A stretch of 42,031 nt of DNA from Escherichia phage vB_EcoS-Ro145clw: sequence record MG852086.2; one strand, given 5' to 3'. Below, one piece after another: positions 1 through 42,031 of this stretch. The translations under genes and the position numbers were made by a program. Numbering within the stretch: position 1 is the first letter of the stretch; each line of letters opens with the position of its first letter. The notes under the pieces are model-generated. The model made no database searches. It was not told where the DNA came from and was given only the letters and a program-made list of their open reading frames with translations.

Positions 1-296
1 TTCTTGCACCGTTCGTTAAGACTGAGTTCGAAGGCGATGATGTGGTTACTAAGTTTGTTGGCGCAGACGGTAACGTAATCACGACTGACCCGGAACAGTT
101 CCGCAAATACCTGCGCGAACACAAAGCGTTTTCGCATTTGATTAAAGCAAATGCAGCTTCCGGCGGCGGGGCTTCCGGTGGCAAAGGCGGCGGGGCCGCA
201 CCAGCGTTTAAAGACATGAGTGAAGCGGAGCGTTTAGCTCTGTATAAATCGAACCCTGCCGAATTTGAACGGCAACTTAAAGCCCTGAGGAAATAA
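1..296 (+). CDS. scaffolding protein, C-terminal part (gene enters from before the window start)
   Basis: Open frame from nt 3 with no start codon; ends 3 nt before the capsid gene; in frame with the open ORF at 41626..42031 if the window is circularly joined. Confidence 0.5.
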   Translation, partial: LAPFVKTEFEGDDVVTKFVGADGNVITTDPEQFRKYLREHKAFSHLIKANAASGGGASGGKGGGAAPAFKDMSEAERLALYKSNPAEFERQLKALRK

Positions 297-298
297 TA

Positions 299-1348
299 AT
301 GGCAATTACCACTATCGGCGATATCGTAACTGGCAACATCCCGGTCCTGGCGTCTTATATGACCGAGGATCCGGTAGAAAAAACCGCGTTCTTCCAGTCC
401 GGTATTCTGACCCCGACTCCGTACGCTGCCGAGATTGCTCGTGGCCCGTCCAATATCGCTAATATTCCTTTCTGGAAAGCGATTGATACCTCTATCGAGC
501 CTAACTACTCGAACGATGTGTATCAGGACATCGCTACCCCGCGTAATGTGCAAACCGGTGAGATGATGGCCCGCGTTGCGTACCTGAACGAAGGTTTTGG
601 TCAGGCGGACCTGACTGTTGAACTTACCAGCCAGAATCCGCTGCAATCCGTGGCGTCCCGTCTGGATAACTTCTGGCAGCGCCAGGCGCAACGCCGTCTG
701 ATTGCTACCGCGCTCGGCCTGTACAACGACAACGTAGCCGCTACCGATGCTTACCACGAGCAGAATGACATGGTAATCGACGTGTCCGCTACTCTGGGCT
801 TCGACTCCGGCGCGTTCATCGACGCTACCCAGACTATGGGTGATGCTCTGATGGGCAACGGCGGTGAAGTGTTGGGTGCTATCGCGATGCACAGCTTCGT
901 TTATGCGCAGGCGCGTAAGCAGCAGCTTATCGACTTCATTCGTGATGCTGACAACAACACCATGTTTGCCACCTACCAGGGCTACCGTGTGATTGTTGAC
1001 GACAGCATGACCGTAGTCGGTACCGGCCCGAGCCGTAAGTTCATCTCCATCATCTTTGGCAATGGCGCTATCGGTTACGGCGAAGGCTCCCCGGCCAATC
1101 CGCTGGCCTACGAGCGCGAAGAATCCCGCGGCAACGGCGGTGGCGTTGAAACCCTGTGGACCCGTAAGACCTGGTTGCTGCATCCACTGGGCTACAGCTT
1201 CACCAGCACAGTAATCACCGGTAACGGCACCGAGACTGTCGCACGTTCTGCTTCCTGGCAGGACCTGGCGAACGCCTCCAACTGGAACCGTGTGGTTGAG
1301 CGTAAGCATGTACCGATTGCCTTCCTGGTAACTGGTGTCGGGGCTTAA
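299..1348 (+). CDS. major capsid protein (putative)
   Basis: 349 aa ORF with SD GAGGA upstream; directly follows scaffold-like ORF; followed by a strong intrinsic terminator; call is positional, no motif-level proof. Confidence 0.65.
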   Translation: MAITTIGDIVTGNIPVLASYMTEDPVEKTAFFQSGILTPTPYAAEIARGPSNIANIPFWKAIDTSIEPNYSNDVYQDIATPRNVQTGEMMARVAYLNEGFGQADLTVELTSQNPLQSVASRLDNFWQRQAQRRLIATALGLYNDNVAATDAYHEQNDMVIDVSATLGFDSGAFIDATQTMGDALMGNGGEVLGAIAMHSFVYAQARKQQLIDFIRDADNNTMFATYQGYRVIVDDSMTVVGTGPSRKFISIIFGNGAIGYGEGSPANPLAYEREESRGNGGGVETLWTRKTWLLHPLGYSFTSTVITGNGTETVARSASWQDLANASNWNRVVERKHVPIAFLVTGVGA

Positions 1349-1365
1349 GGTTAAGATATAATCGG

Positions 1366-1391
1366 GAGGGACTTCGGTCCCTCTTTTCATT
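1366..1391 (+). terminator. intrinsic terminator after capsid gene
   Basis: Stem GAGGGAC / GTCCCTC with TTCG tetraloop followed by TTTTCATTT. Confidence 0.6.
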
Positions 1392-1407
1392 TACTAAGAG
1401 GTAAATT

Positions 1408-1707
1408 ATGGCTAAGACCGGAAAAGGCTTGCCGCGCAGCCTTCAGAACGTCGATTTCGGCGACTTTGACATCCCAGTAACGCCGGCTACTACCAGCGTA
1501 GTTGGTGGGGTTAAAAAGTCAGCTACTGTGGCTGCACCTGCGGCCATTACCGCTGGCGAAGGAGCGCAGTCTGCTGATGCTCCAACTAAGACAGAGTTCG
1601 ATGCTCTTGTAGCCGAGTACAACAAACTTCGAACTGATGTTACCGCGCTGCGCACTACCGTAGCAAATCTGTTGACTGCGCTTAAAAACGCAGGAACCGT
1701 AAGCTAA
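1408..1707 (+). CDS. hypothetical head-associated protein with C-terminal coiled-coil-like segment
   Basis: 99 aa ORF, SD AAGAGG; Ala/Thr-rich linker then heptad-like C-terminus; function unknown. Confidence 0.45.
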   Translation: MAKTGKGLPRSLQNVDFGDFDIPVTPATTSVVGGVKKSATVAAPAAITAGEGAQSADAPTKTEFDALVAEYNKLRTDVTALRTTVANLLTALKNAGTVS

Positions 1708-1719
1708 AGGAGCTTAAAA

Positions 1720-2070
1720 ATGGTTGATGTAATCAAACGTCGTATTACCGGAGTTTCTGACGATTCTCCTGCCGACGGTCAGGTTGAAATCGACATGGCA
1801 AATATCTCACCAGCATCTTTTTCTACCGCGCTTGCGGCTACTACCGCAGTTACAGCAGGGAATACAATGACTCTTACCGTAGTGGTAACTGGCGGTCTGG
1901 AGCCGTATTCCTACCAGTGGTACAAAGATAACAACGCTATCGCTGGCGCAAACGCTGCTTCCTATGCGAAGGCGTCCACTACTACCGCAGATTCAGGCAC
2001 GTATAAAGTGGTTGTTCACGACGTATATGGTAATATTATCTCCAGTAGCACCATAGCAACTGTATCTTAA
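1720..2070 (+). CDS. Ig-like domain protein (possible capsid decoration or accessory structural protein)
   Basis: 116 aa; SD AAGGAG; C-terminal YQWYKDNNAIAG...DSGTYKVVVHD pattern typical of bacterial Ig-like domains. Confidence 0.55.
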   Translation: MVDVIKRRITGVSDDSPADGQVEIDMANISPASFSTALAATTAVTAGNTMTLTVVVTGGLEPYSYQWYKDNNAIAGANAASYAKASTTTADSGTYKVVVHDVYGNIISSSTIATVS

Positions 2071-2075
2071 TACCG

Positions 2076-2091
2076 CGGCCCTTCGGGGCCG
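2076..2091 (+). other. GC stem with UUCG-type tetraloop, no U-tract (RNA stability or processing element?)
   Basis: CGGCCC TTCG GGGCCG directly after the stop of the 1720..2070 ORF; no T-run follows. Confidence 0.3.
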
Positions 2092-2106
2092 TAATAAGGA
2101 AAGGTC

Positions 2107-2286
2107 ATGGCAGATAATTATGTAATCCGCGAAAAGTACACCCACGTTGATGTTGTTGACGGTCAGGTGACGCCAGTTCGCGGTGTGGTAGAAGAGGATG
2201 AACTGGTAGCGGTTCAACCGGAGAACGAAGAAGCGCGCAACAACGGTGGTGGTGTTAAGCGTCGTCGCCGTAAGTCGGAGGAATAA
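2107..2286 (+). CDS. small hypothetical protein (59 aa), basic C-terminus
   Basis: ATG preceded by AAGGAAAGG; fills the gap between annotated ORFs; below the 60 aa cut-off of the ORF track. Confidence 0.4.
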   Translation: MADNYVIREKYTHVDVVDGQVTPVRGVVEEDELVAVQPENEEARNNGGGVKRRRRKSEE

Positions 2287-2289
2287 TTC

Positions 2290-2802
2290 ATGCCGCTAAT
2301 CGTGGAAGATGGGTCGATAGTACCTGACGCTGACAGTTACGTTAGCCTGGCTGATGCCCGCGCGTTAGCGGCTAATTATGGCTTTGAGCTGCCGGAAGAC
2401 GATACCGCAGCAGAGGTGGCCTTGCGCAACGGCGCTACTTATGTCGGGCTTGCAGAACCGCAGATGTGCGGTCGTCGTGTATCCGCAGAGCAGTCTCTTG
2501 CGTACCCCCGCACCGGCGTTACGTTAAACGGATTCCCTGTAGCGAACAATGTCATTCCGAAGCAGGTAATTCTTGCGCAGGTAATCGCCGCTGTTACGTA
2601 TGGTGTAGGTACGGAAGTGCGAGCTAACTCTGATGGGCGTTCCGTGCAGACTGAGCGCGTAGAAGGCGCAGTGACCGTGACATACTTCAACAACGGCAAC
2701 AGTGGCGCTACGACCGCAATTACCGCCGCGGACGATGCCTTACGCCCGTTACTGTGTGGCGGACTTAACAATGGCTTCTCCTTTAACGTGTACCGGGGTT
2801 AA
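2290..2802 (+). CDS. head-tail connector/adaptor protein (gp6-like, putative)
   Basis: 170 aa; SD GGAGGA; N-terminal SYVSLADARAL...EDD pattern resembles HK97 gp6-type adaptor N-termini; position in head-completion block. Confidence 0.45.
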   Translation: MPLIVEDGSIVPDADSYVSLADARALAANYGFELPEDDTAAEVALRNGATYVGLAEPQMCGRRVSAEQSLAYPRTGVTLNGFPVANNVIPKQVILAQVIAAVTYGVGTEVRANSDGRSVQTERVEGAVTVTYFNNGNSGATTAITAADDALRPLLCGGLNNGFSFNVYRG

Positions 2803-2804
2803 AA

Positions 2805-3419
2805 ATGGCGAAGACTAAAACAGAGATGTTTACCCTTATAGGCGCTAATCTTCCAGATAACACCGACAAACTTATCACCCCCGCAGCATTGCGCGAGGTA
2901 ATGACGCAGATGGCCGACTCGCCTATTTACGCCACTCCGGGTGTTAAAGAGGTAGAAGTTCTCCGTGCCGCGTCAACCGTGGCACAAGCGCCTACCGCAG
3001 TAGATACGGCATTGCAGTTAACTTTCGGCTCCGCTCAGGGGAGTGCATCTGACCCGGTAATGATTAATGCTGCGGGGCTGGTTACGTTCAACACCGCAGG
3101 TAACTACGCCGTTCGCATCAAGTTACAGGCCGGGCGCACCGGGGCCAGCGGTACATCTATCCTGCTATCGCGCATCCTCGTCAACGGCGCTCAATACGGT
3201 TCCCCCGCAGCAACTAAGCTGGTAAGCGCCGACATAACAATTCCTATTGAGTCCCGCGTTGTTATTGGCCCAACCGCAGGCCAGACGTTTGCCGTTCAGA
3301 TTATGCGGGATAGCGCCGGGAGTAACTTCGGCGGCGTATATCCGCAAGCGGCTACGGTAACTGCATGGGGTACAGCACCATCTGCGCTACTGGTTATCTC
3401 GAGACTGGAGGCTGCCTGA
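2805..3419 (+). CDS. hypothetical structural protein
   Basis: 204 aa ORF in the head-tail joining block; no recognisable motif. Confidence 0.45.
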   Translation: MAKTKTEMFTLIGANLPDNTDKLITPAALREVMTQMADSPIYATPGVKEVEVLRAASTVAQAPTAVDTALQLTFGSAQGSASDPVMINAAGLVTFNTAGNYAVRIKLQAGRTGASGTSILLSRILVNGAQYGSPAATKLVSADITIPIESRVVIGPTAGQTFAVQIMRDSAGSNFGGVYPQAATVTAWGTAPSALLVISRLEAA

Positions 3420-3778
3420 TGAGCACCGATTTCAGTAAACGTATGCAAGGCGTAGGTACGCGCCTGCTAACCAAATTCGGTAGCACGGTATCTCTGGTTC
3501 GCGCTGGCTCGAAAGTGTGGGACGAAGTTCTCGGCGAATACGTCTGGTCTGCGGATGAAGTGTTGCCGTTGAAGGCCGTTCCGGTTCCTGTTAACGCAGG
3601 ACTGGTAAACGGTACGACGATTCAGGCAGGTGACATGATCGTTAAGGCTGATTACAGCGTCGTTCCGAAGATGGAAGACAAGGTGCAATTTGGCGGCGAG
3701 CAATGGTCTATCGAAGCCATTGAGAAGAAGATGGTTAATGATGATGTCGTGGCCTACTTTATCCAGGTGAGAAAATGA
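3419..3778 (+). CDS. head closure / head-tail joining protein (putative)
   Basis: Start moved to ATG at 3419 overlapping upstream stop (TGATG); about 119 aa; size and position fit a head-closure protein. Confidence 0.4.
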   Translation: MSTDFSKRMQGVGTRLLTKFGSTVSLVRAGSKVWDEVLGEYVWSADEVLPLKAVPVPVNAGLVNGTTIQAGDMIVKADYSVVPKMEDKVQFGGEQWSIEAIEKKMVNDDVVAYFIQVRK

Positions 3779-4173
3779 CACCATTTGAACAGTCTATTCA
3801 GAATTTTATAAAGAAGGCCAAAAAGAACCCTGAACTGGTGGTTCGCCAGGTCACGATTAAATTATATTCTCAGATTATAATGGCAAGTCCCGTTAAGACG
3901 GGTAGATTCAGGATGAATTGGCAGGTCAGTAATAACAAGCCAGCAACGGGTGTTTTAATAGCAGACGACCCTTCCGGGAGCAGAGCTATAGGTCGGATGA
4001 CAAATTACGTTATATCATCTCCTGAGTGGGAAAATTTCTGTTTTACAAATAATTTGCCATATGCGGAAAGGTTAGAATATGGGTACTCACAACAAGCACC
4101 TCAAGGCATGGTCCGTGTGACTGTCGCCAGATTTCAACGTCTACTCAACGAAGCTGCGGCGAGGGCAGATTGA
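3775..4173 (+). CDS. HK97 gp10-like neck/tail-completion protein
   Basis: 132 aa; ATGA overlap with upstream gene; motifs PVKTGRFRMNW and NLPYAERLEYG resemble the HK97 gp10 family; markedly AT-rich with rare AGA/AGG/ATA codons. Confidence 0.5.
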   Translation: MTPFEQSIQNFIKKAKKNPELVVRQVTIKLYSQIIMASPVKTGRFRMNWQVSNNKPATGVLIADDPSGSRAIGRMTNYVISSPEWENFCFTNNLPYAERLEYGYSQQAPQGMVRVTVARFQRLLNEAAARAD

Positions 4174-4586
4174 TGGGCTACTTTGAGGACTTAACCAAAG
4201 CGTTTGATGTGCCGTTGGTGGCCTTCGGGACCGCAAACGGCATCAGGGTTGCGCTTGAAAATATCGACGCGCCGACGTCAACCGATACGCCGTATCTGGC
4301 GAGTTACATGTTGCTGGCAGATACGGAACAGGCGGATTTGTTCTTCACCGAGCAACGCTCAGGTGTTTATCAGGTCAACATTAACTACGCGTCGGTGAAA
4401 GGTAGCGCGCCAATCAATAAAATGGCAGACTTACTTAACACGGTGTTTAAAGCAGGTAAGTCATTTTCACGTAACGACATCTGCGCCGAGGTTCAATCAG
4501 TTAGCCTGGGGCCGCTGATTGTAGAAAACGGATGGGCCAAAAGACCATTGTCAATTAACTTTATTGCATTCACCAAGAGGCTGTGA
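4173..4586 (+). CDS. tail terminator/completion protein (putative)
   Basis: 137 aa; start ATG 4173 overlapping upstream stop; SD GAGGG; positional call immediately before major tail gene. Confidence 0.4.
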   Translation: MGYFEDLTKAFDVPLVAFGTANGIRVALENIDAPTSTDTPYLASYMLLADTEQADLFFTEQRSGVYQVNINYASVKGSAPINKMADLLNTVFKAGKSFSRNDICAEVQSVSLGPLIVENGWAKRPLSINFIAFTKRL

Positions 4587-4588
4587 AT

Positions 4589-5755
4589 ATGGCTACAACT
4601 CCTTTTAAGGGCGCGAATACCGCGCAATTCTATGTGGCGGAAGTGACCCCGGGCGTAACACCAAGTAACCCGGTATGGTCGCCGTTGCGTAGCACTGGCG
4701 GCGTTCCTGCCGTAACCCGCGATGCGCTGACTTCCAACGAACTGGACGGCAGCCGTGAAACTACATCCATCCGCACTGGCAATAAGCAGGTAAGCGGGGA
4801 GTATGCCATCGAACTTAGCTCTCGTAGTCAGGATGATTTCCTGGCTGGCGCGATGACTTCTACGTGGCAGGATGGGGTAGAGATTACGGGTGCCGAAATT
4901 ACTGTCGCCCCCGCAGGTAAAACATTCACCCGCGCTGCCGGTAGCTTCATTACTGACGGTGTAGAAGTTGGTGACCTTATTGCGTTCACCGACTTAACCG
5001 GCGACAACGCAAAACCGTTTATCGTGACCGCGGTTTCTGCTCTTGTAGTTACGGGTGCGGGCATTCAGCACACGCTGACAGCAGAGACTGTAACCACCGA
5101 CGCTAAAACTGGCGATAAACTGGAAACCGGTAACGCATGTAAGACGTTCTCCATCCTGACATGGTTCAAAGGACAGTGCGGGAACCCTGACGCGTACATG
5201 TTGACCAAAGGCGTGGAAATCTCCGGTTTCACCATTGAACAGGCCGTAAACGCGATGGTGACAGGCAGCTTCCCGTTCATCGGCCTGAGTCAGGAGATTC
5301 TTACCACGCCGCCGTCTGGCTCTGATTTCTCTCAGGTGACGTTCACGGACGAGCCGTTCTCTTCTGTAGATGTGTCTGTGTTCGACGGTTCTACGCCGTT
5401 GCGTTGCGATACTCTCACTATCACCAACGATAACGGTGCTTCCGCGCAGTTCGAACTCGGCAACAGTAGCGTCGCGTTCGTGGAACGGGGGCGCGCAGCT
5501 AACACCTTTTCCATCTCCGGTAAGCTGTACGACATGACGATGATTCAGAAGTTTATCAACGAGCAGCAGGTAGAGATTAACTCTATTCTGGCGGGGGTAA
5601 ACGGGGCTATGTCTTTCAGTTTGAAACGTGCGGAACTTACGGCGGTTACGCCTGAGATTGGCGGACCTGAGTCAATCACCCAGAGCATAGAAGGACAGTC
5701 CACAGGCAATCAATATCAATCTTCTATTGTAATACAGCGTATTAGCTACGCGTAA
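4589..5755 (+). CDS. major tail (tube) protein (putative)
   Basis: 388 aa from ATG 4589 with SD AAGAGG 8 nt upstream; Thr/Ser/Gly-rich; position between completion proteins and chaperones. Confidence 0.55.
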   Translation: MATTPFKGANTAQFYVAEVTPGVTPSNPVWSPLRSTGGVPAVTRDALTSNELDGSRETTSIRTGNKQVSGEYAIELSSRSQDDFLAGAMTSTWQDGVEITGAEITVAPAGKTFTRAAGSFITDGVEVGDLIAFTDLTGDNAKPFIVTAVSALVVTGAGIQHTLTAETVTTDAKTGDKLETGNACKTFSILTWFKGQCGNPDAYMLTKGVEISGFTIEQAVNAMVTGSFPFIGLSQEILTTPPSGSDFSQVTFTDEPFSSVDVSVFDGSTPLRCDTLTITNDNGASAQFELGNSSVAFVERGRAANTFSISGKLYDMTMIQKFINEQQVEINSILAGVNGAMSFSLKRAELTAVTPEIGGPESITQSIEGQSTGNQYQSSIVIQRISYA

Positions 5756-5759
5756 GTAA

Positions 5760-5779
5760 AAGGCCCCGAAAGGGGCCTT
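5760..5779 (-). terminator. GC hairpin AAGGCCCC GAAA GGGGCCTT, terminator oriented for the minus strand
   Basis: Perfect 8 bp stem; A-run on plus strand just before it gives a U-tract on the minus strand after HNH gene 5781..6275. Confidence 0.5.
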
Positions 5780-5780
5780 A

Positions 5781-6275
5781 CTATTTACCGTGGTTCTCGT
5801 GGAACCCCAAATCTCTTTCAGCAACTCTCCTCGCGGCAACTGCATCTAGTATCGTCTTAAAGCACCCGATATGTGTTTTTACGTTATTGTTGAATATCTG
5901 CGCGTACCACAACCTTTCTTTCGCGTTCCAGTAGACTCCGGTTACTCCTGATTTATTATTACGCTGTTTTGACATATTTTTATGGTTTTCCGCATTGGAC
6001 TTTTTAGCTAAGTTAAGCGGTCTATTGTTTATTCGGTCATGGTCTAGATGGTCTATTTGATCTGACGAGGTTAGCTTATTGTTAGGATTGTTTAAGTCCC
6101 AAGCTATACGGTGCGCCGCATGCCATTTACCCCGGAAAAATATCCTTCTATATCCGTCTCGCTGGACGGTACCTGCTTCCTCTCCAGCCTTAGCCCTCCC
6201 GGACCGGGTTACTCTGTTAAATATCCTTCCTGAAATTAAGTCGTATATGAAAAATTCATTCCAATCCATAATCAT
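5781..6275 (-). CDS. HNH homing endonuclease with AP2-type DNA-binding domain
   Basis: 164 aa; HNH core GKWHAAHRIAWDL...IDHLDHDRINNRPLNL; AP2-like SGVTGVYWNAKERLWYAQI; AT-rich; SD AGGAG. Confidence 0.8.
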   Translation of the reverse strand: MIMDWNEFFIYDLISGRIFNRVTRSGRAKAGEEAGTVQRDGYRRIFFRGKWHAAHRIAWDLNNPNNKLTSSDQIDHLDHDRINNRPLNLAKKSNAENHKNMSKQRNNKSGVTGVYWNAKERLWYAQIFNNNVKTHIGCFKTILDAVAARRVAERDLGFHENHGK

Positions 6276-6288
6276 CTCCTATTGTGAT

Positions 6289-6311
6289 AAGGCCCCGAAA
6301 GGGGCCTTTTT
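6289..6311 (+). terminator. second copy of the identical hairpin AAGGCCCCGAAAGGGGCCTT followed by T5 (plus-oriented terminator)
   Basis: 20/20 identity with 5760..5779; followed by TTTTT on the plus strand. Confidence 0.5.
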
Positions 6312-6312
6312 C

Positions 6313-6543
6313 TTACTCATCAATATTACTCCTGTACTCCCGTAACTTCTCCAGACTCTCAATTGCTTCCGCTAAGTCGGTTCCTGTGTCCTTGTGCCCC
6401 CGCAAGCCCATACACAATAGCTTCTTCAATGCGTGCTGTAACGCCGGGTCGCGGATGTCGAAGGCACGTAGCACGTCGTAAACGTCTACTGTCATAGTGC
6501 TGCCGTGAGTGTTTGTCATTGTGCGGTTGTATTTTGAAGTCAT
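6313..6543 (-). CDS. hypothetical protein (76 aa)
   Basis: SD GGGGAG upstream on the minus strand; preferred over the overlapping 6359..6550 frame. Confidence 0.4.
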   Translation of the reverse strand: MTSKYNRTMTNTHGSTMTVDVYDVLRAFDIRDPALQHALKKLLCMGLRGHKDTGTDLAEAIESLEKLREYRSNIDE

Positions 6544-6556
6544 AAATCAATCTCCC

Positions 6557-7027
6557 CTACTCATGGTTTTCATGAAAACCGTATTTACTCTCGGCGGCTT
6601 TACGCGCGGCAACCGCTACATCAAAATCGTCGTAAAGCCCTAAATGCACTTGTTTGTAGTTAACTTTTATAAACGCGCGCCACTTACCCGCGGCTTTGTG
6701 GAAACTTACACCTGTAGCCCCGGATTTATTTATCTTTCTCATAGTTTTATTTTTACTGTCCCCTGTATTGTCGGTGGCGCGTAGATTTTCTATTCTATTG
6801 TCTAGCCTGTTATGGTTTATGTGGTCTATTTGAGTTTTCCTGTCTAAGTCGCATTTATTATAAAGACACCATGCTATGCGGTGGACATACACTGTTTTAC
6901 CACCCATACCGCAGCACAGATAGCCTCTTACACCAACCGTACCAACCTCAGCACCAGTAGATATCCTGGTAACCTGCCCCGTCTCAGGGCAGTATTTAAA
7001 TTGTTTTGAAACATCAAGATACTTCAT
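6557..7027 (-). CDS. HNH homing endonuclease with AP2-type DNA-binding domain (paralog of 5781..6275)
   Basis: 156 aa; HNH core HRIAWCLYN...IDHINHNRLDNRIENL; AP2-like SGATGVSFHKAAGKWRAFI; shares C-terminal GFHENH with the other HNH. Confidence 0.8.
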   Translation of the reverse strand: MKYLDVSKQFKYCPETGQVTRISTGAEVGTVGVRGYLCCGMGGKTVYVHRIAWCLYNKCDLDRKTQIDHINHNRLDNRIENLRATDNTGDSKNKTMRKINKSGATGVSFHKAAGKWRAFIKVNYKQVHLGLYDDFDVAVAARKAAESKYGFHENHE

Positions 7028-8154
7028 CTTAGCATCTCCGGTGAGATTGAAAGCCTACCTACTTCCCCGAACTCTGAACTATAGGTTATGACATTAGCGG
7101 ACCTCTTAGACATCCACCCGCCGCGAGAAGCATATGCATCTTTCGCCGCGAGAGTGCGATGTTGTTCCACTACCATATTCCTACTTTCTACAATCTTTTG
7201 ATGGTGGAGATGCCCGACATGTGCGTAACTGTACTCGCTTTCGCCAAATGCTTTTCTGAACTTAGCTATCATAATGGGTTCGACCACCTCAAACCGGCAT
7301 TTATGCCCGTGTGTAAAGAACAGTGTCGTTTTACCGTGTTGCACCATCTTGTAAACATCCGGCGACGTATCGACGAACACACGCGGCTCATTGTCGTACA
7401 GCGTACTGAACATCTCAGCCAACCAAATCATTCCGCTTTCGTCGTGGTTCCCTTGCACGATAAGCAAGCGAACATTTTTATGCTTAACCAGCGCCATACC
7501 AACAACACGGCGTACCATACGAATCATGTAGCGGACTAGTTTCTGGTAGCGCGTGTCCGCATCAAGAACATGACCGCTCGCTGGCGTAACGGCATCCAGA
7601 CTATCGAAGTGTGCGAAGTCCCCGAGCAGATTAATGACTCCTGTTCCTGCATCTGGCGCTTTCTGGAATGCCGCATCGAACCATCGGGAGAACAGGTCTT
7701 CAGCAATCTTCATATCCCAGTCGTCGCCGCTCTCGTCGGCCCAGGCCAGCATGCCGAGATGGAAATCAGATACCGTGTAAAGATTGAGTAGTTTGTCGTC
7801 ACGTTTGGCTCGAGTCGCTTTAACAGGCGCAACTGGGGTAATCTCTGACTTCATGCCTTCAACCACGGCTTTCATCAACTCAACCTGACGTTCGGCATCG
7901 GTGTCGGTCTTAACCCATTGCAACTTAGTGTTGCCGAACTCGTCTACCAGTGACGACGTTCCTTTAATCTTGTAGCCGTCTGGCACAAGGTGACTAACAT
8001 CACGACCATGACCTACGCCTTTCTTCGCCAGCTTCGCTTTACGGATACGAATAACGCGGTCTGAGATGCCGTATTTACGGGCAATGTCGATATTCTTCAT
8101 CCCGACGTTCAATTCTTCCTGTAACTGTTCGTCGGTTATTTTCTTCTGGGCCAT
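7024..8154 (-). CDS. N-terminal HTH domain fused to calcineurin-like metallophosphoesterase
   Basis: 376 aa; HTH-like IDIARKYGISDRVIRIRKAKL; MPP motifs SDFHLG, GDFAHFD, QGNHDES, THGH, HVGHLHH in canonical order; SD GAGGAAG. Confidence 0.65.
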   Translation of the reverse strand: MAQKKITDEQLQEELNVGMKNIDIARKYGISDRVIRIRKAKLAKKGVGHGRDVSHLVPDGYKIKGTSSLVDEFGNTKLQWVKTDTDAERQVELMKAVVEGMKSEITPVAPVKATRAKRDDKLLNLYTVSDFHLGMLAWADESGDDWDMKIAEDLFSRWFDAAFQKAPDAGTGVINLLGDFAHFDSLDAVTPASGHVLDADTRYQKLVRYMIRMVRRVVGMALVKHKNVRLLIVQGNHDESGMIWLAEMFSTLYDNEPRVFVDTSPDVYKMVQHGKTTLFFTHGHKCRFEVVEPIMIAKFRKAFGESEYSYAHVGHLHHQKIVESRNMVVEQHRTLAAKDAYASRGGWMSKRSANVITYSSEFGEVGRLSISPEMLR

Positions 8155-8192
8155 GCTTACTTCCTCGTGTTTAGGATTTGTCCTATACTAGC

Positions 8193-8384
8193 TCACTTCT
8201 CGTTAACATTCGAGTTGCACGCCCAGATTAAAATAAATACCCACGGCAGCAGAACCCAACCAAGAAACAGGTTAGCCATGAATATCGCCAACTTCGCTTT
8301 ATGGTTACGGAAATATGCAACCAGGAAAGGCGCGAAATAAGCGAGCAGTGCAAACAGAATTAAGGAAACTGGTAAACTTGACAT
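8193..8384 (-). CDS. small membrane protein, superinfection-immunity (Imm)-like family (putative)
   Basis: 63 aa from the second ATG (SD AAGGGG); two hydrophobic segments; YFAPFLVAYFRNHK...NLFLGWVLLPW resembles the Imm-type superinfection immunity family as remembered. Confidence 0.45.
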   Translation of the reverse strand: MSSLPVSLILFALLAYFAPFLVAYFRNHKAKLAIFMANLFLGWVLLPWVFILIWACNSNVNEK

Positions 8385-8414
8385 TTTAAACCCCTTCATT
8401 GTTGGTGTAAGTGA

Positions 8415-8443
8415 ATAGTACCCTATTATATTGGGGTGTGCAA
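8415..8443 (-). promoter_or_regulatory. sigma70-like promoter TTGCAC-N17-TACTAT with embedded AATAG-N4-CTATT inverted repeat (site A)
   Basis: Minus strand reads TTGCACACCCCAATATAATAGGGTACTATTCACTT; nearly identical to sites at 29385, 30614 and 40699. Confidence 0.5.
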
Positions 8444-8551
8444 GTAATGTGATAGAATAATTTTGCGCCTAGTGTCGCACACGAAAAGCGGGTGGTTCCC
8501 GTCTGGCGCATTTATCGATAACCTGTAACCTCTTAACCAAAGGATTAAAGA

Positions 8552-8971
8552 ATGAAACTTTCTGATTTTTATTTCGAAGAGAAAGCACTGGTAGGCAAGA
8601 AAATGCCGATTCTGCTGCCGAATGGCGAAGACTCCGGCGAGTGGCTTAATGTTGTAAGCCCTGATGCGGATGCCGCCGTTAAAGCGGGGCGTGCTTTCAT
8701 TATCGCGTACCGTCGCGGACTGGCGCGTTTTGAAGAACTGGAAAAAACCGCTAAAGCCTCCGGCGACTATACAGAATATAACCTGGCGATTAATGAACTG
8801 GCGGAAGACCTCAACCGGCAACTCGCGGCTGAAGTCGTAAACGGCTGGAGCTTCGACGACGAGCCTTTCTCTAAGGAAGCGTTTAACAAATTGCTCGACC
8901 AGTTCAAAGGGCTTGGAACCCAGGTAGCCGCGTTCCATAACGCTGAGCGCAAAGCATTACAGGAAAAGTAG
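8552..8971 (+). CDS. tail assembly chaperone (gpG-like, putative)
   Basis: 139 aa acidic ORF with SD AAGGA immediately upstream of the tape-measure gene; followed by a -1 frame overlapping ORF. Confidence 0.5.
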   Translation: MKLSDFYFEEKALVGKKMPILLPNGEDSGEWLNVVSPDADAAVKAGRAFIIAYRRGLARFEELEKTAKASGDYTEYNLAINELAEDLNRQLAAEVVNGWSFDDEPFSKEAFNKLLDQFKGLGTQVAAFHNAERKALQEK

Positions 8972-9336
8972 ACGCGCTGTACAGGTTCGCCACCTACGAG
9001 TTTGTGGATAAGCATAAAATCAGAGAGTTTGATTCTATAGCTGACGGACATGAACAGGCGCTTATCGCGATGGGTGTAATCGATAAGAAAAAACGTGCAG
9101 CGCGACGGGGTGGGCCAGAATGTCCGCCCCTTTTCATATCCACCTTTGAGACGTATTGCGACATTAAGTTTACGCGACACGTGCGCGAGGACGCTGTAGT
9201 ATTGTTTGCAAGAGAATCCGTTACGTGGCAAGACCTGAAAGCCTATCTCGACGTTACACAAAAACAGCTTAGCCTGTTCGAGATAGACATTATCATGGGC
9301 TTAGAAGCAATCTTTGAAGGTAGAAACCATGGCTGA
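8947..9336 (+). CDS. -1 frame extension ORF (gpT-like; candidate G-T frameshift product)
   Basis: Frame -1 relative to 8552..8971 is open from 8947 to TGA at 9334..9336; overlaps the last 8 codons of the chaperone gene; candidate slip region AGGAAAAG at 8961..8968; independent GTG at 9004 also possible. Confidence 0.4.
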   Translation, partial: AQSITGKVDALYRFATYEFVDKHKIREFDSIADGHEQALIAMGVIDKKKRAARRGGPECPPLFISTFETYCDIKFTRHVREDAVVLFARESVTWQDLKAYLDVTQKQLSLFEIDIIMGLEAIFEGRNHG

Positions 9337-11599
9337 TATCGCTAGCTTGATAGTACGAGTATCCGCAACCGGCGTCGATAAAGTCACATCACAACTGAAC
9401 GGGCTTACTAAAGCCGCAGGCGCTGCGGCTGCCGCCGTTGTCAGCCTGGAAACCGCTAAGCAGGTGTTCAGTGCGCTGGTGGACTCCCAGCGAAACTTCG
9501 ATAAGCTGAACTCCGGCCTCATCACAATGACCGGGAGTGCTGAGAACGCGGCTAAGGCTTTCAGCGTCCTGCAACAGTTCGCGAAAGAAACCCCGTACGG
9601 CCTCAACCAGGCGGTGGAAGGCTTTACTAAACTTGTAGCCCTCGGCCTGAACCCCAGCAAAGAGGCGTTAATCTCCTACGGCAACACCGCCGCTGCGATG
9701 GGTAAAGACCTTAATCAGATGATTGAGGCCGTGGCGGACGCCAGTACATTTGAATTTGAGCGACTGAAAGAGTTCGGTATTAAGTCTTCCCAACAGGCAG
9801 ATACCGTTTCGTTCACGTTCCGCGGCGTAACGACCACAGTTAAGAAGAACTCCGAAGAAATTCAGAAATACCTGCTAAACATCGGTAACACTGATTTCGC
9901 CGGGGCGATGGAAACGCGTTCGAAAACCCTTGACGGGCAGTTATCTAGCCTCGCGGACTCCTTTGACGGCCTTGTACTTGCGGTGGCGCAATCAGGTTTC
10001 GGCGACGCCGTAGGTGAGCAAGCTGCGACAGCGGAAGATGCCATCACGGCCCTAACCGATGCCATCGCGTCTAATGAGATAGCAGCCACGCTCCAGGATT
10101 GGGTGACACTGTTCAATGAATCGTTCAAGTTTATTTCTGACGCTTTGAACGATCTGGCATACGACACCGAGGACAAATCCGTGGATATGTCCGACTCGCT
10201 GGGGACTATCCCGGACGCTATTCGTGAGTGGTTGCCTGACATTCAGCAGACATTCCACGAGGTTATTGCGTGGTTCCAGCGCATTGACGATTACGCGGTC
10301 GCGTTAGGCCAGACCCTCGCCGACGTGTTCGACCCGAGCAAAACGGCAGCGCTAACATTTAAAAACCTGACCGCAGAGGCCGACGCCGCATACGCCGCCA
10401 GCATAAAACGCGCAGAGGCCGAATCACAGGCTATCACCAACAGGTCTAAGCAGCGTAAGAAAGAAATTGAGGAACAGCGCAAGCAGTATGACGAGCGCAA
10501 GAAGCAAGAAATTGACTTAGCCAGCCTTGTTAATAAAAAGAGCGGAAATGGTGGAACCGGAAATACCAACGACAAAGACGCGAAAGCCGCCGCTAAGAAA
10601 GCGGAGCAATTGCGTAAACAGGCCCAGGATTATCTCGACACTTTGGCCCGTCAGAACAACGACGAATTAAAGGCTATTGACGCACAGGAACAGCAGAAAC
10701 TGGCTAAGGCAAAAGAGTTCTACAACCAGGGCGCGTTGGCTCTGAAAGAATACGAGCAAGCAAAAACGGCTATCGTCCTCGAAGCCGGACAAGCACGGCA
10801 GGAAGAGCTGGATAAGCGAGAGAAAGAACGGCAGGAAAAGCAGCAGAAAGGTGAAGACTTCATGGCTCAGATTATGGGTCAGAATGCCGCCGAGCTTGAG
10901 CTTCTGGAAATTCAGGAACAACAAAAACTGGACGTTGCGGACCGATACCGCGAACAGAACCTTATTAATGAGGAGCAGTACCAGGCTGCGGTTAATGCCA
11001 TAAATGACCAATATGCTTTGAAGCGCGCCAACGCTACAGGTAACGCTTTCGGGATGATGGCGGATAACATGAAGGCCTCACTAGGGGAGGCGTCGTCCGC
11101 GTACAAAGCATTCGCTATTGCTCAGGCCACAATCGCCACATACACCTCCGCTATTGAGGCTTATAAATCAGCGTCCGCTATCCCCGTGATTGGCTGGGTT
11201 ATGGGGCCAATTGCCGCCGCCGCCGCCGTAGCCGCCGGTATGGCTAACATAGGTAAGATTCGTTCGGCTCGTGAACAGGGTGGTCAATTATCCGCGGGCC
11301 AGATGTCCACCATCGCTGAACGCGGTAAACCGGAGGTTATCATGCCTGCGGGGGCATCGCGTGTGCGCACCGCGCAGCAGATGAAAGAGATTATGGGGCA
11401 AAACGGCGGAAACTCCGGCGGTGACAGCGTGACAATTGTCAACAACACCACCGGGCGAGTTGATTCTGCGGTAACAGAACGTGATGACGAAGGGCGTTTA
11501 CGTATTATAATCAGTGAAACAGTATCGGCGGCGTTACAGGACAGCAACAGCGCAATCTCTAAGTCACGCCGTGCTACACGAAACCAGCCGGGGTATTAA
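9329..11599 (+). CDS. tail tape measure protein
   Basis: 756 aa from ATG 9329 (SD GAAGG); long coiled-coil middle with repeated EQQKL segments; C-terminal hydrophobic Ala/Gly-rich segment; follows chaperone pair. Confidence 0.8.
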   Translation: MADIASLIVRVSATGVDKVTSQLNGLTKAAGAAAAAVVSLETAKQVFSALVDSQRNFDKLNSGLITMTGSAENAAKAFSVLQQFAKETPYGLNQAVEGFTKLVALGLNPSKEALISYGNTAAAMGKDLNQMIEAVADASTFEFERLKEFGIKSSQQADTVSFTFRGVTTTVKKNSEEIQKYLLNIGNTDFAGAMETRSKTLDGQLSSLADSFDGLVLAVAQSGFGDAVGEQAATAEDAITALTDAIASNEIAATLQDWVTLFNESFKFISDALNDLAYDTEDKSVDMSDSLGTIPDAIREWLPDIQQTFHEVIAWFQRIDDYAVALGQTLADVFDPSKTAALTFKNLTAEADAAYAASIKRAEAESQAITNRSKQRKKEIEEQRKQYDERKKQEIDLASLVNKKSGNGGTGNTNDKDAKAAAKKAEQLRKQAQDYLDTLARQNNDELKAIDAQEQQKLAKAKEFYNQGALALKEYEQAKTAIVLEAGQARQEELDKREKERQEKQQKGEDFMAQIMGQNAAELELLEIQEQQKLDVADRYREQNLINEEQYQAAVNAINDQYALKRANATGNAFGMMADNMKASLGEASSAYKAFAIAQATIATYTSAIEAYKSASAIPVIGWVMGPIAAAAAVAAGMANIGKIRSAREQGGQLSAGQMSTIAERGKPEVIMPAGASRVRTAQQMKEIMGQNGGNSGGDSVTIVNNTTGRVDSAVTERDDEGRLRIIISETVSAALQDSNSAISKSRRATRNQPGY

Positions 11600-11602
11600 A
11601 CT

Positions 11603-12097
11603 ATGTCTTCTTTAAGGTTCCCAATGTCCCTTCGGCCAATAGTGTCGAAGGGGTACTCCCAAACGCGAGGGAGTAATATCTGGCGTACAGAAGTTCAGGG
11701 TGGCGTACCTCGCCAGGGGCGTGATACATACTTTGAACCGGTGCCGATTAGCGTTACCCTGGTCGTATCGTCACTAGGCCGCCAGGCTTTCTATAGCTTC
11801 CTGAATAACATAGACGGCGGTGCGTCGTCGTTCATCATGCCCCACGACACCGGGTTAGGTATCGAAGACCACCAGGTGCTTATTACGTCAGACATTAGTG
11901 ACAGTACTGATGACGGTAAGAACTGGGTTATTACGTTCACAGCAACAGCAGAACGCACTGCGATTCAGGAAGACACATGTCTTACGAAGAATCTTCCTGA
12001 TTTGTTCGGTTGCTATGGTGATTGTTTAGGAGGGTTCCTCAAAGCATACGGAACCGCGCAATCAACGTTTCCACGAATTTGGGACCCGATGCAATGA
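11603..12097 (+). CDS. minor tail protein, lambda gpM-like
   Basis: 164 aa; GYSQ...SVTLV...FLNNIDGG resembles lambda gpM (GYSQR...SVTLSV...FLEEHGG); follows tape measure. Confidence 0.55.
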   Translation: MSSLRFPMSLRPIVSKGYSQTRGSNIWRTEVQGGVPRQGRDTYFEPVPISVTLVVSSLGRQAFYSFLNNIDGGASSFIMPHDTGLGIEDHQVLITSDISDSTDDGKNWVITFTATAERTAIQEDTCLTKNLPDLFGCYGDCLGGFLKAYGTAQSTFPRIWDPMQ

Positions 12098-12609
12098 GCC
12101 AGGAATCAGTAGAAGCCGCATATCGCCGTAAGCTGGCTTCTAACCCTGACGGCGAAATTGACTACACGACGCTGGAGATAGTTCACCCGCTTCTTTCGAA
12201 GCGGTATTTGCTTGTTCGCGGAACTTCCGACCTAACGGCGACGTTAGAGACTGGTGAAGTCGTTACGTTTGAGGCTACGCCTATGGAGGCTAAAGGGGCC
12301 GCCAACAATAACGACATGGACCAGCGAGCATCGTTCGCATTGCCCGATATTGGAAACCAGTTAGACGATGAGATGGATAGGATACCGCCCGATAATACCG
12401 TGTTGCCTAAGTTTATATTCCGCCGTTTTGTTAGTACCGATTTGTCTTACCCGGCTGACGGGCCTGTTGTGTACGAGTTGCAGTCGATAAACCAGGAGAA
12501 GGGGTTATTCACGGCGGATGTTGGCGTTCCTATGTTGAACCAAAGAGCCACTGGCGAGTTAATGACTCCTTCAGTAATCCCATTGTTACGTGGTATTTTG
12601 TCTACATGA
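12094..12609 (+). CDS. minor tail protein (gpL-position, putative)
   Basis: ATG 12094 overlaps upstream stop (ATGA); 171 aa; positional call. Confidence 0.45.
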   Translation: MSQESVEAAYRRKLASNPDGEIDYTTLEIVHPLLSKRYLLVRGTSDLTATLETGEVVTFEATPMEAKGAANNNDMDQRASFALPDIGNQLDDEMDRIPPDNTVLPKFIFRRFVSTDLSYPADGPVVYELQSINQEKGLFTADVGVPMLNQRATGELMTPSVIPLLRGILST

Positions 12610-12971
12610 ACATTAATTCTTATACTGGTCTTCCGTATGATTTTCGCCGCCGTAATTGCTGGCACCATGTGTGTAACGTTCGCGCGGACGCGGGGCTCCC
12701 CACGCCCGAGTTTAACGTCGCTTCGCCAACACAGATTAATGATGCCTTTGAAGAAGGCCATAAAGACACTAAAGGCCTCGTACACGTAGAAACTCCGCAA
12801 AACTTCGATGTCGTTCTGATGGCAACGCGACACAGAAACCGTGTAATCTGGCACGCTGGCGTATATTATGGTGGTATGGTCAGTCATTGCGAGCTAGCTA
12901 GTCGCCAGGTACGGTTAGACCGACTGGAAGACTTGCGCGAAACTTATGCGGAGATAGAATTTTGGCGCTGA
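12606..12971 (+). CDS. small NlpC/P60-like cysteine peptidase-domain tail protein (gpK-like, putative)
   Basis: 121 aa; ATGA overlap; conserved Cys (RRRNCWHHV) and downstream His (VIWHAGVYY, MVSHCE) spaced like NlpC/P60 catalytic residues. Confidence 0.45.
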   Translation: MNINSYTGLPYDFRRRNCWHHVCNVRADAGLPTPEFNVASPTQINDAFEEGHKDTKGLVHVETPQNFDVVLMATRHRNRVIWHAGVYYGGMVSHCELASRQVRLDRLEDLRETYAEIEFWR

Positions 12972-15517
12972 TATTACACTACACCCGTAACGAAGACGGT
13001 ACTTTCGACCGCAAACGGTACAACGTACCGCCGATGGAATACGTCGTTGCTAACATCCCTGACGGGGTGCCGGTACGTATTTACCGGGGCGAGATTGGCG
13101 AGGATACGGAAGTAACGGAAGATTTCGAAGCGCTGAAAGAAGACGACGTATTCCATATTATCGAAGGTGCTGGTGGCGGTGGCGGTTTTCTCGGAAAACT
13201 GCTTGACCCATTGGGTGTGCTTAAGTTTATCACTAAACTGATTTCCCCGTCGCAGAAAACGCCTAAAACTAGTTTAGCTAACCAGCAGGCGGAGTCGCCA
13301 AACAACAACCTGACGGACCGAAACAATAAACCTCGCCCGTATGAGCGGTCGTATGATATTTGCGGCAGGGTACAGACTATCCCTAATGACCTCATGACTA
13401 CCTATAAAATATTCGATGAATCCGGCCGAATTATCGAGTATGGATACTACGACGCCGGTCGAGGTTACCTGGATATCAAAGCAGAAGACATTACTGACGG
13501 CGATACTAAAGTACAGGAGATTACAGGTACATCTGTCGCGGTGTATGCGCCGTTTACATCGCCTAACAATACAAATACTCCTCAGCTTCTGGTGGGGGAA
13601 CCTATCAATCAGAATCTTTATATAACTATCGCTTCTAATGAAGTAGACGGAGCCGTTCTTAAAGCCCGTAACGATATAAGGGTTAACCCTAGCGACACGG
13701 GCCGTGTGAGATATGACTCTGCTACAAAAATTGGATACCTGTATGATGGCACGGGGGATTCTGGCTTCGCGGAAATATTATCTGTTGGCGATACCGCGTC
13801 GTTCAATAACTTTGACGTTCCGGACGTAACAAATACCAACGGCAACTTTCGTGTTCTTTATGTCGATAACTTCGAGCTGCGGGTCGACACCGGCGGCGCG
13901 TCTAACTGGGCTGCTTTAGGTTCAACCACCTATTCACTTTCCCCGAGAAGTGACACGTGGGTGGGCCCTGTGAATACGTATGAAAGAACATTAACCGACT
14001 GGACCACCTTAAACCGCCTGGAAGTTGAACGAGTAGTTGCTAACATTGCCGCCGCGAATGGCATGTACAAGGACAACGGCAGTAAATTGCGCACCGCTGT
14101 AACTGTAGAGCTTCAATATCAGCTACTAGATGAATCCGGGGCACCGTACGGAAGCATTTACTCGAAACAGGCCACTATATCCGGGCGGTCCGCAGATTAC
14201 ACCGGGGTCACCATTTACGCCGACCTGCCCGTGCGGTCGAAAGTCAGGGTACGCGCCCGGCGTGTTACCAACCTGGACCTCGATTTCGAGGGCACCGTGG
14301 TAGACGAGGTTTCCTACATCAACCTTTACGGGCAGGTCCGCGACACTACGCCGCATTACGGCAACCGTACTACTGTACACTCTGCACGTAAGCAGACGCC
14401 GCGGGCCGCAGAGATTAAGCAGCCGCAGCTACGTATGGTCGCGACGGAGATGGTGTACAAATACCTCGGCAACGGCGTATTTGACGCGGTTATGACACCT
14501 AATACCCAAGCCGTTCAGTCGTTAATACGCCTGGCGCGGGACCCAGTAGTAGGAAACCTCAATCTCACCACGGCTAACATGGATAAGTTGTTGGCTACGC
14601 AAGCAGAGATTGAAAATTATTTCGGAAATGCTGAGGCTGGGCAGTTCTGCTACACATTCGATGATTACAAAACGACTATGCAGGACATCATCAGCACAAT
14701 AGCTGATGCTATTTTCTGCACGCCATATCGTAAAGGGCAAGACATATTACTGGATTTCGAGCGCCCTCGTATGGGGCCGGAGATGGTATTCACCCACCGC
14801 AGTAAAACAACGGCATCCGAGAGGTGGACTAGGACATTCAACGACGCTCAGGTATACGATAGTCTTAAGTTCTCCTACATCGACCCAGATACCAACGTAA
14901 AAGAGACTATTAGCATTCCAGCCGAAGGTGGTGTTAATACCGAAACGTATGACTCCAAGGGTATACGTAATTATCGCCAGGCGTACTGGGCGGCGTACCG
15001 CCGCTACCAGAAAAACCTGTTGAAGAAGGTAACGGTATCATTCACGGCGACAGAAGAAGGGATTTTTGCAATGCCTGGGCGTGCGGTAAGTGTGGTAAAA
15101 GGTTCGCGTATGGCTCCACAAGACGGCTATGTAATCGCCGTTAACGGGCTTACGCTTACTCTTTCTCGGCCGGTCGCGTTTACTCCTGGGGATGACCACT
15201 CACTGATTCTTAAGAAGCGAGACGGGGGAGTTCAAAGTGTTGCCGTTGTGCCTGGAAGCCACGACCGTGAAGTGGTTATGCTATCCGCGCCGCAGGAGGC
15301 AATTTACACGGGGAATAGCGCACTAAAAACTGAGTTTTCATTCGGCAACGAAGCAAGGCATAATGCTCAGATGATTCTTGTTTCTACAGTTGACCCCGGA
15401 GATGACAGAACAGTTAAGATTACCGGGATTAACTATGAAGCAGATTTCTATAAATACGACGGCGTCGCGCCTTTCGGTCGCGGTTTCTCCGACGGATTCA
15501 GCAACGGTTTTAGTTAA
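12962..15517 (+). CDS. tail tip / host-specificity protein with gpI-like N-terminal region
   Basis: 851 aa, TTG start with SD GGAGA; N-terminus (VRIYRGEIG...GAGGGGGFLGKLL...) resembles lambda gpI-type assembly domain; large C-terminal body; position before tailspike. Confidence 0.55.
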   Translation: MALILHYTRNEDGTFDRKRYNVPPMEYVVANIPDGVPVRIYRGEIGEDTEVTEDFEALKEDDVFHIIEGAGGGGGFLGKLLDPLGVLKFITKLISPSQKTPKTSLANQQAESPNNNLTDRNNKPRPYERSYDICGRVQTIPNDLMTTYKIFDESGRIIEYGYYDAGRGYLDIKAEDITDGDTKVQEITGTSVAVYAPFTSPNNTNTPQLLVGEPINQNLYITIASNEVDGAVLKARNDIRVNPSDTGRVRYDSATKIGYLYDGTGDSGFAEILSVGDTASFNNFDVPDVTNTNGNFRVLYVDNFELRVDTGGASNWAALGSTTYSLSPRSDTWVGPVNTYERTLTDWTTLNRLEVERVVANIAAANGMYKDNGSKLRTAVTVELQYQLLDESGAPYGSIYSKQATISGRSADYTGVTIYADLPVRSKVRVRARRVTNLDLDFEGTVVDEVSYINLYGQVRDTTPHYGNRTTVHSARKQTPRAAEIKQPQLRMVATEMVYKYLGNGVFDAVMTPNTQAVQSLIRLARDPVVGNLNLTTANMDKLLATQAEIENYFGNAEAGQFCYTFDDYKTTMQDIISTIADAIFCTPYRKGQDILLDFERPRMGPEMVFTHRSKTTASERWTRTFNDAQVYDSLKFSYIDPDTNVKETISIPAEGGVNTETYDSKGIRNYRQAYWAAYRRYQKNLLKKVTVSFTATEEGIFAMPGRAVSVVKGSRMAPQDGYVIAVNGLTLTLSRPVAFTPGDDHSLILKKRDGGVQSVAVVPGSHDREVVMLSAPQEAIYTGNSALKTEFSFGNEARHNAQMILVSTVDPGDDRTVKITGINYEADFYKYDGVAPFGRGFSDGFSNGFS

Positions 15518-15529
15518 AGAGGACTCTAT

Positions 15530-17620
15530 ATGTCAAGCGGATGCGGTGACGTTTTAAGCTTGGCGGATTTACAAACCGCCAAGAAACACCAGATTTTTGA
15601 AGCCGAGGTTATCACCGGTAAATCCGGCGGTGTTGCTACGGGAGCTGATATCGATTACGCGACCAACCCTGTTACCGGCCAGACTCAAAAGACGCTACCC
15701 GCCGTGTTGCGTGACGCTGGTTTTTCACCCGTGTCATGGGACTTCGCCACTGGCGGAACGTTAACAGTTAGTGACCGCGACAAAGTGGTGTACGACCCTG
15801 TAAGTGAAACATGGTACTCATACGCAGGTACACTACCTGTTACAGTCCCCGCTGGTTTTAACCCTGTTGGTAATGCGGACTGGAAGCCGCAGACAGACCC
15901 GGATTTGAGGTCCGATTTAACCGCCCCATCATCGGGTCTTATTGTCGATGCATCCAATATTTTCATCAAAGCTAGTTCTCCTGGTACAAAGGATGTTCCG
16001 TTAAACACATTTGCGGGCCAGATGGTTAGTTTACTTAATTTCCAGGGAGTGGTAGCCGATGGTATAACCGATACACGAGCCGGGGTGCAAGCTGCGATAG
16101 ACGCGTGTGCTCTCGCTGGGGTTACGTTATATATCCCAGACGGTGTGTATGCTTTCGGAAACTTCTTCACCCAACCTTCTAATTCTAAGCTAGTTTTCGG
16201 TGAAAATGCATGGTTTAAACTACTAAATAACACCACCTGGCCTGGGCTTGGCGGTATAGGCCACTTCCACAACACCGGAACTAACTACAATGATTTCCTT
16301 AATACGGACGGTGAAACTATTAAGTATGTAGAAGCTACCAATGTAGTCACTGTAGGAATGAAGCTGGACTGTAACAATATTGAGGGTGAAAACGGCATTT
16401 CATCAGCATGGGGTTCTAATATCCGCCATATCCGCCCTATAGTTAAGAATACAGTACACACAAACACCGCTCTAGGCGGTAGGGCGTTTCAGATAGAAGG
16501 TGAGCTAAACCAAGATATTGTAGTATCAGATGCCACTATTATTGATTGCTCTATTGGGTGCAATAGCCAAGGTTTAGCAGGCAGCACAACCGCCAACACC
16601 CGCGCAGTAACTTACGACGGTATTTTCATGAAAAATGTTGGAGTACCATTTAACATCGATGGGCAGGTATCCAACCCCGAAACCGCAGACGGCAGAGTAC
16701 ATTCAGTAACCGCATACAATGTAACATTGCATAATTGTGGCGGGCCGAAAGCACCATTTGCATCCCAATTAGACGGCGGCATTATTTGCGGGGATCGTGG
16801 GGCTGGTTTAGCAATATACGGTCTTCGTTTGATAAATGAGGATTCTTATGGTGGTATAGGCGCGGTGTTTAGAGGGGTTATTTATAACGTAGCTATACAC
16901 GACGCAGATTTAACAGCCCCTTATATTAGTGCCATTGTCGACCACACTCCGCCGGGGTTTGGCTCACCATCACTGGCAGCATTAGGCGGTTTTGTGTCGA
17001 CAAGGAACGTTAAAGTAAACGCGAATATTGACTACATAGCTAATGGGCCTAACAACAGTATAGGTCCTCACAGCCTTAGATTAGATATAGATATGGCTAA
17101 GGCATCTATTACAACATTGTTTGGTTCGAGCATAGCCTCGGACCCTACCACGCTGGCTATGGTGGAAATATTAGATACCAACACCGGGACAAGTAGTGGG
17201 TATCGGTCCTTTGGGGACATATACCGTGAAGGCAACTCCCCATCTGTCTGTATAAAACGAAAAGATTCCATCGGGCCTGTAGTCCCGGTTGATGCGTCTG
17301 GCGCGAGTCTACCCCTTACCCCTAATGGGGTCCAACGTTTTGTTAGAAATGGAAATACCGTCACAATATCTATCGATGTAACTTACCCAACCACAGCGGA
17401 CTCTCGCCCTGCGACCATATCAGGTATTCCGGTTCCAGGAGTAACAGGAGTAAATTATTGCGGCATTGGTACTGTTCTTAACGGTGCTGCTGCTGGTACT
17501 ATTGCGGTGGTTAAAGGTGGGGAAAATTTTATAAGACTTTTAACTCCAACCGGCTCCAATACCCTAAACAGTGATTTATCTGGTAAAAATATTTCTATAT
17601 CACTTACGTATATGTTCTGA
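15530..17620 (+). CDS. tailspike / receptor-binding depolymerase with pectate-lyase-like beta-helix
   Basis: 696 aa; SD AAGAGGA; GC-rich N-terminal anchor domain; central GVTDTRAGVQAAIDACALAGVTLYIPDGVYAF typical of pectate_lyase_3 beta-helix N-cap; AT-richer C-terminal two thirds. Confidence 0.7.
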   Translation: MSSGCGDVLSLADLQTAKKHQIFEAEVITGKSGGVATGADIDYATNPVTGQTQKTLPAVLRDAGFSPVSWDFATGGTLTVSDRDKVVYDPVSETWYSYAGTLPVTVPAGFNPVGNADWKPQTDPDLRSDLTAPSSGLIVDASNIFIKASSPGTKDVPLNTFAGQMVSLLNFQGVVADGITDTRAGVQAAIDACALAGVTLYIPDGVYAFGNFFTQPSNSKLVFGENAWFKLLNNTTWPGLGGIGHFHNTGTNYNDFLNTDGETIKYVEATNVVTVGMKLDCNNIEGENGISSAWGSNIRHIRPIVKNTVHTNTALGGRAFQIEGELNQDIVVSDATIIDCSIGCNSQGLAGSTTANTRAVTYDGIFMKNVGVPFNIDGQVSNPETADGRVHSVTAYNVTLHNCGGPKAPFASQLDGGIICGDRGAGLAIYGLRLINEDSYGGIGAVFRGVIYNVAIHDADLTAPYISAIVDHTPPGFGSPSLAALGGFVSTRNVKVNANIDYIANGPNNSIGPHSLRLDIDMAKASITTLFGSSIASDPTTLAMVEILDTNTGTSSGYRSFGDIYREGNSPSVCIKRKDSIGPVVPVDASGASLPLTPNGVQRFVRNGNTVTISIDVTYPTTADSRPATISGIPVPGVTGVNYCGIGTVLNGAAAGTIAVVKGGENFIRLLTPTGSNTLNSDLSGKNISISLTYMF

Positions 17621-17625
17621 TAACT

Positions 17626-17646
17626 AAGGCCCCAACGGGGCCTTTT
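17626..17646 (+). terminator. intrinsic terminator after tailspike
   Basis: AAGGCCCC AACG GGGGCCTT followed by TTTT; variant of the 5760/6289 hairpin. Confidence 0.55.
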
Positions 17647-17648
17647 AT

Positions 17649-17789
17649 CTACTCTTCTGATAACTTCTCCAGTACAAACGCCAGTTGCGCATTAGCGGCG
17701 TCTCTTTGCTGCCGTAGTCGTAGAACTTCTTCTTCAAGTTCCTTGATACGTTTTTGCAATGCTGGAATAGGGGCTATGATGTTCATCAT
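17649..17789 (-). CDS. small hypothetical protein (46 aa, coiled-coil-like)
   Basis: ATG overlaps stop of upstream minus-strand ORF (ATGA); below ORF-track cut-off. Confidence 0.3.
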   Translation of the reverse strand: MMNIIAPIPALQKRIKELEEEVLRLRQQRDAANAQLAFVLEKLSEE

Positions 17790-17974
17790 TCGAACTCCAC
17801 CAAATCACCGTTAAAGAACTCGGCAACTATATAACCAGAATCGGGGTCATAGTCTGCTATACTTTCTGCTCCGCTTTCATCCACCACTCGGTACTCTATG
17901 CCGTTGTAGATGGTCTGGTATTCCTCGCCTTCTATAAAATCATCGATTGTGGAACTTACGCAAAACAGTTTCAT
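17786..17974 (-). CDS. hypothetical protein (62 aa)
   Basis: ORF translationally coupled to helicase gene upstream. Confidence 0.4.
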   Translation of the reverse strand: MKLFCVSSTIDDFIEGEEYQTIYNGIEYRVVDESGAESIADYDPDSGYIVAEFFNGDLVEFE

Positions 17975-19395
17975 TTCTTACCTCGTCTCTTCATGTAATT
18001 AAGCAACTCTTCCTGTACAGATTTTTTCTCGTCCGTACGCGCGGCAACAACCTCGTCCAGCGTGTCCTTAGCAACGATGTGATAGAGGAACACCGGGCGC
18101 TCGTGGCCTGCCTGTTTCTGGCGTACAGGGCCTATACGCTCGACGACCTGCAAATAGTGCTCAAGGTTCCAGCCTTGCGAGATGAATGCCAGATGATGCC
18201 CGCCGTCCTGTAAATTCAAACCATGCCCGGCTGACGCAGGGTGTACGCATAAGATTTCTATTTCCCCGCGGTTCCACGCTTCCATCTGCTTATTGCCCTT
18301 AGCACCTTTTGCGAACGCCTGCGCCTGCGGGAATCGCTTAAGGATGCGCTCCAGTTCGTGCTTAAACTGATAGGCCACCAGTAACGGCGCCCCCTGTAAC
18401 TCCTCAACAATTGACTCCAGTGCGTCCAGTTTTGTGTCGTGCACTTTCTCCCATTCTTTCGTCGCTTCGCCGTCTGGCCCCGACACATACACGGCACCGG
18501 AGGCAATTTGCAAGCACTTTGACGTCTTCGCCGCGGCGTTAGCCGCCTCAACTTCTCCGCTCTCCAGTTCCGCGAATAACTTCTCCTCCATATCTATGTA
18601 CGCCTGACGTGCTTTCTTCGGCAGGTCGATTTCCACCGGTACGATAACAGGCGCTTCACATCCGAACCACTCGGCGGCGTCAATCGTGAGACTAATGTCC
18701 TTCATCTTCTGGTGAATCTCATTATCCGCACCCGGGCGCGCATGATATTCACGGGCCATAGCTGATTTGCCTTTCTGTACCGAGTTAAACCAGCGGTCGG
18801 TGAATGCCGTATATGAAGAACCAAGACGCTCGCCCGCGTCGATAAACCAGTTCTGCCCCCACAAGTCTTTGAGGCCGTTTGGTGATGGTGTGCCGGTGAG
18901 GTTAATGAATCGCTTGACCTTGCCGAACGCCACTTTACTAAGAGCCTTCGCGCGCTTGCTTCCGCCGGAACGGCTGCGGAACGATTTCAGCTTCGTGCTT
19001 TCATCGGCAACGATAACCGTAAAAGGCCAGTCGTCTTTGCCGTAGTAGTCAATCAGCCACTCGATAACTTCGTAGTTAGTGCACACCACGTTGGCGTCTG
19101 ACTCCAGCGCCGCGATACGGCGCTTCTCTGAGCCAGTGGCATCGACGACGCGCAGACACGGGAAACCCCACTTAGTTTGTTCTGCGGGCCACGTACCAGA
19201 CGCAACACGTAACGGGGCGAGGATTAACACGCGGTCCTCTTCCGTAAGCTGCCCGTTGCGGAACAGGCGGTTTAGAACCCACATCGTTGCGGAACTTTTG
19301 CCCGCGCCCATCGAGGCCCAAATATTACAGCGCGGATGCCGTAGCATGAACGAAGTCATGAGTTTCTGGTACTCTCGCCTTTGAAACTTACTCAT
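17971..19395 (-). CDS. SNF2-family DEAD/DEAH-box helicase
   Basis: 474 aa from ATG 19395 (SD GAGGTG); Walker A GAGKS, motif II VADESTK, motif III LTGTPSPN, C-terminal helicase domain. Confidence 0.8.
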   Translation of the reverse strand: MSKFQRREYQKLMTSFMLRHPRCNIWASMGAGKSSATMWVLNRLFRNGQLTEEDRVLILAPLRVASGTWPAEQTKWGFPCLRVVDATGSEKRRIAALESDANVVCTNYEVIEWLIDYYGKDDWPFTVIVADESTKLKSFRSRSGGSKRAKALSKVAFGKVKRFINLTGTPSPNGLKDLWGQNWFIDAGERLGSSYTAFTDRWFNSVQKGKSAMAREYHARPGADNEIHQKMKDISLTIDAAEWFGCEAPVIVPVEIDLPKKARQAYIDMEEKLFAELESGEVEAANAAAKTSKCLQIASGAVYVSGPDGEATKEWEKVHDTKLDALESIVEELQGAPLLVAYQFKHELERILKRFPQAQAFAKGAKGNKQMEAWNRGEIEILCVHPASAGHGLNLQDGGHHLAFISQGWNLEHYLQVVERIGPVRQKQAGHERPVFLYHIVAKDTLDEVVAARTDEKKSVQEELLNYMKRRGKK

Positions 19396-19651
19396 TTTGC
19401 AAATCACCTCGTTCTTTGGCGAACCTTAACGCCCTTCTGGCGGCCGATGAGTTTGAAGTATATCTGTGGCCGCATGTTTTGCATTCTAACTTCGGCGTTC
19501 CGTTTTTAGTTTCTCCGATAACAATGACATTACGCCACCTGATAAAGCTACTGTCTCTGTGGCCGTCTCTGGTGGAAAATGATGACGCAAGCCAGGCGCC
19601 CTCCCACTCCCGCAAACACTTAACACATCGCAAGCTATGATGTACTGTCAT
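19388..19651 (-). CDS. zinc-ribbon protein (hypothetical)
   Basis: 87 aa; CVKC ... CKTCG pairs; ATGA coupling to upstream gene; several rare AGA/AGG codons lower confidence. Confidence 0.4.
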   Translation of the reverse strand: MTVHHSLRCVKCLREWEGAWLASSFSTRDGHRDSSFIRWRNVIVIGETKNGTPKLECKTCGHRYTSNSSAARRALRFAKERGDLQNE

Positions 19652-19842
19652 TTTGCCACCAGTACCAGTTCTTTACGCCCAAACGCCGTAACATTGCCCG
19701 TCACATCTTCGATAACCAGTTTACCGTTCGACTCGACGAACACAGTATCAACGGCAACAGGCCGGCGTGTCTTAACGTTGAAAATCATGTCGCCAGGTAC
19801 GATGTCGCGTGCCGGTTTGCGGTCATATTCGTATTTATTCAT
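19648..19842 (-). CDS. hypothetical protein (64 aa)
   Basis: ORF in minus-strand operon; no motif. Confidence 0.4.
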   Translation of the reverse strand: MNKYEYDRKPARDIVPGDMIFNVKTRRPVAVDTVFVESNGKLVIEDVTGNVTAFGRKELVLVAK

Positions 19843-20045
19843 TATTCGTCTTCCTCTGTGCAGTAGTTTTCTAGTACATAATTCAGTGCGTTACGTTTTG
19901 CCTCGTCTATACATATGCACAGTCGGTCAAATTCAAGATCATCTAAAACAGATTCAGCGCCAACTAATCCCTCCAATGCGGTTACAATGTCGCCATCATA
20001 TTTTTCGTACATGTACTTAACGATGTGCGGGTCTAACTTTCTCAT
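19842..20045 (-). CDS. hypothetical protein (67 aa), acidic C-terminus
   Basis: ORF in minus-strand operon; no motif. Confidence 0.4.
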   Translation of the reverse strand: MRKLDPHIVKYMYEKYDGDIVTALEGLVGAESVLDDLEFDRLCICIDEAKRNALNYVLENYCTEEDE

Positions 20046-20077
20046 TTCTCAATTCCTTATATTGTTGGTGTGTGTGG

Positions 20078-20362
20078 TTAACTATAATAGTTCACTATTA
20101 GGTCGTCAACCTCTTCTTTTGTTCCTACTACAAAAACATTTGCGCCACGTTTACGAAGCCGTTTGTGCTCCCGCAACTGATGGTCCTCCGGTTCCGTGTT
20201 TTCATCCTTCTTCACCTCTACAAACCATATCACTCCTCCTGGAAGGGCGACTAACAGGTCAGGCGCTCCGTTTCTACCCTCGTACGACAGCTTACGAACG
20301 AGGCCGCCAATAGCCTCGAATCGGTCTTTTGCGTATTTCTGTATTTTGCCTTCCGGGGTCAT
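20078..20362 (-). CDS. VRR-NUC domain nuclease
   Basis: 94 aa from ATG 20362; GAPDLLVALPGGVIWFVEVKK matches the PD-(D/E)XK core of VRR-NUC proteins. Confidence 0.65.
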   Translation of the reverse strand: MTPEGKIQKYAKDRFEAIGGLVRKLSYEGRNGAPDLLVALPGGVIWFVEVKKDENTEPEDHQLREHKRLRKRGANVFVVGTKEEVDDLIVNYYS

Positions 20363-20511
20363 TAGCGCAGAACCCAAGTAAGGAAAGCCCCTCCTAGAAC
20401 GGCAATACCGACAAACTTAAAGAACAGACCGTAACAGAACATCGCAGCTATTCCCGCGCCGGATAACAGTGCGAGCATGGTTACTGTCGCCCAAAATACA
20501 AACATTGTCAT
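20362..20511 (-). CDS. small hydrophobic membrane protein (49 aa)
   Basis: SD GAGGGG 8 nt upstream; stop overlaps VRR-NUC start (TAATG); almost entirely hydrophobic. Confidence 0.35.
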   Translation of the reverse strand: MTMFVFWATVTMLALLSGAGIAAMFCYGLFFKFVGIAVLGGAFLTWVLR

Positions 20512-20593
20512 AATACGCACCCCTCACGTTTCGTATGCGCAATGCCACAGCGCGGACAGATTCGACAGTCTTCTTCATAGAACCAGTAAATTT

Positions 20594-20725
20594 TCATTCC
20601 AGCACCCACAGATAAATTGCGATTAACATACACAATACGGCAACCATCATTCCGTATTGACCTTCGTGACAGTAAACCCCGGCGGCGAATCCCGCCAGCG
20701 CCGTAACAATCAGTTTACTTAGCAT
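20594..20725 (-). CDS. small hydrophobic membrane protein (43 aa)
   Basis: SD GAGAGGTGG upstream immediately after polymerase stop; hydrophobic. Confidence 0.35.
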   Translation of the reverse strand: MLSKLIVTALAGFAAGVYCHEGQYGMMVAVLCMLIAIYLWVLE

Positions 20726-20737
20726 TAGAACCACCTC

Positions 20738-22915
20738 TCACTTAGCGTACCGGTACATTTCGCTGCCTTCTGCTACAAGAGGGAATCCCTCAGCCCATTC
20801 AGGTAATTCGCACATCAATCGTTCGAGTTCAGCCACATTGTATTCAGGCGAATCTGGCGTCTCGCAGATAATTTCATCGTGTACATGAAGTACAATCGGG
20901 TAGCCGTTTGCTTCAACGTTAAGTAGCGCATTAGCCAGCAAGTCACGGCACAGTGCCTGGGTACAGTTTTCCACCAGTTTCCCGGAGTACGTGTACTGGA
21001 AGCCCCACTGACGAGTTAACTGGTTTTCACCTTGGTACTTGATGCGCACGTTAGTAGAAACTTTCCCGTCTTCGTCCGTCTCTTTCGATACACTTAAACC
21101 TACGCCAGGGTAGGACATTACGCGGCCTGACGGCAACGTCATGCGCAACCACCAACCAGCTACCTTGTTGCCGTTGTTATCTGTTTCTACGTTGCGTGAA
21201 AACTTAACGCCACGAGGACCAGCGGTGAACTCTTTCCCTGGATTACGTATTGCCGCCATAGCTGCGTCTTCGATATCACGCCAGAAAGCTACAGTCTCAG
21301 GGTGCGACTCGCGCCACATGCGCTTGATAGCGTCACATGTACGCCAGACTTTCTTATCCAGAATATATGATGGTCGGTCATCTTTTTCACCAGGACGCGG
21401 TGGCCGCTTGGCTTCCTGAATACGCGCCCACTCGTACCCACGTGCGGTAGCGGCCCAGATGTGGTCAGGGAAAGTACCGTCCATTGTTTTAGCCATATCA
21501 ACCAGGTCAAGGCCGAGGTTCTTGGCGAACTGAACGAAAGCCCCTACGCCGCCAGCGTAGCCGAGTCCCAACTCGCAAGCTTTGCCTATCTGGCGAAGGT
21601 CTTTACGTTCTTTCTTAATGTAATCCGGTTCCAGGCCAAACATCTTGCCCGCCGTTACGCAATAAATATCCAGCCCGGCCCGGAAAGTATCGAGCGCGGC
21701 TTCTTCGCCCGCCAGCCATGCCAGCCCGCGACCTTCAACGTTAGAGTAATCTGCAACAACAAACTTGTGCCCTGCTTCCGGGATAATGCAGCTGCGCACC
21801 GTAGATGCCGTTAGCTTGGCTACATCAAACCGACGATGCGCACGTCCTTTCAGCAACGCAGAAATCCCTTTATCCAGCTCATCGTCATGATAGTACCCGC
21901 GGGCCAGGTTCTGTGGCTGGAAGCCTTTACCGGCGAATCGTAGCGTACGTTTAGCCCCGCCGTACTGGATGCAACCGCGGCGGCGGTCGTCAGAAGAACG
22001 ACCCAGCAATAACGGTGTGTATTTCGTTGACGCGGTGGACGCCGCTCCGAGGCGCATTTCGACAATATCACGGGCATCGTCGGGTAAATCCTCGTCAGCC
22101 AGCAGGTCAAACAACGTTGCTTTTTGCGCGTTATGAATGCGGTTCGCAGGGGCCAGTTCCTGCAATGCCGGTAGAAAGTCTTTTCCGGTTAATGAACAGC
22201 CGAATTTACGTTGAGATTCCTCCTGCAACTCCCCCTTATGCCGTGTTATGGCTTCAATAGCGGCTTCTGCCAGCGCAATATCAACCTTGAACCCGCGGTC
22301 GTTGATTAACTGGTCCAGTTCCAGTACGCGGTCCTCGAACTCAGAGTTGCCCCACGACGGCATTTTTTGAAACACTTCACGCATCGAAGTGATATCACTA
22401 ATAGCGTACTTGATGAATAACGCCCACTCCTCCGGGTGCGTCTCAGACGTATAGCGGCGTATTTTGTAATTCTTCGGGGTCGGCTTGGTGAATCTCTTTA
22501 TTAACGCCTTACCGCGTTTGTCCTTGGCGTTCTCTGCAGATACTTCCAGCACTTCACACAAAACAGCCAATTTCCCCGGCAGCGCGTGGCGAAAAGCACA
22601 GGTCATTGTATCTATAACGCTGCTTACAGGTATGTCATAGCCCCAGCAGTTGCGGATAACTAAGCGGTCAAACATATTGAAGTTATGACCTACAATCTTA
22701 ATATCCCCTCTCATTGCCTTACGCAGGCCAACTTTCAGGTCGCGCGGCATATCGCTGCCGTCTGTGCAGTCCCAGCAACGCACCTCGCCGTCGTCGAACG
22801 CGTAGGTGCATATCAGAATTTCTGTAGATGGGTGTTCGGCGTAGGCATAACTGCCGACAACCGTTATGTCTAATTCACAAAAAGTTTCTGTATCAAGATA
22901 AAGTAATTCGTTCAT
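20738..22915 (-). CDS. family A DNA polymerase with N-terminal 3'-5' exonuclease domain
   Basis: 725 aa; exo motifs YLDTETF and VGHNFNMFD; pol motif A ADYSNVEGRGLAWLAGEE, motif B RQIGKACELGLGYAGG, motif C VLHVHDEIICE. Confidence 0.85.
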   Translation of the reverse strand: MNELLYLDTETFCELDITVVGSYAYAEHPSTEILICTYAFDDGEVRCWDCTDGSDMPRDLKVGLRKAMRGDIKIVGHNFNMFDRLVIRNCWGYDIPVSSVIDTMTCAFRHALPGKLAVLCEVLEVSAENAKDKRGKALIKRFTKPTPKNYKIRRYTSETHPEEWALFIKYAISDITSMREVFQKMPSWGNSEFEDRVLELDQLINDRGFKVDIALAEAAIEAITRHKGELQEESQRKFGCSLTGKDFLPALQELAPANRIHNAQKATLFDLLADEDLPDDARDIVEMRLGAASTASTKYTPLLLGRSSDDRRRGCIQYGGAKRTLRFAGKGFQPQNLARGYYHDDELDKGISALLKGRAHRRFDVAKLTASTVRSCIIPEAGHKFVVADYSNVEGRGLAWLAGEEAALDTFRAGLDIYCVTAGKMFGLEPDYIKKERKDLRQIGKACELGLGYAGGVGAFVQFAKNLGLDLVDMAKTMDGTFPDHIWAATARGYEWARIQEAKRPPRPGEKDDRPSYILDKKVWRTCDAIKRMWRESHPETVAFWRDIEDAAMAAIRNPGKEFTAGPRGVKFSRNVETDNNGNKVAGWWLRMTLPSGRVMSYPGVGLSVSKETDEDGKVSTNVRIKYQGENQLTRQWGFQYTYSGKLVENCTQALCRDLLANALLNVEANGYPIVLHVHDEIICETPDSPEYNVAELERLMCELPEWAEGFPLVAEGSEMYRYAK

Positions 22916-22924
22916 TATTTCGAC

Positions 22925-22944
22925 CCTTTGTAAAAAGGCCCAAT
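22925..22944 (-). terminator. hairpin AAGGCCC AATAAA GGGCCTT, attenuator/terminator oriented for the minus strand
   Basis: A-run precedes it on the plus strand (U-tract on minus); lies between the SSB-like gene and polymerase gene. Confidence 0.4.
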
Positions 22945-22973
22945 AAAGGGCCTTAATTAAACTGATTCAAGTA

Positions 22974-23603
22974 TTAACCACGGCGACGACGTTCTCGGCG
23001 CGGTGCTTCATCTTCTTCGTCGTCTTCAAGGTCATTGACGCTCGCAGCAACTTTAGAGCCTCCAAACGCTTTACCTTCGCCGACGTATTTAATCGCCAGC
23101 AGGTTAACGCCGAGGACTTTGTATTTCTGGCTGAACCAGATTTCAACGCTTACGTTAGCAACGCAGCCGCTGTAAACCTGTTCGCCTTCAATCTGTTCAC
23201 CGTCTACGTTGAAGTCCTGCTCTACCTGAGTCTCACCTTTTTTAGAGGTTACAATCAGCGGTTGTTTCTGTGCCTTCGCTTTGAAGTAGAAACCTTCCGG
23301 GAAGTCTTCAAAAGGATTATCACGCTCGGCAATGTCTTTAATCGCGCATTTATCCATGTGCTTGCCTTCGCCGTAGTTTGACTTCATCCACTTCTCGGCA
23401 GCGGCGGCACCAAGTGCTTCTTCTACAACCGCATAAACGGTGTCGTACATTTCGTCGATTTGCGCATGGTCAGACGGCAGGATGATAGTCGCGCTGTACT
23501 GGCCTTTAGTGATTGAGCCATCATCGTTTTCACGGTCTTTTTCGCGTTCGAATACGTTAACCCATGCAGTGTTTACTTTACGCAGATTTAATTTCATTCC
23601 CAT
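22974..23603 (-). CDS. SSB-like protein (gp2.5/DUF2815-type, putative) with acidic then Arg-rich C-terminus
   Basis: 209 aa; sits between Cas4-like exonuclease and DNA polymerase as in known phage replication modules; DLEDDEEDE tail. Confidence 0.4.
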   Translation of the reverse strand: MGMKLNLRKVNTAWVNVFEREKDRENDDGSITKGQYSATIILPSDHAQIDEMYDTVYAVVEEALGAAAAEKWMKSNYGEGKHMDKCAIKDIAERDNPFEDFPEGFYFKAKAQKQPLIVTSKKGETQVEQDFNVDGEQIEGEQVYSGCVANVSVEIWFSQKYKVLGVNLLAIKYVGEGKAFGGSKVAASVNDLEDDEEDEAPRRERRRRG

Positions 23604-23656
23604 TTGATTTCTCGCTTTTAAGTTTACTCCGGGAAGCTGCCCGGCCAGTGATTAGA

Positions 23657-23685
23657 ACTATAATAGCTAACTATTCAGGTGTCAA
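23657..23685 (-). promoter_or_regulatory. strong sigma70-like promoter TTGACA-N17-TATAGT containing AATAG-N4-CTATT (site E)
   Basis: Minus strand reads TTGACACCTGAATAGTTAGCTATTATAGT; about 50 nt upstream of ATG 23603. Confidence 0.5.
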
Positions 23686-23689
23686 CACT

Positions 23690-23845
23690 TTATTTAAACG
23701 TTTCTTTTGTCATACGGATAATTTTCGCCGATTCGTCCCTAATTATCATGCTGAATACCTGGTATATGACTTTGCTCCTGCCTAGCTTCGCTCCGTTTCG
23801 ATGCTGTTGTATGTAGCTTTTATGCAATTCTTGAATCGTACTCAT
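23690..23845 (-). CDS. small hypothetical protein (51 aa)
   Basis: ATG 23845 overlaps exonuclease stop (ATGA) with SD GGGGGA; ends 4 nt before promoter site E. Confidence 0.35.
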   Translation of the reverse strand: MSTIQELHKSYIQQHRNGAKLGRSKVIYQVFSMIIRDESAKIIRMTKETFK

Positions 23846-25083
23846 TCCAAATCCCCCTCTGTTACTTGATTCCACTCAGGCCGTTTATCGTCTGCCGTTG
23901 CAACGCATGGTGCTCCTGGCTTACGAGTAATGAAGTCTTTCAGTTCTTCTTCCGGCACAACTTTAACAGCTTCGGTTGGCGTCATGAGCACTTGCTTCAT
24001 TAGCGCGATGCCGTATTTGCTTGCCACTTTCTCCGCGTCTTTCCACGCGCGATTACCCGGACGACCTTCTACCAGCTTGTAACCCGGCACTTTCTTGCCA
24101 GAATGCAAAGCGGCAGCCATAGCTTTCTCAACCTTGTCGATGTGCTGGCGCAACAACGGCAACTTCTCATACTCGGCGACGAGTTGCTCAGGTGTCAGTT
24201 CCAGTGCAAAATCGTCCTCCAGTTCTTCCGCCAGCACCGCGTTAACGGTTTTTGTACGCGCTGCGCACTGTTCTGAGAACCGACACCACTGGCAACCATC
24301 GACCGACGGCTTGAAGTCCGACGCTTTCAGGTTCTTCTTTCCACGGAAATAGGCATCAAGGGCCCGCAGCGCTCGTTTCCGTGCGAACTTAGCGAACAGT
24401 TCCAGACCTTCAACCGAGATGTCCCACTCCGACGCGCCACCAGCATACGGCTGGAAGATGACCAGGCGAACTACTGTGATGTTATAACGTCTCTTGAGTC
24501 GGCGATAAACACCGAGAGCGTAAAGCATAAGCTGCTTGTTTTCTTTCGCTTCAACACGATGCCGTCCTGTTTTCAGGTCGCCTATAATGAGCATGTGCCC
24601 ATCGGTGTTAGACAGCTCCTGAACGGCAACGAGGTCAGCAGTTCCGAACGTCTCAACGCCTTCATAGCCCGGATGCAATACCTCAGTAAGATTGACGCGC
24701 ATTTCCAGCTTGGCGTAAGTGGCAACGTCGATAATCGCTTTGCAGTAGTCTGTGTACTTGCGCACCTGTTCAATCATGTCAGCCGTAATCAGTACCGCAC
24801 CTTTCATCGGGCTGATTAGTGCCTTAATCTGACCTTTACCCTCATCCAGCACGTAAGCACCGACTTCACGCTCCAACGGCAGCGCAGTGCCTTTGATGTA
24901 CTGGTTTAGATGTACCTCAGCTATTGTGTGCATAGCTGTGCCTAATACCGCAGATTTACCTGACGTGTTAGGGATATCTTTTTCACAGGCCAGCGATGCG
25001 GCGCAGCTTAACCACTTTTTGGCACCTGACGGCGACAGTAAGGCGTGCACATCGTTATTGCCGCCGCGTTCTTTTAAAATCAT
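23842..25083 (-). CDS. PD-(D/E)XK exonuclease with Cas4-like Cys cluster (DUF2800-like)
   Basis: 413 aa from ATG 25083 (SD GGGAGGT); N-terminal Cys plus CQWCRFSEQC; nuclease core GTADLVA...IIGDLKTG...EAKENKQLMLYA. Confidence 0.7.
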   Translation of the reverse strand: MILKERGGNNDVHALLSPSGAKKWLSCAASLACEKDIPNTSGKSAVLGTAMHTIAEVHLNQYIKGTALPLEREVGAYVLDEGKGQIKALISPMKGAVLITADMIEQVRKYTDYCKAIIDVATYAKLEMRVNLTEVLHPGYEGVETFGTADLVAVQELSNTDGHMLIIGDLKTGRHRVEAKENKQLMLYALGVYRRLKRRYNITVVRLVIFQPYAGGASEWDISVEGLELFAKFARKRALRALDAYFRGKKNLKASDFKPSVDGCQWCRFSEQCAARTKTVNAVLAEELEDDFALELTPEQLVAEYEKLPLLRQHIDKVEKAMAAALHSGKKVPGYKLVEGRPGNRAWKDAEKVASKYGIALMKQVLMTPTEAVKVVPEEELKDFITRKPGAPCVATADDKRPEWNQVTEGDLE

Positions 25084-25351
25084 TCCGTACCTCCCACTGG
25101 TCAATTAAATGCCGCGTCTGGTGCTGGCAGTGCATAGCCCACCCATACATCGACTCGAAGACATAAAAGTCAGGTTTGGCGAAGGTCGTTCGCTTAATCT
25201 GCGACACGCGGCGACCTATATCTTTAGGGCGCGGTACTTTGCCTAAGTACGCCATCTCTTCCATCCGGTGCGCACCTGACGGCGCACGCAACAGCCACAA
25301 CGCCTCTGTGTTATCCCGCCTGTCGATGGCGCGGTAGAGTTGGTAAATCAT
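25055..25351 (-). CDS. hypothetical protein (98 aa)
   Basis: SD GAGGT 9 nt upstream; overlaps exonuclease start by about 29 nt. Confidence 0.4.
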   Translation of the reverse strand: MIYQLYRAIDRRDNTEALWLLRAPSGAHRMEEMAYLGKVPRPKDIGRRVSQIKRTTFAKPDFYVFESMYGWAMHCQHQTRHLIDQWEVRNDFKRTRRQ

Positions 25352-25371
25352 AATTCCGAACCTCAGTTAAA

Positions 25372-25387
25372 GCGGCCCGAAGGCCGC
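25372..25387 (-). terminator. weak hairpin GCGGCC CGAA GGCCGC (possible attenuator)
   Basis: Perfect 6 bp stem; only a short U-run on the minus strand. Confidence 0.3.
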
Positions 25388-25394
25388 AGGATAG

Positions 25395-25895
25395 TTATTC
25401 TTCTTCGAAATATTTGTTCTTGATTGCCGTCAGGCGTTCCAGATATTCAGCCAAGTCTTCGTCTTTAATCGCCGCAATCTTCATCTTCTTACCTGTGAAC
25501 TCTTCCAGCAGTTCATCGGAATCGTCGCACGCGGCATCGCTCGGACCTTCATTAATTGCATCGTCGATGGCCTGAATCTGGTCACGCAGAGACTGGTAAT
25601 CGACTTCTTCCTTCCCTTCTTCCGGCTCTGGCTCTGGCTGCTCTACTTTAGCTTTACGCGGCTTGCGTTTTGGCTTCTCTTCTTCTGCTGATTTAGTGTC
25701 GACGATGTCTTCACCTTCGACCGGGATTTCTTTTGTTGCTTCTTTTGCGCACTCGTCTACCGCTTCTTTGGTATACATTACCGTCTCTACTTCTAGTGGC
25801 GCGGCAACCCGAACAACTTGTTTCGCGCTGTTCGCAGCAATCAGTTCATGTGCAACTACGAAACGTTCCAGTAATTTTAAGAATTGGTCTAACAT
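25395..25895 (-). CDS. highly acidic early protein (function unknown; DNA-mimic candidate)
   Basis: 166 aa very rich in Glu/Asp with Pro-Glu repeats (EQPEPEPEEGKEE); first gene downstream of promoter site F. Confidence 0.5.
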   Translation of the reverse strand: MLDQFLKLLERFVVAHELIAANSAKQVVRVAAPLEVETVMYTKEAVDECAKEATKEIPVEGEDIVDTKSAEEEKPKRKPRKAKVEQPEPEPEEGKEEVDYQSLRDQIQAIDDAINEGPSDAACDDSDELLEEFTGKKMKIAAIKDEDLAEYLERLTAIKNKYFEEE

Positions 25896-25926
25896 TTGTT
25901 TCTCTCCTCTCGTTTGGTATGGGCTA

Positions 25927-25956
25927 ACTATAATAGCTGACTATTCATGATGTCAA
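25927..25956 (-). promoter_or_regulatory. sigma70-like promoter TTGACA-N18-TATAGT containing AATAG-N4-CTATT (site F)
   Basis: Minus strand reads TTGACATCATGAATAGTCAGCTATTATAGT; divergent from the XRE gene. Confidence 0.5.
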
Positions 25957-25976
25957 TGGGCTTTTCTAAAATAATT

Positions 25977-25990
25977 AATATGGTACTATT
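25977..25990 (+). promoter_or_regulatory. operator-like AATAT-GGTA-CTATT overlapping a TGgTACTAT extended -10 (site G) upstream of XRE gene
   Basis: One mismatch from the AATAG-N4-CTATT consensus; weak -35; about 30 nt upstream of ATG 26021. Confidence 0.35.
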
Positions 25991-26020
25991 CACATATCAA
26001 CTGACTAAGGAGTGATTAAC

Positions 26021-26236
26021 ATGCAACCATCTGAACTAGGCATCCGTGTAGAACAGCGCCGTAAAGAACTCGGCATCTCCCAGCGCCGTCTGGCTGTCCT
26101 GACGGGAGTTTCTCAGGGCGCAATTAATCAGCTTGCACTCGGAGTAACTCAGGACGTCCGCCCGGCAACGCTGTTTAAACTGGCGGAAGTGCTGGAAGTA
26201 GACGCCAAGTGGCTGGCGTTAGGTGAAGGGGCTTAA
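26021..26236 (+). CDS. XRE-family (Cro/CI-type) HTH transcriptional regulator
   Basis: 71 aa from ATG 26021 with SD AAGGAG; ELGISQRRLAVLTGVSQGAINQLALG is a textbook HTH_XRE motif. Confidence 0.75.
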   Translation: MQPSELGIRVEQRRKELGISQRRLAVLTGVSQGAINQLALGVTQDVRPATLFKLAEVLEVDAKWLALGEGA

Positions 26237-26250
26237 TGCCCCTTTCTTTT
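26226..26250 (+). terminator. intrinsic terminator after XRE gene
   Basis: AAGGGGC TTAAT GCCCCTT followed by TCTTTTT; stop codon lies in the loop. Confidence 0.6.
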
Positions 26251-26253
26251 TAC

Positions 26254-28494
26254 CTATTCCAAATCTTCCTCTGTAACTTTCAGCATCTCATTCGGTTCGT
26301 ATATTGTCTTCGGCCTTAATCTGTCACCTATCTTTTCGGGTATCCGGTATGTGCCGGGGGCAACTTCACCGTTAACATCACACCCGAGCATCAACTCACC
26401 GTCTTTCAGCATCTTCTCAAGATGGTGGTTGGTGATGGCGTGGTCCCCCGAGTTCGCCACTATCTGCCGTTGGGTAAAACCTCGTCCGGTGTCGTCGGAC
26501 TGTTGCAGGTCTTCCAGCGCGGCGAGTATTGATTCCTTACGCCCTTCATCCTTCCCGCGTTTTACAGCATTCTTTACGTTTTCTTTACCTTCCTTTGTCA
26601 GCCCTTCTTCCCGCTCTTTCTCCTCGTCAGTTTTGAATGGCTCGAAGCCCCACGGCATCAACACAAGCGCCTTGTGTGGTTCCGGCAGGTCGAGGTTTAC
26701 GATTGTGCCGTATTCCTCCGTGCTGCCCAGGAACTCCACCGCGCGGTACTCTTTCGGCGGTGGCGCTTCACGGAACTGTACCGACTCCAGCACCATACCA
26801 ACCGTCTTCTGTTGAGGCCCGTGCTTAAATTTAGAGTGGTATACGTTTATCTGACGGTCGGTTGCGCGTTCAATTGTCAGCTCCACGTCGACACCCGCAT
26901 ACAGCGCCCCACTGCCACGGGCTTTCTTTCCACCCTTCGGGGTATGGTGAACAACGCCCACCGCAGCTTTGGTTGCGTCGCGTACTTCTTTCAGGATGGC
27001 AATGACTTTACCCATGCCGATTGCCGTCGATGAACTGTTCTCGTCGAACTTATCAATCGTCAGGGCCAGGGTCTGGTTGAGGGTATCGAACGCGACCATC
27101 CCAATTGGCTCGTCACCCGCGGTTTCGCGCATCAACTTAATCAGGCTTTTCAGTTTTCCGACTTCACCCATGTCGATGACATGTACATAATCTTTACCTT
27201 CCTCGCCATATTTAGCCGCGAGTGCGTCGATGCGTGTGCGTGTAGCAGCACCACCCTCACCGTCGATATAGAAATGGTGGCAACGCTGGGTATCTGCCCC
27301 TGCAAACCGGTATCCGGCGGCGCTAAGGTACATCATCCCCAGCGTATAGAACGATTTGTACGTGCCAGATTCCCCGACGATATCCCAGATACAATCCGAC
27401 GGCATGTACCCTTCAACGACGAAATCAGCCTTTACCGGTTCCGGTAACTCGTCCTCCTCTGGATCCTCGTCGTCTTCCAGGTCGTCCAGGCTGCATGAAA
27501 CATATTCACGTGCACCCCATCCGATGGCCTCTGCAACTTCACTGAACGGCAGCCCGGTCGCATCGCACGCGTATTTCCACACATCTTTCGGTGGCATGCC
27601 TTCTGTCGCCGCAATGTCGGTGTCGTGAATCATGGTTACGTTCGGCGCTTCGTACCCTTCACGTGGGAAACACAGCAGGAAGTCGTCCGGGCGTGGCGTC
27701 GGGTCGCTGTAGTTTTCTGCGTGTTCTGGTGTGGCAGGCATCTTAAGGCCGCGAGGCGTCATGATGCCGCCGTACTCAAACGCCAGCGATTCAAACGCAT
27801 CTGTAAACGCGGTGCGCAGTTCTTCCGGAATCTGGTAGTCAGATGCGCTGCTTACCTCGTAATCCGGGATGCCTTCCAGTAACTCGTCAGGGTCAATCAG
27901 GTCATTGCGGCGCGCCCAGATAACGGTAGAGCCGACCGGCGGCAGGTACATAGGCTGAGACAGAGTGAACCCGCTGCGGTCGGCACCCATGCCTTTGAAG
28001 AAGTGCTCCAGCAATCCGTGACGAACGCGGATGATGTCACCACCTTCAACCGGACGCCCCAGCGGCATGACGACGCGAAAGCGCGGTGACTCATCGGTAT
28101 GTGATGCCGTAGTGTAAAGGCACATAGCCTGACGGCTGCGCTTAACCAGGCACACCACTTCCTGATACTCTTCCGGCGTTGCGCTGTCGAAGTCCAGGTA
28201 CGCCAGCGACGATTTACTTACAGACGCGTCACAGCGATAAAAGAAGCCTTTGCGCGCTTGCTTAAAGTCACCGGTTTCCGGGTCTTTTACGGTGCTGTGC
28301 GTAGCGTCGCACGCGGCAGTAACATAGCCAGGTGCTGTCTTCGGGTTAATTCCGTCGCGAACGGAATCGAGTGGACGGATTAACTCTTTCAGGTCGTCCA
28401 GTGTTGCCGTGTGTGTTGTTCTGACGTTTATATCCTTTTTCTCCGCCCGCGCGTTGCGACGAGACCACGAGTAGGATAAGATTGCATCGGACAT
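26254..28494 (-). CDS. primase-helicase-like replication protein (N-terminal primase-like region plus RecA/AAA_25-like ATPase)
   Basis: 746 aa; SD GAAGGAAA; P-loop IVGESGTYKS and Walker-B-like MVAFDTLNQ; Lys/Glu-rich linker; C-terminal tail ...VTEEDLE. Confidence 0.65.
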   Translation of the reverse strand: MSDAILSYSWSRRNARAEKKDINVRTTHTATLDDLKELIRPLDSVRDGINPKTAPGYVTAACDATHSTVKDPETGDFKQARKGFFYRCDASVSKSSLAYLDFDSATPEEYQEVVCLVKRSRQAMCLYTTASHTDESPRFRVVMPLGRPVEGGDIIRVRHGLLEHFFKGMGADRSGFTLSQPMYLPPVGSTVIWARRNDLIDPDELLEGIPDYEVSSASDYQIPEELRTAFTDAFESLAFEYGGIMTPRGLKMPATPEHAENYSDPTPRPDDFLLCFPREGYEAPNVTMIHDTDIAATEGMPPKDVWKYACDATGLPFSEVAEAIGWGAREYVSCSLDDLEDDEDPEEDELPEPVKADFVVEGYMPSDCIWDIVGESGTYKSFYTLGMMYLSAAGYRFAGADTQRCHHFYIDGEGGAATRTRIDALAAKYGEEGKDYVHVIDMGEVGKLKSLIKLMRETAGDEPIGMVAFDTLNQTLALTIDKFDENSSSTAIGMGKVIAILKEVRDATKAAVGVVHHTPKGGKKARGSGALYAGVDVELTIERATDRQINVYHSKFKHGPQQKTVGMVLESVQFREAPPPKEYRAVEFLGSTEEYGTIVNLDLPEPHKALVLMPWGFEPFKTDEEKEREEGLTKEGKENVKNAVKRGKDEGRKESILAALEDLQQSDDTGRGFTQRQIVANSGDHAITNHHLEKMLKDGELMLGCDVNGEVAPGTYRIPEKIGDRLRPKTIYEPNEMLKVTEEDLE

Positions 28495-28552
28495 GTTGTG
28501 TTTCCTTCAGCAAGTAATTTGGCCTCGGCGTTCACCGCGTCGGGGCTTTCTT

Positions 28553-28786
28553 TTATTCCAGGTCTTCTAAAGTAGCGGTCATTCCGCGAACTTCTGCAAC
28601 AGCGCTATATTTCCCGCCAACGTTTTTTACGACACCGGATTTAACCAGCACGCGTAACGACGCTTCAATAATGGCGGAACTATAGTACTTAAAATAACTG
28701 CGGCGCAAGTCAAGAACACTACACGACCCTTTTTTACGTGTAAGCGAAACTACCGCCGTAAATACTCGTGACTGGAACTCTGTCAT
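28553..28786 (-). CDS. hypothetical protein (77 aa) ending in LEDLE
   Basis: ORF coupled to upstream AlpA-like gene; shares the C-terminal DLE tail with primase and exonuclease. Confidence 0.4.
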   Translation of the reverse strand: MTEFQSRVFTAVVSLTRKKGSCSVLDLRRSYFKYYSSAIIEASLRVLVKSGVVKNVGGKYSAVAEVRGMTATLEDLE

Positions 28787-28953
28787 TTCACATTCTCCTT
28801 AATCCACGCTTCCACTTTATCCGGGTCAAACGTACCTGGCTGACGGCGGCCCATAATGCGGATACAGCAATCAGGGAACTTCCCACTCTTTAACCAGTTA
28901 TTCAGCGTTCGACGAGTAACCCCGATACGCTCGGCTACCTCATTCTGCGTCAT
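28783..28953 (-). CDS. AlpA/Xis-like HTH DNA-binding protein
   Basis: 56 aa from ATG 28953 (SD GAGGG); MTQNEVAERIGVTRRTLNNWLKSGKFP...VEAWI fits the AlpA-type HTH pattern. Confidence 0.55.
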   Translation of the reverse strand: MTQNEVAERIGVTRRTLNNWLKSGKFPDCCIRIMGRRQPGTFDPDKVEAWIKENVK

Positions 28954-28985
28954 TCTCAAACCCTCATTATCAGTTAACGAAACCA

Positions 28986-29014
28986 AGTATACATTGCGAA
29001 TAATGGGAAATCAA
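28986..29014 (-). promoter_or_regulatory. sigma70-like promoter TTGATT-N17-TATACT
   Basis: Minus strand reads TTGATTTCCCATTATTCGCAATGTATACT about 30 nt upstream of ATG 28953. Confidence 0.45.
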
Positions 29015-29293
29015 ACATAATCTCACCTATTGACATTACGGAAATCTTCGTTTAAGGTGCTTCTATATCTTAGTTACTTTGATTCCTGTTCACCTTGTAA
29101 AACCCGCCGAAAACGAGCGCACAACGCGAAGTGTTAGGCGGCAGTTTACTGAACATTCGAATTATCGTAACTTCCCTTCCTTAGTATCTCAGTTGCCCTG
29201 GGCAAGCTCTATTCTCATCGGCAGCATATCTCTTAAGTAACTGATTTTTTTAATGTGCTGTAGATTCGCAACCGTAAAAATGTAACGATTATT

Positions 29294-29317
29294 GGGCAGG
29301 CTTAAGGCCTGCCCTTT
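29294..29317 (+). other. GC hairpin GGGCAGGC TTAAG GCCTGCCC followed by TTT inside long intergenic region
   Basis: Perfect 8 bp stem; no gene upstream on the plus strand. Confidence 0.35.
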
Positions 29318-29384
29318 AGTTACCAAGTAATAAGAATAAAGGCACATCCCTACCTGAAGAATCACAACGGCAACGAATCTTTGC

Positions 29385-29413
29385 TTGCATACCCCAATAT
29401 AATAGGCTACTAT
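29385..29413 (+). promoter_or_regulatory. sigma70-like promoter TTGCAT-N17-TACTAT with AATAG-GCTA-CTATT (site C)
   Basis: TTGCATACCCCAATATAATAGGCTACTATTCACTT; near-identical to site A; about 30 nt upstream of ATG 29448. Confidence 0.5.
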
Positions 29414-29447
29414 TCACTTATCGAAACGAGACAGAGGGGTGAGGGTT

Positions 29448-29633
29448 ATGTTTAAGAAGGGTCAGTTGGTCAGGGACAAACAAACCGGCGATTTATTCGA
29501 GGTAATAGAATCGAATTTAATGTGGTTTGGTTTTGTAGAGGTTAATAGCGCGGCGGGCTACGGAAAGGGTTTACTTCGTAAGTGCGATTTAGAACTCATC
29601 GGCAACAATTTTAAATTCAAAGGGGCGAAGTGA
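29448..29633 (+). CDS. hypothetical early protein (61 aa)
   Basis: ATG with SD GAGGGG/GAGGG; first gene after promoter site C. Confidence 0.45.
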   Translation: MFKKGQLVRDKQTGDLFEVIESNLMWFGFVEVNSAAGYGKGLLRKCDLELIGNNFKFKGAK

Positions 29634-29887
29634 TGGAAGAATTAATTTGTATTGAATCTGAACCAGATGTGCAGGGTTGGTTTGTAAAAGGTAACAAGTA
29701 TTCGTCTGGAGTATATTACGACGGCCGTCGATACGTTTTAGATGAAGACGGTGATGAATGGGATTTAGAGGACGCGGTTGGAGGAACTTTAACTATTAGT
29801 TTCTTCAATGCTGTTGCCGCCTCATTCACAACGGCATCGAATCATGATGCGAGTGCCGACGACTCTGAGGGAGGTTGCCGTGAATAA
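29633..29887 (+). CDS. hypothetical acidic early protein (84 aa)
   Basis: ATG overlaps upstream stop (TGATG); acidic. Confidence 0.45.
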   Translation: MEELICIESEPDVQGWFVKGNKYSSGVYYDGRRYVLDEDGDEWDLEDAVGGTLTISFFNAVAASFTTASNHDASADDSEGGCRE

Positions 29888-29947
29888 TTACCCGTTTATT
29901 TTAATTGTCAGCGCCGTTTATGTGGCGCACGCGTTATGGGGGTTGGT

Positions 29948-30112
29948 ATGAGAGAAGCATTTGAACGCTGGGCCGTAGTCGAGGGGCTGCCGGTTAACAA
30001 GGGTTCGAAGAAAGAGTACCTGAACGTTAAGACGCGTCTCGCGTGGCGGGCGTGGAAAGCTGGCGTTCGAACTGCGATGAATAAGGAGGTGAAACATGAG
30101 CGAGTGGATTAA
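29948..30112 (+). CDS. small hypothetical protein (54 aa)
   Basis: SD GGGGG 5 nt upstream; overlaps next gene start by 17 nt; below cut-off. Confidence 0.3.
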   Translation: MREAFERWAVVEGLPVNKGSKKEYLNVKTRLAWRAWKAGVRTAMNKEVKHERVD

Positions 30113-30305
30113 GTGTAGTGAGCAGATGCCACCTAAAATGACCGGAGTTCTGGTTGCTACTGAGTTCTGGCATAAAGGTGACTGGCGTATGAAGTGGGCT
30201 ACTTATGTGCCTGGGCATCCGGATGCTGACGATGGGTGGCTGATTCCTGGTGCTTCCTGGAAGCCATCACACTGGATGCCGTTACCAGAGCCACCGGAAG
30301 TGTGA
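30096..30305 (+). CDS. DUF551-like small phage protein
   Basis: 69 aa; strong SD AAGGAGGTG; N-terminal WIKCSEQMPP and C-terminal HWMPLPEPP resemble the DUF551 family. Confidence 0.5.
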   Translation: MSEWIKCSEQMPPKMTGVLVATEFWHKGDWRMKWATYVPGHPDADDGWLIPGASWKPSHWMPLPEPPEV

Positions 30306-30337
30306 TGTTCAATAGTTTGGGATTTTACTGAGTGACT

Positions 30338-30375
30338 TACGCTGCTACACAGCAGCGTATCATTTTTCTCATTTT
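30338..30375 (+). terminator. intrinsic terminator
   Basis: ACGCTGCT ACAC AGCAGCGT followed by ATCATTTTTCTCATTTTT. Confidence 0.55.
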
Positions 30376-30429
30376 TGTTCTATTTCACCAAACGCAACAA
30401 TCGACGAGACTATTGCAGGAGATGCAACA

Positions 30430-30606
30430 ATGAAAACGTTCACAGAGAAACTTATGGAGTGCGTTGCGAAGCGAGATGCTGCGGCTCGTAGTTACCGTAA
30501 ATGCGCCAACTGCGGCAGCGGGCAGGTACAGTTAATCTCGTACCTGGGCGACTCGGTTACGCATAAGTGTCGAAAGTGCTGTCACGTGAATGCGCAACCC
30601 CAATAA
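30430..30606 (+). CDS. small zinc-ribbon-like protein (58 aa)
   Basis: SD AGGAG 9 nt upstream; CANCG ... CRKCC pattern; below cut-off. Confidence 0.4.
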   Translation: MKTFTEKLMECVAKRDAAARSYRKCANCGSGQVQLISYLGDSVTHKCRKCCHVNAQPQ

Positions 30607-30613
30607 AATTTAC

Positions 30614-30642
30614 TTGCACACTTGAATAGAATAGGCTACTAT
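30614..30642 (+). promoter_or_regulatory. sigma70-like promoter TTGCAC-N17-TACTAT with AATAG-GCTA-CTATT (site D)
   Basis: TTGCACACTTGAATAGAATAGGCTACTATTCATTT; leader then GAGAGGAGAGACAGAG before ATG 30673. Confidence 0.5.
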
Positions 30643-30672
30643 TCATTTACACGAACGAGAGGAGAGACAGAG

Positions 30673-30822
30673 ATGGTTACTTTGATGGTTATGGAGTTTG
30701 AAAACAGCGCAGCAACTTACCGCGAGATTACTATGGTGCAGGCGTATCACCTGGCCTCAAACGGCAACTTCTACAAGGCTCAAATCATCAATGAGTTTGG
30801 GGTAATTGACTATGAATTTTAA
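30673..30822 (+). CDS. hypothetical early protein (49 aa)
   Basis: ATG with SD GAGAGGAG; first gene after promoter site D. Confidence 0.4.
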   Translation: MVTLMVMEFENSAATYREITMVQAYHLASNGNFYKAQIINEFGVIDYEF

Positions 30823-31081
30823 CAGTTACACCGTGACTGTTGATTTTGAGGGGCTGGAGTTGCCCCTCCCTAACAACTACCGGTACATAACTCGAGACCG
30901 TTTCGGGTTTATCCAGGGGTGGCGTAACAAACCAACAGACACTGAGTTCGGGATGTCAGGAGGGGAAGAGTTGCCGATTACTTTTGGGCATCAGAGTAGC
31001 AACGAAGAACTTAAAACGGTGATTCGTAAGTATCGCCGCCGTAACACCGGGCTTATCGCAATAACAGGCGCTGCTGAATAA
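30812..31081 (+). CDS. hypothetical protein (89 aa)
   Basis: ATG 30812 overlapping upstream gene end; no motif. Confidence 0.4.
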   Translation: MNFNSYTVTVDFEGLELPLPNNYRYITRDRFGFIQGWRNKPTDTEFGMSGGEELPITFGHQSSNEELKTVIRKYRRRNTGLIAITGAAE

Positions 31082-31100
31082 GCTAGAGGAGAGACAGAAG

Positions 31101-31211
31101 ATGAAAGATTATAGCGAAGTAACTTTAGGTGAGTTGCAGGACGAGTACGAAGATACGCTGTACCCGTTCATCTGCGACGGAGATTACAACGGCGTCTATA
31201 ACGGGGAGTGA
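31101..31211 (+). CDS. small acidic hypothetical protein (36 aa)
   Basis: SD AGGAGAGACAGA (same leader motif as 30657..30672); below cut-off. Confidence 0.3.
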   Translation: MKDYSEVTLGELQDEYEDTLYPFICDGDYNGVYNGE

Positions 31212-31216
31212 AGAAT

Positions 31217-31579
31217 ATGAGTAACAAAAACGAAGTATTCGAGTACCTGATTGACCAACTACGGCAACAGGTAAACAGCAATCAGTGCGAAGACCTGGCG
31301 CACGAGGTGCAGTCACTTAAGAATCAGTTACGCGATGCGTCGGCGCTGGTGGCTGAGTTACAGAGTGAGTTGCAGCATCAGATTGACCTGGCGGCGGGTG
31401 TGTATAGATGGTCTACCGCATATTTCGACGAGAAAGGTAAAGTCACCAGGGTGGAGCGCGGGGTTAAGAGCGAGCAATCAGGTTGCCGTAAAGAAGATAC
31501 ACAGGAATGCGGGCATGATTGGTACTTTTACGATAAAGGCACATCGATGATGTGCAAGAAATGCGGGCTGAAGAAATGA
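31217..31579 (+). CDS. coiled-coil protein with C-terminal zinc-ribbon-like motif
   Basis: 120 aa from ATG 31217 (SD GGGGAG); CRKED..C-H ... CKKCG. Confidence 0.45.
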   Translation: MSNKNEVFEYLIDQLRQQVNSNQCEDLAHEVQSLKNQLRDASALVAELQSELQHQIDLAAGVYRWSTAYFDEKGKVTRVERGVKSEQSGCRKEDTQECGHDWYFYDKGTSMMCKKCGLKK

Positions 31580-31779
31580 CCAGCATCTTATTTATCTGGG
31601 TATTATACGCGGGCCAGATGCAACTAGCGGCATCAGAAACGTTTTACTCGATGGAGGCGTGCCAGTCAGCGGCACGCGCCGCAGAGAACGCGCACTTCCT
31701 GTTTCAGGGAGACAAGCCCAACGATTCAGAGGTGCGCGCTATCTGCTCACCTAAGCGACTTGGTAAACAGGAGAAGTAA
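31576..31779 (+). CDS. hypothetical protein with N-terminal hydrophobic/signal-like segment (67 aa)
   Basis: ATGA overlap with upstream gene; MTSILFIWVLYAGQMQLAAS hydrophobic N-terminus. Confidence 0.4.
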   Translation: MTSILFIWVLYAGQMQLAASETFYSMEACQSAARAAENAHFLFQGDKPNDSEVRAICSPKRLGKQEK

Positions 31780-31781
31780 TT

Positions 31782-31964
31782 ATGGTACAGAGATATAGCT
31801 ACAACCCGATGTTCGGGTTTACTCCTGATGTTGAAGGCGGGTTAGTGCTTTACGAAGATTACGTGAAACTCGAAGCCGAGTTACAGAAATACAAAGACCA
31901 GTTCCCTGATTACGTCGAGTGCGCTAATTGTGGGTCGGTTACACATGTGGAAGGGGTGGAGTGA
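31782..31964 (+). CDS. hypothetical protein (60 aa)
   Basis: ORF with C-terminal CANCG motif; coupled to neighbours. Confidence 0.4.
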   Translation: MVQRYSYNPMFGFTPDVEGGLVLYEDYVKLEAELQKYKDQFPDYVECANCGSVTHVEGVE

Positions 31965-32257
31965 TGTCGTTAGCAACTGACATCCTGAAACGAAGCGGCC
32001 TCGCGCCGCTGTCACCAAGAGCGAACACCCAGATATACAAGCGCCGCCGTAACGCGCTGTTCCCTGAGATTCAGGCCAGACTCAAAGCTGTCCGCGCCTG
32101 TGGATTCCAGAACGGGAAGGCCGTGAATCTCGGTGAGTTTAAAACAAAGGAACGAGCGGCAATCGCTAATCGGCTATTTAATTACTGGAAATCGCTCGGG
32201 TATGAAGATATTCCGACGAAACCACAGAGACGACAATACATCTGGAGACACAAATAA
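31964..32257 (+). CDS. hypothetical basic protein (97 aa)
   Basis: ATG 31964 overlaps upstream stop (TGATG); Arg/Lys-rich. Confidence 0.4.
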   Translation: MSLATDILKRSGLAPLSPRANTQIYKRRRNALFPEIQARLKAVRACGFQNGKAVNLGEFKTKERAAIANRLFNYWKSLGYEDIPTKPQRRQYIWRHK

Positions 32258-32287
32258 ACCGTTATTAAGATAATTCCTAACCGTGCT

Positions 32288-32327
32288 ATCCTCCAGTTAC
32301 TGCATACTTAATACGCACCTGGAGGAT
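32288..32327 (+). promoter_or_regulatory. stem-loop sequestering the holin ribosome-binding site
   Basis: ATCCTCCAG (32288..32296) pairs perfectly with CTGGAGGAT (32319..32327), which contains the SD GGAGGA for the TTG start at 32333. Confidence 0.35.
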
Positions 32328-32332
32328 TCATC

Positions 32333-32641
32333 TTGGATAAACTTACTGAAACAGTGACAGGCTGGCTTCTGGCTGCCGCACTCGCCGGAGGGGTAATCGG
32401 ACTACGACAACATAAGTCCGCTATTTCCGGCCCTATTGACGGATTCTGCTTTATTGCAACTGGCTTCACCTGCGCCGTATTTGGTGCGCCCCTCGCCGCT
32501 CAATGGTTTGGAATCACGGGCGAGCGCGAAATCGCTGGCCTTGGCTTCATTATCGCTATTCTCTGGATGCCTATCTATTCCCGTCTCTCCGGTATCGTCG
32601 CTGGAGAATACATCGCACGTCGAGGAGGCACAGATGAATGA
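32333..32641 (+). CDS. holin (putative, about 3 transmembrane segments)
   Basis: 102 aa, TTG start with SD GGAGGA 6 nt upstream; three hydrophobic segments and charged C-terminus; immediately upstream of endolysin cassette. Confidence 0.5.
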   Translation: MDKLTETVTGWLLAAALAGGVIGLRQHKSAISGPIDGFCFIATGFTCAVFGAPLAAQWFGITGEREIAGLGFIIAILWMPIYSRLSGIVAGEYIARRGGTDE

Positions 32642-32906
32642 GTTATTCTGGTTCGGCGGTATGCTGGCAATCGGAGGCACATCGCTGTTTAATGTGTATC
32701 ACCCCAGCGTGGACGACGGGCTATTCGGTCGGGTGCTCTATATCCTGACCGCTATTGTCTGCGCCGCCGGATGTATCCACCTGTTACAGGGCAGTATGTC
32801 ACCTACGCTGCCTGAGACATTAATCACATTAGTTGCGCTGCGTCAGATTCGTCATGCGTGGCTGTCGTACGGAGGACATAAGCGTGTCTCGAAACATTTC
32901 AGATAA
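32634..32906 (+). CDS. second small membrane protein of the lysis cassette (holin/antiholin-like, putative)
   Basis: 90 aa from ATG 32634 with SD GAGGAGG 5 nt upstream; two hydrophobic segments. Confidence 0.4.
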   Translation: MNELFWFGGMLAIGGTSLFNVYHPSVDDGLFGRVLYILTAIVCAAGCIHLLQGSMSPTLPETLITLVALRQIRHAWLSYGGHKRVSKHFR

Positions 32907-33372
32907 TGGGCTGCATTTCACCGCCGCGTTCGAGGGGTTCCGCGGGGCCGCCTACCGCGCTACGCCGAACGAGAAGTACCTGACGATAGGCTATGGGCAC
33001 TACGGGCCGGACGTAACACCTGGCAAGACCATCACCCCCGGGCAAGGCCTCCTGCTACTTAATCGTGATATGGCTAAGGCTGCAGCTGCGGTTGATGCTG
33101 CAGCGCACCATTCGCTGACACAGGCACAGTTCGACGCTGTGTGTGACCTGGTCTATAATGCAGGTGCAGGTGTGATTGCAGCTACCACCGGCACGGGTAA
33201 GGCGCTGCGCTCGGGGGATATTGCAACGCTGCGGGCTAAGCTGGCGCTGTTTATCAACCAGAACGGCAAGCCGTTACTCGGCCTGCGGCGCCGTACTGCC
33301 GGACGTCTTGCACTGTTCGACGGTAAACTGTGGCAGGAGGCCGAGGCTATTGGGCGCGCGGTGAAAGGTTGA
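32884..33372 (+). CDS. endolysin, T4-lysozyme-like glycoside hydrolase (GH24)
   Basis: 162 aa from GTG 32884 with SD GGAGGA 7 nt upstream; FEGFRGAAYRATPNEKYLTIGYGH matches the lysozyme catalytic Glu ... TIGxGH motif. Confidence 0.75.
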   Translation: MSRNISDNGLHFTAAFEGFRGAAYRATPNEKYLTIGYGHYGPDVTPGKTITPGQGLLLLNRDMAKAAAAVDAAAHHSLTQAQFDAVCDLVYNAGAGVIAATTGTGKALRSGDIATLRAKLALFINQNGKPLLGLRRRTAGRLALFDGKLWQEAEAIGRAVKG

Positions 33373-33437
33373 CACCTGAGACTAATCCGACGATACTTAA
33401 ATCACCTCCTGTTTCATCCCTCTGCTCTCCAGTTTTA

Positions 33438-33469
33438 TCCCGGCCCTGACCCAGCCGGGATTTTTTTTT
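33438..33469 (+). terminator. strong intrinsic terminator after endolysin
   Basis: TCCCGGC CCTGACCCA GCCGGGA followed by nine T. Confidence 0.7.
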
Positions 33470-33491
33470 ATCTATTTTCTGTAATGACTAG

Positions 33492-33520
33492 TTGACTATT
33501 ACCTACGACCCTATTATATT
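33492..33520 (+). promoter_or_regulatory. sigma70-like promoter TTGACT-N17-TATATT
   Basis: TTGACTATTACCTACGACCCTATTATATT upstream of the small-gene string starting at 33554. Confidence 0.45.
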
Positions 33521-33553
33521 TACTTCATCGACAACGAGAACGGAGTAGAGAAG

Positions 33554-33631
33554 ATGAGTAACTTCCATAATGAGCATGTGATGCAGTTCTATCGTCATAA
33601 TCTGAAAACTAAAGGAGTGTTTGGGAAATGA
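33554..33631 (+). CDS. tiny hypothetical ORF (25 aa)
   Basis: SD GGAG upstream; stop overlaps next start (ATGA); very short so weakly supported. Confidence 0.25.
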
Positions 33632-33777
33632 AAATCACAGATATCGAAGCATTCAAAGACGCACAACTGATGGCACGCATCGCCGTCAATAACCTGAGCA
33701 GCAATATCCCGGCTGACGCGTTCTGGGCCGCCGCGATGCGGGTACTGAAAGCAGCTTATGTAGGAGAGAAGAAATGA
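33628..33777 (+). CDS. small hypothetical protein (49 aa)
   Basis: SD AAGGAG; ATGA coupling on both sides; antisense to the rejected minus ORF 33686..34192. Confidence 0.35.
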
Positions 33778-33944
33778 GCGAAGAAATTAGAGAACGAAGT
33801 AAAGTACTTCTACCGTTGTGGGTGGGATATAAAGTCGGCCACACCCCGTTCCCAACACGTGAGGAACTGATGAAACGTAACAGTTTCCCGGGGCCGGACA
33901 AGAACAAGTATCTCAATCGCATGTGGGGAGAGCGTAAAGAATGA
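33774..33944 (+). CDS. small hypothetical protein (56 aa)
   Basis: ATGA coupling on both sides. Confidence 0.35.
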   Translation: MSEEIRERSKVLLPLWVGYKVGHTPFPTREELMKRNSFPGPDKNKYLNRMWGERKE

Positions 33945-34186
33945 CTGACCGTGAATACGAAAAGATGATGGTAGAGGCGGTTAACGGCGGCGTAGACATC
34001 GGTCACGTGATGCACGTCCTGAATACTAAAATCGCGGTAGCGGAGCAAATGGTTGAGTCGCTTTATGAGACCCGCCGCGAACTGATTAACCGCTTCAACC
34101 TGAACAAGTGCGAACATGAGTTCGACTACAATCCGAAGGATATGTGCGGGCAGTGTATTAAATGCGGGGTACAGCGTCATGCCTAA
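33941..34186 (+). CDS. small zinc-ribbon-like protein (81 aa)
   Basis: CEHEF ... CGQCIKCG motif; coupled starts. Confidence 0.45.
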   Translation: MTDREYEKMMVEAVNGGVDIGHVMHVLNTKIAVAEQMVESLYETRRELINRFNLNKCEHEFDYNPKDMCGQCIKCGVQRHA

Positions 34187-34457
34187 AATCACAATCGCAT
34201 CACTCGAGCGCCGTATTATGGTGCTTGAGTCAGAGAAACAGACGTTAGGCGGGCAACTGTCAATTAACGGTGAGTTTCAACTGGAGGCGTTTAAGCAGTT
34301 ACTCACATTAACGGCGGACATAGAAAATATTGTCGCCCTTCTAGAGTCAGGGGAATGGGGCGAGCATTGCGCAGAATCGGAGTTAGGCCAACGGCTTGAG
34401 TCGGAGATTACTAACATGCTTAGTGGTCTTGGGTGGTCGCCAGATGAAAGCACCTGA
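34179..34457 (+). CDS. hypothetical protein (92 aa)
   Basis: ATG 34179 overlapping upstream gene end; helical prediction by eye. Confidence 0.4.
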   Translation: MPKITIASLERRIMVLESEKQTLGGQLSINGEFQLEAFKQLLTLTADIENIVALLESGEWGEHCAESELGQRLESEITNMLSGLGWSPDEST

Positions 34458-34626
34458 GCCAGTAGTTATCGATGGCGTCCTGTGGAAACCTTACTCGGTT
34501 AACCACATCGACGCCGACGGGAAGAAGTTTAGCTTCTACATTTTTGCAATTAGCCGTGAGCACGCCGCTTGTGTGGTTGACGATATACGAGAAACGGCGT
34601 GGCTTGGTGATGAGATAGTGGGGTGA
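34444..34626 (+). CDS. hypothetical protein (60 aa)
   Basis: ATG 34444 in frame with ORF-track ORF 34396..34626. Confidence 0.4.
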   Translation: MKAPEPVVIDGVLWKPYSVNHIDADGKKFSFYIFAISREHAACVVDDIRETAWLGDEIVG

Positions 34627-34630
34627 GAGT

Positions 34631-34714
34631 ATGAGTCTTGGAGTGGTTATTGGTCTGGTCGGTCTTAGTTACTTCATTGGGTTATTGGTTGGATTTCTGT
34701 GGGGTAGATACTAA
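34631..34714 (+). CDS. tiny hydrophobic peptide (27 aa)
   Basis: SD GGGGTGAGAG upstream; stop overlaps next start (TAATG); single hydrophobic helix. Confidence 0.25.
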   Translation: MSLGVVIGLVGLSYFIGLLVGFLWGRY

Positions 34715-34995
34715 TGGCACGTACCGTTGCCGCGAGATTCACTGATATTGAATCTGCGATAGAAGAAGCTGTTTATAATAAATTCTGCAACCCCTCTGCT
34801 ACGCACAACTACGGAGTTATTGTTAAATACGGCAAGTTTGAAATTAGGAGAGTTCGCACCGGTCGCCCGCACGAGTTTTTATGGACAACAGAAAGCCTAG
34901 TCCCGCGGTGCCACATTTACACAAGCGGCGCACATACGATTTTTGTAGACCTTAACAAGAAAGATATTACCGTCACTAAAGGAGAGACAAATTGA
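34714..34995 (+). CDS. hypothetical protein (93 aa)
   Basis: ORF with coupled start; no motif. Confidence 0.4.
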   Translation: MARTVAARFTDIESAIEEAVYNKFCNPSATHNYGVIVKYGKFEIRRVRTGRPHEFLWTTESLVPRCHIYTSGAHTIFVDLNKKDITVTKGETN

Positions 34996-35228
34996 TTACC
35001 AGCATTCCTAAACTGATTGAAGAGTACGGAAGTATGTCGGAGACCTGCCGACAAACCGGTATCTGCGAAATGACGATTGCCAAGTACAGCAAAGACGTGA
35101 ACTGCGAGCGCCACGTAATTTATAACAACCGTCTGATGACGCACGTTAAGACAAGCCCGGTGTTATTCACGCGCCGCGGTATCACTAAAACTGAGCAACG
35201 TATTGCTAAAGAGGAGAGTGGGGGATGA
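34992..35228 (+). CDS. hypothetical protein, possible HTH (78 aa)
   Basis: TTG start with SD AAGGAGAGACA; SMSETCRQTGICEMTIAKYS is HTH-like. Confidence 0.4.
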   Translation: MITSIPKLIEEYGSMSETCRQTGICEMTIAKYSKDVNCERHVIYNNRLMTHVKTSPVLFTRRGITKTEQRIAKEESGG

Positions 35229-35407
35229 TTGATATTTTGAGGGCTACAAATGCTGCCGGTGACCTGGTGTTTTGGTTGGCCTTTCTCGGTGTGCTGATAA
35301 AACAACCGACTTTGTTTAACGTTATTCCTCGCTATCTGTGGTGGCCTATGTTTTTAGGCATGGGAGTATCAGGAGTGGCTGGTATCCTTTTGTGGTTTTT
35401 CAAATGA
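35225..35407 (+). CDS. small membrane protein (60 aa, two hydrophobic segments)
   Basis: ATGA-type coupling; hydrophobic. Confidence 0.4.
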   Translation: MIDILRATNAAGDLVFWLAFLGVLIKQPTLFNVIPRYLWWPMFLGMGVSGVAGILLWFFK

Positions 35408-35510
35408 GGCTACTAATCATCCCGAACGCCTGGGCTATCGCTGTAGCTAACGACCATTACGGCGGCGACGGTAAAAGAGCACCACGACACGGCCTATATA
35501 ACTGATACAA

Positions 35511-35530
35511 GCCCTCTACGGAGGGCTTTT
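35511..35530 (+). terminator. intrinsic terminator closing the early plus-strand block
   Basis: GCCCTC TACG GAGGGC followed by TTTT. Confidence 0.6.
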
Positions 35531-35531
35531 C

Positions 35532-35561
35532 TGTACATCCCGCCTAATCCCCTTATATAAT
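35532..35561 (+). promoter_or_regulatory. possible promoter TGTACA-N18-TATAAT upstream of TerS
   Basis: Perfect -10 TATAAT at 35556..35561; weak -35. Confidence 0.3.
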
Positions 35562-35626
35562 CCCTTTAGACGCGTAGGGCGCGTCTGGTGCGCTCTGATG
35601 GTCAGACGCATATGCAAGGGGATTAT

Positions 35627-36172
35627 ATGAAGCTGAAACTCAAGCAGCCATCGCCAGAGGTGGTGCAAGCTGCGCATGAAGAAGCTGTTAGCGCGAACCG
35701 TCGCCGTAAACGGCCGCGCGGTAAACAGAGCCTTTATCAATCGTCCCGTAATTCCGCTGCGTTGTGGGACCCGGACTATTGTGACGAATTGATTCGTTTC
35801 TTCGACCGCACGTCATGGGAACTTGTGCCTACGTCCAAAGGTGACGAACGCCCGCTGATTCAGGATAAGCCACCGTCACTGGCCCGCTTTGCCTTACACA
35901 TCGGCGTCACTATCCCGATTATTAAGCTGTGGCTGCGTGAGATTCCCGCATTTGCAGAAGCCTATGAAACTGCACAGGCGCTGGAAGAGGCGTACTTCAC
36001 TGAGACAGGCGCGGCGGGCATCTCCGCTACGTTTGCCGCTGCGAAGCTGGGCCTTAGCAAAGAGAAACCGGTTGAATCCACCGAAAAAACGGCGCCGACT
36101 GAGATTATTTTCAGTGTTGCAGAGCCTGTAGGTAAAATCGTAACAACGAATATGGGCGAGGTAGAGGAATGA
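35627..36172 (+). CDS. terminase small subunit (putative)
   Basis: 181 aa from ATG 35627 with SD AAGGGG; basic N-terminus; immediately upstream of and overlapping TerL start. Confidence 0.55.
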   Translation: MKLKLKQPSPEVVQAAHEEAVSANRRRKRPRGKQSLYQSSRNSAALWDPDYCDELIRFFDRTSWELVPTSKGDERPLIQDKPPSLARFALHIGVTIPIIKLWLREIPAFAEAYETAQALEEAYFTETGAAGISATFAAAKLGLSKEKPVESTEKTAPTEIIFSVAEPVGKIVTTNMGEVEE

Positions 36173-37419
36173 GTATTCAGCTATCCGCCCCTCAGGCGCT
36201 GTTTCTTAATTGCGATAACAAATACAAAGCCTACGTCGGCGGCTTCGGCAGCGGCAAAACATTTGTTGGCTGCCTAGACCTGCTTACGTTTATGCTTAAG
36301 CATCCCGGTACACGCCTTGGCTACTTTGGACCAACATATCCGGCTATCCGAGACATCTTCTATCCGACATTCGAGGAAGCGGCTAACCTGCTAGGCCTCG
36401 ATGTGCTTGTTAAATCTGGGGACAAAGAGGTAGTGGTTACCCGTGGTAAGACAGTGCTCGGGACAGTTATCTGCCGGTCGATGGATAACCCAGGCTCGAT
36501 AGTCGGCTTCAAAATCGCGGCTGCGGTCGTGGATGAGCTCGATGTATTGAGTCGCGAGAAAGCTGAGCTGGCGTGGAACAAAATCGTAGCCCGTATGCGT
36601 CTGGTCATCCCGGGCGTAATCAACCACATCTCCGTAACCACGACACCGGAAGGATTCAAGTTCGTCTACGCCAAGTTCAAAGAGAACCCGACGCCGAGCT
36701 ACTCTATGGTGCAGGCATCAACTCATGAGAACGCCAGATTCCTGCCGCCGGATTATATTAGCTCGCTGACAGAGACTTACCCGGCGCAGTTGATTAACGC
36801 ATATCTTAACGGTGAGTTCGTCAACCTGACATCCGGCAGCGTGTATTACGCATACGACCGCCGTAAGCATCGCAGCAAAGAGACAATTCAGCCTGGCGAC
36901 ACGCTGTACATCGGGCAGGACTTCAACGTTACGAAGAATGCCAGCGCCGTGTATGTGCAACGTAAAGACGGCTGGCACGCGGTAGCGGAACTGAAAGGAC
37001 TGTTCGATACGCCGGACACCGTGCGCGTAATTACTGAGAAGTGGAAGTCACAAGGCCACCGCATCGTCGTTTACCCTGACGCCAGCGGCAAGAACCGCAA
37101 GACCAACTCGGCGTCAATCTCTGATATTGCATTACTCCAGCAGGCCGGGTTCGATGTGCGGGCTAAATCAGCCAACCCGCCGGTTAAGGACCGTGTTTTA
37201 GCCGTGAATACCGCGCTGGAAAAAGGTAAGCTGTGGGTTAACGACCACTTATGCCCCGAGATAGCCAAGACGCTGGAGCAACAGGCATATGACGATAACG
37301 GAGAGCCAGCTAAAGACGGCATCATTGACCATATGGCAGATGCGCTCGGCTATCCTGTAGTTTACGAGATGCCAGTGGTTAAACCAGTAATCAACATCCC
37401 GGTGACTTTCGCACTTTAA
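36169..37419 (+). CDS. terminase large subunit
   Basis: 416 aa; Walker A GGFGSGKT, Walker B AAAVVDELD; C-terminal nuclease-like region; ATGA overlap with TerS. Confidence 0.85.
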   Translation: MSIQLSAPQALFLNCDNKYKAYVGGFGSGKTFVGCLDLLTFMLKHPGTRLGYFGPTYPAIRDIFYPTFEEAANLLGLDVLVKSGDKEVVVTRGKTVLGTVICRSMDNPGSIVGFKIAAAVVDELDVLSREKAELAWNKIVARMRLVIPGVINHISVTTTPEGFKFVYAKFKENPTPSYSMVQASTHENARFLPPDYISSLTETYPAQLINAYLNGEFVNLTSGSVYYAYDRRKHRSKETIQPGDTLYIGQDFNVTKNASAVYVQRKDGWHAVAELKGLFDTPDTVRVITEKWKSQGHRIVVYPDASGKNRKTNSASISDIALLQQAGFDVRAKSANPPVKDRVLAVNTALEKGKLWVNDHLCPEIAKTLEQQAYDDNGEPAKDGIIDHMADALGYPVVYEMPVVKPVINIPVTFAL

Positions 37420-37431
37420 GAGGATTATTCA

Positions 37432-38907
37432 ATGTTAACTATGAACGGTCAGAATCAGGGTGTTAAGACGAAACACCAGGAATGGCTGCATCACTTCGAT
37501 AAATGGCAGAAGGTACGTCACGCACTGGAAGGCGACCTTATTCGCTATCTGCGCAACGTCGGGAAGAACGAGCCTGACCCGACCTACGCGGCACAGCGCC
37601 AGGAAGAATATGAGAACGGCGCTATCTGCTACAACTTCACTAAACGTACCCTGGCGGGGATGGTCGGCAGTGTCATGCGCAAAGACCCTGAGCAGATTAT
37701 CCCCCCTGAACTTGAGTACCTGTTACGCAATGCTGATGGTTCCGGTGTCGGGCTGTGGCAGCACGCACAGGATACTTTGATGGAGATTGACTCGGTGGGC
37801 CGTGGCGGGCTGCTGGTGGACGCCCCTGAGACAGCTGCGGCAACGGCAGCAGAACAGAACGCAGGATTATTAAACCCGGTCATTGCATTCTACACCACGG
37901 AGAACATCATCAACTGGCGACTGACACGCGTCGGTTCAGTCAACCGTGTGACTATGGTCGTGCTGCGTGAGGTATGGGAATACTCAGAACCGGGGGCAGA
38001 GTTTGAAACCAAGTTCGGTGAACAGTTCCGCGTCCTCGACCTGATTGATGGTCGTTACCGCCAACGCATCTATCGCTTCGATGTCGAAGGCGGCGCTCAG
38101 GACGAAGTAATCGAAATATTCCCGGAACTCGGCGAACAGTTACGTGGCAAAATCCCGTTCACGTTTATTGGCGCAAGCAACAACGACGCCACTATCGACG
38201 ATGCGCCTTTGCTGCCGTTGGCCGAGCTAAACATAGGACACTTCAGAAATTCGGCTGATGTGGAAGAGGCCAGCTTTATAGTAGGCCAGCCCACTCTGTT
38301 CATCGCCCCCGGCGATAATATGAGCATGGAGCAATGGAAAGAAGCCAACCCCCACGGCATCCGCATGGGGTCGCGTTCTGGTCACAACATTGGCTACGGC
38401 GGCACTGCGTTTCTGGTTCAGGCGGCGGAAACTAACCTCGCCAAACAGAACATGCTGGATAAAGAGAATCAGGCCATCCAGATTGGCGCACAGCTTATTA
38501 CCCCGACGCAACAAATCACCGCTGAATCGGCCCGCCTGCAACGAGGTGCGGATACGTCCGTTATGGCGACAATCGCACGCAACGTAAGCATGGCGTACAC
38601 CGATGCGCTACGCTGGGTAGCTGCGATGCTTGGGCTTCGTGAGGATACTGAGATTGAGTTCAAGCTGAATATGGAGTTCTTCCTGCAACCGATGACCGCC
38701 CAGGACCGTGCTCAGTGGATGGCCGACATCAACGCCGGTCTGTTACCAGCTACCGCTTACTACGCGGCATTGCGCAAGGCGGGTGTAACTGACTGGACAG
38801 ATGAGGATATTCAGAACGCTATTGAAGACGCGCCGCTGCCGGTTTTTACACAGACTACCGGGGAAATTCCGGCTACAGCACAGCAGGATGAAGAGGCGCA
38901 GCAATGA
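37432..38907 (+). CDS. portal protein (putative)
   Basis: 491 aa directly after TerL and before MuF-like gene; acidic C-terminus; positional plus size. Confidence 0.65.
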   Translation: MLTMNGQNQGVKTKHQEWLHHFDKWQKVRHALEGDLIRYLRNVGKNEPDPTYAAQRQEEYENGAICYNFTKRTLAGMVGSVMRKDPEQIIPPELEYLLRNADGSGVGLWQHAQDTLMEIDSVGRGGLLVDAPETAAATAAEQNAGLLNPVIAFYTTENIINWRLTRVGSVNRVTMVVLREVWEYSEPGAEFETKFGEQFRVLDLIDGRYRQRIYRFDVEGGAQDEVIEIFPELGEQLRGKIPFTFIGASNNDATIDDAPLLPLAELNIGHFRNSADVEEASFIVGQPTLFIAPGDNMSMEQWKEANPHGIRMGSRSGHNIGYGGTAFLVQAAETNLAKQNMLDKENQAIQIGAQLITPTQQITAESARLQRGADTSVMATIARNVSMAYTDALRWVAAMLGLREDTEIEFKLNMEFFLQPMTAQDRAQWMADINAGLLPATAYYAALRKAGVTDWTDEDIQNAIEDAPLPVFTQTTGEIPATAQQDEEAQQ

Positions 38908-39959
38908 GCAAGCTATCGCAGATGATTATCAGCCATCAAATATGGCTACAGAGACTAGGAACGCAAACAGCGTCGCTGTCCGTCCCCTTCGTCAATAAGA
39001 TGCGTGCGGAGGTGCGCGACGCGGTGCTTAAGTTCGGTGACGACGCGCGCACAGTGAAGAAGCTGAATAAAATGCTGACAAGCCTGGATGGCGTGCTGGA
39101 TGACGTCACCGGCGATTGGAAGAGCACGATAGAGAAGAGCCTTCGCGAGATTGCCGACTACGAGAATAAGTGGTTTATCCATACGCTGGAGGCCAACACG
39201 AAGCCGAAAACGTTTATTACCGGACCTACGGCAGAAGAACTGTGGTCGCGTATCAAGTTCGCACCACTGGCGATGGGTAACTCACCTGTCGGCGTTATGG
39301 ACCTGATGTCAGGCTGGGCGCAGACCGAGCGTAACCGCCTTGTGCGCGGCGTACAGACCGGCTTTGTGCAGGGGCAGACAACCCACCAAATTGTCTCTGC
39401 CGTTGTGGGCCCCGGTGGCCTGGCCGATATATCTGAGCGCAACGTAATGACGGTAGTCCGAACAGCAGTGAGTCACGTATCGAACACGGCGCGAGACTCT
39501 GTGTACGACAGCAACAGCGATATTGTGAGCAAATATCAGTGGGTATCTACGCTCGACAGCCGTACTTCGACTGTATGTAAGTCGCGCGACGGCCAGAAAT
39601 ATGACATAGGTAGAGGGCCGATGCCCCCCGCCCATCCGAACTGCCGCAGTACCACTATCCCGGTAATCGAAGATGACTTCCTGGACTTTCTCGACGAGGG
39701 GGCTAAGCGGGCGGCTAAGGGTGCGGACGGCGGTACTCAGGTAAGCGCAGACACCACCTATTACGAGTTCCTGAAGCAACAACCGGCATGGTTTCAGGAC
39801 CAGGCGCTCGGCCCTGTTCGCGGTAAGATTTTCCGCGGCAGCGGTATATCGCCGGAAGAGTTTCGCGTAATATCTGTAGATGGTTTCGGGAATCCGCTCA
39901 CGCTTAAGCAGATGGCGGAACTCGATAAACGTGTTGCTGATTATCTGAAAGGGGAATAA
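38904..39959 (+). CDS. head morphogenesis protein (Mu F / SPP1 gp7-like)
   Basis: 351 aa; QWVSTLDSRTSTVCKSRDGQKY resembles the conserved Mu-F core; ATGA overlap with portal. Confidence 0.6.
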   Translation: MSKLSQMIISHQIWLQRLGTQTASLSVPFVNKMRAEVRDAVLKFGDDARTVKKLNKMLTSLDGVLDDVTGDWKSTIEKSLREIADYENKWFIHTLEANTKPKTFITGPTAEELWSRIKFAPLAMGNSPVGVMDLMSGWAQTERNRLVRGVQTGFVQGQTTHQIVSAVVGPGGLADISERNVMTVVRTAVSHVSNTARDSVYDSNSDIVSKYQWVSTLDSRTSTVCKSRDGQKYDIGRGPMPPAHPNCRSTTIPVIEDDFLDFLDEGAKRAAKGADGGTQVSADTTYYEFLKQQPAWFQDQALGPVRGKIFRGSGISPEEFRVISVDGFGNPLTLKQMAELDKRVADYLKGE

Positions 39960-40420
39960 TGATGGGCTTTTTCAAAATTACTGATGTACCGTCGCGCCGC
40001 GTAGTCCAGTTTGCCCGTGTGTCTGGCTCTGGCGAGAACGTGGTGTTTATTGATGATGAAAGTGAACTGGGTACTCCTGTAGACGATATGCCGTTTGCCG
40101 ACAAGACCGGTATTGCGCTACCAGCGGCGGGTATGCTTTACGAGATTCCGTATCTGGCTGATGCAGGTGATGTTTATTTCTCGGTACAACCTAAAGATGC
40201 AGAACTGACAGACGGCAGCGCGACTATCACTGTCGAAGTTAAGGCGGGTAAAGCCCCCTATGCGCTGGCATGGTACAAAGACGGCAAGGAAGTGGTAAAT
40301 GCCCCGGAAGAGGCTTTGTCACTGACGGTTAACGCCGCGGGTGAATACTTCGTTAAAGTTACTGATGCCAATGGAGTGGAGGCGGTTAGCAAAGCGGCGA
40401 AGGTTACTAAGCCAGAATGA
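39959..40420 (+). CDS. Ig-like domain protein (structural accessory, putative)
   Basis: 153 aa; C-terminal YALAWYKDGKEV...AGEYFVKVTDANG Ig-like pattern similar to 1720..2070. Confidence 0.5.
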   Translation: MMGFFKITDVPSRRVVQFARVSGSGENVVFIDDESELGTPVDDMPFADKTGIALPAAGMLYEIPYLADAGDVYFSVQPKDAELTDGSATITVEVKAGKAPYALAWYKDGKEVVNAPEEALSLTVNAAGEYFVKVTDANGVEAVSKAAKVTKPE

Positions 40421-40423
40421 TAA

Positions 40424-40450
40424 AAGGCCCCATTATGGGGCCTTAGTTTT
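40424..40450. terminator. bidirectional terminator between convergent genes
   Basis: AAGGCCCC ATTAT GGGGCCTT with T-run on the plus side and A-rich on the other; variant of the recurring hairpin. Confidence 0.55.
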
Positions 40451-40673
40451 AAACTTCCACGTCTATCACCAAATCATCAGGCATGGTTATGACTATTTTA
40501 TCGTTTTCATAGAACGGGCTAAGAGGCTCATTTTCAGGCTGCAAACGTAAAGTTAGCTTTTTATCACCAAAATAATCTATGTAACGAACCCAGTACCACT
40601 CGTCGAATACCTGTACCTTTTCTCCGGGGCGTACATCTCTAGCCTTCTTTTGATTCGTAAATCTAATCGGCAT
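40449..40673 (-). CDS. hypothetical protein (74 aa), minus-strand single-gene island
   Basis: SD AGGAGG upstream; own promoter (site B) and terminator. Confidence 0.45.
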   Translation of the reverse strand: MPIRFTNQKKARDVRPGEKVQVFDEWYWVRYIDYFGDKKLTLRLQPENEPLSPFYENDKIVITMPDDLVIDVEV

Positions 40674-40698
40674 AAATACCTCCTGTTTAAGTTAACTG

Positions 40699-40727
40699 AA
40701 TAGTACCCTACTATATTGGGGTGTGCA
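40699..40727 (-). promoter_or_regulatory. sigma70-like promoter TTGCAC-N17-TACTAT with AGTAG-GGTA-CTATT (site B)
   Basis: Minus strand reads TTGCACACCCCAATATAGTAGGGTACTATTCAG; near-identical to site A. Confidence 0.5.
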
Positions 40728-40794
40728 AACTATTTGTTTATGTATTCCAGTTATTCCGCTCAATTGTAAATGTTGGAATAAACTATTCGAATAG

Positions 40795-40823
40795 TTGACT
40801 TTTCACTGAAAATGTGCTAAGCT
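40795..40823 (+). promoter_or_regulatory. sigma70-like promoter TTGACT-N17-TAAGCT with TG extended -10, preceded by palindrome CTATTCGAATAG
   Basis: TTGACTTTTCACTGAAAATGTGCTAAGCT; perfect 12 bp palindrome at 40783..40794. Confidence 0.45.
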
Positions 40824-40829
40824 CCACCT

Positions 40830-41026
40830 GAGCTTGTGAAGTATGAACAAGCGACCGCGGCGCGGGCAGGTAACGGAGCGGGACGTAAGTCCTGAGTGTA
40901 GTTACGCTGACGCGTTCGGAAGGGCCATACTCTATTGCTTGTGTAAAAAGTAACGGGTTTACTGAGATTACGCCGTTTCTATGTTTAAATGATAAGGCCT
41001 AGCGCCCCGCTTTATGGCGGGGCTTT
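40830..41026 (+). ncRNA. candidate small non-coding transcript (about 200 nt) between promoter and terminator
   Basis: No ORF with SD longer than about 36 codons; bounded by promoter 40795..40823 and hairpin GCCCCGC TTTATG GCGGGGC TTT at 41004..41026. Confidence 0.3.
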
Positions 41027-41047
41027 ACTTATCGAGAAAGGGGAAAC

Positions 41048-41434
41048 ATGAATCTTAAAGCAACTGTCATGGCAGGAGCATGTTTCATCATCCTGGTTTA
41101 CGCACACGGCATCTACCAGTATCGCAGCGGCTGGAACGAGGGCCGGGCGAATCTCATTTCGCAGCAACAGCAGAAAGCACAAGCTGAGTTAGCGAAGAAA
41201 ACACAACGGCAGCAGCAGGATGAATCAAAGGCCGCGGCCGCTGACAACGAAGGCAAGACGAAATCAGAGGTGATTACCCGTGAAGTCGTTAAGTACATTA
41301 AAACGCCTGGTCGCAGCGTGTGCACTTTCGACCCTGAGCGCGTGCAGCTCAAGTCCCGCGCCGTCGCAAACGCCAATTCCATCCCCGGATACGACGATGA
41401 TGCAGCCGCCGTGCAAACTGGCACCGCCAAGTAG
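41048..41434 (+). CDS. i-spanin (Rz-like, putative)
   Basis: 128 aa; SD AAAGGGGA; N-terminal transmembrane segment then Gln/Lys-rich coiled-coil-like region; contains overlapping lipoprotein ORF. Confidence 0.5.
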   Translation: MNLKATVMAGACFIILVYAHGIYQYRSGWNEGRANLISQQQQKAQAELAKKTQRQQQDESKAAAADNEGKTKSEVITREVVKYIKTPGRSVCTFDPERVQLKSRAVANANSIPGYDDDAAAVQTGTAK

Positions 41435-41543
41435 CGACGCTGACGAGGATTTGGCTGTCGACGTTCAGAACGCCGAATGCGCACGGCAATTGCGCCTGAA
41501 AGTGTTCATGTTGCAGGATTACGTGAGGAATATTCTGGAATAG
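41280..41543 (+). CDS. o-spanin (Rz1-like lipoprotein, putative), overlapping Rz in the +1 frame
   Basis: GTG start with SD GAGGTG; signal peptide ending in lipobox LSAC; Pro-rich mature region; extends past the Rz stop. Confidence 0.45.
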   Translation: MKSLSTLKRLVAACALSTLSACSSSPAPSQTPIPSPDTTMMQPPCKLAPPSSDADEDLAVDVQNAECARQLRLKVFMLQDYVRNILE

Positions 41544-41625
41544 TTGCCTTGCATGTTGGAATAATTTATTCTTGACATGTAAATCCGGGTGGCCCGGGTT
41601 CCAACGTCCAGGGGACATACTGACT

Positions 41626-42031
41626 ATGAATCGTTTTTTACGTTATCCGTTCCAGGAAGAAGCTGGGGCAGAAGATAAATCCGCCGGCGGTGACGCGCCG
41701 AAAATGTTCACCGCTGAAGAAGTTCAGGCGCTGATTGAGAAAGAAGTTGCCGGGCTTAAGGCCAATCAGGAAGCATTGCTGGCGGAGAAGAAAGAAGCTG
41801 CCCGTAAAGCAAGAGAGGCTGAAGAAGAACGGCAGCGCGCACACCAGGAGGCATTAAAAGCCGCCGGTAAGATGGACGAGTTCGAAAAGACGATTCGTAG
41901 CCAGTATGACCCGGTGTTAGCAGAGAAAGATGGTCGCATCACCAAAATGGCTGAGCGCATCCTCGGCAGCGAACGTAAAGCGGTGTTAGGCTCTTTCGCT
42001 GGTGACTTTATTACCCCGGAAGCAGTAGACA
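41626..42031 (+). CDS. scaffolding protein, N-terminal part (gene runs off the window end)
   Basis: ATG 41626 with SD GGGGA; Ala/Glu/Lys-rich helical sequence; no stop before window end; frame matches the ORF entering at 1..296. Confidence 0.5.
   Translation, partial: MNRFLRYPFQEEAGAEDKSAGGDAPKMFTAEEVQALIEKEVAGLKANQEALLAEKKEAARKAREAEEERQRAHQEALKAAGKMDEFEKTIRSQYDPVLAEKDGRITKMAERILGSERKAVLGSFAGDFITPEAVD

Follow-up and report, generated by a model that had tools for sequence, protein, structure and literature searches.

Why should three proteins encoded in the replication block of one phage end in nearly the same residues? We addressed this question in a window of 42,031 nt (the whole stretch of DNA analysed) from sequence record MG852086.2 of Escherichia phage vB_EcoS-Ro145clw, a member of Kagunavirus. 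A sequence-only reading had listed three minus-strand open reading frames with DLE endings; all three exist, end as described, and are annotated genes in NC_073322:

23842-25104, minus strand: open reading frame of the DUF2800/PD-(D/E)XK exonuclease gp63 as listed (gene, 23842-25083), ending ..NQVTEGDLE
23845..23865, minus strand: C-terminal tail VTEGDLE of exonuclease gp63 (from the translation)
26254-28494, minus strand: primase-helicase gp67, ending ..LKVTEEDLE
26257..26277, minus strand: C-terminal tail VTEEDLE of primase-helicase gp67 (from the translation)
28553-28786, minus strand: 77-aa protein gp68, ending ..TATLEDLE
28556..28579, minus strand: C-terminal tail TATLEDLE of the 77-aa protein gp68 (from the translation)

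When all six frames of the 42-kb window are translated, DLE followed by a stop occurs exactly three times, at the ends of gp63, gp67 and gp68. The annotated ATG of gp63, at 25083, gives a protein of 413 aa (420 aa for the listed frame). This protein had been called a Cas4-like exonuclease; a more exact label is DUF2800 (Pfam, E = 1e-67) with PDDEXK_1 and PHROG 69 'exonuclease'. The DUF2800 match stops at residue 409 of the 420-aa frame, which leaves the tail beyond the domain. For gp67, matches were found to AAA_25 and to PHROG 3228 'replicative helicase-primase'. AAA_25 (residues 352-522) is its only Pfam match at E <= 0.01, with no DnaB or Toprim match at that threshold, and residues 87-215 gave weak PHROG matches to primase families. 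An indel-rich stretch precedes its C-terminal tail. The gene for gp68 lies directly upstream of the primase-helicase gene. Its product is predicted to be a small winged-helix protein: the AlphaFold2 model (mean pLDDT 84) has an H-H-H-beta-beta fold in residues 1-63, and Foldseek matched it to winged-helix domains, none with E <= 0.001. The tail, residues 67-77, has pLDDT below 50.

The three listed carriers stand, yet two more copies had been omitted, one in the SSB and one inside the primase-helicase:

22974-23603, minus strand: gene of the gp2.5-like SSB/annealing protein gp61 (PF10991, PHROG 112)
23007..23042, minus strand: SSB tail motif SVNDLEDDEEDE, which opens the disordered tail of gp61
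27463..27492, minus strand: internal copy SLDDLEDDED of the primase-helicase (residues 335-344)

The SSB was assigned by PF10991 (E = 5e-16) and PHROG 112 'Gp2.5-like' (E = 4e-42), and matches PDB entries 5ODJ and 4JG2 by sequence (E = 7.6e-4 and 6.7e-3). AlphaFold2 folds residues 1-178, with an OB-type core; within the tail (182-209), pLDDT reaches 50 or more solely at residues 187-192 and 196. This slight rise at the motif in the monomer model carries no sign of docking. In the SSB the motif is internal, with the basic end APRRERRRRG after it, and ..AEDDFDxL.. is its aligned counterpart in other DUF2815 proteins. SLDDLEDDED, near-identical to the SSB motif, sits in the acidic linker that joins the N-terminal primase part to the AAA_25 helicase part. 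Its pattern, C-x-[DE]-x-D-L-x-[DN]-[DE], is conserved in Guernseyvirinae and Dhillonvirus, and is readable in all 13 full-length primase-helicase representatives. With the SSB and linker copies included, four proteins therefore carry at least five copies between them. Across the proteome, [DEGN]DLE was observed six times (1.0 +/- 1.0 expected), and five of the six fall in the replication block.

To the sequence-only reading, homologues lacking the motif would have spoken against a functional tail; homologues from related and from distant phages retain it. The exonuclease tail is kept in 120/120 close clusters, with consensus V-[TS]-E-E-D-L-E. Leucine is present in all 120, and the consensus residue stands at positions -7, -5, -4, -3, -2 and -1 in 96-100% of them. 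Five clusters end ..EEDL, and the final Glu thus appears dispensable in some relatives. For the 77-aa protein, the tail is kept in 34/34 full-length cluster representatives (71-97% identical), of which 31 end EDLE, two EELE and one EDLA. Primase-helicase representatives, from a library clustered at 50% identity, have D-L within the last eight residues in 11 of 13 full-length sequences and in 3/3 C-terminal fragments. The conserved [ST]-[DE]-x-D-L is flanked by variable, indel-rich sequence.

Tails also vary between lineages, taking the form TE-x-DLE in Kaguna/Jerseyvirus, DL[AES]N and DL[EA][ND] in SE1-like phages, and ATD-x-DLK[ND] in Dhillonvirus. Pairs from single genomes illustrate the parallel changes in exonuclease and primase-helicase:

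SETP3: exonuclease ..ITEDDLE, primase-helicase ..TTEGDLE
L015: exonuclease ..VSDSDLE, primase-helicase ..AADEDLE
SE1: exonuclease ..ATDNDLAN, primase-helicase ..SEEEDLEN
L019: exonuclease ..VSDDDLSN, primase-helicase ..AEDDDLAD
HK578: exonuclease ..ATDEDLKN (the exonuclease is only 45% identical), primase-helicase ..ATDDDLKD

We compared own-genome with cross-genome tail similarity in a permutation test over 18-24 lineages whose exonucleases are <=50% identical. Exonuclease and primase-helicase tails scored 14.4 within a genome versus 11.2 across genomes (p = 0.0006), and exonuclease and SSB tails 19.3 versus 16.1 (0/5000 permutations, p <0.0002). Primase-helicase and SSB tails were likewise more alike within a genome (p = 0.014, 18 lineages). 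As controls, exonuclease tails showed no own-genome effect with polymerase tails (p = 0.93) or SNF2 helicase tails (p = 0.11). The exonuclease/primase-helicase match is inexact because the last residues differ in some genomes (KN versus KD, AN versus EN), and part of the similarity is compositional, since many DNA-binding proteins have acidic tails. The signal is also uneven: several lineages, such as L051 and L038, lack a shared tail, and it is missing from the VirE-type primases of APSE or LP.1. Judged by their sequences, far relatives have the same arrangement with a different tail. Staphylococcus phage 2638A carries ..SSAEDDFDELDTDDDD.. in its SSB and ..SSAVDDFDEINTDDDD.. in the primase-helicase linker, and its primase-helicase and exonuclease end ..DDFNDLI and ..EEDFDQI. 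In Seifer/Enc34-like phages, primase, exonuclease, SSB and two more proteins end [DE][DE][DE]V.

The motif, then, is selected at the level of protein, sits in disordered regions and co-varies from one protein to another within a genome. A conserved short island in a disordered, variable segment, recurring in four unrelated folds, is what is expected of a short linear motif. Because related phages conserve the shared acidic peptide, and its changes in one protein are matched in the others, it is most likely a common docking tag. From these sequence patterns and by analogy, we consider it probable that the carriers all dock on one replisome receptor through the short linear motif [ST]-[DE]-x-D-L-[E/K/A..], in a variation on the tail system of T7 gp2.5 and gp4. 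The motif would be displayed on disordered ends and linkers of phage replication and recombination proteins, and all copies would bind, and compete for, one receptor surface in the phage replisome, presumably a hydrophobic pocket for the Leu with basic residues around it. In this way the helicase-primase, the exonuclease, the gp2.5-like SSB/annealing protein and the small winged-helix protein could all be tethered at a single hub, with hand-off from one to the next. The logic would be that of T7 gp2.5 and gp4, whose acidic tails end in ..DF and contact basic patches of T7 DNA polymerase. The docking idea had been put forward from the sequence alone. Its observable parts, a selected peptide common to unrelated replication proteins and parallel changes in exonuclease and primase-helicase, are borne out; binding of the motif to any protein, and the partner's identity, we infer from sequence.

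One candidate receptor is the polymerase:

20738..22915, minus strand: family A DNA polymerase gp60 (Pfam DNA_pol_A)

It ends ..EMYRYAK, without a motif tail, and profile comparison with T7 gp5 yielded no alignment of use, at a probability of 1%. We regard the polymerase as a tentative candidate, and a helicase or other phage or host protein as an equally tentative one; the OB groove of the gp2.5-like SSB is possible, if slightly less favoured. The SSB-like protein had been suggested, along with the polymerase, as an example of a partner, but it is itself a carrier (..SVNDLEDDEEDE..); if it is the receptor, the binding site would therefore be the folded OB domain, not the tail.

Alternatively, each acidic tail might work only in cis, mimicking DNA as it folds back onto the surface with which its own protein binds DNA, and so tuning affinity or specificity, with no common partner. 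Such a role has been described for T7 gp2.5, T4 gp32 and Enc34 ORF6 (PMC5686142 and references therein). Removal of the Enc34 ORF6 tail alters discrimination between ssDNA and dsDNA (PMC5686142), the gp2.5 tail and ssDNA compete for gp2.5's own cleft (PMC5686142 and references therein), and all carriers here are DNA-handling proteins. Yet autoinhibition requires negative charge and no particular sequence. It leaves unexplained the common [ST]-[DE]-x-D-L register on unrelated folds of one genome, the joint change between lineages of the residues after Leu, and the invariant Leu in 120/120 exonucleases. We consider this explanation unlikely.

Somewhat less likely still is a host receptor, with the tails imitating a host peptide (the C-terminal tip of bacterial SSB, for example) and so recruiting or blocking host replication or repair factors. 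The E. coli SSB tip reads ..DFDDDIPF. The family-wide DUF2815 tail, ..AEDDFDxL..DDDD[FL]L, loosely resembles this acidic-hydrophobic tip, and in one metagenomic lineage the SSB ends ..NP[IL]TG[LM]P[MY]. However, the Kagunavirus motif has no I/L-P-F tip, and phages of one host differ: on E. coli, Kagunavirus has DLE and Dhillonvirus DLK[DN], and on Salmonella, Jerseyvirus has DLE and SE1 DL[AE]N. Different versions within one host species fit a co-evolving, phage-encoded receptor better than a host receptor.

A DNA or RNA element could also underlie the similarity, with the peptide as by-product: a Shine-Dalgarno and translational-coupling signal for the gene that follows, a signal close to a terminator, or a recent gene conversion involving the two gene ends. 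The gene ends had been described as nearly identical over about 22 nt. The similarity is real, at 19/22 identical positions (exonuclease, GTA ACA GAG GGG GAT TTG GAA T; primase-helicase, GTT ACA GAG GAA GAT TTG GAA T), although the sequence quoted for it was slightly off. In addition, the exonuclease stop (TGA, 23842-23844) shares bases with the start codon of the following gene (ATG, in GAATGA), and the GAGGGGG ahead of that codon could be a ribosome-binding site. But no coupled gene follows the 77-aa gene or the primase-helicase gene, whose tail is followed by a terminator-like hairpin, and in SE1-like phages and Dhillonvirus the exonuclease gene is uncoupled and the tail nevertheless kept. 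The 77-aa gene uses other codons (GAA GAC CTG GAA). Synonymous changes at the conserved residues are many in relatives, which at the same positions encode Leu by TTG, TTA, CTA, CTC, CTG or CTT, Asp by GAT or GAC, Glu by GAA or GAG, and Thr by ACA, ACC, ACG or ACT. Since relatives encode the same residues with different codons, the 22-nt identity is incidental; by this codon evidence, it is the protein and not the DNA that is selected in the tail. Taken together, the variants of a nucleic-acid explanation are very improbable.

For 71 annotated proteins, the probability of at least three ending in DLE is 1.6-1.9e-6, and for any tripeptide ending at least three, an analytical estimate gives 0.004-0.006 and a simulation 0.0053. 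Acidic C-termini are frequent in the proteome (e.g. ..TEEDE, ..KYFEEE), but chance resemblance of acidic, low-complexity ends is the most improbable explanation of all, given these values (2e-6 for DLE, 0.005 for any shared tripeptide) and its contradiction by cross-lineage conservation and by co-variation with negative controls.

How does the putative docking motif compare with known systems? In clamp-binding and PIP-box peptides, unrelated polymerases, nucleases and ligases share a short, often C-terminal, peptide for one hub, on which they exchange. This docking logic resembles the arrangement here and the consensus does not: the tails fit neither QL[SD]LF nor Q-x-x-[LIM]-x-x-F-[FY], so we rejected this class, and no gene is named as a clamp among the 71 annotated genes. 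The bacterial SSB C-terminal tip (E. coli ..DDDIPF) is an interaction hub that recruits many genome-maintenance proteins. It too is an acidic-hydrophobic peptide on a disordered tail (E. coli SSB C-peptide, PMC3936761). There, one carrier serves many receptors, whereas here many carriers have one peptide, which would imply one receptor. A bacterial-type tip was also rejected: the SSB here belongs to PF10991 and ends ..RRERRRRG, and no carrier has an I/L-P-F tip.

The gene order is that of a known phage module, duf2800-gp2.5-polA (Steczkiewicz et al. 2021, PMC8093625): exonuclease, a small gene, SSB and polymerase are consecutive on the minus strand of the window. That paper covers gene neighbourhood, and we found in it no mention of a peptide common to the module proteins. 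DUF2815 is an SSB of T7 gp2.5 type, with a structure for Enc34 ORF6 (PMC5686142). In crystals of Enc34 ORF6 (5ODJ) and of a Bacillus cereus phage-related protein (4JG2), the concave beta-sheet groove of one molecule receives the acidic tail of its neighbour (PMC5686142). Given such tail-in-groove contacts, any protein with an SSB-like tail could plausibly be received by the SSB core. The published work on them is confined to contacts between SSB molecules and to DNA discrimination; the same peptide on exonuclease, primase or other proteins is absent from it.

The closest precedent is T7, and it upholds the analogy, drawn from sequence alone, with acidic tails of other phage replisomes. The acidic tails of T7 gp2.5 (..DEDGDF) and gp4 (..SNDTDF) are reported to contact basic patches on T7 polymerase, so linking both the helicase and the SSB to the polymerase (PMC8472574, PMC12339929). 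In crystals, the gp2.5 tail also occupies the groove of adjacent SSB molecules (PMC8472574, PMC12339929, PMC5686142). Differences are clear. T7 tails end in Phe (..GDF, ..TDF), whereas here Leu stands at -2 in an ending D-L-E; distant relatives such as 2638A have D-F-[DN]-x-[LI] tails. T7 gp4 combines an SF4 (DnaB family) helicase with a Toprim primase, in place of AAA_25 and a different primase part. T7 gp6 exonuclease has no such tail, whereas here a PD-(D/E)XK exonuclease carries the motif and, again unlike T7, so do a small winged-helix protein and the linker of the primase-helicase. In the SSB here, the motif is internal and the basic end ..PRRERRRRG comes after it. Nevertheless, both systems pair a family A polymerase with a gp2.5-fold SSB that has a disordered acidic tail, and in both the SSB and the helicase-primase carry, on a disordered end, similar acidic peptides with one key hydrophobic residue.

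Three proteins of the replication block were said in the sequence-only reading to end in DLE, and this was confirmed: the DUF2800 exonuclease (gp63) ends ..VTEGDLE, the primase-helicase (gp67) ..VTEEDLE and the 77-aa protein (gp68) ..TATLEDLE. A six-frame translation of the window contains 'DLE-stop' just these three times. For proteins composed like the 71 annotated ones, the chance of three DLE ends is about 2e-6, and that of any tripeptide being common to three ends about 0.005. The DLE tail is a real and non-trivial finding. The reported 22-nt similarity of two of the gene ends is likewise real (19/22 bases), but the exonuclease stretch starts GTA, not GTT. Two further copies of the motif had been missed: ..ASVNDLEDDEEDE (23007-23042), which opens the tail of the SSB (gp61), and ..CSLDDLEDDEDPEED (27463-27492), in the linker before the AAA_25 domain of the primase-helicase. 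Across the whole proteome, [DEGN]DLE was observed six times versus 1.0 expected, and five of the six matches are the tail, linker and SSB motif sites. The sixth lies in gp56 (19842-20045), a 67-aa early protein (..VLDDLEFDRL..) whose end is acidic (..NYCTEEDE).

The window region matches Escherichia phage vB_EcoS-Ro145c2YLVW (NC_073322; Kagunavirus, Guernseyvirinae) at 100% identity. Its replication and recombination block lies on the minus strand, is transcribed toward decreasing window coordinates, and represents the known duf2800-gp2.5-polA module (PMC8093625).

Genes of the block, in order of transcription
HTH protein gene, minus strand, first in the block
28553-28786, minus strand, 77-aa protein gp68, second, after the HTH gene
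26254-28494, minus strand, primase-helicase gp67 (Pfam AAA_25, PHROG 3228)
Repressor gene, plus strand, between gp67 and gp65
gp65, then gp64, minus strand, between the repressor gene and gp63
23842-25083, minus strand, exonuclease gp63 (DUF2800 / PD-(D/E)XK)
51-aa gene, minus strand, between gp63 and gp61
22974-23603, minus strand, gp2.5-like SSB / annealing protein gp61 (PF10991, PHROG 112)
20738-22915, minus strand, family A polymerase gp60, last in the block

Called mechanically, the exonuclease ORF has 420 aa and opens with a TTG, the extra stretch being 25084-25104; the start used in the GenBank annotation and in all homologues is the ATG at 25083 (413 aa, MILKERGG..). Upstream of the exonuclease, gp65 (25395-25895; 166 aa, PHROG 3127) has a conserved aromatic-acidic end of its own: ..NKYFEEE in the window, ..KYYEIEE in SE1-like phages and ..TYFELED in Dhillonvirus. 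At the same position, protein 004 of Klebsiella phage Seifer carries that phage's common ..EEDDV tail instead. Homing elements break up the replication genes in relatives: several Jerseyviruses have HNH genes inserted beside the exonuclease, and in SETP3 the SNF2 helicase is annotated as intein-containing and the polymerase has 1032 aa, versus 725 aa in the window phage (L002, 9394-12492 and 13690 onwards).

The tail residues in relatives use six Leu, both Asp, both Glu and four Thr codons; judged by these varied codons, the similarity is not a DNA-level feature. The overlap of the exonuclease stop with the ATG of the next gene (GAATGA; 23842-23847) is confined to Kaguna- and Jerseyviruses, and 3' of the primase-helicase gene lies a terminator-like hairpin, with no coupled gene.

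Within families, the tail is strongly conserved. A first exonuclease search, which returned relatives of at least 94% identity and informs on within-genus conservation only, gave the consensus V-[TS]-E-E-D-L-E for 120 clusters (94-100% identical); Leu never varies (120/120), Asp is kept by 118/120 clusters and the two Glu by 117-119/120. This tail lies outside the Pfam DUF2800 domain, C-terminal to an invariant D-x-R-P. At position -4, the window exonuclease has Gly (TEGDLE; 23854-23856) and 117/120 close relatives have Glu, which would make its tail identical to the VTEEDLE of the primase-helicase. The final residue is dispensable, because five of the 120 clusters lack the last Glu (..TEEDL), as does comparison locus L013, where the codon is TAA. 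The 77-aa family is narrow (35 clusters from Kaguna- and Jerseyviruses, including a 42-aa fragment), and its tail is kept in all 34 full-length members, down to 71% identity (EDLE in 31, EELE in 2, EDLA in 1). The primase-helicase family is also small, with 18 matches at E <= 1e-30 among 1.84 billion representative proteins; D-L falls inside the last eight residues in 11/13 full-length representatives and 3/3 C-terminal fragments. Throughout Guernseyvirinae and Dhillonvirus, the SSB motif is conserved as ..ATD-x-DL-[DG]-DD.. and the linker motif as C-x-[DE]-x-DL-x-[DN]-[DE].

The decisive result is that the tails of the exonuclease and primase-helicase alter in parallel within a genome. Among the examples, HK578 and the window have exonucleases that share just 45% identity.

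Exonuclease and primase-helicase tails from the same genome
SETP3 (Jerseyvirus): exonuclease ..ITEDDLE; primase-helicase ..TTEGDLE
L015: exonuclease ..VSDSDLE; primase-helicase ..AADEDLE
SE1: exonuclease ..ATDNDLAN; primase-helicase ..SEEEDLEN
L019: exonuclease ..VSDDDLSN; primase-helicase ..AEDDDLAD
HK578 and other Dhillonviruses: exonuclease ..ATDEDLKN or ..DLSNE; primase-helicase ..ATDDDLKD

We quantified this in 80 IMG/VR loci with DUF2800 homologues, in each of which local HMMs located the exonuclease, SSB, primase-helicase, polymerase and SNF2 helicase. Clustering the loci at 50% exonuclease identity gave 24 lineages, among which the tails were permuted. Exonuclease and primase-helicase tails gave 14.4 for own-genome and 11.2 for cross-genome pairs (p = 0.0006); the corresponding values were 19.3 and 16.1 for exonuclease and SSB (0/5000 permutations), and 15.8 and 13.7 for primase-helicase and SSB (p = 0.014). 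Control comparisons of the exonuclease tail showed no effect with either the polymerase (9.6 versus 10.3, p = 0.93) or the SNF2 helicase (10.6 versus 9.8, p = 0.11). The own-genome signal is uneven, with nothing common in some lineages.

AlphaFold2 models of the 77-aa protein and the SSB place their tails outside the folded parts. The 77-aa protein has a confident winged-helix fold over residues 1-63, and residues 67-77 fall below pLDDT 50; the SSB has a folded core (1-178), beyond which only residues 187-192 and 196 reach pLDDT 50 or more. Foldseek matched the 77-aa model to winged-helix domains (T4 MotA activation domain, LexA N-terminal domain, RPA32C), none at E <= 0.001. Homology of this protein to the C-terminal region of the primase-helicase, as a duplicate, was unsupported (hhalign probability 5%, 12 columns). 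Profile comparison of the T7 gp5 basic patch (K587-R591) with the window polymerase gave a spurious 68-column match (probability 1%). Among module genomes screened for the lack of a phage polymerase, which could have told the polymerase from the SSB as receptor, L032 and L084 have ORFs at the polymerase position that match no Pfam family and may encode divergent polymerases. The SSB motif is followed in Kagunavirus by a strongly basic end, APRRERRRRG (22977-23006), and Dhillonvirus SSB tails (L005, L016-L018) alternate D/E-rich and PRK/R-rich segments in two to three blocks. SSBs of the gp2.5 type normally have acidic ends, and such blocky charge patterns are unusual for them.

More distant phages carry other versions. 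In a set of 120 diverse DUF2815 proteins, the tail pattern is ..AEDDFDxL..DDDD[FL]L, and the Kagunavirus D-L-E aligns with that motif. Staphylococcus phage 2638A (L008/L101) has a comparable arrangement in other sequence, with ..SSAEDDFDELDTDDDD.. in the SSB, ..SSAVDDFDEINTDDDD.. in the linker, and ends of ..DDFNDLI (primase-helicase) and ..EEDFDQI (exonuclease). Its linker segment SSAVDDFDEINTDDDD (residues about 355-375) nearly copies the SSB tail SSAEDDFDELDTDDDDLL, repeating the window's two-site arrangement in a different sequence and with a Gram-positive host. In Seifer and Enc34-like relatives (L007, L091-L100), the ending [DE][DE][DE]V is common to five proteins. These are the primase, the exonuclease (DUF2800), the SSB (DUF2815), a 130-aa protein encoded upstream of the exonuclease, and the small subunit of the terminase, with the end ..RFAEEEDDEV. 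In L099, for example, the relevant genes lie at 933-3554, 4030-4422, 4832-6181, 6228-6848 and 10810-11379. The SNF2 helicase of these phages ends ..WDDEDD. Since the small terminase carries the common tail, the principle may extend past replication into packaging. IMG/VR scans with the single exonucleases of Seifer and 2638A found few loci, mostly near-identical, and confirmed both tail types. In one metagenomic lineage (L026-L028, L031, L035, L036, L040, L042, L043, L047), the SSB has a non-acidic end, ..NP[IL]TG[LM]P[MY], and the exonuclease ends ..EAFKEEN, which resembles a separate tail system that perhaps mimics a host SSB tip.

These results establish that the tail is under selection, disordered, and co-varying between proteins of one genome. 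The docking role first proposed for it is judged probably right for the most part, though incomplete. What the evidence best supports is a short linear docking motif, through which several replisome proteins would bind, and compete for, a single putative receptor. Candidate receptors are the polymerase (by analogy with T7), the groove of the SSB core (by analogy with crystal contacts) and the helicase. In structure, DUF2815 proteins are related to T7 gp2.5, and their disordered acidic tails occupy the groove of a neighboring molecule in crystals (PMC5686142). Because phages of one host species carry different tail versions, a phage-encoded receptor is mildly favored.

A broader and, in our estimate, improbable idea is that the peptide is a lineage-specific address tag for all proteins joining a single phage-built hub, perhaps a factory for replication, recombination and packaging, for which the disordered SSB end with its acidic and basic blocks might serve as scaffold. 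One acidic motif would be rewritten per lineage (T-E-x-DLE, ATD-x-DLK[DN], DDF[DN]x[LI], [DE][DE][DE]V), tagging the SSB, exonuclease, primase-helicase (twice) and small winged-helix protein, and the small terminase in Enc34/Seifer-like phages. The peptide would then serve as a general client-recruitment code, not just a helicase-polymerase contact.

The duf2800-gp2.5-polA module is very widespread, occurring in Guernseyvirinae, Dhillonvirus, Casjensviridae, APSE, many Staphylococcus and Streptococcus phages and numerous metagenomic viruses. For the scarcely understood assembly of its proteins, the co-varying common tail offers a concrete and cheap handle, and it predicts which of them meet at one site. 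It gives a role to a 77-aa protein otherwise without known function, suggests that a recombination exonuclease physically belongs to the replisome, and yields peptides usable as probes or inhibitors.

Full-text literature searches on DUF2800/DUF2815 and on the C-termini of Guernseyvirinae helicase-primases and exonucleases turned up no account of the shared tail, which is not proof of novelty. In T7, gp2.5 ends ..EADEDGDF and gp4 ..DWSNDTDF, these two tails are interchangeable, and the gp6 exonuclease has no such end. Suppressor mutations selected with a T7 gp2.5 that lacks the terminal Phe fell in gene 5. The gp4 tails touch basic patches on the polymerase, and their removal lowers processivity threefold (PMC8472574). 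The gp2.5 tail touches the front basic patch (PMC12339929) and is reportedly needed for gp6 stimulation, as data not shown (PMC4124056). The window system has this principle in common with T7, yet its motif has Leu at -2 and no terminal Phe, its helicase-primase belongs to a different family, and its carriers additionally include the exonuclease, the winged-helix protein and the helicase-primase linker. Because the principle matches while residue pattern and carriers differ, we regard it as a variant of the T7 tail system. The T7 acidic-tail principle would thereby widen from two proteins to a multi-client code, with rules readable from natural co-variation, including receptor residues that change as DLE gives way to DLKD, DDEV or DFDxI.

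Follow-up and report, generated by a model that had tools for sequence, protein, structure and literature searches.

The operators OR1-3 of phage 434 (ACAA-N6-TTGT) are 14-bp palindromes with variable centres that lie over core promoter elements. In phage P22, the c2/Cro operator is ATTTAAG-N4-CTTAAAT. The controller (C) proteins of restriction-modification systems, such as C.AhdI and C.BclI, are HTH_3 dimers of 70-80 aa that bind palindromic boxes over their own promoter and set timing through graded site affinity; each serves one operon, which it both activates and represses. Pseudomonas AlpA and lambda Q use elements that lie between the -35 and the -10.

We analysed a window of 42,031 nt, which is the complete genome, in rotated form, of a virulent E. 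coli phage of the genus Kagunavirus. The inverted repeat AATAG-N4-CTATT recurs in this genome, which also encodes the following small helix-turn-helix (HTH) proteins:

26021..26236, + strand: XRE, a 434 Cro-like protein of 71 aa with an HTH_3 domain
28783..28953, - strand: AlpA-like HTH_17 protein of 56 aa (the Pfam HTH_17 match spans residues 1-54)

Among solved structures, 434 Cro is the best relative of XRE in both sequence and fold, and its chain 1zug_A has the same length, 71 residues. The phage repeats resemble the 434 operators in length, in their variable centres, and in their position over core promoter elements, and two of them stand in a divergent control region beside the regulator gene, as in 434. 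Unlike 434, the phage studied here is virulent and has no CI partner, integrase, or lysogeny module; its approximately ten predicted operators lie on nearly all strong promoters throughout the genome, with no clustering of the kind seen at OR and OL, and the arm sequence AATAG is unrelated to ACAA. The P22 core TTAAG-N4-CTTAA has the same 5-N4-5 geometry as the phage repeat and the N-terminal domain of P22 c2 matches the XRE fold (Foldseek TM 0.75-0.80), although the sequence likeness is distant (E about 0.006) and P22 is temperate. The C-proteins also match the XRE fold (TM 0.77-0.80); however, approximately ten promoters would be controlled here instead of one operon, and activation is unlikely because these promoters are near-consensus. 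As in the AlpA and Q systems, some of the repeats (class B below) lie in the promoter spacer, at -25 to -12, and the phage encodes a small phage-type HTH protein. Unlike the AlpA and Q elements, the repeat is palindromic, occurs in three registers, and is kept in genomes without the AlpA-like gene.

A palindromic repeat on the core of phage promoters

The repeat occurs far beyond chance, as the original prediction had claimed. We observe 6 exact copies of AATAG-N4-CTATT, starting at 8414, 20086, 23662, 25932, 29401, and 30630, whereas dinucleotide-preserving shuffles lead one to expect 0.03, with a largest count of 1. Allowing ≤1 mismatch yields 10 sites against 1.02 expected (largest shuffle count 3), the additional ones starting at 25977, 33487, 40699, and 40790. 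The seven sites listed originally are real, but the exact copy at 20086 and the near-sites at 33487 and 40790 had been overlooked, and the coordinates 40698..40711 were wrong by one (the correct repeat is 40699..40712 and its cassette 40700..40728). Of the 10 sites, 9 are intergenic, in a genome with 10.3% non-coding DNA; the 20086 site lies inside a gene. By sequence, all 10 overlap the -10, the spacer, or the -35 of a sigma70-type hexamer pair, with near-consensus hexamers and spacers of 17-18 bp, and the palindrome is found on the core of almost every strong phage promoter. The predicted operators and promoters are:

8414..8427, - strand: operator, class A, exact; over the -10 TACTAT; kept in ST20
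8415..8443, - strand: promoter at the 8414 site, TTGCAC-N17-TACTAT; drives the leftward Imm/phosphoesterase operon
20086..20099, - strand: operator, class B, exact; within the final codons of the VRR-NUC gene
20081..20109, - strand: promoter at the 20086 site, TTGACG-N17-TATAGT; promoter of the next gene, drives p67, p64, and the helicase
23662..23675, - strand: operator, class B, exact
23657..23685, - strand: promoter at the 23662 site, TTGACA-N17-TATAGT; drives the ssDNA-binding protein and DNA polymerase operon
25932..25945, - strand: operator, class B, exact
25927..25956, - strand: promoter at the 25932 site, TTGACA-N18-TATAGT; drives the leftward recombination/replication operon, divergent from XRE
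25977..25990, + strand: degenerate operator on XRE's own promoter, AATAT-GGTA-CTATT, 1 mismatch
29401..29414, + strand: operator, class A, exact
29385..29413, + strand: promoter at the 29401 site, TTGCAT-N17-TACTAT; drives small early-region ORFs
30630..30643, + strand: operator, class A, exact
30614..30642, + strand: promoter at the 30630 site, TTGCAC-N17-TACTAT; drives small ORFs, then the holin and endolysin genes
33487..33500, + strand: weakened operator, class C, ACTAG-TTGA-CTATT; overlaps the -35
33492..33520, + strand: promoter at the 33487 site, TTGACT-N17-TATATT; heads the packaging/structural operon
40699..40712, - strand: operator, class A, 1 mismatch; reads AGTAG-GGTA-CTATT along the direction of transcription
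40700..40728, - strand: promoter at the 40699 site; drives a 74-aa ORF
40790..40803, + strand: weakened operator, class C, AATAG-TTGA-CTTTT; overlaps the -35; kept in ST20
40795..40823, + strand: promoter at the 40790 site, TTGACT-N17-TAAGCT; heads the spanin/capsid operon
28986..29014, - strand: repeat-free promoter-like site, TTGATT-N17-TATACT; AlpA-like/p77/primase-helicase operon

The last of these is the sole clear promoter without a copy of the repeat. The cassettes reported earlier at 8415..8443 (-), 29385..29413 (+), and 30614..30642 (+) have the stated form TTGCA(C/T)-N17-TACTAT, and those at 23657..23685 (-) and 25927..25956 (-) are indeed TTGACA-N17/18-TATAGT. Relative to the promoter, the repeats fall into three registers with both orientations present: class A at -19..-6, overlapping the -10; class B at -25..-12, in the spacer; and class C at -40..-27, overlapping the -35. 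The earlier description of the repeat as embedded in the spacer or -10 therefore fits 8 of the 10 sites, while the other two overlap the -35 instead. A perfect 16-bp palindrome, AACTATTCGAATAGTT, precedes the 40790 site.

The XRE gene had been described as flanked by two of the sites, which is not the case because 25932 and 25977 are both upstream of the gene, in the divergent control region. Here the exact site on the divergent promoter lies 45 bp upstream of the degenerate site on the XRE promoter. The latter promoter has the -10 TACTAT at 25984..25989 and a TG extended -10 that is created by the operator mismatch itself; it has no recognisable -35. This mismatch is identical in 35 of 35 Kagunavirus loci, and the corresponding Jerseyvirus site, ATTAC-TGTA-CTATT, has 2 conserved mismatches that leave little beyond a half-site. 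The 33487 site also has a conserved defect in one arm: in Kagunavirus, 32 of 35 distinct sequences have ACTAG...CTATT, and every Jerseyvirus counterpart carries the mirror-image defect, AATAG...CTAGT.

Conservation of the repeat and its reading as an operator

Across approximately 48 Kagunavirus/Jerseyvirus loci, scored for information on a scale of 0-9, the arms reach 8-9, on a par with the -10 hexamer and above the -35, whereas the central 4 bp score 1-3. The class B arm AATAG at -25..-21 is as conserved as the -10, and at the 20086 site the arms are invariant in 40 of 43 orthologous regions around a variable centre. Jerseyvirus class A promoters have the Kagunavirus arms in common, but not the Kagunavirus spacer. 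The three registers and both orientations point to a separate protein-binding element, an operator, rather than an RNA polymerase contact. Judged from these alignments, the AATAG-N4-CTATT repeats are most likely operators over sigma70-type promoter cores; their conserved arms, free centre, and occurrence in three registers and both orientations agree with the original proposal of an operator set for one dimeric DNA-binding protein.

The repeat itself is already listed in the literature under a mistaken label. PHIRE analysis of Kagunavirus fBC-Eco01 gave seven 'phage RNAP promoters', PP1-PP7, with the consensus tgAATAGTa-ccTATTat-T and sites such as TGAATAGTACCCTATTATAT (PMC9825357); these 20-mers belong to the same sequence family as our repeats. 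Seven PHIRE promoters, which we know by their count alone, are also reported for Kagunavirus VB_EcoS-Golestan (PMC7203180). The accessible parts of the two accounts make no mention of dyad symmetry or of an operator. We found no phage-encoded RNA polymerase among the 71 annotated CDSs of the identical GenBank record; the large ORFs encode the tape measure, tail fibre, tailspike, DNA polymerase, and primase-helicase. With no such enzyme annotated and a host-type -35/-10 at every site, the label 'phage RNAP promoter' cannot be right for these 20-mers.

Related palindromes in three phage genera

The arms are common to Kagunavirus, on E. coli, and Jerseyvirus, on Salmonella. Cornellvirus-like phages, which also infect Salmonella, have zero exact AATAG-N4-CTATT copies, and exact-match scans had suggested that they lack the operator. 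A mismatch-tolerant palindrome search overturned this: Cornellvirus promoters carry TATTA-N6-TAATA, with 9, 6, and 6 sites versus 1.07, 1.08, and 0.37 expected, in a motif that is AT-rich and -10-like and has only 6 exact copies. When aligned on the dyad, the half-sites fall in the same register (Kagunavirus tAATAG, Jerseyvirus TAATAG, Cornellvirus TATTAn); the Cornellvirus and Kagunavirus palindromes have the same dyad span and differ by one base, A to T, in each arm. The contrast of Kagunavirus and Jerseyvirus with Cornellvirus is essentially one evolutionary event.

XRE as the candidate binding protein

XRE is the only clear-cut DNA-binding regulator common to all three genera, and no genome with a palindrome family lacks it. 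Its match to Pfam HTH_3 (PF01381) has E=2.3e-12 and 47.2 bits against a cut-off of 23. The AF2 model (pLDDT 85) has five helices, at residues 5-17, 21-28, 32-39, 48-57, and 62-66, and Foldseek aligns it to 434 Cro structures 2cro (TM 0.77/0.83) and 3cro (0.79/0.85) and to P22 c2 (0.76/0.80); the sequence matches in the PDB are 434 Cro and 434 repressor at 36-40% identity. The nearest solved relatives (434 Cro, 434 repressor, P22 c2, and the restriction-modification controllers) are dimers on palindromes of 14-18 bp. Distant XRE homologues (L067, L068, L074, L075, and L078) lie in regions that resemble immunity regions, where pairs of NGTAG-N4-CTACN palindromes flank the gene; these palindromes have the 5-N4-5 geometry and the inner TAG/CTA core of the phage repeat. 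The identities between XRE proteins are 51% for Kagunavirus-Jerseyvirus, 41-43% for Kagunavirus-Cornellvirus, and 42% for Jerseyvirus-Cornellvirus, a divergence that appears to parallel the operator split of Kagunavirus and Jerseyvirus from Cornellvirus.

The recognition helices correspond to the arms less simply. They read SQGAINQ in Kagunavirus, SQSLITH in Jerseyvirus, and TQSAISH in Cornellvirus, so that those of Kagunavirus and Jerseyvirus differ despite identical arms, and the Jerseyvirus helix looks nearer to that of Cornellvirus than to that of Kagunavirus. Simple covariation of helix and arms was rejected since the helix residues do not track the arms, and covariation therefore gave XRE no support. 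This mismatch is a real weakness of the XRE reading. Lambda cI and Cro illustrate that different helices can read the same operator. It also counts against XRE that its own promoter carries the weakest site. On balance, we consider XRE the probable binder of the AATAG-N4-CTATT repeats.

Alternative explanations

The palindrome could have no dedicated binder and be intrinsic to duplicated promoter cassettes, where it would tune the host RNA polymerase or simply have been passed on as cassettes were duplicated or gene-converted. All four class A cassettes are near-identical over approximately 35 bp, including the spacer ACCCCAATAT, which suggests a common origin; their right arm CTATT belongs to the -10 TACTAT, and every repeat site lies in a promoter, with no stand-alone copy. 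However, a fixed polymerase contact cannot explain arms that are kept at three registers and in both orientations, and the class B arm has its -10-level conservation at -25..-21, where sigma70 makes no base-specific contact. Since Jerseyvirus class A promoters also place the same arms around a different spacer, and phages of the same host use different palindromes (Jerseyvirus and Cornellvirus on Salmonella), we regard an origin by duplication alone, or a role in polymerase tuning, as distinctly unlikely. A transcription factor of the host, shared by E. coli and Salmonella, would account for an identical motif in phages of two host genera; the geometry is like that of the TrpR operator, ACTAG-N4-CTAGT, one arm of which (ACTAG) is found among the class C sites. 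Cornellviruses nevertheless grow on Salmonella, like Jerseyviruses, with a different palindrome, so the motif follows the phage lineage and not the host. No E. coli factor is known to us whose consensus is AATAG-N4-CTATT, and the OxyR site, ATAG-N7-CTAT, differs in spacing. Binding by a host factor is thus very improbable. MerR-type activation, which needs an over-long spacer of 19-20 bp, was rejected given the spacers of 17-18 bp and near-consensus hexamers found here, and the symmetry of a bidirectional promoter was ruled out on register and spacer length.

Other phage proteins were considered as binders of the operators, including:

19648..19842, - strand: p64, 64 aa, ultra-conserved, beta-barrel in a structural model
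34992..35228: NinH/Fis-like protein, 78 aa
7024..8154, - strand: phosphoesterase, 376 aa

The AlpA-like protein, named originally as an alternative to XRE, could act as a repressor or, in the style of Pseudomonas AlpA or lambda Q, load onto RNA polymerase at an element within the promoter and bring about antitermination. By phylogenetic profile it was the most promising candidate: the Kagunavirus and Jerseyvirus versions are 86% identical, and Cornellviruses have none. The promoter of its operon is the one that lacks the repeat, and the four 'early' genes of Kagunavirus RNA-seq include an HTH-domain gene that is probably the AlpA-like one (PMC12645636). The alternative fails on ST20, a complete Kagunavirus genome that has no AlpA-like gene and yet retains 6 exact and 3 near copies of the repeat, on the same promoters. 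Loci L013 and L023 also lack the gene and keep the sites; the best tblastn match in this comparison had E=0.08. In place of the module stand a 47-aa CxxC zinc-ribbon protein and a 149-aa protein. Absence from ST20 with the sites kept also eliminates p77 and p60. The Pseudomonas AlpA element lies between the -35 and -10, as in class B sites, but it is non-palindromic (GGGACG-N5-GGTA; PMC7969949), and the spacer position is true for the three class B sites only; sites of class A and class C stand in other registers, which do not suit such an element. At 56 aa with the HTH at residues 1-54, the protein also lacks the N-terminal segment that AlpA is described as inserting in the RNA exit channel (PMC9371919). 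A wider homologue search returned only 13 narrow clusters and no independent lineages for co-occurrence. Overall, the AlpA-like protein is an extremely improbable binder. Two proteins specific to Kagunavirus and Jerseyvirus, p64 and the phosphoesterase, survive the elimination. p64 is 94-98% identical across all Kagunavirus/Jerseyvirus loci and approximately 447 GenBank genomes, and its distribution is exactly that of AATAG-N4-CTATT, including presence in ST20 and absence from Cornellviruses; for the same reason it cannot account for the related palindrome family of the Cornellviruses. Its AF2 model is an SH3/Tudor/KOW-like barrel in which nothing would point to sequence-specific dsDNA binding, and a comparison with known structures gave no significant match. 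The NinH-like protein is common to all three genera, but its match (26.2 bits) is below the Pfam cut-off of 29.8 and the Kagunavirus version is 68% identical to that of Cornellvirus versus 60% to that of Jerseyvirus, opposite to the motif pattern. Residues 16-45 of the phosphoesterase give a weak GerE-type HTH match (E=0.033), but nothing significant in PDB sequences or NCBIfam. It is unlikely that any of p64, the NinH/Fis-like protein, or the N-terminal region of the phosphoesterase is the binder.

A proposed model of graded repression

If XRE is the binder, a dimer of this HTH repressor would bind the repeats over approximately ten host-type sigma70 promoters, with one monomer on each 5-6 bp arm, (T)AATAG, a distance of about one helical turn between the arms, and no contact to the 4 bp at the centre. 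Bound in this way, the dimer would exclude RNA polymerase by covering the -10 in class A, the spacer in class B, or the -35 in class C. Perfect operators are found at the promoters of the replication/recombination and small-ORF operons, and operators with one conserved defective arm at those of the structural operons and of XRE itself. This difference may set an order of shut-off: as XRE rises, the replication/recombination and small-ORF promoters would be turned off first and the structural and XRE promoters last or in part. Both repression on binding and graded timing are what we infer from this arrangement. In published Kagunavirus RNA-seq, most genes, including the probable XRE gene, fall into one 'middle' class (PMC12645636). 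These time classes are too coarse either to support or to exclude graded repression. It is conceivable, though doubtful, that graded operators let one Cro-like protein of 71 aa direct the entire transcription programme of a strictly virulent phage, as a minimal early-to-late timer without activator, sigma factor, or antiterminator, and that it has co-diverged with its operator in Cornellviruses.

The Guernseyvirinae, to which Kagunavirus and Jerseyvirus belong, are among the most often isolated phages of E. coli and Salmonella; they are used in therapy, biocontrol, and phage typing and have been proposed as a chassis for synthetic biology. Annotations of their genomes routinely include a "transcriptional repressor (DicA/Cro/CI)", and questions about hidden lysogeny recur as a result. 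Should XRE be shown to be a Cro-type regulator with genome-wide operators, the lysogeny and phage-RNAP annotation problems would both be settled. The proposed XRE/operator system would be an extension of the Cro paradigm and would introduce no new principle. If true, it would provide a compact orthogonal repressor/operator pair, with a second natural specificity from the Cornellviruses, and would explain gene timing in a 42-kb virulent siphovirus that uses the host polymerase only, with one protein controlling nearly all phage transcription.

Distribution of the repeat and its promoters

The exact repeat AATAG-N4-CTATT occurs six times in the window, starting at 8414, 20086, 23662, 25932, 29401 and 30630, against 0.03 expected and a maximum of one in dinucleotide-preserving shuffles. 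Allowing one mismatch adds 25977, 33487, 40699 and 40790, giving 10 sites against 1.02 expected; nine are intergenic, in a genome with a non-coding share of only 10.3%. The original prediction that the repeat is commoner than chance therefore holds. The seven sites it listed are all present, although it overlooked one exact copy (20086) and two near-sites (33487, 40790) and placed the last listed site, which starts at 40699, one base too far left. Every one of the 10 sites overlaps a host-type promoter predicted from sequence, including that of XRE (26021..26236, plus strand), and they fall into three registers when the -10 hexamer is set as -12..-7.

Repeat sites by promoter class (start of repeat, strand)
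8414 (-), 29401 (+), 30630 (+), 40699 (-), XRE promoter 25977 (+): class A, TTGCA(C/T)-N17-TACTAT, repeat at -19..-6, over the -10
20086 (-), 23662 (-), 25932 (-): class B, TTGAC(A/G)-N17/18-TATAGT, repeat at -25..-12, within the spacer
33487 (+), 40790 (+): class C, TTGACT-N17-TATATT or TAAGCT, repeat at about -40..-27, over the -35

The class C -35, TTGACT, combines a central TTGA with CT from the right arm, and the XRE promoter lacks a recognisable -35 but has a TG extended -10 that arises from its single repeat mismatch. In the window the repeat is slightly asymmetric (TAATAG-N4-CTATTCA), pointing downstream in class A and upstream in class B. One fixed sequence in three registers and both orientations rules out an RNA polymerase contact surface, and by its placement the repeat behaves as an independent element laid on the promoters. 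The sole clear promoter without it (TTGATT-N17-TATACT, 29014..28986, minus strand) heads the operon of the AlpA-like gene, its neighbour p77 and the primase-helicase. The rightward tail operon seems to have a weak extended -10 promoter, TGaTAGAAT (8450..8458), clear of the repeat. The element GATAGAATAATTTTGCG(C/G)CTAG 5′ of that operon (8450..8472; 33325..33349 in L003, phage FSL SP-031) is conserved between Kagunavirus and Cornellvirus, the leftward promoter beside it is not, and the TG-extended -10 within it in the window is likely a repeat-free promoter of the tail genes.

Class A promoters at 8415..8443, 29385..29413 and 40700..40728 share a block, ACCCCAA(T/C)AT, between the -35 and the repeat. 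Jerseyvirus retains part of it (AACC-AA-CAT), and it may stem from a recent duplication event or serve as another recognition element. Leaders 3′ of many repeat-bearing promoters have a common stretch, (A)TCGAAACGAGAGGAG / CAAACGAGAGGAGAG, ending in a Shine-Dalgarno sequence (29415..29440, 30644..30670, 25896..25926, 33521..33560), and its conservation in class A alignments nearly equals that of the promoter hexamers. A perfect 16-bp palindrome, AACTATTCGAATAGTT (40781..40796), with the everted arm order CTATT-CG-AATAG, abuts the 40790 site and has one arm in common with it; the Kagunavirus ST20 keeps it, and it could serve as a second, overlapping operator or allow binding in another mode. 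In Jerseyvirus, the site corresponding to 29401 sits inside a perfect 34-bp palindrome, AACCTGTAATAATAG-AGTA-CTATTATTACAGGTT (about 28645..28678 in L002, Salmonella phage NBSal006). Three operon ends (5760..5779, 6289..6308, 22935..22954) carry the same terminator-like, probably bidirectional hairpin, AAGGCCCC-loop-GGGGCCTT, whose family also occurs in Jerseyvirus and Cornellvirus genomes.

The window is complete, rotated and 99.9% identical to MH051334 (Escherichia phage vB_EcoS-Ro145c2YLVW; Kagunavirus, Guernseyvirinae), whose position 1 is window 30103. The tail-fibre region of MH051334 (25215..25255) contains an additional tandem copy of 114 nt (38 codons) relative to window 13213..13285, and is split there into two CDS, in place of which the window has one 851-aa ORF (12962..15517). 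Genome-wide, the two sequences differ by a further 31 mismatches. The phage is a virulent siphovirus, and the 71 annotated genes of MH051334 include no RNA polymerase, integrase or CI-type repressor. The repeat sequence itself is already known from PHIRE scans, which give seven 'phage promoters' for each of two Kagunaviruses (fBC-Eco01, PMC9825357; VB_EcoS-Golestan, PMC7203180). The fBC-Eco01 20-mers PP1-PP7, with consensus tgAATAGTa-ccTATTat-T, are headed 'Phage RNAP promoter' (PMC9825357), a label that cannot be right because a phage polymerase is absent and every site has host-type hexamers. No account of the dyad symmetry, operator reading, three registers or Cornellvirus counterpart was found in the searchable literature.

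Conservation across three genera

We compared 74 IMG/VR loci around XRE homologues and whole GenBank genomes. The arms barely vary among orthologous promoters from about 35 Kagunavirus and 13 Jerseyvirus sequences, but variation is free in the central 4 bases and the stretch from the -35 to the repeat. Across 106 distinct class B sequences, arm information (8-9 on a 0-9 scale) equals that of the -10 hexamer and exceeds that of the -35, with 1-3 in the centre. Sigma70 makes no base-specific contacts at -25..-21, where the class B arm AATAG is conserved, so another reader of this sequence is needed. Class C has a one-arm defect, ACTAG...CTATT in 32 of 35 distinct Kagunavirus sequences and the mirror image AATAG...CTAGT in all Jerseyviruses, and the XRE promoter repeat is consistently degenerate (AATAT...CTATT in Kagunavirus, ATTAC...CTATT in Jerseyvirus). 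The repeat is probably an operator.

Cornellvirus-like genomes contain no exact AATAG-N4-CTATT, and this apparent lack of an operator was the main argument against XRE until a mismatch-tolerant palindrome search found that Cornellvirus promoters have their own TATTA-N6-TAATA, often TATATTA-N6-TAATATA (for example, TTGCAA-tcatatTATTAGTGTCG-TAATAT).

TATTA-N6-TAATA sites with at most one mismatch, against shuffle expectation
FSL SP-031 (L003): 9 sites, 1.07 expected
vB_SenTO17 (L004): 6 sites, 1.08 expected
L051 (19 kb): 6 sites, 0.37 expected
Window (Kagunavirus): 1 site, about 1.2 expected
L002 (Jerseyvirus): 2 sites, about 1.2 expected

Aligned on the dyad, half-sites at -8..-3 read tAATAG (Kagunavirus), TAATAG (Jerseyvirus) and TATTAn (Cornellvirus); span and centre are equal, one arm base is changed and the inner G is lost. 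XRE identity parallels this split (Kagunavirus-Jerseyvirus 51%, Kagunavirus-Cornellvirus 41-43%, Jerseyvirus-Cornellvirus 42%). Hosts are E. coli for Kagunavirus and Salmonella for the other two genera, which differ in palindrome; the palindrome thus tracks phage lineage rather than host, arguing against a host factor or polymerase-intrinsic feature. Two points weaken the case: the contrast of Kagunavirus and Jerseyvirus with Cornellvirus is effectively one event, and the Cornellvirus motif is AT-rich and -10-like.

Candidate binding proteins

Among clear-cut DNA-binding regulators, XRE alone is common to the three genera. It has 71 aa and an HTH_3 domain, and of the proteins with solved structures 434 Cro and 434 repressor match its sequence best. 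Its AF2 model (five helices, pLDDT 85) superposes on 434 Cro (TM 0.77/0.83), P22 c2, SinR, HipB and R-M controller proteins, which act as dimers on 14-18 bp palindromes; P22 operators have the 5-N4-5 layout of the repeat. Distant XRE homologues (31-39% identity) lie in immunity-like regions of five high-GC IMG/VR loci (L067, L068, L074, L075, L078), near paired NGTAG-N4-CTACN palindromes with the geometry and inner TAG/CTA core of the repeat. Upstream of the gene there are two, separated by 24 bp; three of the five loci have another two downstream, each palindrome directly after TTGACG. All exact GTAG-N4-CTAC copies are within about 300 bp of the homologue gene in four loci; L078 has two further copies about 1.5 kb away. 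The homologue is CI-like and divergent from a 66-81 aa Cro-like gene, and judged by sequence these loci are an undescribed immunity region with the predicted operator geometry of the window. Against XRE, Kagunavirus (SQGAINQ) and Jerseyvirus (SQSLITH) have different recognition helices despite identical arms, and the helix of Jerseyvirus is similar to Cornellvirus TQSAISH. On sequence and model together, we lean towards XRE, the leading candidate of the original prediction, as the binder of the repeats.

The AlpA-like protein (28783..28953, minus strand), proposed as the alternative, was first favoured by phylogenetic profiling, with 86% Kagunavirus-Jerseyvirus identity and absence from Cornellvirus-like genomes; XRE has only about 50% identity between those genera, yet is present in all three. 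The AlpA-like gene is absent from L013, L023 and the complete ST20 genome, which has no AlpA-like, p77 or p60 gene (best tblastn E=0.08). ST20 nevertheless retains six exact and three near sites at the same promoters, which largely removes this alternative. In addition, true AlpA has an N-terminal segment that this protein does not, and the AlpA element, unlike the repeat, is not palindromic. The NinH-like protein, the other candidate common to the three genera, falls short of the Pfam threshold, and its similarities between genera show the reverse of the motif pattern.

The primase-helicase operon opens with a swappable two-gene module (window 28553..28953, minus strand; L023 12559..13144; ST20, L079, 6954..7539). 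One form encodes the AlpA-like HTH_17 protein and a variable, winged-helix-looking protein of 77-91 aa; the other (L013, L023, ST20) encodes a 47-aa CxxC...CxxC zinc-ribbon protein and a 149-aa protein whose C-terminal half is similar to the winged-helix-looking one. The all-beta 64-aa protein p64 (phrog_4879; 19648..19842, minus strand) is 94-98% identical across the Kagunavirus and Jerseyvirus genomes examined and at least 90% identical in 446 of 447 GenBank hits, where neighbouring genes are typically at 65-85%, and is absent from Cornellviruses. It was weighed as a binder of the repeats, but AF2 predicts an SH3/Tudor-like barrel that matches no other structure significantly, which counts against it. 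These features suggest a very constrained target, possibly a host protein.

Proposed regulation

Dimers of XRE would occupy the palindromes and thereby occlude RNA polymerase. Because the promoters are near-consensus and their spacers 17-18 bp long, an activator is not needed, and this also excludes a MerR-type mechanism. The operons for replication, recombination and accessory functions, with perfect operators, would be shut first; structural promoters and the XRE promoter, with operators defective in one arm, would respond last. The resulting graded timer is speculative and, in our judgement, rather unlikely; the time classes of the one Kagunavirus RNA-seq study are too coarse to test timing (PMC12645636). 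The candidate system would be of the Cro/operator kind, but unusual in being genome-wide and in belonging to a virulent phage.

Follow-up and report, generated by a model that had tools for sequence, protein, structure and literature searches.

The lysis cassette and its setting

The DNA analysed here, 'the window', is a stretch of 42,031 nt from Escherichia phage vB_EcoS-Ro145clw (MG852086.2). It is a rotated copy, with 100% identity, of MH051334 (vB_EcoS-Ro145c2YLVW; Kagunavirus, Guernseyvirinae); in the region of the lysis cassette, window coordinates equal MH051334 record coordinates plus 30102. The cassette comprises two holin-family genes and an endolysin gene, and is closed by an intrinsic terminator (Table 1). 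The product of the first gene matches phrog_2359 (holin; E 1.2e-29) and contains three hydrophobic segments. Its N-terminus, MDKL..., is common to the TTG-started Kagunavirus holin and to ATG-started homologues in Dhillonvirus, with the TTG aligned to the ATG. Holins as a class are small, have one or more transmembrane domains and a charged C-terminus, and are encoded beside an endolysin. We assign the regulated gene to the holin family, its function being predicted from the phrog_2359 match, the hydrophobic segments and the holin-holin-endolysin arrangement. Homologues of the second holin occur in Jerseyvirus and related cassettes.

Table 1. Genes and regulatory features in and around the lysis cassette (window coordinates)
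Feature	Position	Strand	Basis or remarks
Candidate weak promoter-like site P_a, GAGACA-18-GATAAT	32245..32274	+	Promoter scan, 9/12 matches
Candidate sigma70-type promoter P_b	32265..32292	+	-35 TTAAGA 32265-32270; 16-nt spacer; TGn (TGc) 32284-32286; -10 TATCCT 32287-32292
Motif AGATAATTCCTAA	32268..32280	+	Conserved at the DNA level 5' of the hairpin in all Guernseyvirinae lineages; lies in the P_b spacer
Hairpin 5' arm AUCCUCCAG, anti-SD mimic	32288..32296	+	Sequence, predicted fold
Hairpin loop, 22 nt	32297..32318	+	Predicted fold; weak internal UGC/GCA helix
Hairpin 3' arm CUGGAGGAU	32319..32327	+	Sequence; carries Shine-Dalgarno GGAGGA 32321-32326
First holin-family gene, 102 aa	32333..32641	+	TTG start 32333-32335; GenBank 'holin-like class II'
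Second holin-family gene	32634..32906	+	phrog_2508 holin, E 5.8e-34; own SD GAGGAGG
Endolysin (phage lysozyme)	32884..33372	+	PF00959, E 4.7e-27
Intrinsic terminator closing the lysis unit	33441..33470	+	CCCGGC-9-GCCGGG + T9

GenBank starts the endolysin at TTG 32833 (179 aa), which is probably too far 5'. The alternative start used in Table 1, GTG 32884, is preceded at 7 nt by GGAGGA and gives a 23-nt overlap with the end of the second holin gene. The Jerseyvirus, Cornellvirus and Klebsiella-phage cassettes have overlaps of this type, and in the shorter form PF00959 matches from residue 15 onward.

The terminator that closes the unit is conserved, with covariation of its stem in one relative (L030), and 3' of its T9 tract lies a near-consensus promoter, TTGACT-17-TATATT. 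On the 5' side, an unbroken run of small hypothetical genes on the + strand, co-oriented and tightly packed, leads straight into the cassette. The run starts after a divergent intergenic region that holds a strong candidate promoter (TTGACA-17-TAAGGT, -10 hexamer from 29053), and from 30360 to the hairpin described below (32288) the scan reports no terminator. The stop codon of the last upstream gene lies 31 nt 5' of the stem of this hairpin, or 15 nt in variants that carry a protease gene.

The spanin genes lie elsewhere, at 41048-41543 (record 10946-11441), outside the lysis cassette and among the head genes, some 8 kb from the holin-holin-endolysin genes on the circular map. Lysis functions are therefore split over two transcription contexts.

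A hairpin over the holin Shine-Dalgarno sequence

The first-pass annotation of this DNA had pointed out that ATCCTCCAG (32288-32296) is complementary over 9 bp to CTGGAGGAT (32319-32327), and that the latter includes the Shine-Dalgarno sequence GGAGGA of a holin gene that begins with TTG. These coordinates are exact, and GenBank, too, starts the holin-like gene at this TTG. The stem contains five G-C pairs, and the GGAGGA lies 6 nt before the start codon. Folding of 32280-32345 predicts the stem, with a z-score of -3.29; the isolated hairpin has a predicted dG of -14.2 kcal/mol, and a 103-nt context folds with a dG of -21.9 kcal/mol (z -2.75). In a transcript that reads through from upstream, the predicted probability that the SD is unpaired is 0.002, and opening it would cost 10.4 kcal/mol. 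Across the 71 annotated genes the holin translation initiation region (TIR) ranks fourth in predicted occlusion cost, 11.9 kcal/mol against a median of 4.2.

A 9-bp stem by itself is not beyond chance. When loops of 3-30 nt are allowed, the window holds nine hairpins with a perfect 9-bp stem, compared with 4.7 +/- 2.8 in dinucleotide shuffles. We take this one to be real because its arms are under purifying selection, and because they change in a compensatory manner between lineages. Rfam covariance models give no match to 32258-32340 at E values up to 1. Nor does the terminator scan of the window report the hairpin (32288-32327): the loop, at 22 nt, exceeds the 3-8 nt of a typical intrinsic terminator, and in place of a U-tract directly 3' of the stem there is the tail UCAUCUUG, with 4-5 U in 8.

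Conservation within Kagunavirus

Forty-two Kagunavirus copies were compared: the window, 40 IMG/VR loci and Salmonella phage PK1. Only 1 of the 18 arm columns varies among them, by a change of A to G at 32295 that retains a G-U pair, and the 3' arm does not vary at all (0/9). The TGn and -10-like hexamer that overlap the 5' arm are almost as rigid, with one variable column in nine, the n of TGn. Variation reaches 8 of 22 columns in the loop, and 86 of 100 third-codon positions in the holin gene. Judged from these alignments, the conservation of the arms (1/18 versus 86/100) excludes a chance repeat. Some loop variants (L026, L030 and L045) add pairs beside the stem, extending it to 11-14 bp.

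The conserved module begins at about 32262 regardless of which gene lies upstream. A mosaic junction is found here, at ~32258-32262: many Kagunavirus genomes, including the relatives L006-L010 and the GenBank matches H44, H52, H53 and others, insert an HslV-like protease gene of ~420 nt before the holin. The protease gene has its stop codon inside GGATAA, a conserved motif, and 3' of it the regulatory module is unchanged.

5' of the hairpin, AGATAATTCCTAA is conserved at the DNA level, and the frame in which it is read differs between the upstream genes. This motif shows no significant recurrence elsewhere in the window. The one other match to TGNTATCCT, at 35380, lies inside an ORF and is at chance level, as are the recurrences of RGATWAWTCY and AGGATAATTCCTAA, and no second copy of the 35-nt upstream module was found. 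These elements thus do not represent a phage-wide promoter or operator motif.

The same hairpin in other lineages

A hairpin is present at the equivalent place in six other lineages: Jerseyvirus, Cornellvirus, phiEap-2-like phages, Klebsiella phages, Dhillonvirus and KW1E. Their sequences differ, and the paired bases change compensatorily. In Dhillonvirus, whose holin is ~50% identical to that of the window, the upstream sequence reads cgTGaTATAGTCCCAGTGAG-CTAAAA-CTTACTGGGACT-T6/7-ATG, a 12-bp stem with a U-tract that reaches the start codon; one divergent locus (L099) has an extra C on one arm and an extra G on the other, so that pairing is kept. In KW1E_UTAR, TTGACC-17-TACTAT is followed directly by TCCCCGGA-7-TTCGGGGA-T8-ATG. 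Jerseyvirus has TGtTAATCTCCGAAGG...CTTTCGGAGATT and a U-tract, then a GTG start; the Cornellvirus-like phages have TGcTAACCTCCGTAGTG...CATTACGGAG, without a U-tract. The phiEap-2-like arrangement is TTGCAG-18-TATACT GCCCCTG...CAGGGGT, and that of the Klebsiella phages TTGCAG-18-TATACT GCCCCCGAAT...ATTCGGGGGT plus a U-tract. The first holins of the other Guernseyvirinae were not detected by tblastn with the holin of the window. These non-homologous proteins nevertheless occupy the same holin-holin-endolysin cassette, with the hairpin directly 5' of it.

Covariation was assessed in 16 representatives, anchored on the invariant T-A...T of the -10-like hexamer, with pairs taken from each sequence's own fold; a MAFFT alignment of all Guernseyvirinae copies falls out of structural register between groups and was not used for pair counts. 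Among the Kagunavirus, Jerseyvirus, Cornellvirus, phiEap-2-like and Klebsiella-phage copies, each of the stem columns d3-d8 shows three to four canonical pair types. Column d4, for instance, is G-C, A-T, T-A or C-G. Every wobble in the stem columns has its G in the 5' arm and its T in the 3' arm, and this one-way pattern, together with the covariation of pair types, identifies the element as an RNA structure of the + strand rather than a protein-binding palindrome.

In all seven lineages the 3' arm contains a G-rich, SD-like run (GGAGGA, GGGA, GGGGA, GGAGA, GGAG, AGGGG or GGGGG) situated 6-11 nt before the start codon, and in none of the seven is there a further SD before the holin start. Folding, covariation and arm conservation all support the sequestration of the SD that the first-pass annotation had put forward. 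We conclude that the hairpin is a conserved + strand RNA structure, predicted to hide the only SD-like sequence of the holin gene.

The lineages differ in how far the hairpin resembles a terminator. U-tract features of a terminator are present at the holin start in four, Jerseyvirus, Klebsiella phage, Dhillonvirus and KW1E. The terminator scan reports the last three; the stem and U-tract of Jerseyvirus, whose loop is beyond the loop limit of the scan, were judged by eye. In the window, Cornellvirus and phiEap-2 the U-tract is absent or weak, and the stem is kept all the same. Pectobacterium phage Wc4-1, which encodes a distant homologue of the holin, has no comparable hairpin, and the architecture is thus not universal for this holin protein family. 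An annotated terminator of fBC-Eco01 was considered as a counterpart and rejected, as it lies inside the holin ORF.

Weak or unusual start codons recur among the first holins, TTG in Kagunavirus and GTG in Jerseyvirus. One Klebsiella-phage-like locus from IMG/VR (L133, ~595-603) has ATT where its siblings have the ATG of the holin, with a TTG three bases 5'.

Candidate promoters at the edge of the stem

In all seven lineages a -10-like hexamer, TAnnnT, lies at the 5' edge of the 5' arm, and its T1, A2 and T6 are invariant in all Guernseyvirinae copies. Weak hexamers carry TGn, the mark of an extended -10; those without TGn are five-of-six matches and/or have a recognizable -35. In the window the hexamer belongs to P_b, which aligns with TGaTATAGT in Dhillonvirus, with TTGCAG-18-TATACT in phiEap-2 and Klebsiella phage, and with TTGACC-17-TACTAT in KW1E. 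The last of these is reported by the promoter scan and ends 1 nt before the stem. P_b is part of the module whose conservation persists in relatives with another upstream gene. Its hexamers match the consensus at 8 of 12 positions, below the threshold of the scan, which for this reason does not report it. With a rough position weight matrix (PWM), built from textbook consensus frequencies, P_b ranks 38 among the ~84,000 positions of the two strands. By the same rough matrix the counterparts of P_b in relatives are within the top 0.01-0.6% of positions, those of Jerseyvirus and Cornellvirus only within the top 0.2-0.6%.

Transcription by sigma70 holoenzyme usually starts 7 nt downstream of the -10 hexamer. 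The 5' arm ends 4-9 nt past the hexamer in every lineage, and so no more than three bases of the arm would be left in the RNA. For P_b the predicted start is ~32299 (A32299), within the loop of the hairpin. We infer that P_b may be an active promoter with this start site, and that the lysis mRNA probably begins inside the hairpin, without the inhibitory arm. The predicted cost of opening the SD drops from 10.4 kcal/mol in read-through RNA to 5.1 in RNA that starts at 32299, and the corresponding predictions are 16.0 versus 0.6 kcal/mol for Dhillonvirus, and 12.1 versus 2.1 for KW1E. In the RNA from 32299 the SD would still be partly paired, with codons 12-14, and 5.1 kcal/mol is close to the genome median.

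The scan does report an alternative, P_a, whose GATAAT (32269-32274) would direct a start at ~32281, and whose transcripts would hold the whole hairpin. Its PWM rank is 658, versus 38 for P_b, and its -35 is not part of the conserved module, the sequence there being different in relatives with another upstream gene. The one Kagunavirus RNA-seq study in the literature searched (PMC12645636) gives timing at the level of genes, reports no start sites and says nothing of the holin.

An insulator with an embedded promoter?

Our proposal, to which we give about an even chance of being right, is that the hairpin insulates the cassette in the manner of T4 gene e: it masks or terminates RNA that reads through from upstream, while the promoter embedded in it makes translatable lysis mRNA. 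Transcription from the small, early-like upstream genes would presumably reach the cassette, which lies on the same strand. In RNA that contains both arms, the anti-SD-like 5' arm would pair with the holin SD and block the binding of 30S subunits at a site already burdened with a weak TTG start, and in relatives with a U-tract the hairpin would also terminate the upstream transcripts, at the holin start codon itself. In the Kagunavirus of the window, the decayed U-tract and long loop suggest that masking of the SD is the main effect. P_b, a weak extended -10 promoter overlapping the 5' arm, would meanwhile start RNA in the loop at ~32299; with the 5' arm missing, the SD of these transcripts would be open, and they would run through both holin genes and the endolysin gene to the terminator at 33441-33470. 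The rate of holin synthesis, and with it the timing of lysis, would then be set by the weak promoter of the cassette and its TTG start, and not by the promoters upstream. An effect of the hairpin on lysis timing is what we infer from this scheme, and the lysis cassette is probably its own transcription unit within an early-looking region.

Several observations sit uneasily with this proposal. P_b is weak by consensus, and P_a, if used, would yield lysis mRNA that bears the hairpin. A sigma70 promoter offers no obvious means of late timing. And because the second holin and the endolysin have SDs of their own, read-through RNA would still express both, making insulation incomplete in the window phage.

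The first-pass annotation saw the hairpin as a translational timer for lysis. One part of this idea holds up: a conserved stem is predicted to occlude the SD of a holin gene with a weak TTG start. A constitutive timer on the lysis mRNA is not supported in this form, since in relatives the hairpin doubles as a terminator and a -10-like hexamer is fixed at the edge of the arm in seven lineages, features that point instead to insulation from upstream transcription. Stated fully, the timer explanation would have all lysis mRNAs start 5' of 32288, at P_a (~32281) or by read-through, and carry the hairpin, which together with the TTG would keep translation of the holin low, such that its critical concentration is reached late. 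The strong predicted occlusion of the SD agrees with this, as do the scan-reported P_a, conserved within Kagunavirus, the tolerance of variants that lengthen the stem, and the recurrence of weak starts (TTG in Kagunavirus, GTG in Jerseyvirus). It leaves unexplained, however, why every lineage has an invariant TAnnnT, with or without TGn, at the 5' edge of the arm—even Cornellvirus, where the T-A-A bases are unpaired—and why good promoters abut the stem in KW1E, phiEap-2 and Klebsiella phage. In Dhillonvirus and KW1E, moreover, stems of 8-12 bp followed by U6-8 would terminate most hairpin-bearing transcripts at the start codon, and P_a is compromised by a -35 outside the conserved module and by a PWM rank of 658 against 38. 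We consider this explanation rather doubtful, though worth keeping in mind. That the element is mainly a terminator or attenuator of the upstream operon, its overlap with the SD a by-product of compact spacing and its Kagunavirus form decayed and leaky, strikes us as unlikely. The stem plus U-tract at the homologous position in Jerseyvirus, Klebsiella phage, Dhillonvirus and KW1E (by eye in the first, by scan in the other three) is what one would expect of it. The window's own version, with a 22-nt loop, 4-5 U in 8 in its tail and no report from the scan, is not, and neither are Cornellvirus and phiEap-2, which lack the U-tract and still preserve their stems by compensatory changes. That the SD-like arm is the 3' one in 7/7 lineages, and contains the sole SD, argues for functional overlap.

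The remaining explanations appear weaker. Instead of insulating passively, the hairpin might act as a regulated switch, together with the invariant AGATAA(A/T)TCCTAA motif and the Kagunavirus loop, which hardly varies. Late in infection a factor encoded by phage or host would bind and activate the embedded promoter or melt the stem; the C/U-rich small transcript made 3' of the endolysin, itself conserved, might also fill this role. We regard this as improbable; if true, it would reveal a dedicated lysis-timing device common to Guernseyvirinae and Dhillonvirus. The 5' stem-loop of ompA protects its mRNA from RNase E, and the hairpin could in principle shield lysis mRNA that starts at ~32281 in the same way, since P_a would put it 6-7 nt from the 5' end. 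This we think very unlikely: the case for P_a is weak on the grounds already given, a stabilizer need not contain the SD, and versions with a U-tract would terminate their own transcripts. Scarcely credible, finally, is a DNA inverted repeat that serves as operator for a dimeric regulator, or that is there by chance. The repeat is a perfect one of 9 bp, and hairpins of this size arise by chance about five times per window, but it is pairing that is conserved and not sequence, with three to four pair types per column and strand-specific G-T wobbles, and chance does not account for arms that vary at 1 of 18 columns beside third-codon positions that vary at 86 of 100.

If the hairpin is indeed an insulator, it is a compact, portable promoter-in-hairpin device that works with host sigma70, and the lineages form a natural series that extends from terminator-plus-mask to mask only. 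The timing of lysis decides burst size and phage fitness, and Kagunavirus, Jerseyvirus and Dhillonvirus are widely used as candidates for therapy and biocontrol; mutations in the arms would offer a clear target for tuning the latent period. There is a caution here for annotators, too, in that the lysis cassette is probably a separate transcription unit inside a region that looks early.

Comparison with known systems

The closest parallel is with T4. According to the passage on gene e in PMC3014915, which cites McPheeters et al. 1986, the ribosome-binding site of the lysozyme gene is buried in an inhibitory structure in long early transcripts, and late promoters located in the DNA that encodes the 5' strand of this structure give rise to transcripts that are well translated. 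The leaders of T4 gene e, soc and I-TevI, as described there, share the logic of an inhibitory hairpin with a promoter inside, and in gene e, as here, a lysis gene lies 3' of earlier transcription and its SD is sequestered by a hairpin. The differences are several. T4 uses a promoter of the gp55 type, TATAAATA, whereas the candidate here is the sigma70-like TATCCT with TGn and is not of that type; the target of the T4 hairpin is the endolysin rather than the holin; and unlike T4, in relatives of the window phage the same hairpin doubles as an intrinsic terminator. The T4 leaders and the window hairpin have no sequence homology, and if the putative embedded promoter is active the two would work alike without being homologues.

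Other systems are less similar. The sdi stem-loop of lambda S likewise lies at the 5' end of a holin mRNA, involves the ribosome-binding region and affects the timing of lysis. It sets the ratio between initiation at Met1, which yields the antiholin, and at Met3, which yields the holin. A dual start of this kind was rejected for the window, where there is a single start (TTG GAT AAA CTT ACT GAA) and no dual-start motif, in which a basic residue would separate two in-frame starts at the N-terminus; the only other start-type codon nearby and in frame in the first holin is GTG at codon 8, which has no SD. In the RNA phages MS2 and Qbeta, translation of the lysis gene is likewise held off by local secondary structure at the start. 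In MS2 this structure is opened by ribosomes that terminate on the coat gene, and such coupling is unlikely here because the upstream stop codon precedes the stem by 31 nt, or 15 nt in the protease variants. Coupling of a terminator to a promoter provides a further likeness, in that relatives have a stem plus U-tract with a 5' arm that abuts or overlaps the -10 hexamer; the window differs in lacking the U-tract and short loop and in having an SD strengthened to GGAGGA, such that the translational role would dominate. In the literature searched, we found no description of this hairpin element for these phage groups.

A candidate small RNA and a second junction

A short conserved transcription unit, a candidate small RNA, follows the endolysin stop codon at 33369-33470 (+). 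A promoter-like TTGACA-17-GATACT with invariant hexamers leads into ~40 nt of C/U-rich sequence, followed by CCCGGC-9-GCCGGG-T9, a terminator whose stem shows covariation across the Kagunavirus and Jerseyvirus copies. The predicted transcript measures ~65 nt (33404-33470). Within the C/U-rich transcript, AUCACCUCCU is identical to 10 nt of the 3' end of 16S rRNA, and the same stretch also contains CCCUCUGCUCUCCAG. There is a weak match to RF02278, a toxic sRNA family in Rfam, at 25.3 bits, below the gathering score of 50. Action in trans on the holin TIR was considered and set aside, the holin being outside the ten best predicted targets of 71; those that score best are TIRs rich in purines, at 41491 and 5123 of the record.

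Another terminator-promoter junction occurs at 35505-35630 (+), where AGCCCTC-tac-GGAGGGCT with its U-tract overlaps TGTACA-18-TATAAT. A strongly structured leader follows, that of the gene which precedes the annotated terminase (35627). The TIR of this gene has a predicted occlusion cost of 13.7 kcal/mol, the third highest in the genome.

What the first reader, a model, noticed from the sequence alone, without database searches (positions are those of the whole stretch)
33554..35407. String of translationally coupled mini-genes after the lysis cassette
From the promoter at 33492 to the terminator at 35511 there are at least nine short ORFs (25 to 93 aa), almost all joined by ATGA, TGATG or TAATG overlaps, several with Cys pairs or hydrophobic helices. 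The ORF track instead offers a 168 aa minus-strand ORF here, which I consider an antisense artefact. Such dense arrays of tiny early proteins are where host-takeover and anti-defence factors are usually found.
Basis: partly seen in the sequence, partly recalled or inferred. Interest (0 to 1): 0.45.

Follow-up and report, generated by a model that had tools for sequence, protein, structure and literature searches.

The report
Phage mini-gene operon led by Stp
The string of tiny genes is real: it is the swappable accessory-gene operon of a known E. coli phage group, and its first, unannotated 25-codon gene is a near-copy of the phage T4 anti-restriction peptide Stp, so this is a useful annotation gain but not a new kind of system.

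Summary
The window is a rotated copy of Escherichia phage vB_EcoS-Ro145c2YLVW (Kagunavirus, 99.8% identity). Between a terminator after the endolysin gene and a terminator before the small terminase gene lies one transcription unit. It has a near-consensus sigma-70 promoter (33492), a conserved leader and 11 plus-strand mini-genes (25-93 aa, 33554-35505), ten of them joined by start/stop overlaps or a 4-nt gap. RefSeq annotates eight. All 11 show purifying selection in their own frame across about 40 related loci. The 168-aa minus-strand ORF is broken in 39 of 43 relatives and is an artefact.

The first cistron is a T4 Stp homologue (23/25 residues, Pfam PF08133 E 2e-18). Its DNA homology to T-even phages stops at the ORF borders and its GC content is low. 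T4 Stp inhibits type IC restriction and triggers the PrrC anticodon nuclease, yet this phage has no recognisable tRNA-repair genes.

The operon is a mosaic: five core genes plus 43 exchangeable families. The slot behind the promoter holds Stp, a PHROG "anti-restriction protein", seven unknown families, or nothing. Other members are NinH-like, DUF2737 or unknown. A relative's "Gp2-like RNAP inhibitor" label is not supported. Early timing is unproven.

The parts
33437..33469 (+). Intrinsic terminator closing the lysis cassette (8-bp GC-rich stem, 9-nt loop, U8 run)
   Evidence: RNA fold -13.8 kcal/mol, z -3.4. It is the only inverted repeat in 33400-33640. The sequence is conserved in relatives.
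33492..33520 (+). Sigma-70-type promoter TTGACT-17 nt-TATATT
   Evidence: 10/12 match. It is the only plus-strand site in the 42-kb genome with at least 5/6 matches in both hexamers. The -35 hexamer is invariant and the -10 nearly so in 39 distinct related sequences, while spacer positions vary.
33521..33553 (+). Conserved 5' leader with Shine-Dalgarno GGAG 8 nt before the first ATG
   Evidence: It is nearly invariant across Kagunavirus and Jerseyvirus loci whichever first gene follows.
33554..33631 (+). o1: Stp homologue, 25 aa ([25 protein letters not shown]); not annotated in RefSeq NC_073322
   Evidence: Pfam PF08133 E 2.2e-18, 65.7 bits against a cutoff of 25; PHROG 6763. It matches T4 Stp at 23 of 25 residues. 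Nucleotide identity to T-even stp is 88.7% and confined to the ORF. pN/pS is 0.02. GC is 36% against 50.6% for the genome.
33628..33777 (+). o2: 49-aa core protein, function unknown (gp12)
   Evidence: PHROG 2180. Present in 42 of 42 loci. pN/pS 0.32, the weakest frame signal in the array.
33774..33944 (+). o3: 56-aa DUF2737 protein (gp13), core
   Evidence: Pfam PF10930 E 8e-10, 38.9 bits against a cutoff of 25. pN/pS 0.30.
33941..34186 (+). o4: 81-aa protein with a conserved N-terminal 56 aa and a variable Cys-rich tail (C-x13-C-x2-C-x2-C) (gp14)
   Evidence: PHROG 1402. Relatives match only the N-terminal 69% at high identity. pN/pS 0.07. No PDB relative found.
34179..34457 (+). o5: 92-aa acidic protein with a conserved N-terminal coiled-coil-like half and a variable C-terminal half (gp15; RefSeq starts it at 34218)
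   Evidence: PHROG 9023/10200 match the N-terminal half only. Relatives begin MPKITIASLE at the 34179-equivalent ATG. pN/pS 0.18.
34444..34626 (+). o6: 60-aa acidic beta-beta-beta-alpha protein, core in Kagunavirus and absent from the Jerseyvirus loci (gp16)
34631..34714 (+). o7: 27-aa single-helix hydrophobic peptide, not annotated in RefSeq, accessory
   Evidence: GRAVY 1.63. pN/pS 0.16. A homologous stretch is present in 16 loci, and a same-length ORF is intact in 11.
34714..34995 (+). o8: 93-aa protein, function unknown (gp17); the long form of a family whose 56-aa short form occupies this place in most relatives
34992..35228 (+). o9: 78-aa NinH-like helix-turn-helix protein (gp18), core, TTG start
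   Evidence: BLASTP to lambda NinH gives 35% identity over 51 aa, E 3e-10. Pfam PF06322 scores 26.2 bits, below the 29.8 cutoff. The start codon is ATG in 38 relatives and TTG in 5 at the same position.
35225..35407 (+). o10: 60-aa two-helix membrane protein (gp19), accessory
   Evidence: PHROG 10956. GRAVY 1.07. Present in about 15 loci with pN/pS 0.28.
   Evidence: PHROG 32259 full length, E 8e-18. A same-length ORF with an ATG start is intact in 31 of 33 loci. pN/pS 0.11.
35509..35536 (+). Intrinsic terminator closing the array (8-bp stem, tetraloop, UUUUCUGU)
   Evidence: RNA fold centroid -14.8 kcal/mol, z -3.6.
33686..34192 (-). 168-aa minus-strand ORF: not a gene (an antisense shadow of o2-o4)
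   Evidence: A stop-free stretch of 150 aa or more is kept in only 4 of 43 loci, with a median of 96 aa. pN/pS is 0.55 with no third-position excess, while the overlapping plus-strand frames show clear constraint.

Best explanation
This is the accessory-gene operon of a Kagunavirus (Guernseyvirinae). It is one self-contained transcription unit: a terminator, a near-consensus sigma-70 promoter, a conserved leader with a Shine-Dalgarno site, 11 translationally coupled mini-genes and a second terminator. It sits between the lysis cassette and the small terminase gene. Host RNA polymerase needs no phage factor to start here. One ribosome-loading site plus the stop/start overlaps would carry translation down the chain.

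The operon is built from five conserved genes (o2, DUF2737 o3, the o4 N-domain, o6 and NinH-like o9). Between them lie slots where small genes are exchanged among relatives.

In this phage the first slot holds a 25-codon copy of the T4 anti-restriction peptide Stp. It was most likely acquired from an AT-rich T-even phage as a bare ORF. By analogy with T4 Stp, the peptide should bind type IC restriction complexes (EcoprrI, EcoR124I), block DNA cleavage and so protect the unmodified phage genome. In hosts that also carry PrrC it should unleash the tRNA-Lys anticodon nuclease. This phage has no recognisable polynucleotide kinase or RNA ligase, so that would abort the infection.

Shown here: the gene structure, coding status, conservation pattern, Stp homology and mosaicism. 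Inferred: Stp activity, the direction of transfer, translational coupling and expression timing.
For: Identity of the phage: (99.8% to NC_073322).

Coding: pN/pS is 0.02-0.32 in-frame for all 11 ORFs, with a third-position excess. The junctions are listed.

Transcription unit: promoter and terminators.

Stp: Pfam and PHROG matches. It matches T4 Stp at 23 of 25 residues, with residues 1-14 and 16-24 identical. The review PMC3014915 states that the N-proximal 18 residues carry function and that suppressor mutations cluster at residues 4-14. It also states that deleting 8 C-terminal codons only moderately lowers activity, and that Stp inhibits EcoprrI and EcoR124I but not EcoKI or EcoBI.

Transfer: DNA homology to T-even stp is 88.7% over 71 nt and ends at the ATG and at codon 24. 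The ORF's GC is 36%, within the lowest 3% of 78-nt windows.

Mosaicism: core and accessory genes are mapped in 42 loci, with 43 non-core families and 9 alternatives in the first slot. One of those alternatives is PHROG 14587 'anti-restriction protein', E 1.5e-20.

No tRNA repair: nothing is annotated, there are no Pfam hits among the large unknown ORFs, and there is no tblastn hit to a phage Pnk.
Against: No experiment bears on this phage's peptide. It differs from T4 Stp at N15H, inside the functional 18 residues, and at R25K, and it lacks Q26.

Stp is present in only about 8 of roughly 116 non-Salmonella phage records that match the region, and in about 5 of 42 metagenomic loci. It is therefore dispensable.

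Seven of the 11 proteins have no assignable function, so 'accessory operon' describes architecture rather than mechanism.

The o2 frame signal is the weakest (pN/pS 0.32 against 0.47 in another frame).

Expression timing is not established. RNA-seq of Kagunavirus K1B4 classed the NinH homologue as 'middle'.
Confidence: 0.75

Rival explanations
1. The array is a nin-region-like set of small regulators and DNA- or RNA-binding helpers for the phage's own development. It is expressed in mid-infection, and Stp is an incidental passenger rather than the defining function.
For: Two core genes belong to lambdoid nin-region families: NinH-like and DUF2737. Relatives carry ASCH/DUF3850 RNA-binding and MarR-like genes in the slots. 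The NinH homologue was classed 'middle' in the K1B4 RNA-seq. Stp is absent from most relatives.
Against: The first slot behind the promoter holds Stp or a PHROG 'anti-restriction' family in separate lineages. Turnover is extreme, with 43 families in 42 loci, which is typical of conflict genes. The array lies between the lysis and terminase genes, not between the replication genes and a late regulator.
Confidence: 0.3
2. o6 is a T7 Gp2-type inhibitor of host RNA polymerase, as annotated in the related phage fEg-Eco06. That would make the operon a host-transcription shut-off module.
For: A related record labels its o6 homologue 'RNA polymerase inhibitor, similar to 2LMC_A'. The AF2 model is a small acidic beta-beta-beta-alpha protein that superposes on Gp2 with rmsd 1.8 A over 40 residues.
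Confidence: 0.08
3. The Stp-like ORF is an untranslated or decaying relic of a past transfer.
For: It is unannotated in most records. In L018 its ATG is lost, and in L022 it is fused to o2. The phage lacks the repair genes that accompany Stp in T4 and in T1-like phages.
Against: Across the four unique aligned stp sequences (Kagunavirus loci plus T4), summed pairwise differences from the window fall 2, 0 and 19 at codon positions 1, 2 and 3 (12 of 13 variable columns are third positions), and pN/pS is 0.02. The ORF sits 8 nt after a conserved GGAG, and its stop overlaps the ATG of o2. The same 25-aa form with H15 and K25 occurs in the unrelated phage Bas95.
Confidence: 0.08
4. The 168-aa minus-strand ORF (33686-34192) is the real gene, and the overlapping plus-strand mini-ORFs are artefacts.
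For: It is the longest ORF in the interval. Its third codon positions coincide with those of o3, which gives an intermediate pN/pS of 0.55.
Against: It is interrupted in 39 of 43 relatives. The overlapping o2, o3 and o4 are each constrained in their own three different frames and match PHROG or Pfam families.
Confidence: 0.02

Closest known systems
Phage T4 Stp (gene stp; Pfam PF08133 'anticodon nuclease activator')
   Same: The length is nearly the same (25 against 26 aa). Identity is 23 of 25 residues, including all of residues 4-14 where loss-of-function mutations cluster. It is likewise a tiny cistron whose boundaries overlap its neighbours.
   Different: The host genome is a 42-kb siphovirus with unmodified DNA and no Pnk or RNA ligase, not a 169-kb T-even phage. 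It is the first gene behind a sigma-70 promoter, whereas in T4 it lies between ndd and ac. It carries N15H and R25K and lacks Q26. Its activity is untested.
Stp-like peptides of T1-like siphophages (TLS, Stevie; Drexlerviridae such as BubbaBully)
   Same: Stp outside the T-even phages, in small siphoviruses, embedded in arrays of small genes, has already been noted in the literature (PMC4319613).
   Different: Those peptides diverge after residue 11 (BubbaBully: [31 protein letters not shown]). They are accompanied by a polynucleotide kinase. The Kagunavirus copy is near-identical to T4's and has no Pnk.
Lambdoid nin region (lambda ninA-ninI; P22 nin genes)
   Same: It is a run of small, overlapping, largely dispensable ORFs, and it shares two families: NinH (35% identity to lambda NinH) and DUF2737. 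Lambda NinH is a Fis-like DNA-binding and DNA-bending dimer (PMC7166090).
   Different: It is located between the endolysin and terminase genes with its own promoter and terminators, not between the replication genes and the late antiterminator. No NinB, NinG or NinI homologues were found.
Phage accessory regions / anti-defence gene hotspots (for example the T7 early region with Ocr; accessory regions of Silas et al., bioRxiv 10.1101/2023.04.06.535777)
   Same: Flanks and regulatory signals are conserved while small genes turn over quickly. Known anti-restriction genes sit beside unknown ones.
   Different: Here the exchange unit is a single cistron swapped exactly at start/stop junctions within one translationally coupled operon. 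Only one member per genome has a recognisable anti-defence identity.
T7 Gp2 (host RNA polymerase inhibitor)
   Same: o6 is small and acidic, with a three-stranded sheet packed against one helix.
   Different: There is no sequence relationship, the fold match is non-specific, and the C-terminal arginines are missing.

Membership tests
Stp / Pfam PF08133 (Nuclease_act) | Full-length match to the family profile above the curated cutoff | tested here: met
   65.7 bits against a cutoff of 25, E 2.2e-18, profile positions 1-25 of 26. PHROG 6763 E 1e-19.
Stp / Pfam PF08133 (Nuclease_act) | Peptide of about 26 residues with the conserved N-proximal 18 residues, especially residues 4-14 | tested here: met
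   25 aa; 17 of 18 N-proximal residues are identical to T4 (N15H), and residues 4-14 are all identical. The criteria come from PMC3014915.
Stp / Pfam PF08133 (Nuclease_act) | Inhibits type IC restriction (EcoprrI, EcoR124I) but not type IA | not testable with these tools
   This needs plating or in vitro assays. The property is reported for T4 Stp in PMC3014915.
Stp / Pfam PF08133 (Nuclease_act) | Activates the latent PrrC anticodon nuclease | not testable with these tools
   This needs a tRNA-Lys cleavage assay in prr+ cells.
T4-type Stp / Pnk / Rnl1 counter-defence system | tRNA healing and sealing enzymes (polynucleotide kinase, RNA ligase 1) encoded in the same genome | tested here: not met
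   None is annotated in the 71 features of NC_073322. Pfam scans of the large unknown ORFs give nuclease, SSB, HNH, SNF2 helicase and a weak metallophosphoesterase only. tblastn with a Drexlerviridae Pnk gives a best E of 0.056. An RNA ligase was not searched with a query of its own.
NinH (Pfam PF06322) | Match to the family profile above the curated cutoff | tested here: not met
   26.2 bits against a cutoff of 29.8, E 7.5e-6, profile positions 8-56 of 60.
NinH (Pfam PF06322) | Direct similarity to lambda NinH over the helix-turn-helix region | tested here: met
   BLASTP gives 35% identity and 55% positives over 51 aa, E 3e-10. I therefore call o9 NinH-like rather than a certified member.
NinH (Pfam PF06322) | Fis-like homodimer that binds and bends DNA | not testable with these tools
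   The property is described for lambda NinH in PMC7166090.
DUF2737 (Pfam PF10930) | Match above the curated cutoff | tested here: met
   38.9 bits against a cutoff of 25, E 8.3e-10. The family has no known function.
T7 Gp2 RNA polymerase inhibitors | Sequence relationship to Gp2 | tested here: not met
   BLASTP E 0.16 over 20 residues. There is no Gp2 among PDB sequence hits and no Pfam hit.
T7 Gp2 RNA polymerase inhibitors | Specific structural match to the Gp2 fold | tested here: inconclusive
T7 Gp2 RNA polymerase inhibitors | C-terminal arginines (Arg56, Arg58 in T7 Gp2, from my own knowledge) that contact the beta-prime jaw | tested here: not met
   The o6 sequence has no Arg after residue 49, and its last 6 residues are modelled as disordered. 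The correspondence of positions is uncertain.
Acr-Aca-type self-repressed anti-defence operon | Inverted-repeat operator at the promoter for the operon's own HTH protein | tested here: not met
   The only inverted repeat in 33400-33640 is the upstream terminator.

The most novel reading that the evidence does not exclude
The position directly behind the conserved promoter and leader may be a dedicated, exchangeable anti-restriction slot. If so, the seven uncharacterised families that replace Stp there in relatives (41-70 aa; clusters c26, c32, c48, c70, c88, c94 and c106) would be new peptide-sized inhibitors of restriction or other first-line defences. A second implication follows from Stp circulating as a bare 78-nt ORF among unrelated E. 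coli phages that lack tRNA repair (Kagunavirus, Bas95). In that case PrrC would be a general trap for Stp-carrying phages rather than a T4-specific device.
Probability: 0.3. Interest if true: 0.6.

Novelty: new member of a known kind. Interest (0 to 1): 0.35.

Why it matters
The practical gain is in annotation. Three conserved mini-genes (25, 27 and 33 aa) are missing from the RefSeq record, and one of them is a recognisable anti-restriction peptide.

Kagunaviruses are candidate therapeutic and synthetic-biology chassis phages, and they are reported as highly sensitive to restriction-modification (bioRxiv 10.1101/2024.09.12.612763). It therefore helps host-range prediction and engineering to know that some carry Stp and that one defined slot accepts alternative small genes.

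The pairing of Stp with no tRNA repair gives a clean test of the 'double-edged' Stp model outside T4.

Tried and rejected

2. An Aca-like self-repression design for NinH-like o9. There is no operator-like inverted repeat at the promoter.

3. Spanins or other lysis functions hidden among the membrane mini-proteins o7 and o10. Neither has a lipobox or any Cys. The record annotates spanins elsewhere, and a terminator separates the array from the endolysin gene.

5. PDB sequence searches for o4, o8 and o9 and NCBIfam for nine of the proteins found nothing significant.

7. A degenerate DNA pattern for Stp in IMG/VR returned 13 stretches. The two roughly 50-kb contigs turned out to be T-even fragments with ndd upstream, so among non-T-even contigs only Kagunavirus contigs matched at that stringency.

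8. ORF tiling as stand-alone evidence is only weakly above simulated sequences.

9. The K1B4 RNA-seq paper holds no per-gene expression table, so the timing of the array could not be read out beyond 'NinH = middle'.

10. No held paper mentions Stp together with Kagunavirus or Guernseyvirinae.
Full report
WHAT THE WINDOW IS. The interval 33400-35600 is 99.8% identical to Escherichia phage vB_EcoS-Ro145c2YLVW (NC_073322; Guernseyvirinae, Kagunavirus). Parts of it recur in 362 phage records, mostly Salmonella and Escherichia phages of that subfamily. The window is that genome rotated, with one 114-nt difference in a tail gene. RefSeq annotates eight 'hypothetical protein' genes on the plus strand in this interval. 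They lie between the endolysin gene and the small terminase gene.

I count 11 plus-strand ORFs of 25-93 aa from 33554 to 35505. Ten junctions link them: five ATGA overlaps, one TTGA, one TAATG, overlaps of 8 and 14 nt, and one 4-nt gap. Tiling by ORFs is weak evidence on its own. Sequences simulated with the same dinucleotide make-up are tiled to 1354 +/- 154 of 1952 nt, against 1703 observed, and 2 of 1000 simulations reach that value.

The real test is comparative. I fetched 50 related loci from IMG/VR through the small terminase. In about 40 of them the region is present. Each of the 11 ORFs has its lowest pN/pS in its own frame (0.02-0.32, against mostly above 1 in the other frames). Substitutions pile up at codon position 3. 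This includes the three ORFs that RefSeq does not annotate: o1 (25 aa), o7 (27 aa) and o11 (33 aa; a same-length ORF is intact in 31 of 33 loci and it matches PHROG 32259). The start of o5 at 34179, rather than RefSeq's 34218, and the TTG start of o9 are supported by relatives.

The 168-aa minus-strand ORF is broken in 39 of 43 relatives, where the median stop-free stretch is 96 aa. It shows no frame-specific constraint.

A SELF-CONTAINED TRANSCRIPTION UNIT. Upstream, a hairpin followed by a U8 run (33437-33469) closes the lysis cassette. Downstream, a hairpin followed by UUUUCUGU (35509-35536) closes the array. Both fold far better than shuffled controls. The promoter TTGACT-17-TATATT at 33492 is the only plus-strand site in the genome with at least 5 of 6 matches in both hexamers. 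The three other such sites are on the minus strand in the replication cluster. In 39 distinct related sequences the -35 hexamer is invariant and the -10 nearly so, while spacer positions vary. The 33-nt leader with GGAG is nearly invariant whichever gene comes first. That pattern is what a working promoter and ribosome-loading site would give. Function itself is inferred, not shown.

WHAT THE GENES ARE. The unannotated first cistron is the clear result. [25 protein letters not shown] matches Pfam PF08133, the T4 Stp family, over its full length (65.7 bits against a cutoff of 25, E 2e-18) and PHROG 6763. It is identical to T4 Stp ([26 protein letters not shown]) at 23 of 25 positions.

According to the review PMC3014915, T4 Stp is necessary and sufficient to activate the latent PrrC anticodon nuclease. 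It also relieves restriction by the type IC enzymes EcoprrI and EcoR124I, but not by the type IA enzymes EcoKI and EcoBI. Its function resides in the N-proximal 18 residues, with loss-of-function mutations clustering at residues 4-14. Removing eight C-terminal codons only moderately lowers activity. Here residues 1-14 and 16-24 are identical, and the changes are N15H, R25K and loss of Q26.

At the DNA level the copy is 88.7% identical to T-even stp over 71 nt. The similarity starts at the ATG and ends at codon 24, and the flanks are unrelated. The ORF has 36% GC in a 50.6% GC genome. This fits acquisition from an AT-rich T-even phage, but the direction of transfer is an inference.

The other members are less informative. 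o3 is DUF2737. o9 is NinH-like: 35% identity to lambda NinH with E 3e-10, but below the Pfam cutoff. Lambda NinH is a Fis-like DNA-binding protein (PMC7166090). o4 has a conserved N-terminal domain and a variable four-Cys tail. o5 is acidic, with a conserved N-terminal half and a variable C-terminal half. o7 and o10 are membrane peptides. o2, o6, o8 and o11 match only PHROGs of unknown function.

THE OPERON IS A MOSAIC. Gene-order maps of 42 loci show five core genes (o2, o3, the o4 N-domain, o9, and o6 within Kagunavirus). Between them are slots filled by 43 different small-gene families. The slot directly behind the leader holds Stp in about 5 loci, or one of eight other families, or nothing. 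One of those families (77 aa, very acidic) matches PHROG 14587 'anti-restriction protein' (E 1.5e-20). Its homologues carry that label in T1-like and lambdoid phages, but the label is an annotation and not a tested function. Swaps occur exactly at the start codon after the conserved leader.

Among public phage genomes, Stp at this place occurs in about eight Guernseyvirinae phages: Ro145c2YLVW, hz69, PDP21P8, K1ind2, K1ind3, G AB-2017, RP180 and ZCEC5. The first seven show the full-length match, and ZCEC5 matches over 76% of the query. It was not among the Salmonella phage records listed.

HOW IT MOST LIKELY WORKS. Host RNA polymerase starts at the strong promoter without phage help. Ribosomes load at the leader, and the overlapping stops and starts pass them down the chain. 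The Stp peptide then blocks type IC restriction of the unmodified incoming genome. Only the sequence features are shown; each of these steps is inferred by analogy.

One consequence can be tested. T4, and the T1-like phages that carry Stp-like peptides, also encode polynucleotide kinase (PMC4319613). This phage has no recognisable Pnk or RNA ligase. On a prr+ host its own Stp should therefore trigger an abortive infection that it cannot repair.

TIMING. 'Early' is plausible but unproven. An anti-restriction factor must act early, and the promoter needs no activator. In T4 itself Stp is delayed-early. The only Kagunavirus time course placed the NinH homologue in a 'middle' class that holds 42 of 57 genes, with the first samples at 5, 15 and 30 min.

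HOW NEW IS IT. Stp, its family and its presence in some small siphoviruses are known. Arrays of exchangeable small accessory genes are a known phage feature. The region is already annotated as hypothetical genes. Three things are new here. The Stp gene is recognised in Kagunavirus, where records leave it unannotated or unnamed. It is a near-identical bare-ORF transfer from T-even phages into a genome without tRNA repair. And a single promoter-proximal slot alternates between Stp and other small genes. No held paper links Stp with this phage group. I rate it a new member of a known kind, of moderate interest.

Noticed in passing
window 13213-13285 (within ORF 12962-15517): Relative to NC_073322 the window lacks 114 nt at a short repeat (record about 25214-25256). 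The window has one continuous 851-aa ORF where the record annotates gp49 plus the tail-fibre gene gp50.
   Followed up: partly
window 5781-8154, minus strand: A minus-strand island sits inside the plus-strand structural module. It has two HNH_3 endonuclease ORFs and a 376-aa ORF with a weak metallophosphoesterase hit (25.6 bits, below the cutoff). There is no PDB or NCBIfam match. A healing-type phosphoesterase would be relevant to the Stp/PrrC question, but nothing supports that yet.
   Followed up: partly
L022:226-450 and L018 (about 242-334 nt after the promoter): In L022 a one-base difference fuses Stp in frame to o2, giving a 74-aa ORF. In L018 Stp has lost its ATG, can only start at a GTG five codons upstream, and follows another first-slot gene.
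   Followed up: partly
L070:1510-1590 (Escherichia phage HelliStehle_Bas95, PQ850607): An unannotated 25-aa Stp ([25 protein letters not shown]) lies between two annotated genes of a 56-kb phage that is not placed in Guernseyvirinae. It shares H15 and the K25 end with the window's copy.
   Followed up: partly
window 33941-34063 and 34992-35228: PHROG 268 (119 aa) matches the N-terminus of o4 with profile positions 1-41 and o9 with positions 44-117. The two may be halves of a protein that is fused in other phages.
   Followed up: no
window 25956, 23685, 20109 (minus strand): Three near-consensus sigma-70 promoters (TTGACA or TTGACG, 17-18 nt, TATAGT) lie in the minus-strand replication gene cluster. 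Apart from 33492 they are the only such sites in the genome.
   Followed up: no
window 41048-41543: The record annotates the spanin pair here, inside the head-gene region and about 8.7 kb downstream of the holin-endolysin cassette (7.7 kb past its end). The lysis genes are therefore split between two places.
   Followed up: no
window 33521-33553: The 5' leader of the operon is more conserved than most of the coding sequence that follows it, across both Kagunavirus and Jerseyvirus loci. This hints at a role beyond the Shine-Dalgarno site.
   Followed up: no

Follow-up and report, generated by a model that had tools for sequence, protein, structure and literature searches.

A conserved, predicted folded RNA ahead of the spanin and head genes of Kagunavirus and Jerseyvirus phages: a candidate leader with a leaky terminator

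Introduction

The RNase III sites of phages T7 (the R sites) and lambda (as in the N leader) are hairpins with internal loops, and to our knowledge conserved flanking single-stranded motifs are not a feature of them. In the lambda pR′-tR′ region, a sigma-70 promoter is followed about 200 nt on by a terminator and then by lysis-type and head genes; a -10-like hexamer stands at the transcript start, and the short terminated 6S RNA is a by-product whose sequence has, as far as we know, no structural role. The put RNAs of phage HK022 (putL and putR) let polymerase pass terminators in cis with no dedicated protein, in dependence on the beta′ zinc-binding domain. They are promoter-proximal antiterminators of about 70 nt, each with two bulged stem-loops and with terminators downstream; they occur as two paralogous copies at the heads of two operons, and their arrangement and a -10-like element in an early transcribed region have been described (PMC9378689).

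The locus analysed here lies in a 42,031-nt sequence from Escherichia phage vB_EcoS-Ro145clw (record MG852086.2; this whole stretch is called the window), a Kagunavirus of the Guernseyvirinae. Its layout is like that of pR′-tR′, with a sigma-70 promoter, a terminator-like hairpin about 200 nt on, Rz/Rz1-like spanin genes followed by head genes, a -10-like hexamer at the transcript start and a short terminated RNA as the expected by-product. Unlike pR′-tR′, it comes with no Q-like protein among those scanned: a PHROGs scan of 30 small early and middle proteins, a subset of the genes, found neither a Q-like nor an N-like antiterminator, and only two small helix-turn-helix proteins, whose genes lie at 26021-26236 on the plus strand and at 28783-28953 on the minus strand. 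The locus also differs from lambda 6S in that the fold of its RNA is under selection and its U-run is much weaker. Like putL and putR, it has a promoter-proximal RNA with two bulged stem-loops, terminators downstream and no dedicated protein in evidence, and many relatives hold two paralogous copies at the heads of two operons, the window itself holding one. Unlike put, its leader domain is about 95 nt long and has no detectable sequence or structure homology to it, and the carrier is a virulent siphovirus rather than a lambdoid phage, in which put-like activity is putative. Finally, its long irregular hairpin, with about two helical turns and internal loops in an mRNA leader, resembles the phage RNase III hairpins, with the differences that conserved single-stranded motifs flank it and that its cleavage is putative.

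Results

Genome context of the promoter-leader-hairpin unit

The leader interval of the window is 100% identical to that of Escherichia phage vB_EcoS-Ro145c2YLVW (MH051334). The window is rotated relative to that record and 114 nt shorter; the coordinate offset shifts somewhere between about 20.9 and 29.7 kb of the record, in the tail-gene region, and the initial 30 nt past the rotation point have no exact match.

Upstream of the leader, the genes run in the order terminase, portal, head-morphogenesis protein and Hoc-like decoration protein, and are followed by a bidirectional terminator at 40424-40444. Downstream, a rightward operon begins with the spanin genes and continues with the scaffold, major capsid, connector and major tail genes. 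An earlier sequence-only reading of this DNA had placed the unit just upstream of the spanin and late head genes, which agrees with the i-spanin gene starting at 41048 and the scaffold and capsid genes coming next. The unit lies in a 374-nt intergenic region, and its features, together with the genes that follow, are:

40743-40794, no strand assigned: GGAATA/TATTCC half-site array, including GAATA-N3-TATTC at 40776-40788 and a palindrome at 40783-40794 (from motif conservation)
40795-40823, plus strand: sigma-70 promoter with extended -10, consisting of TTGACT (40795-40800), a 17-nt spacer ending in TGC, and TAAGCT (40818-40823) (from the sequence)
40830-40831, plus strand: predicted transcription start, 7-8 nt past the -10 (from the spacing, and from the covariance-model match, which begins at 40830)
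40832-40852, plus strand: hairpin P1, GCUUGU/ACAAGC with a 9-nt loop, pairing 40832-37 with 40847-52 (from covariation)
40843-40953, plus strand: 36-codon open reading frame, rejected as a gene (from its conservation pattern)
40855-40919, plus strand: long irregular hairpin P2a-P2b-P3-P4 (from covariation)
40920-40937, plus strand: conserved unpaired stretch AAGGGCCAUACUCUAUUG, with the motifs CGGAAGGGCC and CUAUUG (from the alignment)
40938-41003, plus strand: variable 3′ part of the RNA, with a conserved AGAUUaCGCCGU inside (from the alignment)
41004-41032, plus strand: G+C-rich hairpin (41004-41023), then an interrupted U-run UUUACUUAU (from a terminator scan and covariation)
41027-41036, plus strand: candidate closing-helix partner of 40833-40842 (from RNAalifold)
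41048-41543, plus strand: overlapping i-spanin (41048-41434) and o-spanin (41397-41543) genes, the first genes 3′ of the leader

Between the decoration-gene terminator and the leader lies a leftward gene (40449-40673, minus strand) for a 74-aa protein with no assigned function (phrog_8705). Across relatives, this slot is a hot spot for leftward inserted genes, including a 67-aa protein in Bas70, a sliding-clamp-like gene in Schulenburg, a methyltransferase in S103 and a large 'transcriptional regulator' in VSiA; the equivalent slot is empty in S55 and Jersey. The 74-aa gene adjoining the leader unit is driven by one copy of the motif CCCCAATATAATAGGCTACTATTCA, which has 10 matches in the window against 1.3 expected (at 8414, 20083, 23659, 25929, 25974, 29398 and 30627 on the plus strand and at 40699-40739 on the minus strand). 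This motif reads as an ordinary sigma-70 promoter, TTGCAC-17-TACTAT, and corresponds to the PHIRE 'phage promoter' consensus reported for fBC-Eco01 (PMC9825357).

A conserved promoter and an upstream half-site array

The sequence-only reading had described a promoter, TTGACT-N17-TAAGCT with a TG extension, preceded by a perfect palindrome; both are present, the promoter at 40795-40823 and the palindrome, CTATTCGAATAG, at 40783-40794. A consensus scanner makes no call for the promoter, only 8 of the 12 hexamer positions matching, and the pattern TTGAC-N18-TAAGNT has 3 matches in this genome against 2.4 expected from shuffled sequence, which is chance level. Among 67 distinct copies, the promoter elements are nevertheless conserved: TG at -15/-14 and the TAnnCT of the -10 never vary (67/67), the -35 is TTGACT, TAGACT or TAGATT, and the spacer sequences differ. 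Related types carry the promoter TGGACT-17-TGaTAACCT. The weakness of the -35 in several types suggests activator dependence. Transcription would start at about 40830.

Perfect 12-nt palindromes are at chance level in the genome (9 against 10.2 expected), and the one at 40783-40794 belongs to the Kagunavirus-type allele only, the wider conservation being that of the GGAATA/TATTCC half-site array upstream of the -35. Three GGAATA hexamers fall within 38 bp there, and the whole window holds 28 against 18 expected. The array is kept in the Kagunavirus, Jersey and phiEap-2/SP-031 types and is absent from paralogues of the unit at an early locus (described below). Judged by this conservation, it is probably the binding region of a transcription regulator, of phage or host.

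Further, the -10 hexamer is repeated at the transcript start (40818-40834), as TAAGCT and then TGAGCT, with an exact repeat in the Jersey type (TACGCT...TACGCT); the second copy is also the 5′ strand of P1. By analogy, the repeat could be a sigma-dependent pause element.

A second GGAATA cluster of three hexamers lies at 41527-41600 (plus strand), between the o-spanin and scaffold genes, and within it the 19 nt of 40770-40788 recur at 41553-41571. The cluster also contains a candidate promoter, TTGCCT-17-TATTCT (41544-41572), which is conserved in S55 and is followed by a hairpin at about 41581-41597 (arms ATCCGGG and CCCGGGT) with a compensatory change in S55. It may give the scaffold and capsid genes a promoter of their own, or may instead serve as a repressor site.

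The 5′ domain of the RNA

The initial 95 nt or so of the RNA are predicted to fold into the small hairpin P1, which begins 2 nt from the predicted transcription start, and the long irregular hairpin P2-P4. P1 has changes on both sides in 4 of its 6 pairs, with 98.3% of alignment cells pairing. The long hairpin consists of P2a (40855-57/40917-19), P2b (40859-64/40911-16), P3 (40867-74/40901-09) and P4 (40879-84/40889-94); a GUAA loop caps P4, and the internal loop of P2-P4 sets GGAG opposite AGUGUA. Compensatory changes are found in 12 of the 23 pairs from P2a to P4, and 90-97% of cells pair. For the whole 5′ domain, in an alignment that was fitted to the covariance model and so somewhat favours the structure, 95.5% of cells pair and 16 of 29 pairs have changed on both sides, as against 29-40% of cells pairing when the partners are slid by 1-3 columns. 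Moreover, MAFFT/RNAalifold, run independently on closer sequences, gives the same helices, and the covariance model (R1), built from Kagunavirus-type and paralogue sequences, recovers the divergent J-type copies of Jerseyvirus phages at E ~1e-8.

Two of the pairs are G·U in 28 of 30 sequences, where the opposite strand would have A·C mismatches, and the predicted folding energy is -71.2 kcal/mol for the plus strand and -52.7 kcal/mol for the minus strand. These conserved G·U pairs and the difference between the strands argue that the constraint acts on the plus-strand RNA. The unpaired AAGGGCCAUACUCUAUUG stretch that follows P2-P4 is nearly invariant among the Kagunavirus, Jersey and paralogue types, and its CGGAAGGGCC motif is also found in phiEap-2/pink.

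The 3′ hairpin and a candidate closing helix

No consensus structure was found in the variable part at 40938-41003. The hairpin beyond it has 8 pairs, 7 of them G-C, a 4-nt loop and a stem energy of -16.8 kcal/mol, and is followed by TTTACTTATC; 99.7% of cells pair, with compensatory changes at two positions. Where the sequence-only reading had seen a hairpin plus T-run (41004-41026), the hairpin stands and covaries, and the T-run turns out to be short and interrupted. In particular, U fills 5 of the first 8 bases past the hairpin here; in the Jersey, phiEap-2 and VSiA/Cornellvirus types it fills 3 of the 8. Terminator-like sites in the genome number 4 against 4.7 expected, which is chance level. 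In every allele type, the hairpin stands about 21 nt before the spanin ribosome-binding site. We read 41004-41032, from its predicted stem and tail, as a leaky intrinsic terminator or attenuator, at which read-through would be expected because the U-run is weak.

RNAalifold also pairs 40833-40842 with 41027-41036. Pairing in this helix reaches 99.1% of cells. Its compatible changes, 2 double and 3 single, all trace to one Kagunavirus-versus-Jersey split; the pattern hints that the 5′ end and the segment after the hairpin may form a closing helix adjacent to the ribosome-binding site. Such a helix would be possible only in read-through RNA, since 41027-41036 lies beyond the likely termination point. 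The Cornellvirus-type leaders, for their part, have a predicted pairing with the ribosome-binding region.

Distribution, alleles and exchange between genera

The leader interval is found in about 180 phage records at 92-100% identity and in 48 IMG/VR contigs. A pattern scan of metagenomes gave 14 true loci among the 80 matches listed, all on phage-sized contigs, and a pattern scan of a genome collection gave none among the 80 matches listed, these being chance matches in high-G+C bacteria. The J-type allele occurs, for example, in S55 and Jersey. Salmonella phage S103, which has a Jerseyvirus backbone, is 96-100% identical to the window over 40774-41074 and 60-85% identical in the flanks; S55 shows 50-60% identity in the leader unit, as against 80-88% in the flanking genes. 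These identity profiles indicate that promoter, RNA and hairpin have been exchanged between genera as one module with discrete alleles. By the covariation above, the predicted fold of the leader is kept while its sequence drifts.

At greater distance, the Cornellvirus C1-type leaders (VSiA, SE1, AH01) give no match to the covariance model, and the phiEap-2/pink type matches at E 0.3 only, at the syntenic place; the putative homology of these leaders rests on synteny and shared motifs. Overall, comparison across these genomes indicates that the unit is a conserved, folded non-coding RNA of about 200 nt, on the plus strand, in Kagunavirus and Jerseyvirus phages. The case for function is comparative, since the promoter pattern, the terminator-like hairpin and the palindrome do not exceed chance within this genome.

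A covariance-model search against Rfam, which the sequence-only reading had proposed as a check, places the leader unit in no described family: Rfam 15 at gathering thresholds gives no matches in the whole window, and at E<=10 over 40600-41700 it gives three chance-level hits, none covering the unit. ARAGORN finds no tRNA or tmRNA genes. With the covariance model, the HK022 pR′ leader matches at E 0.15, over P1 only, which is chance level, and model R2, run with filters off, gives no meaningful match to the 25-30 kb region of HK022 (PL/PR), the best one (E 4.9) being on the wrong strand. By these comparisons of sequence and predicted structure, the leader is a member of neither the put nor the lambdoid Q family. 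Likenesses to boxA, the ops element, ARG boxes and 4.5S RNA were judged by eye and rejected on mismatches or spacing.

A second copy at the early operon

About 50 of the 180 related phages carry a second copy with the same promoter and 5′ domain (234 places). Its place is a divergent intergenic region, flanked on one side by a leftward helix-turn-helix gene and on the other by the early rightward operon, which comprises small genes, holin, endolysin and terminase. Upstream of this paralogue there is no GGAATA array; downstream come first a terminator-like hairpin and next a second promoter, which is of the common phage type (TTGCAC-17-TACTAT), so that read-through is not strictly needed at the early locus. 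In the window, model R2 with filters off finds no second copy, the early locus being occupied by a unit to which the model gives no match; only the relatives, therefore, speak for two copies.

That unit, at 29030-29320 (plus strand), runs from a promoter (TTGACA-17-TAAGGT) to a terminator in the early divergent intergenic region, has no open reading frame, and ends in the hairpin GGGCAGGCttaaGGCCTGCCC-TTTAGTT at 29294-29314; its folding z-score is -3.3. Phage Jersey keeps this unit too, at 8861-9140 of its own sequence, and about 30% of relatives carry the leader paralogue at that locus instead. A resemblance to the leader seen by eye had made it a candidate divergent copy; model R2 is silent on it, and it is kept as a positional analogue only.

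A leader that may control read-through

From the arrangement and conservation of these elements, we tentatively favour a reading in which the unit acts in cis, as a leader that controls read-through into the late operon by way of a leaky terminator. Host sigma-70 polymerase would start at about 40830 from the extended -10 promoter with its variable -35, subject to a regulator at the upstream GGAATA/TATTCC sites. The initial 95 nt or so of the RNA would fold into P1 and P2-P4, followed by the conserved single-stranded stretch. About 175 nt on, the polymerase would meet the strong hairpin and its short, interrupted U-run, which would work as a leaky terminator 21 nt short of the ribosome-binding site of the spanin genes; polymerases that stop would release an RNA of about 195 nt, and those that read through would make the late mRNA. 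How often polymerases read on past this hairpin, and past later terminators such as the one that follows the capsid gene, would be set by the folded leader or by a factor that it recruits. We infer this mechanism, which may be like that of the HK022 put RNAs, and with it the point where transcription starts, how efficiently it terminates and any influence on elongation.

Several observations count in its favour. There is no room for a promoter between the hairpin and the spanin start codon, which lies only 24 nt past the hairpin, and the operon upstream is closed by the terminator at 40424-40444. Terminator-like sites occur inside both rightward operons (1364-1385 and 30338-30359), and in the relatives that carry it, the second copy of the unit stands at the head of the early operon, as in the putL/putR arrangement. 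The covariation of the plus-strand fold, the promoter elements kept amid drifting spacers, the -10 repeat at the transcript start, the exchange of the unit as one module and the finding of no antiterminator among the 30 proteins scanned count for it too. Counted against it are the candidate promoter at 41544-41572, which may serve the scaffold and capsid genes independently, the lack of homology to put, the single copy in the window and the second promoter that follows the early-locus paralogue. The sequence-only reading had named three options, a regulatory RNA, a leader with attenuator, and a packaging-initiation region; the second is favoured among them by the fixed spacing of about 21 nt, the weak U-run and the helix that only read-through RNA could form. 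The site at 1364-1385 (plus strand) is a strong, terminator-like hairpin, GGGAGGGACttcgGTCCCTCTT-TTCATTT, directly 3′ of the major capsid gene within the late operon. The literature holds nothing that we could find on transcripts from the leader interval; RNA-seq of a relative reports gene-level classes (PMC12645636).

Discussion

A cis-acting leader could also work after transcription. The 5′ hairpin or the closing helix might protect the mRNA from RNase E, the long hairpin might be an RNase III site, or the leader might tune spanin translation. We consider this possible and rather unlikely. P1 lies where such protection would need it, 2 nt from the predicted start; P2-P4, with about 23 bp and internal loops, resembles phage RNase III sites; and both the candidate helix 40833-40842/41027-41036, which adjoins the ribosome-binding site, and the predicted pairing of the Cornellvirus-type leaders point the same way. 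However, the closing helix derives from a single evolutionary split, the conserved single-stranded motifs are unneeded for simple stabilisation, and the reading leaves unexplained why the same promoter and 5′ domain stand upstream of a second promoter at the early locus.

It is unlikely that the unit is instead a stand-alone small RNA of about 195 nt, ending at the hairpin and acting in trans on host or phage RNAs or proteins. A promoter-to-hairpin unit with no open reading frame is what this reading predicts, the Kagunavirus-type hairpin is strong (U in 5 of 8 positions), the conserved unpaired motifs could be seed or binding sites, and the early-locus paralogue, with its own terminator-like hairpin and a separate promoter after it, looks like an independent gene. 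Yet the U-tail is short, with interruptions, and little of it is left in the Jersey and Cornellvirus types; the position relative to the spanin ribosome-binding site is fixed in all types; and the unit diverges faster (50-60% identity) than its flanks (80-88%), which is unusual for a seed-based small RNA. Thus, of the candidate small RNA in the sequence-only reading, the plus-strand non-coding unit holds, and a free trans-acting RNA, while possible, is not the best fit.

We regard it as very improbable that the element acts only as DNA and makes no functional RNA, whether its role were in packaging, as an origin of replication or just in binding a protein: the repeated GGAATA sites and palindromes are DNA signals, but the array lies upstream of the transcribed part and not within it, and the conserved G·U pairs (A·C mismatches on the opposite strand) and the very different folding of the two strands speak for an RNA. 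In particular, the packaging-initiation region that the sequence-only reading had offered is not borne out, the small terminase gene lying at 35627-36172, 4.6 kb from the unit, and the G·U pairs indicating a constraint on the plus-strand RNA.

That the 36-codon frame at 40843-40953 encodes a small protein, as annotated ('hypothetical protein') in the GenBank records of Bas70, Schulenburg, fBC-Eco01 and others, is hardly credible, since its ATG, which falls within the P1 loop, is missing in 14 of 48 distinct copies, 5 further copies are frameshifted to 9-17 residues, its variable sites spread over the codon positions without bias (11:12:10), and it has no Shine-Dalgarno sequence. It is indeed the longest frame between promoter and hairpin, and the sequence-only statement that none there is convincing holds good. 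A conserved mini-ORF, with a Shine-Dalgarno-like GGAAGGG and a UUG start, was also considered and rejected: its frames range from 1 to 10 codons, and it is kept only in the Kagunavirus, Jersey and paralogue types and missing from the other types.

Returning to the leader with read-through control, a more specific form of this reading makes the two-hairpin 5′ domain an RNA antiterminator that needs no protein and that does the work of HK022 put, to which it would be unrelated in sequence and fold. We think this unlikely and put it forward only as a conjecture. The wider proposal is likewise doubtful: the Guernseyvirinae as a subfamily would use such an antiterminator to lead the late operon and, in many of these phages, the early one too, and would exchange it between genera as a cassette of promoter, RNA and terminator.

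Phages of the genera Kagunavirus and Jerseyvirus are widely isolated and have uses in phage therapy and food safety; what is known of their transcription programme comes from predicted promoters and terminators only. The leader offers a concrete handle on late-gene control, in the form of a conserved RNA, backed by covariation, where the main structural operon is entered. Further, a spurious 'hypothetical protein', the 36-codon frame, can be removed from many genome records. Should the leader prove to be an RNA antiterminator, put would no longer be the only phage system of this kind, and virulent phages would have their first.

Follow-up and report, generated by a model that had tools for sequence, protein, structure and literature searches.

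A predicted two-component spanin of the 'Jersey' family, encoded by overlapping genes apart from the holin and endolysin genes of an Escherichia phage

Two overlapping genes at 41048..41434 and 41280..41543 of the window, the whole 42,031-nucleotide stretch of Escherichia phage DNA analysed here, very probably encode the two subunits of a 'Jersey' family two-component spanin in the overlapped gene arrangement. The assignment draws on sequence features and family matches. The genes are adjacent and overlapped, one product has a single N-terminal transmembrane helix, the other has a lipobox with no Asp at position +2, and periplasmic cysteines are present. The window is a complete, circularly permuted genome with a 100% match to MH051334 (vB_EcoS-Ro145c2YLVW; Kagunavirus, Guernseyvirinae). 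The spanin pair of this phage is already annotated, and its family and layout have already been described in the literature; the separation of the spanins from the holin and endolysin has likewise been published. Two-component spanins are reportedly defined by Summer et al. in 2007, alongside Kongari et al. 2018. Their signature pairs a type II membrane protein, helical in its periplasmic domain, with a small outer-membrane lipoprotein rich in Pro; the two genes overlap, and both proteins carry conserved periplasmic cysteines (PMC6139136).

The i-spanin gene (41048..41434, plus strand) was identified from the list of open reading frames and by PHROG 2536. It starts with ATG and codes for a protein of 128 amino acids, which PHROG 2536 matches over its full length (E 9.5e-57). 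A hydropathy scan detected a single hydrophobic segment in this protein, with Lys4 on its N-terminal side. The highest-scoring 19-residue hydrophobic window, ATVMAGACFIILVYAHGIY, comprises residues 5-23 (codons 41060..41116, plus strand) and has a Kyte-Doolittle mean of 1.73; this hydropathy maximum is taken as the N-terminal transmembrane segment. The remainder of the protein (101 residues) includes 15 Ala, 11 Gln and 10 Lys. In a single-sequence AlphaFold2 model, residues 3-64 form one helix (pLDDT 75-91) within which the transmembrane segment falls (pLDDT 78-91). A further helix was modelled at residues 69-79; pLDDT stays at 75-91 to about residue 60, residues 68-128 mostly have values below 50, and the C-terminal half of the model is of low confidence. 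For Jersey-type i-spanins, Kongari et al. 2018 predicted two helices and a linker with two beta strands (PMC6139136). Cys92, in the periplasmic part of the protein, is present in all 44 sequences compared. The preliminary description had placed at 41048..41434 a reading frame with an N-terminal transmembrane segment followed by a Gln/Lys-rich helical region, and that description is borne out by the hydropathy scan and the composition, with a helix predicted for the N-terminal half.

The o-spanin gene (41280..41543, plus strand) lies in the +1 frame relative to the i-spanin gene, starts with GTG and encodes a precursor of 87 amino acids; it was recognised from the list of open reading frames and by PHROG 1267 and PHROG 5672. 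Residues 1-22 (41280..41345, plus strand) form a predicted lipoprotein signal peptide, made up of the n-region MKSLSTLKR, the h-region LVAACALSTLSA and the lipobox L-S-A-C ending in Cys22, whose codon is 41343..41345. Lipoprotein calls in this work are rule-based, and LSAC fits the lipobox pattern [LVI][ASTVI][GAS]C. By the +2 rule, established knowledge of Lol sorting, an outer-membrane lipoprotein has no Asp at position +2 of the mature protein. The +2 residue here is Ser, and sorting to the outer membrane is therefore predicted. The mature part consists of 66 residues, nine of them Pro. From the signal peptide the precursor continues through a linker rich in Pro and Ser to a strongly conserved core at the C-terminus, where Cys45 and Cys67 are located. 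PHROG 1267 matches residues 9-86, signal-peptide region included (E 9e-21), and PHROG 5672 matches residues 41-87 (E 1e-29); both of these families, like PHROG 2536, are labelled 'Rz-like spanin'. A further lipobox-like motif, VAAC with Cys14, occurs earlier in the o-spanin sequence. The GTG-initiated frame, the signal peptide ending in LSAC and the Pro-rich mature region had all been put forward beforehand, and each was recovered, the frame at exactly the coordinates first given and the lipobox by the rule-based scan.

The GenBank record of this phage annotates the o-spanin as a protein of 48 amino acids starting at an ATG (41397..41543), without a signal peptide. We consider GTG 41280 to be the better start. 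A product of 48 residues without an export signal would be unable to reach the outer membrane, and no Shine-Dalgarno sequence precedes ATG 41397, whereas a strong one, GAGGTGAT (41267..41274, plus strand), stands 5 nt before GTG 41280, inside the i-spanin coding sequence. Across 43 distinct relatives, the eight most frequent versions of the upstream sequence all retain the GAGG core of this element. In the Jersey and Shelanagig records the o-spanin is annotated at the same position and with the same length as the GTG 41280 form, and PHROG 1267, as noted above, extends into the signal peptide. Exactly such a gene-caller artefact, a shortened o-spanin, was described by Kongari et al. 2018 (PMC6139136).

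The start codon can also be judged from the overlap itself. The dual-coding region spans 155 nt (41280..41434, plus strand); frame 0 encodes the C-terminus of the i-spanin, and the +1 frame encodes the o-spanin signal peptide and linker. Of 20,000 synonymous recodings of the i-spanin, only 5% kept the +1 frame open, and 0.4% combined an open frame with a lipobox-like motif. Among 44 distinct related sequences, with protein identities down to 62%, the +1 frame is open in every one. A lipobox Cys is found at o-spanin residue 22 or 23 in 44/44 of these relatives, the +2 residue is S, Q, N or R and in none of them D, and Cys45 and Cys67 are invariant in all 44 sequences. The start codon was tallied for 43 relatives, and is GTG in 41 and ATG in two. 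Beyond the i-spanin stop, variation sorted by codon position in the o-spanin frame is 0.251 at position 3 against 0.089 and 0.034 at the others, which is a coding signature for the part of the gene that encodes the o-spanin only. Within the overlap, variation peaks at position 3 of the i-spanin frame, indicating that this frame dominates the constraint there. Because the substitutions in the overlap track the i-spanin frame, any selection acting on the signal peptide and linker of the o-spanin can be seen only in the retained open frame, start codon, ribosome-binding site and Cys.

The substitution pattern in the overlap would also fit a reading in which only the 48-residue frame is real and the upstream +1 'signal peptide' is an accidental product of i-spanin coding. 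This explanation is extremely improbable. Besides the pattern in the overlap, it can draw on the annotation of the short form in the deposited record and in several relatives, on PHROG 5672 being a family of 47 residues, and on a large protein collection in which the exact 48-residue protein was found and the exact 87-residue form was absent. The retention of start, open frame and lipobox Cys in all of the distinct relatives is hard to reconcile with an accident that recoding produced so rarely. A natural variant bears on the same point. In vB_VIPECOMC04 a gene for an HNH endonuclease is inserted between the two spanin genes, and the o-spanin there carries a wholly different, unrelated signal peptide, again with a lipobox Cys, directly ahead of the same mature sequence SSPAP... 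PHROG 5672 appears to have been built from shortened o-spanin forms. The form starting at GTG 41280 should replace the shortened o-spanin of the deposited record and of many Kagunavirus records.

The literature searched yielded no genetic or biochemical test of a Jersey-family spanin, so that assignment of a spanin function to the pair follows from homology within an annotated family together with diagnostic sequence features. No curated spanin model of Pfam or NCBIfam was passed by either protein, and matches were sub-threshold only. The best Pfam match of the i-spanin was DUF2514 (17.8 bits; cut-off 26), and the o-spanin showed a weak likeness to Pfam LysC (PF23793; E 0.081, 13.3 bits) and to NCBIfam P2_Rz1 (NF038368; 15.6 bits), each with a cut-off of 27 bits. 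Some other phage lipoproteins act in superinfection exclusion or receptor blocking. The two proteins might likewise be an inner-membrane protein and an outer-membrane lipoprotein with a non-lysis role of this kind, which could explain the place of the pair in the head-gene module, 7.7 kb from the lysis genes, and which would sit easily with the scores against curated models and with the literature on the family. We regard such a role as very improbable. The combination of features predicted here is the diagnostic signature by which two-component spanins are defined. Spanins are encoded by the majority of phages that infect Gram-negative hosts, with none identified in about 13% of surveyed genomes, and the spanins of T4 have been shown to be functional even though they are unlinked from t and e (PMC6139136).

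The genome also offers no other spanin candidate in a lipobox scan. A naive genome-wide scan found that three other, probably spurious, open reading frames match the lipobox pattern, against 0.7 expected in shuffled sequences. These other matches (32481-32906, 32709-32906, 4950-4828 and 9143-8994) lie out of frame in the holin genes or antisense, and they were rejected as o-spanin candidates. The reading of the pair as i-spanin and o-spanin, proposed from the letters of the DNA, is upheld by the matches to PHROG 2536 and PHROG 1267, by gapless alignments with Jersey gp09 and gp10, and by the Jersey-family features of both proteins.

If the two subunits act as the well-studied pairs do (lambda Rz/Rz1 and T4 PseT.3/PseT.2), the i-spanin would be anchored in the inner membrane and extend its C-terminal domain into the periplasm. 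The o-spanin, lipidated at Cys22 and freed of its signal peptide, would be delivered to the outer membrane and reside in its inner leaflet. By the same analogy, the periplasmic ends of the two proteins would bind each other, giving a complex that bridges the periplasm. The conserved cysteines, here seen as residues in the sequences, may link each subunit into covalent homodimers. The intact peptidoglycan mesh would restrain these complexes until the holins open the inner membrane and the endolysin (both encoded within 32333..33372) degrades the wall, freeing them to act. Disruption of the outer membrane by the complexes, probably through fusion of the two membranes, would then bring lysis to completion.

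The spanin genes are well separated from the rest of the lysis genes. A holin gene (32333..32641, plus strand) and a gene for a second holin or antiholin (32634..32906, plus strand) were assigned from PHROG 2359/2508 holins and from the GenBank annotation. The endolysin gene (32833..33372, plus strand) was assigned from the Pfam Phage_lysozyme model (E 6.4e-27) and also from GenBank. The preliminary description had put these genes about 8 kb from the spanins and had placed the spanins upstream of the scaffold gene with the o-spanin running past the Rz stop. All three statements hold: the lysis genes are confirmed and lie upstream at a distance of 7.7 kb, the start of the scaffolding gene is at 41626, and the o-spanin extends 109 nt beyond the i-spanin stop.

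Between the two loci, a terminator scan detected a bidirectional hairpin terminator (40424-40444, followed by the tail AGUUUUAAAC at 40445), which is adjoined by a small convergent gene (40449..40673, minus strand) lying between the lysis genes and the spanins. Promoter-like sites are present after the endolysin stop. Closer to the spanins are a conserved promoter-like element and a second terminator-like hairpin, both described below. From this arrangement it is reasonable to infer that the lysis functions are split over two transcription units. The spanin pair would be transcribed with the late head genes and not with the holin and endolysin, and it would lie behind its own promoter-like element, structured leader and terminator.

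Alternatively, the holin, endolysin and spanin genes may all be carried on one long late transcript by read-through or antitermination, and their separation would then have no regulatory meaning. The genes from 32333 to the tail genes are all on the plus strand, bar one small minus-strand gene, and neither terminator has a perfect tail (AGUUUUAAAC at 40445, UUUACUUAUC at 41024), which speaks for such a transcript. Set against it are the two hairpin terminators, the convergent gene and the conserved promoter-like element between the loci, and the promoter-like sites 3′ of the endolysin stop. A Q-like antiterminator was also absent from the full annotation of Bas70, a well-annotated relative. 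A single transcript seems rather unlikely. The only transcriptome paper on Kagunavirus (PMC12645636) is silent on spanin, holin and endolysin, and the literature citing Ro145c2YLVW amounted to one paper, on tailspikes.

A conserved structured RNA lies directly upstream of the spanin genes. The leader contains, in order, a promoter-like element, a three-helix hairpin, an AU-rich stretch, a terminator and the i-spanin start. The promoter-like element is of the extended -10 type (40795..40823, plus strand; TTGACT, 14 nt, TGC, TAAGCT). A strict sigma-70 scan of 39900-42031 found no promoter, and the element was recognised only through its conservation and its extended -10. Its key bases are invariant in an alignment of Kagunavirus and Jerseyvirus representatives, and the record of phage fBC-Eco01 has a predicted host promoter at the matching position. 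The three-helix structured RNA hairpin (40853..40926, plus strand) was found by fold prediction and a covariance model. The same three-helix fold was predicted for eight diverged variants of this leader, and the covariance model matched 34 of the 35 sources searched, once each. Paired cells make up 92.9% in the hairpin and 26-41% in slid controls; compensatory changes occur in nine pairs.

The third element, detected in the terminator scan, is an intrinsic-terminator-like hairpin (41004..41023, plus strand; GCCCCGC-(loop)-GCGGGGC) with the U-rich tail UUUACUUAUC starting at 41024. It ends 24 nt before the i-spanin ATG, it shows compensatory stem changes among relatives, and the fBC-Eco01 record predicts a matching terminator as well. 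No Rfam family was found at E<=1 over 40400-41700 and ARAGORN reported no tRNA or tmRNA within the window, so the leader RNA does not belong to a known family. Some relatives carry an annotated open reading frame of 36 amino acids at 40843..40953. This candidate was rejected: its ATG lies in an 11-nt indel that Jersey-type phages lack, and what the region displays is covariation of base pairs. Inspection by eye for an antiterminator pairing between the leader and a terminator arm revealed none conserved between Kagunavirus and Jerseyvirus.

The order of promoter-like element, hairpin and terminator is similar to the PR'-6S RNA-tR' layout of lambda, and a put-like antitermination leader is an alternative likeness. 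The leader RNA, about 200 nt long, might govern how far transcription reads through into the spanin and late head genes; alternatively, it could be a phage small RNA. The more specific proposal, that an undescribed cis-acting RNA gates the spanin genes separately from the holin and endolysin, is unlikely and is offered tentatively. The leader could matter more than the spanin finding, and it may bear on the timing of late genes in a widespread group of phages that are candidates for therapy.

Among known systems, the pair is closest to gp09/gp10 of Salmonella phage Jersey, the prototype of its spanin family. The i-spanin is 66% identical to Jersey gp09 over 125 amino acids (gapless, E 4e-60), and the o-spanin is 64% identical to Jersey gp10 over 87 amino acids (gapless, E 9e-39). 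The lengths (128 and 87 amino acids) and the 155-nt overlap are the same in both phages, o-spanin Cys45 and Cys67 are conserved, and in Jersey the pair likewise lies between head-decoration and scaffolding genes. The lipobox is LNGC in Jersey and LSAC here, the start codon is ATG there and GTG here, and the signal peptide and linker sequences diverge; this is ordinary divergence only. The i-spanin of K1H is 97% identical to that described here. 'Jersey' is the largest family of overlapped two-component spanins in the survey of Kongari et al. 2018, in which it lists Jersey, K1G, K1H, K1ind1-3, SETP3 and SE2 and is characterised by a 155-bp overlap, a constant o-spanin Cys45/Cys67 and LNGC-type lipobox variants (PMC6139136). 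In Escherichia phage Schulenberg, a Guernseyvirinae-like but different isolate compared here by its published description, the spanins are also apart from the holin and endolysin (PMC6763661).

More distant systems share the plan but differ in arrangement or sequence. With lambda Rz/Rz1 the pair has in common a type II inner-membrane protein, a small Pro-rich outer-membrane lipoprotein in the +1 frame and periplasmic cysteines (PMC6139136). Rz1 is fully embedded in Rz, whereas the o-spanin here continues beyond the i-spanin stop, and the lambda pair ends the S-R-Rz/Rz1 cassette, whereas the present pair is remote from the holin and endolysin. The Rz and Rz1 models of Pfam did not match the pair even at E 0.1, and homology to the lambda proteins is therefore not detectable. 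The T4 spanins PseT.3/PseT.2 are, as here, unlinked from the holin and endolysin genes t and e (PMC6139136). They belong to a different sequence family, their genes are separated and not overlapped, and a periplasmic Cys is missing from the i-spanin of T4 but invariant here (Cys92). P2 LysB/LysC share the overlapped architecture, but the P2 pair lies inside a lysis cassette. The LysC and P2_Rz1 scores of the o-spanin fall far below the 27-bit cut-offs, placing the present pair outside the P2 LysC family.

Megablast of positions 40700-42031 gave a 100% full-length match to phage vB_EcoS-Ro145c2YLVW (MH051334 / NC_073322), which is classified in Kagunavirus, Guernseyvirinae; matches also came from hundreds of records of related phages of Escherichia and Salmonella. 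The window is 42,031 nt long, against 42,145 nt for record MH051334. The scaffolding gene starts at 41626 and its remainder lies at the beginning of the window; the window is therefore the complete genome in circularly permuted form. The phage has been sequenced and annotated, the spanin pair belongs to a published family, and its separation from the holin and endolysin genes has been published too; the finding is thus already known.

The i-spanin gene (41048..41434, + strand) is an ATG-initiated ORF of 128 aa. An N-terminal transmembrane segment followed by a Gln/Lys-rich helical region had been proposed for this ORF; the protein has a single hydrophobic segment at residues 5-23 (Kyte-Doolittle mean 1.73) and a remainder rich in Ala, Gln and Lys. 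Residues 3-64 form one helix in a single-sequence AlphaFold2 model (pLDDT 75-91), which has low confidence in the C-terminal half. PHROG 2536 ('Rz-like spanin') covers the full-length protein with E 9.5e-57, and the protein aligns without gaps to gp09 of Salmonella phage Jersey (66% identity) and is 97% identical to the i-spanin of phage K1H. The best Pfam hit was DUF2514 at 17.8 bits, below the cut-off of 26.

The GTG-initiated ORF of the preliminary description was found exactly at 41280..41543 (+ strand), in the +1 frame of the i-spanin gene. It encodes 87 aa, overlaps the i-spanin gene by 155 nt and, as had been claimed, runs past the i-spanin stop, by 109 nt. A ribosome-binding sequence, GAGGTGAT, lies 5 nt before the GTG. 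The N-terminus reads MKSLSTLKR-LVAACALSTLSA-C, so that the signal peptide ends in the expected lipobox LSAC, with Ser at +2, and the mature part is Pro-rich (9 prolines in 66 residues). Residues 9-86 match PHROG 1267 (E 9e-21), and the protein is 64% identical, without gaps, to Jersey gp10. The LysC/P2_Rz1 models of Pfam and NCBIfam scored below threshold, at 13-16 bits against 27.

In a simple scan, lipoprotein-like N-termini were found on 4 ORFs genome-wide, against 0.7 in shuffled genomes; the other three ORFs were rejected as out-of-frame or antisense. The lipobox on its own is weak evidence, and the comparative evidence is stronger. When the i-spanin gene was synonymously recoded 20,000 times, the +1 frame stayed open in 5% of recodings, and was both open and endowed with a lipobox-like motif in 0.4%. 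The frame is open throughout a set of 44 distinct colinear relatives whose protein identity goes as low as 62%. Across these relatives the lipobox Cys is always residue 22 or 23 (LSAC, LASC, LNGC, LSGC, MSAC or LTSC), Asp never occurs at +2, and Cys45 and Cys67 of the o-spanin and Cys92 of the i-spanin are invariant. The start codon is GTG in 41 of 43 tallied relatives and ATG in two, and the eight commonest upstream variants all carry a GAGG core before it. In the stretch that follows the i-spanin stop, position 3 of the o-spanin frame has a nucleotide diversity of 0.251, against 0.089 at position 1 and 0.034 at position 2, a clear coding signature. Within the overlap the i-spanin frame dominates (diversity 0.213 at its third position), consistent with amino-acid changes being tolerated in the signal peptide and linker of the o-spanin. 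Comparison of 41340-41350 with loci L020-L035 of related phages placed the Kagunavirus lipobox Cys at residue 22 (TLSAC|SSS) or 23 (MLASC|SS), with no change in o-spanin length; thus a valid lipobox has been re-created one codon off inside the dual-coding overlap.

In record MH051334 the second 'putative spanin' is instead placed at 41397..41543, as a 48-aa product that begins MMQPPCK and has no export signal. No ribosome-binding site was found upstream of ATG 41397. The same short form is annotated in Bas70, XY2 and fBC-Eco01, and in MH051334, PQ850619, MN927226 and OM272052 the o-spanin is cut to 47-48 aa at an internal ATG, losing signal peptide and lipobox. Among some 15 billion collected proteins the exact 87-aa o-spanin was missing, and the 48-aa form was present under the name 'o-spanin'. 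PHROG 5672, a 47-residue family that matches residues 41-87, appears to have been built from the shortened forms. Gene callers produce exactly such a start artefact at overlapped genes (Kongari et al., PMC6139136). The 264-nt gene of the Jersey and Shelanagig annotations corresponds exactly to 41280..41543. In phage vB_VIPECOMC04 (PQ423993; locus L057, 449-1513) an HNH endonuclease gene lies between the two spanin genes, the i-spanin has an altered C-terminus (119 aa), and the o-spanin starts at a new ATG; its signal peptide, MRLPILLLVIGCYGC, is unrelated, ends in a lipobox Cys and is followed directly by the same mature sequence, SSPAP... This unrelated signal peptide before an identical mature sequence settles the question: GTG 41280 is a better start than the annotated ATG 41397. 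The corrected start is a useful by-product of the analysis. Kongari et al. discuss such a switch of architecture, of which vB_VIPECOMC04 offers a natural instance.

The remaining lysis genes are a holin (32333..32641, +, PHROG 2359), a second holin (32634..32906, +, PHROG 2508) and a lysozyme-family endolysin (32833..33372, +, Pfam E 6.4e-27). The open frame of the second holin (32436-32906, +) reaches 66 codons upstream of its annotated start, overlapping the first holin gene, and the added part has a lipobox-like LFSGC downstream of TTG or GTG codons; this extension is probably spurious. The spanin pair, put at a distance of about 8 kb in the preliminary description, begins 7.7 kb downstream, and the next gene after it is indeed the scaffolding gene (PHROG 206). 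The interval between endolysin and spanins is filled by about nine small genes and, after them, by terminase, portal, head-morphogenesis and Hoc-like genes. This separation has been published for phage Schulenberg (PMC6763661), and the same split is described in the fBC-Eco01 and Golestan papers.

That lysis functions are divided between two transcription units is plausible but unproven. Promoter-like sites occur just past the endolysin stop, a bidirectional hairpin terminator lies at 40424-40444, and a convergent gene occupies 40449..40673 (-). Next, at 40795-40823 (+), comes an extended -10 promoter-like element (TTGACT-14-TGC-TAAGCT); its key bases do not vary across Kagunavirus and Jerseyvirus, and the fBC-Eco01 record predicts a host promoter at the corresponding element. 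An intrinsic-terminator-like hairpin (41004-41023, +) lies 24 nt upstream of the i-spanin ATG. The lysis genes go unmentioned in the one Kagunavirus transcriptome paper that was found.

Two kinds of repeated site were also noted. A 19-nt direct repeat, ATGTTGGAATAA(A/T)(C/T)TATTC, at 40770-40801 and 41538-41577, holds the palindrome GAATAA-N-TTATTC and is followed by TTGAC; chance would be expected to give no such pair. The copies flank the leader-plus-spanin cassette: one lies upstream, and the other separates the o-spanin stop from the scaffolding gene and has a conserved small hairpin, CCGGGTGGCCCGG, after it. The repeat may serve as operator at two late promoters, bound by a dimeric regulator. 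A second palindrome, AATAGT-N4-CTATT, has about 11 mostly intergenic sites (including 8414, 20086, 23662, 25932, 25977, 29401, 30630, 33487, 40699 and 40790), with 20 strand-matches against 2.3 expected. It corresponds to the PHIRE 'phage promoter' consensus for fBC-Eco01 (PMC9825357). Its copies at 33487 and 40790 overlap -35-like TTGAC boxes, and in appearance the motif is closer to a palindromic binding site for a regulator than to a promoter for a phage RNA polymerase.

Within 40795-41030 (+), the promoter-like element is followed by a non-coding leader of about 200 nt that reaches to the terminator. A 36-aa leader ORF of some records was rejected, since its ATG is lost through an 11-nt indel in Jersey-type phages. 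It contains, in order, a small hairpin, a three-helix hairpin that shows covariation (about 65 nt, 40855-40919, within element 40853-40926, +), an AU-rich stretch and the intrinsic terminator. The same fold is predicted for all eight diverged leader variants, and helices 2 and 3 differ in sequence between Kagunavirus and Jerseyvirus. A covariance model built on seven Kagunavirus sequences gave a single hit in each of 34 of the 35 sources searched, every Jersey-type locus among them. In the resulting alignment, which is fitted to the model, 92.9% of cells were paired, against 26-41% with slid partners, both-sided changes occurred in 9 of 22 pairs, and the covariation score was 0.332, against 0.07 or less in slid controls. 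Compensatory changes were also seen in the terminator stem. Rfam gave no match to the leader at E<=1. In Salmonella relatives the leader is 95-98% identical, against only 77-82% for their spanin region. The layout is reminiscent of lambda PR'-6S RNA-tR' and of a put-like leader; no Q-like protein is annotated in the relative searched. The RNA may represent a phage small RNA not yet described, or it may act as a leader that regulates late genes; this uncharacterised structured element is a second useful by-product.

The Jersey family, the largest of the overlapped class, has 27 members, among them Jersey, K1G, K1H, K1ind1-3 and SETP3; a 155-bp overlap in the Jersey pair, constant o-spanin Cys at positions 45 and 67, and an unusual o-spanin lipobox, LNGC, are reported for it (PMC6139136). 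Homology to Jersey and K1H, together with the presence of all these published features, assigns the pair by sequence to this family. The conserved features read as a type II inner-membrane protein and an outer-membrane lipoprotein precursor, and the i-spanin/o-spanin interpretation is supported. By analogy with work on lambda and T4 (PMC6139136) and with the Rz/Rz1 model as generally understood, Cys22 of the o-spanin would be acylated and the processed protein would be delivered to the outer membrane. It would bind the i-spanin via the periplasmic ends, and the invariant cysteines would link subunits into disulfide dimers. The complexes would be trapped by the peptidoglycan mesh until holin and endolysin act, and once freed would disrupt the outer membrane, probably through membrane fusion. 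No experiments on any Jersey-family spanin were found in the literature, so the case for spanin function, drawn from predicted features and homology, is strong but indirect. In their distance from the other lysis genes the spanins resemble those of T4, the classical unlinked case (PMC6139136). The pair would work like lambda Rz/Rz1, yet sequence kinship to it is undetectable, the Pfam and NCBIfam hits being sub-threshold.
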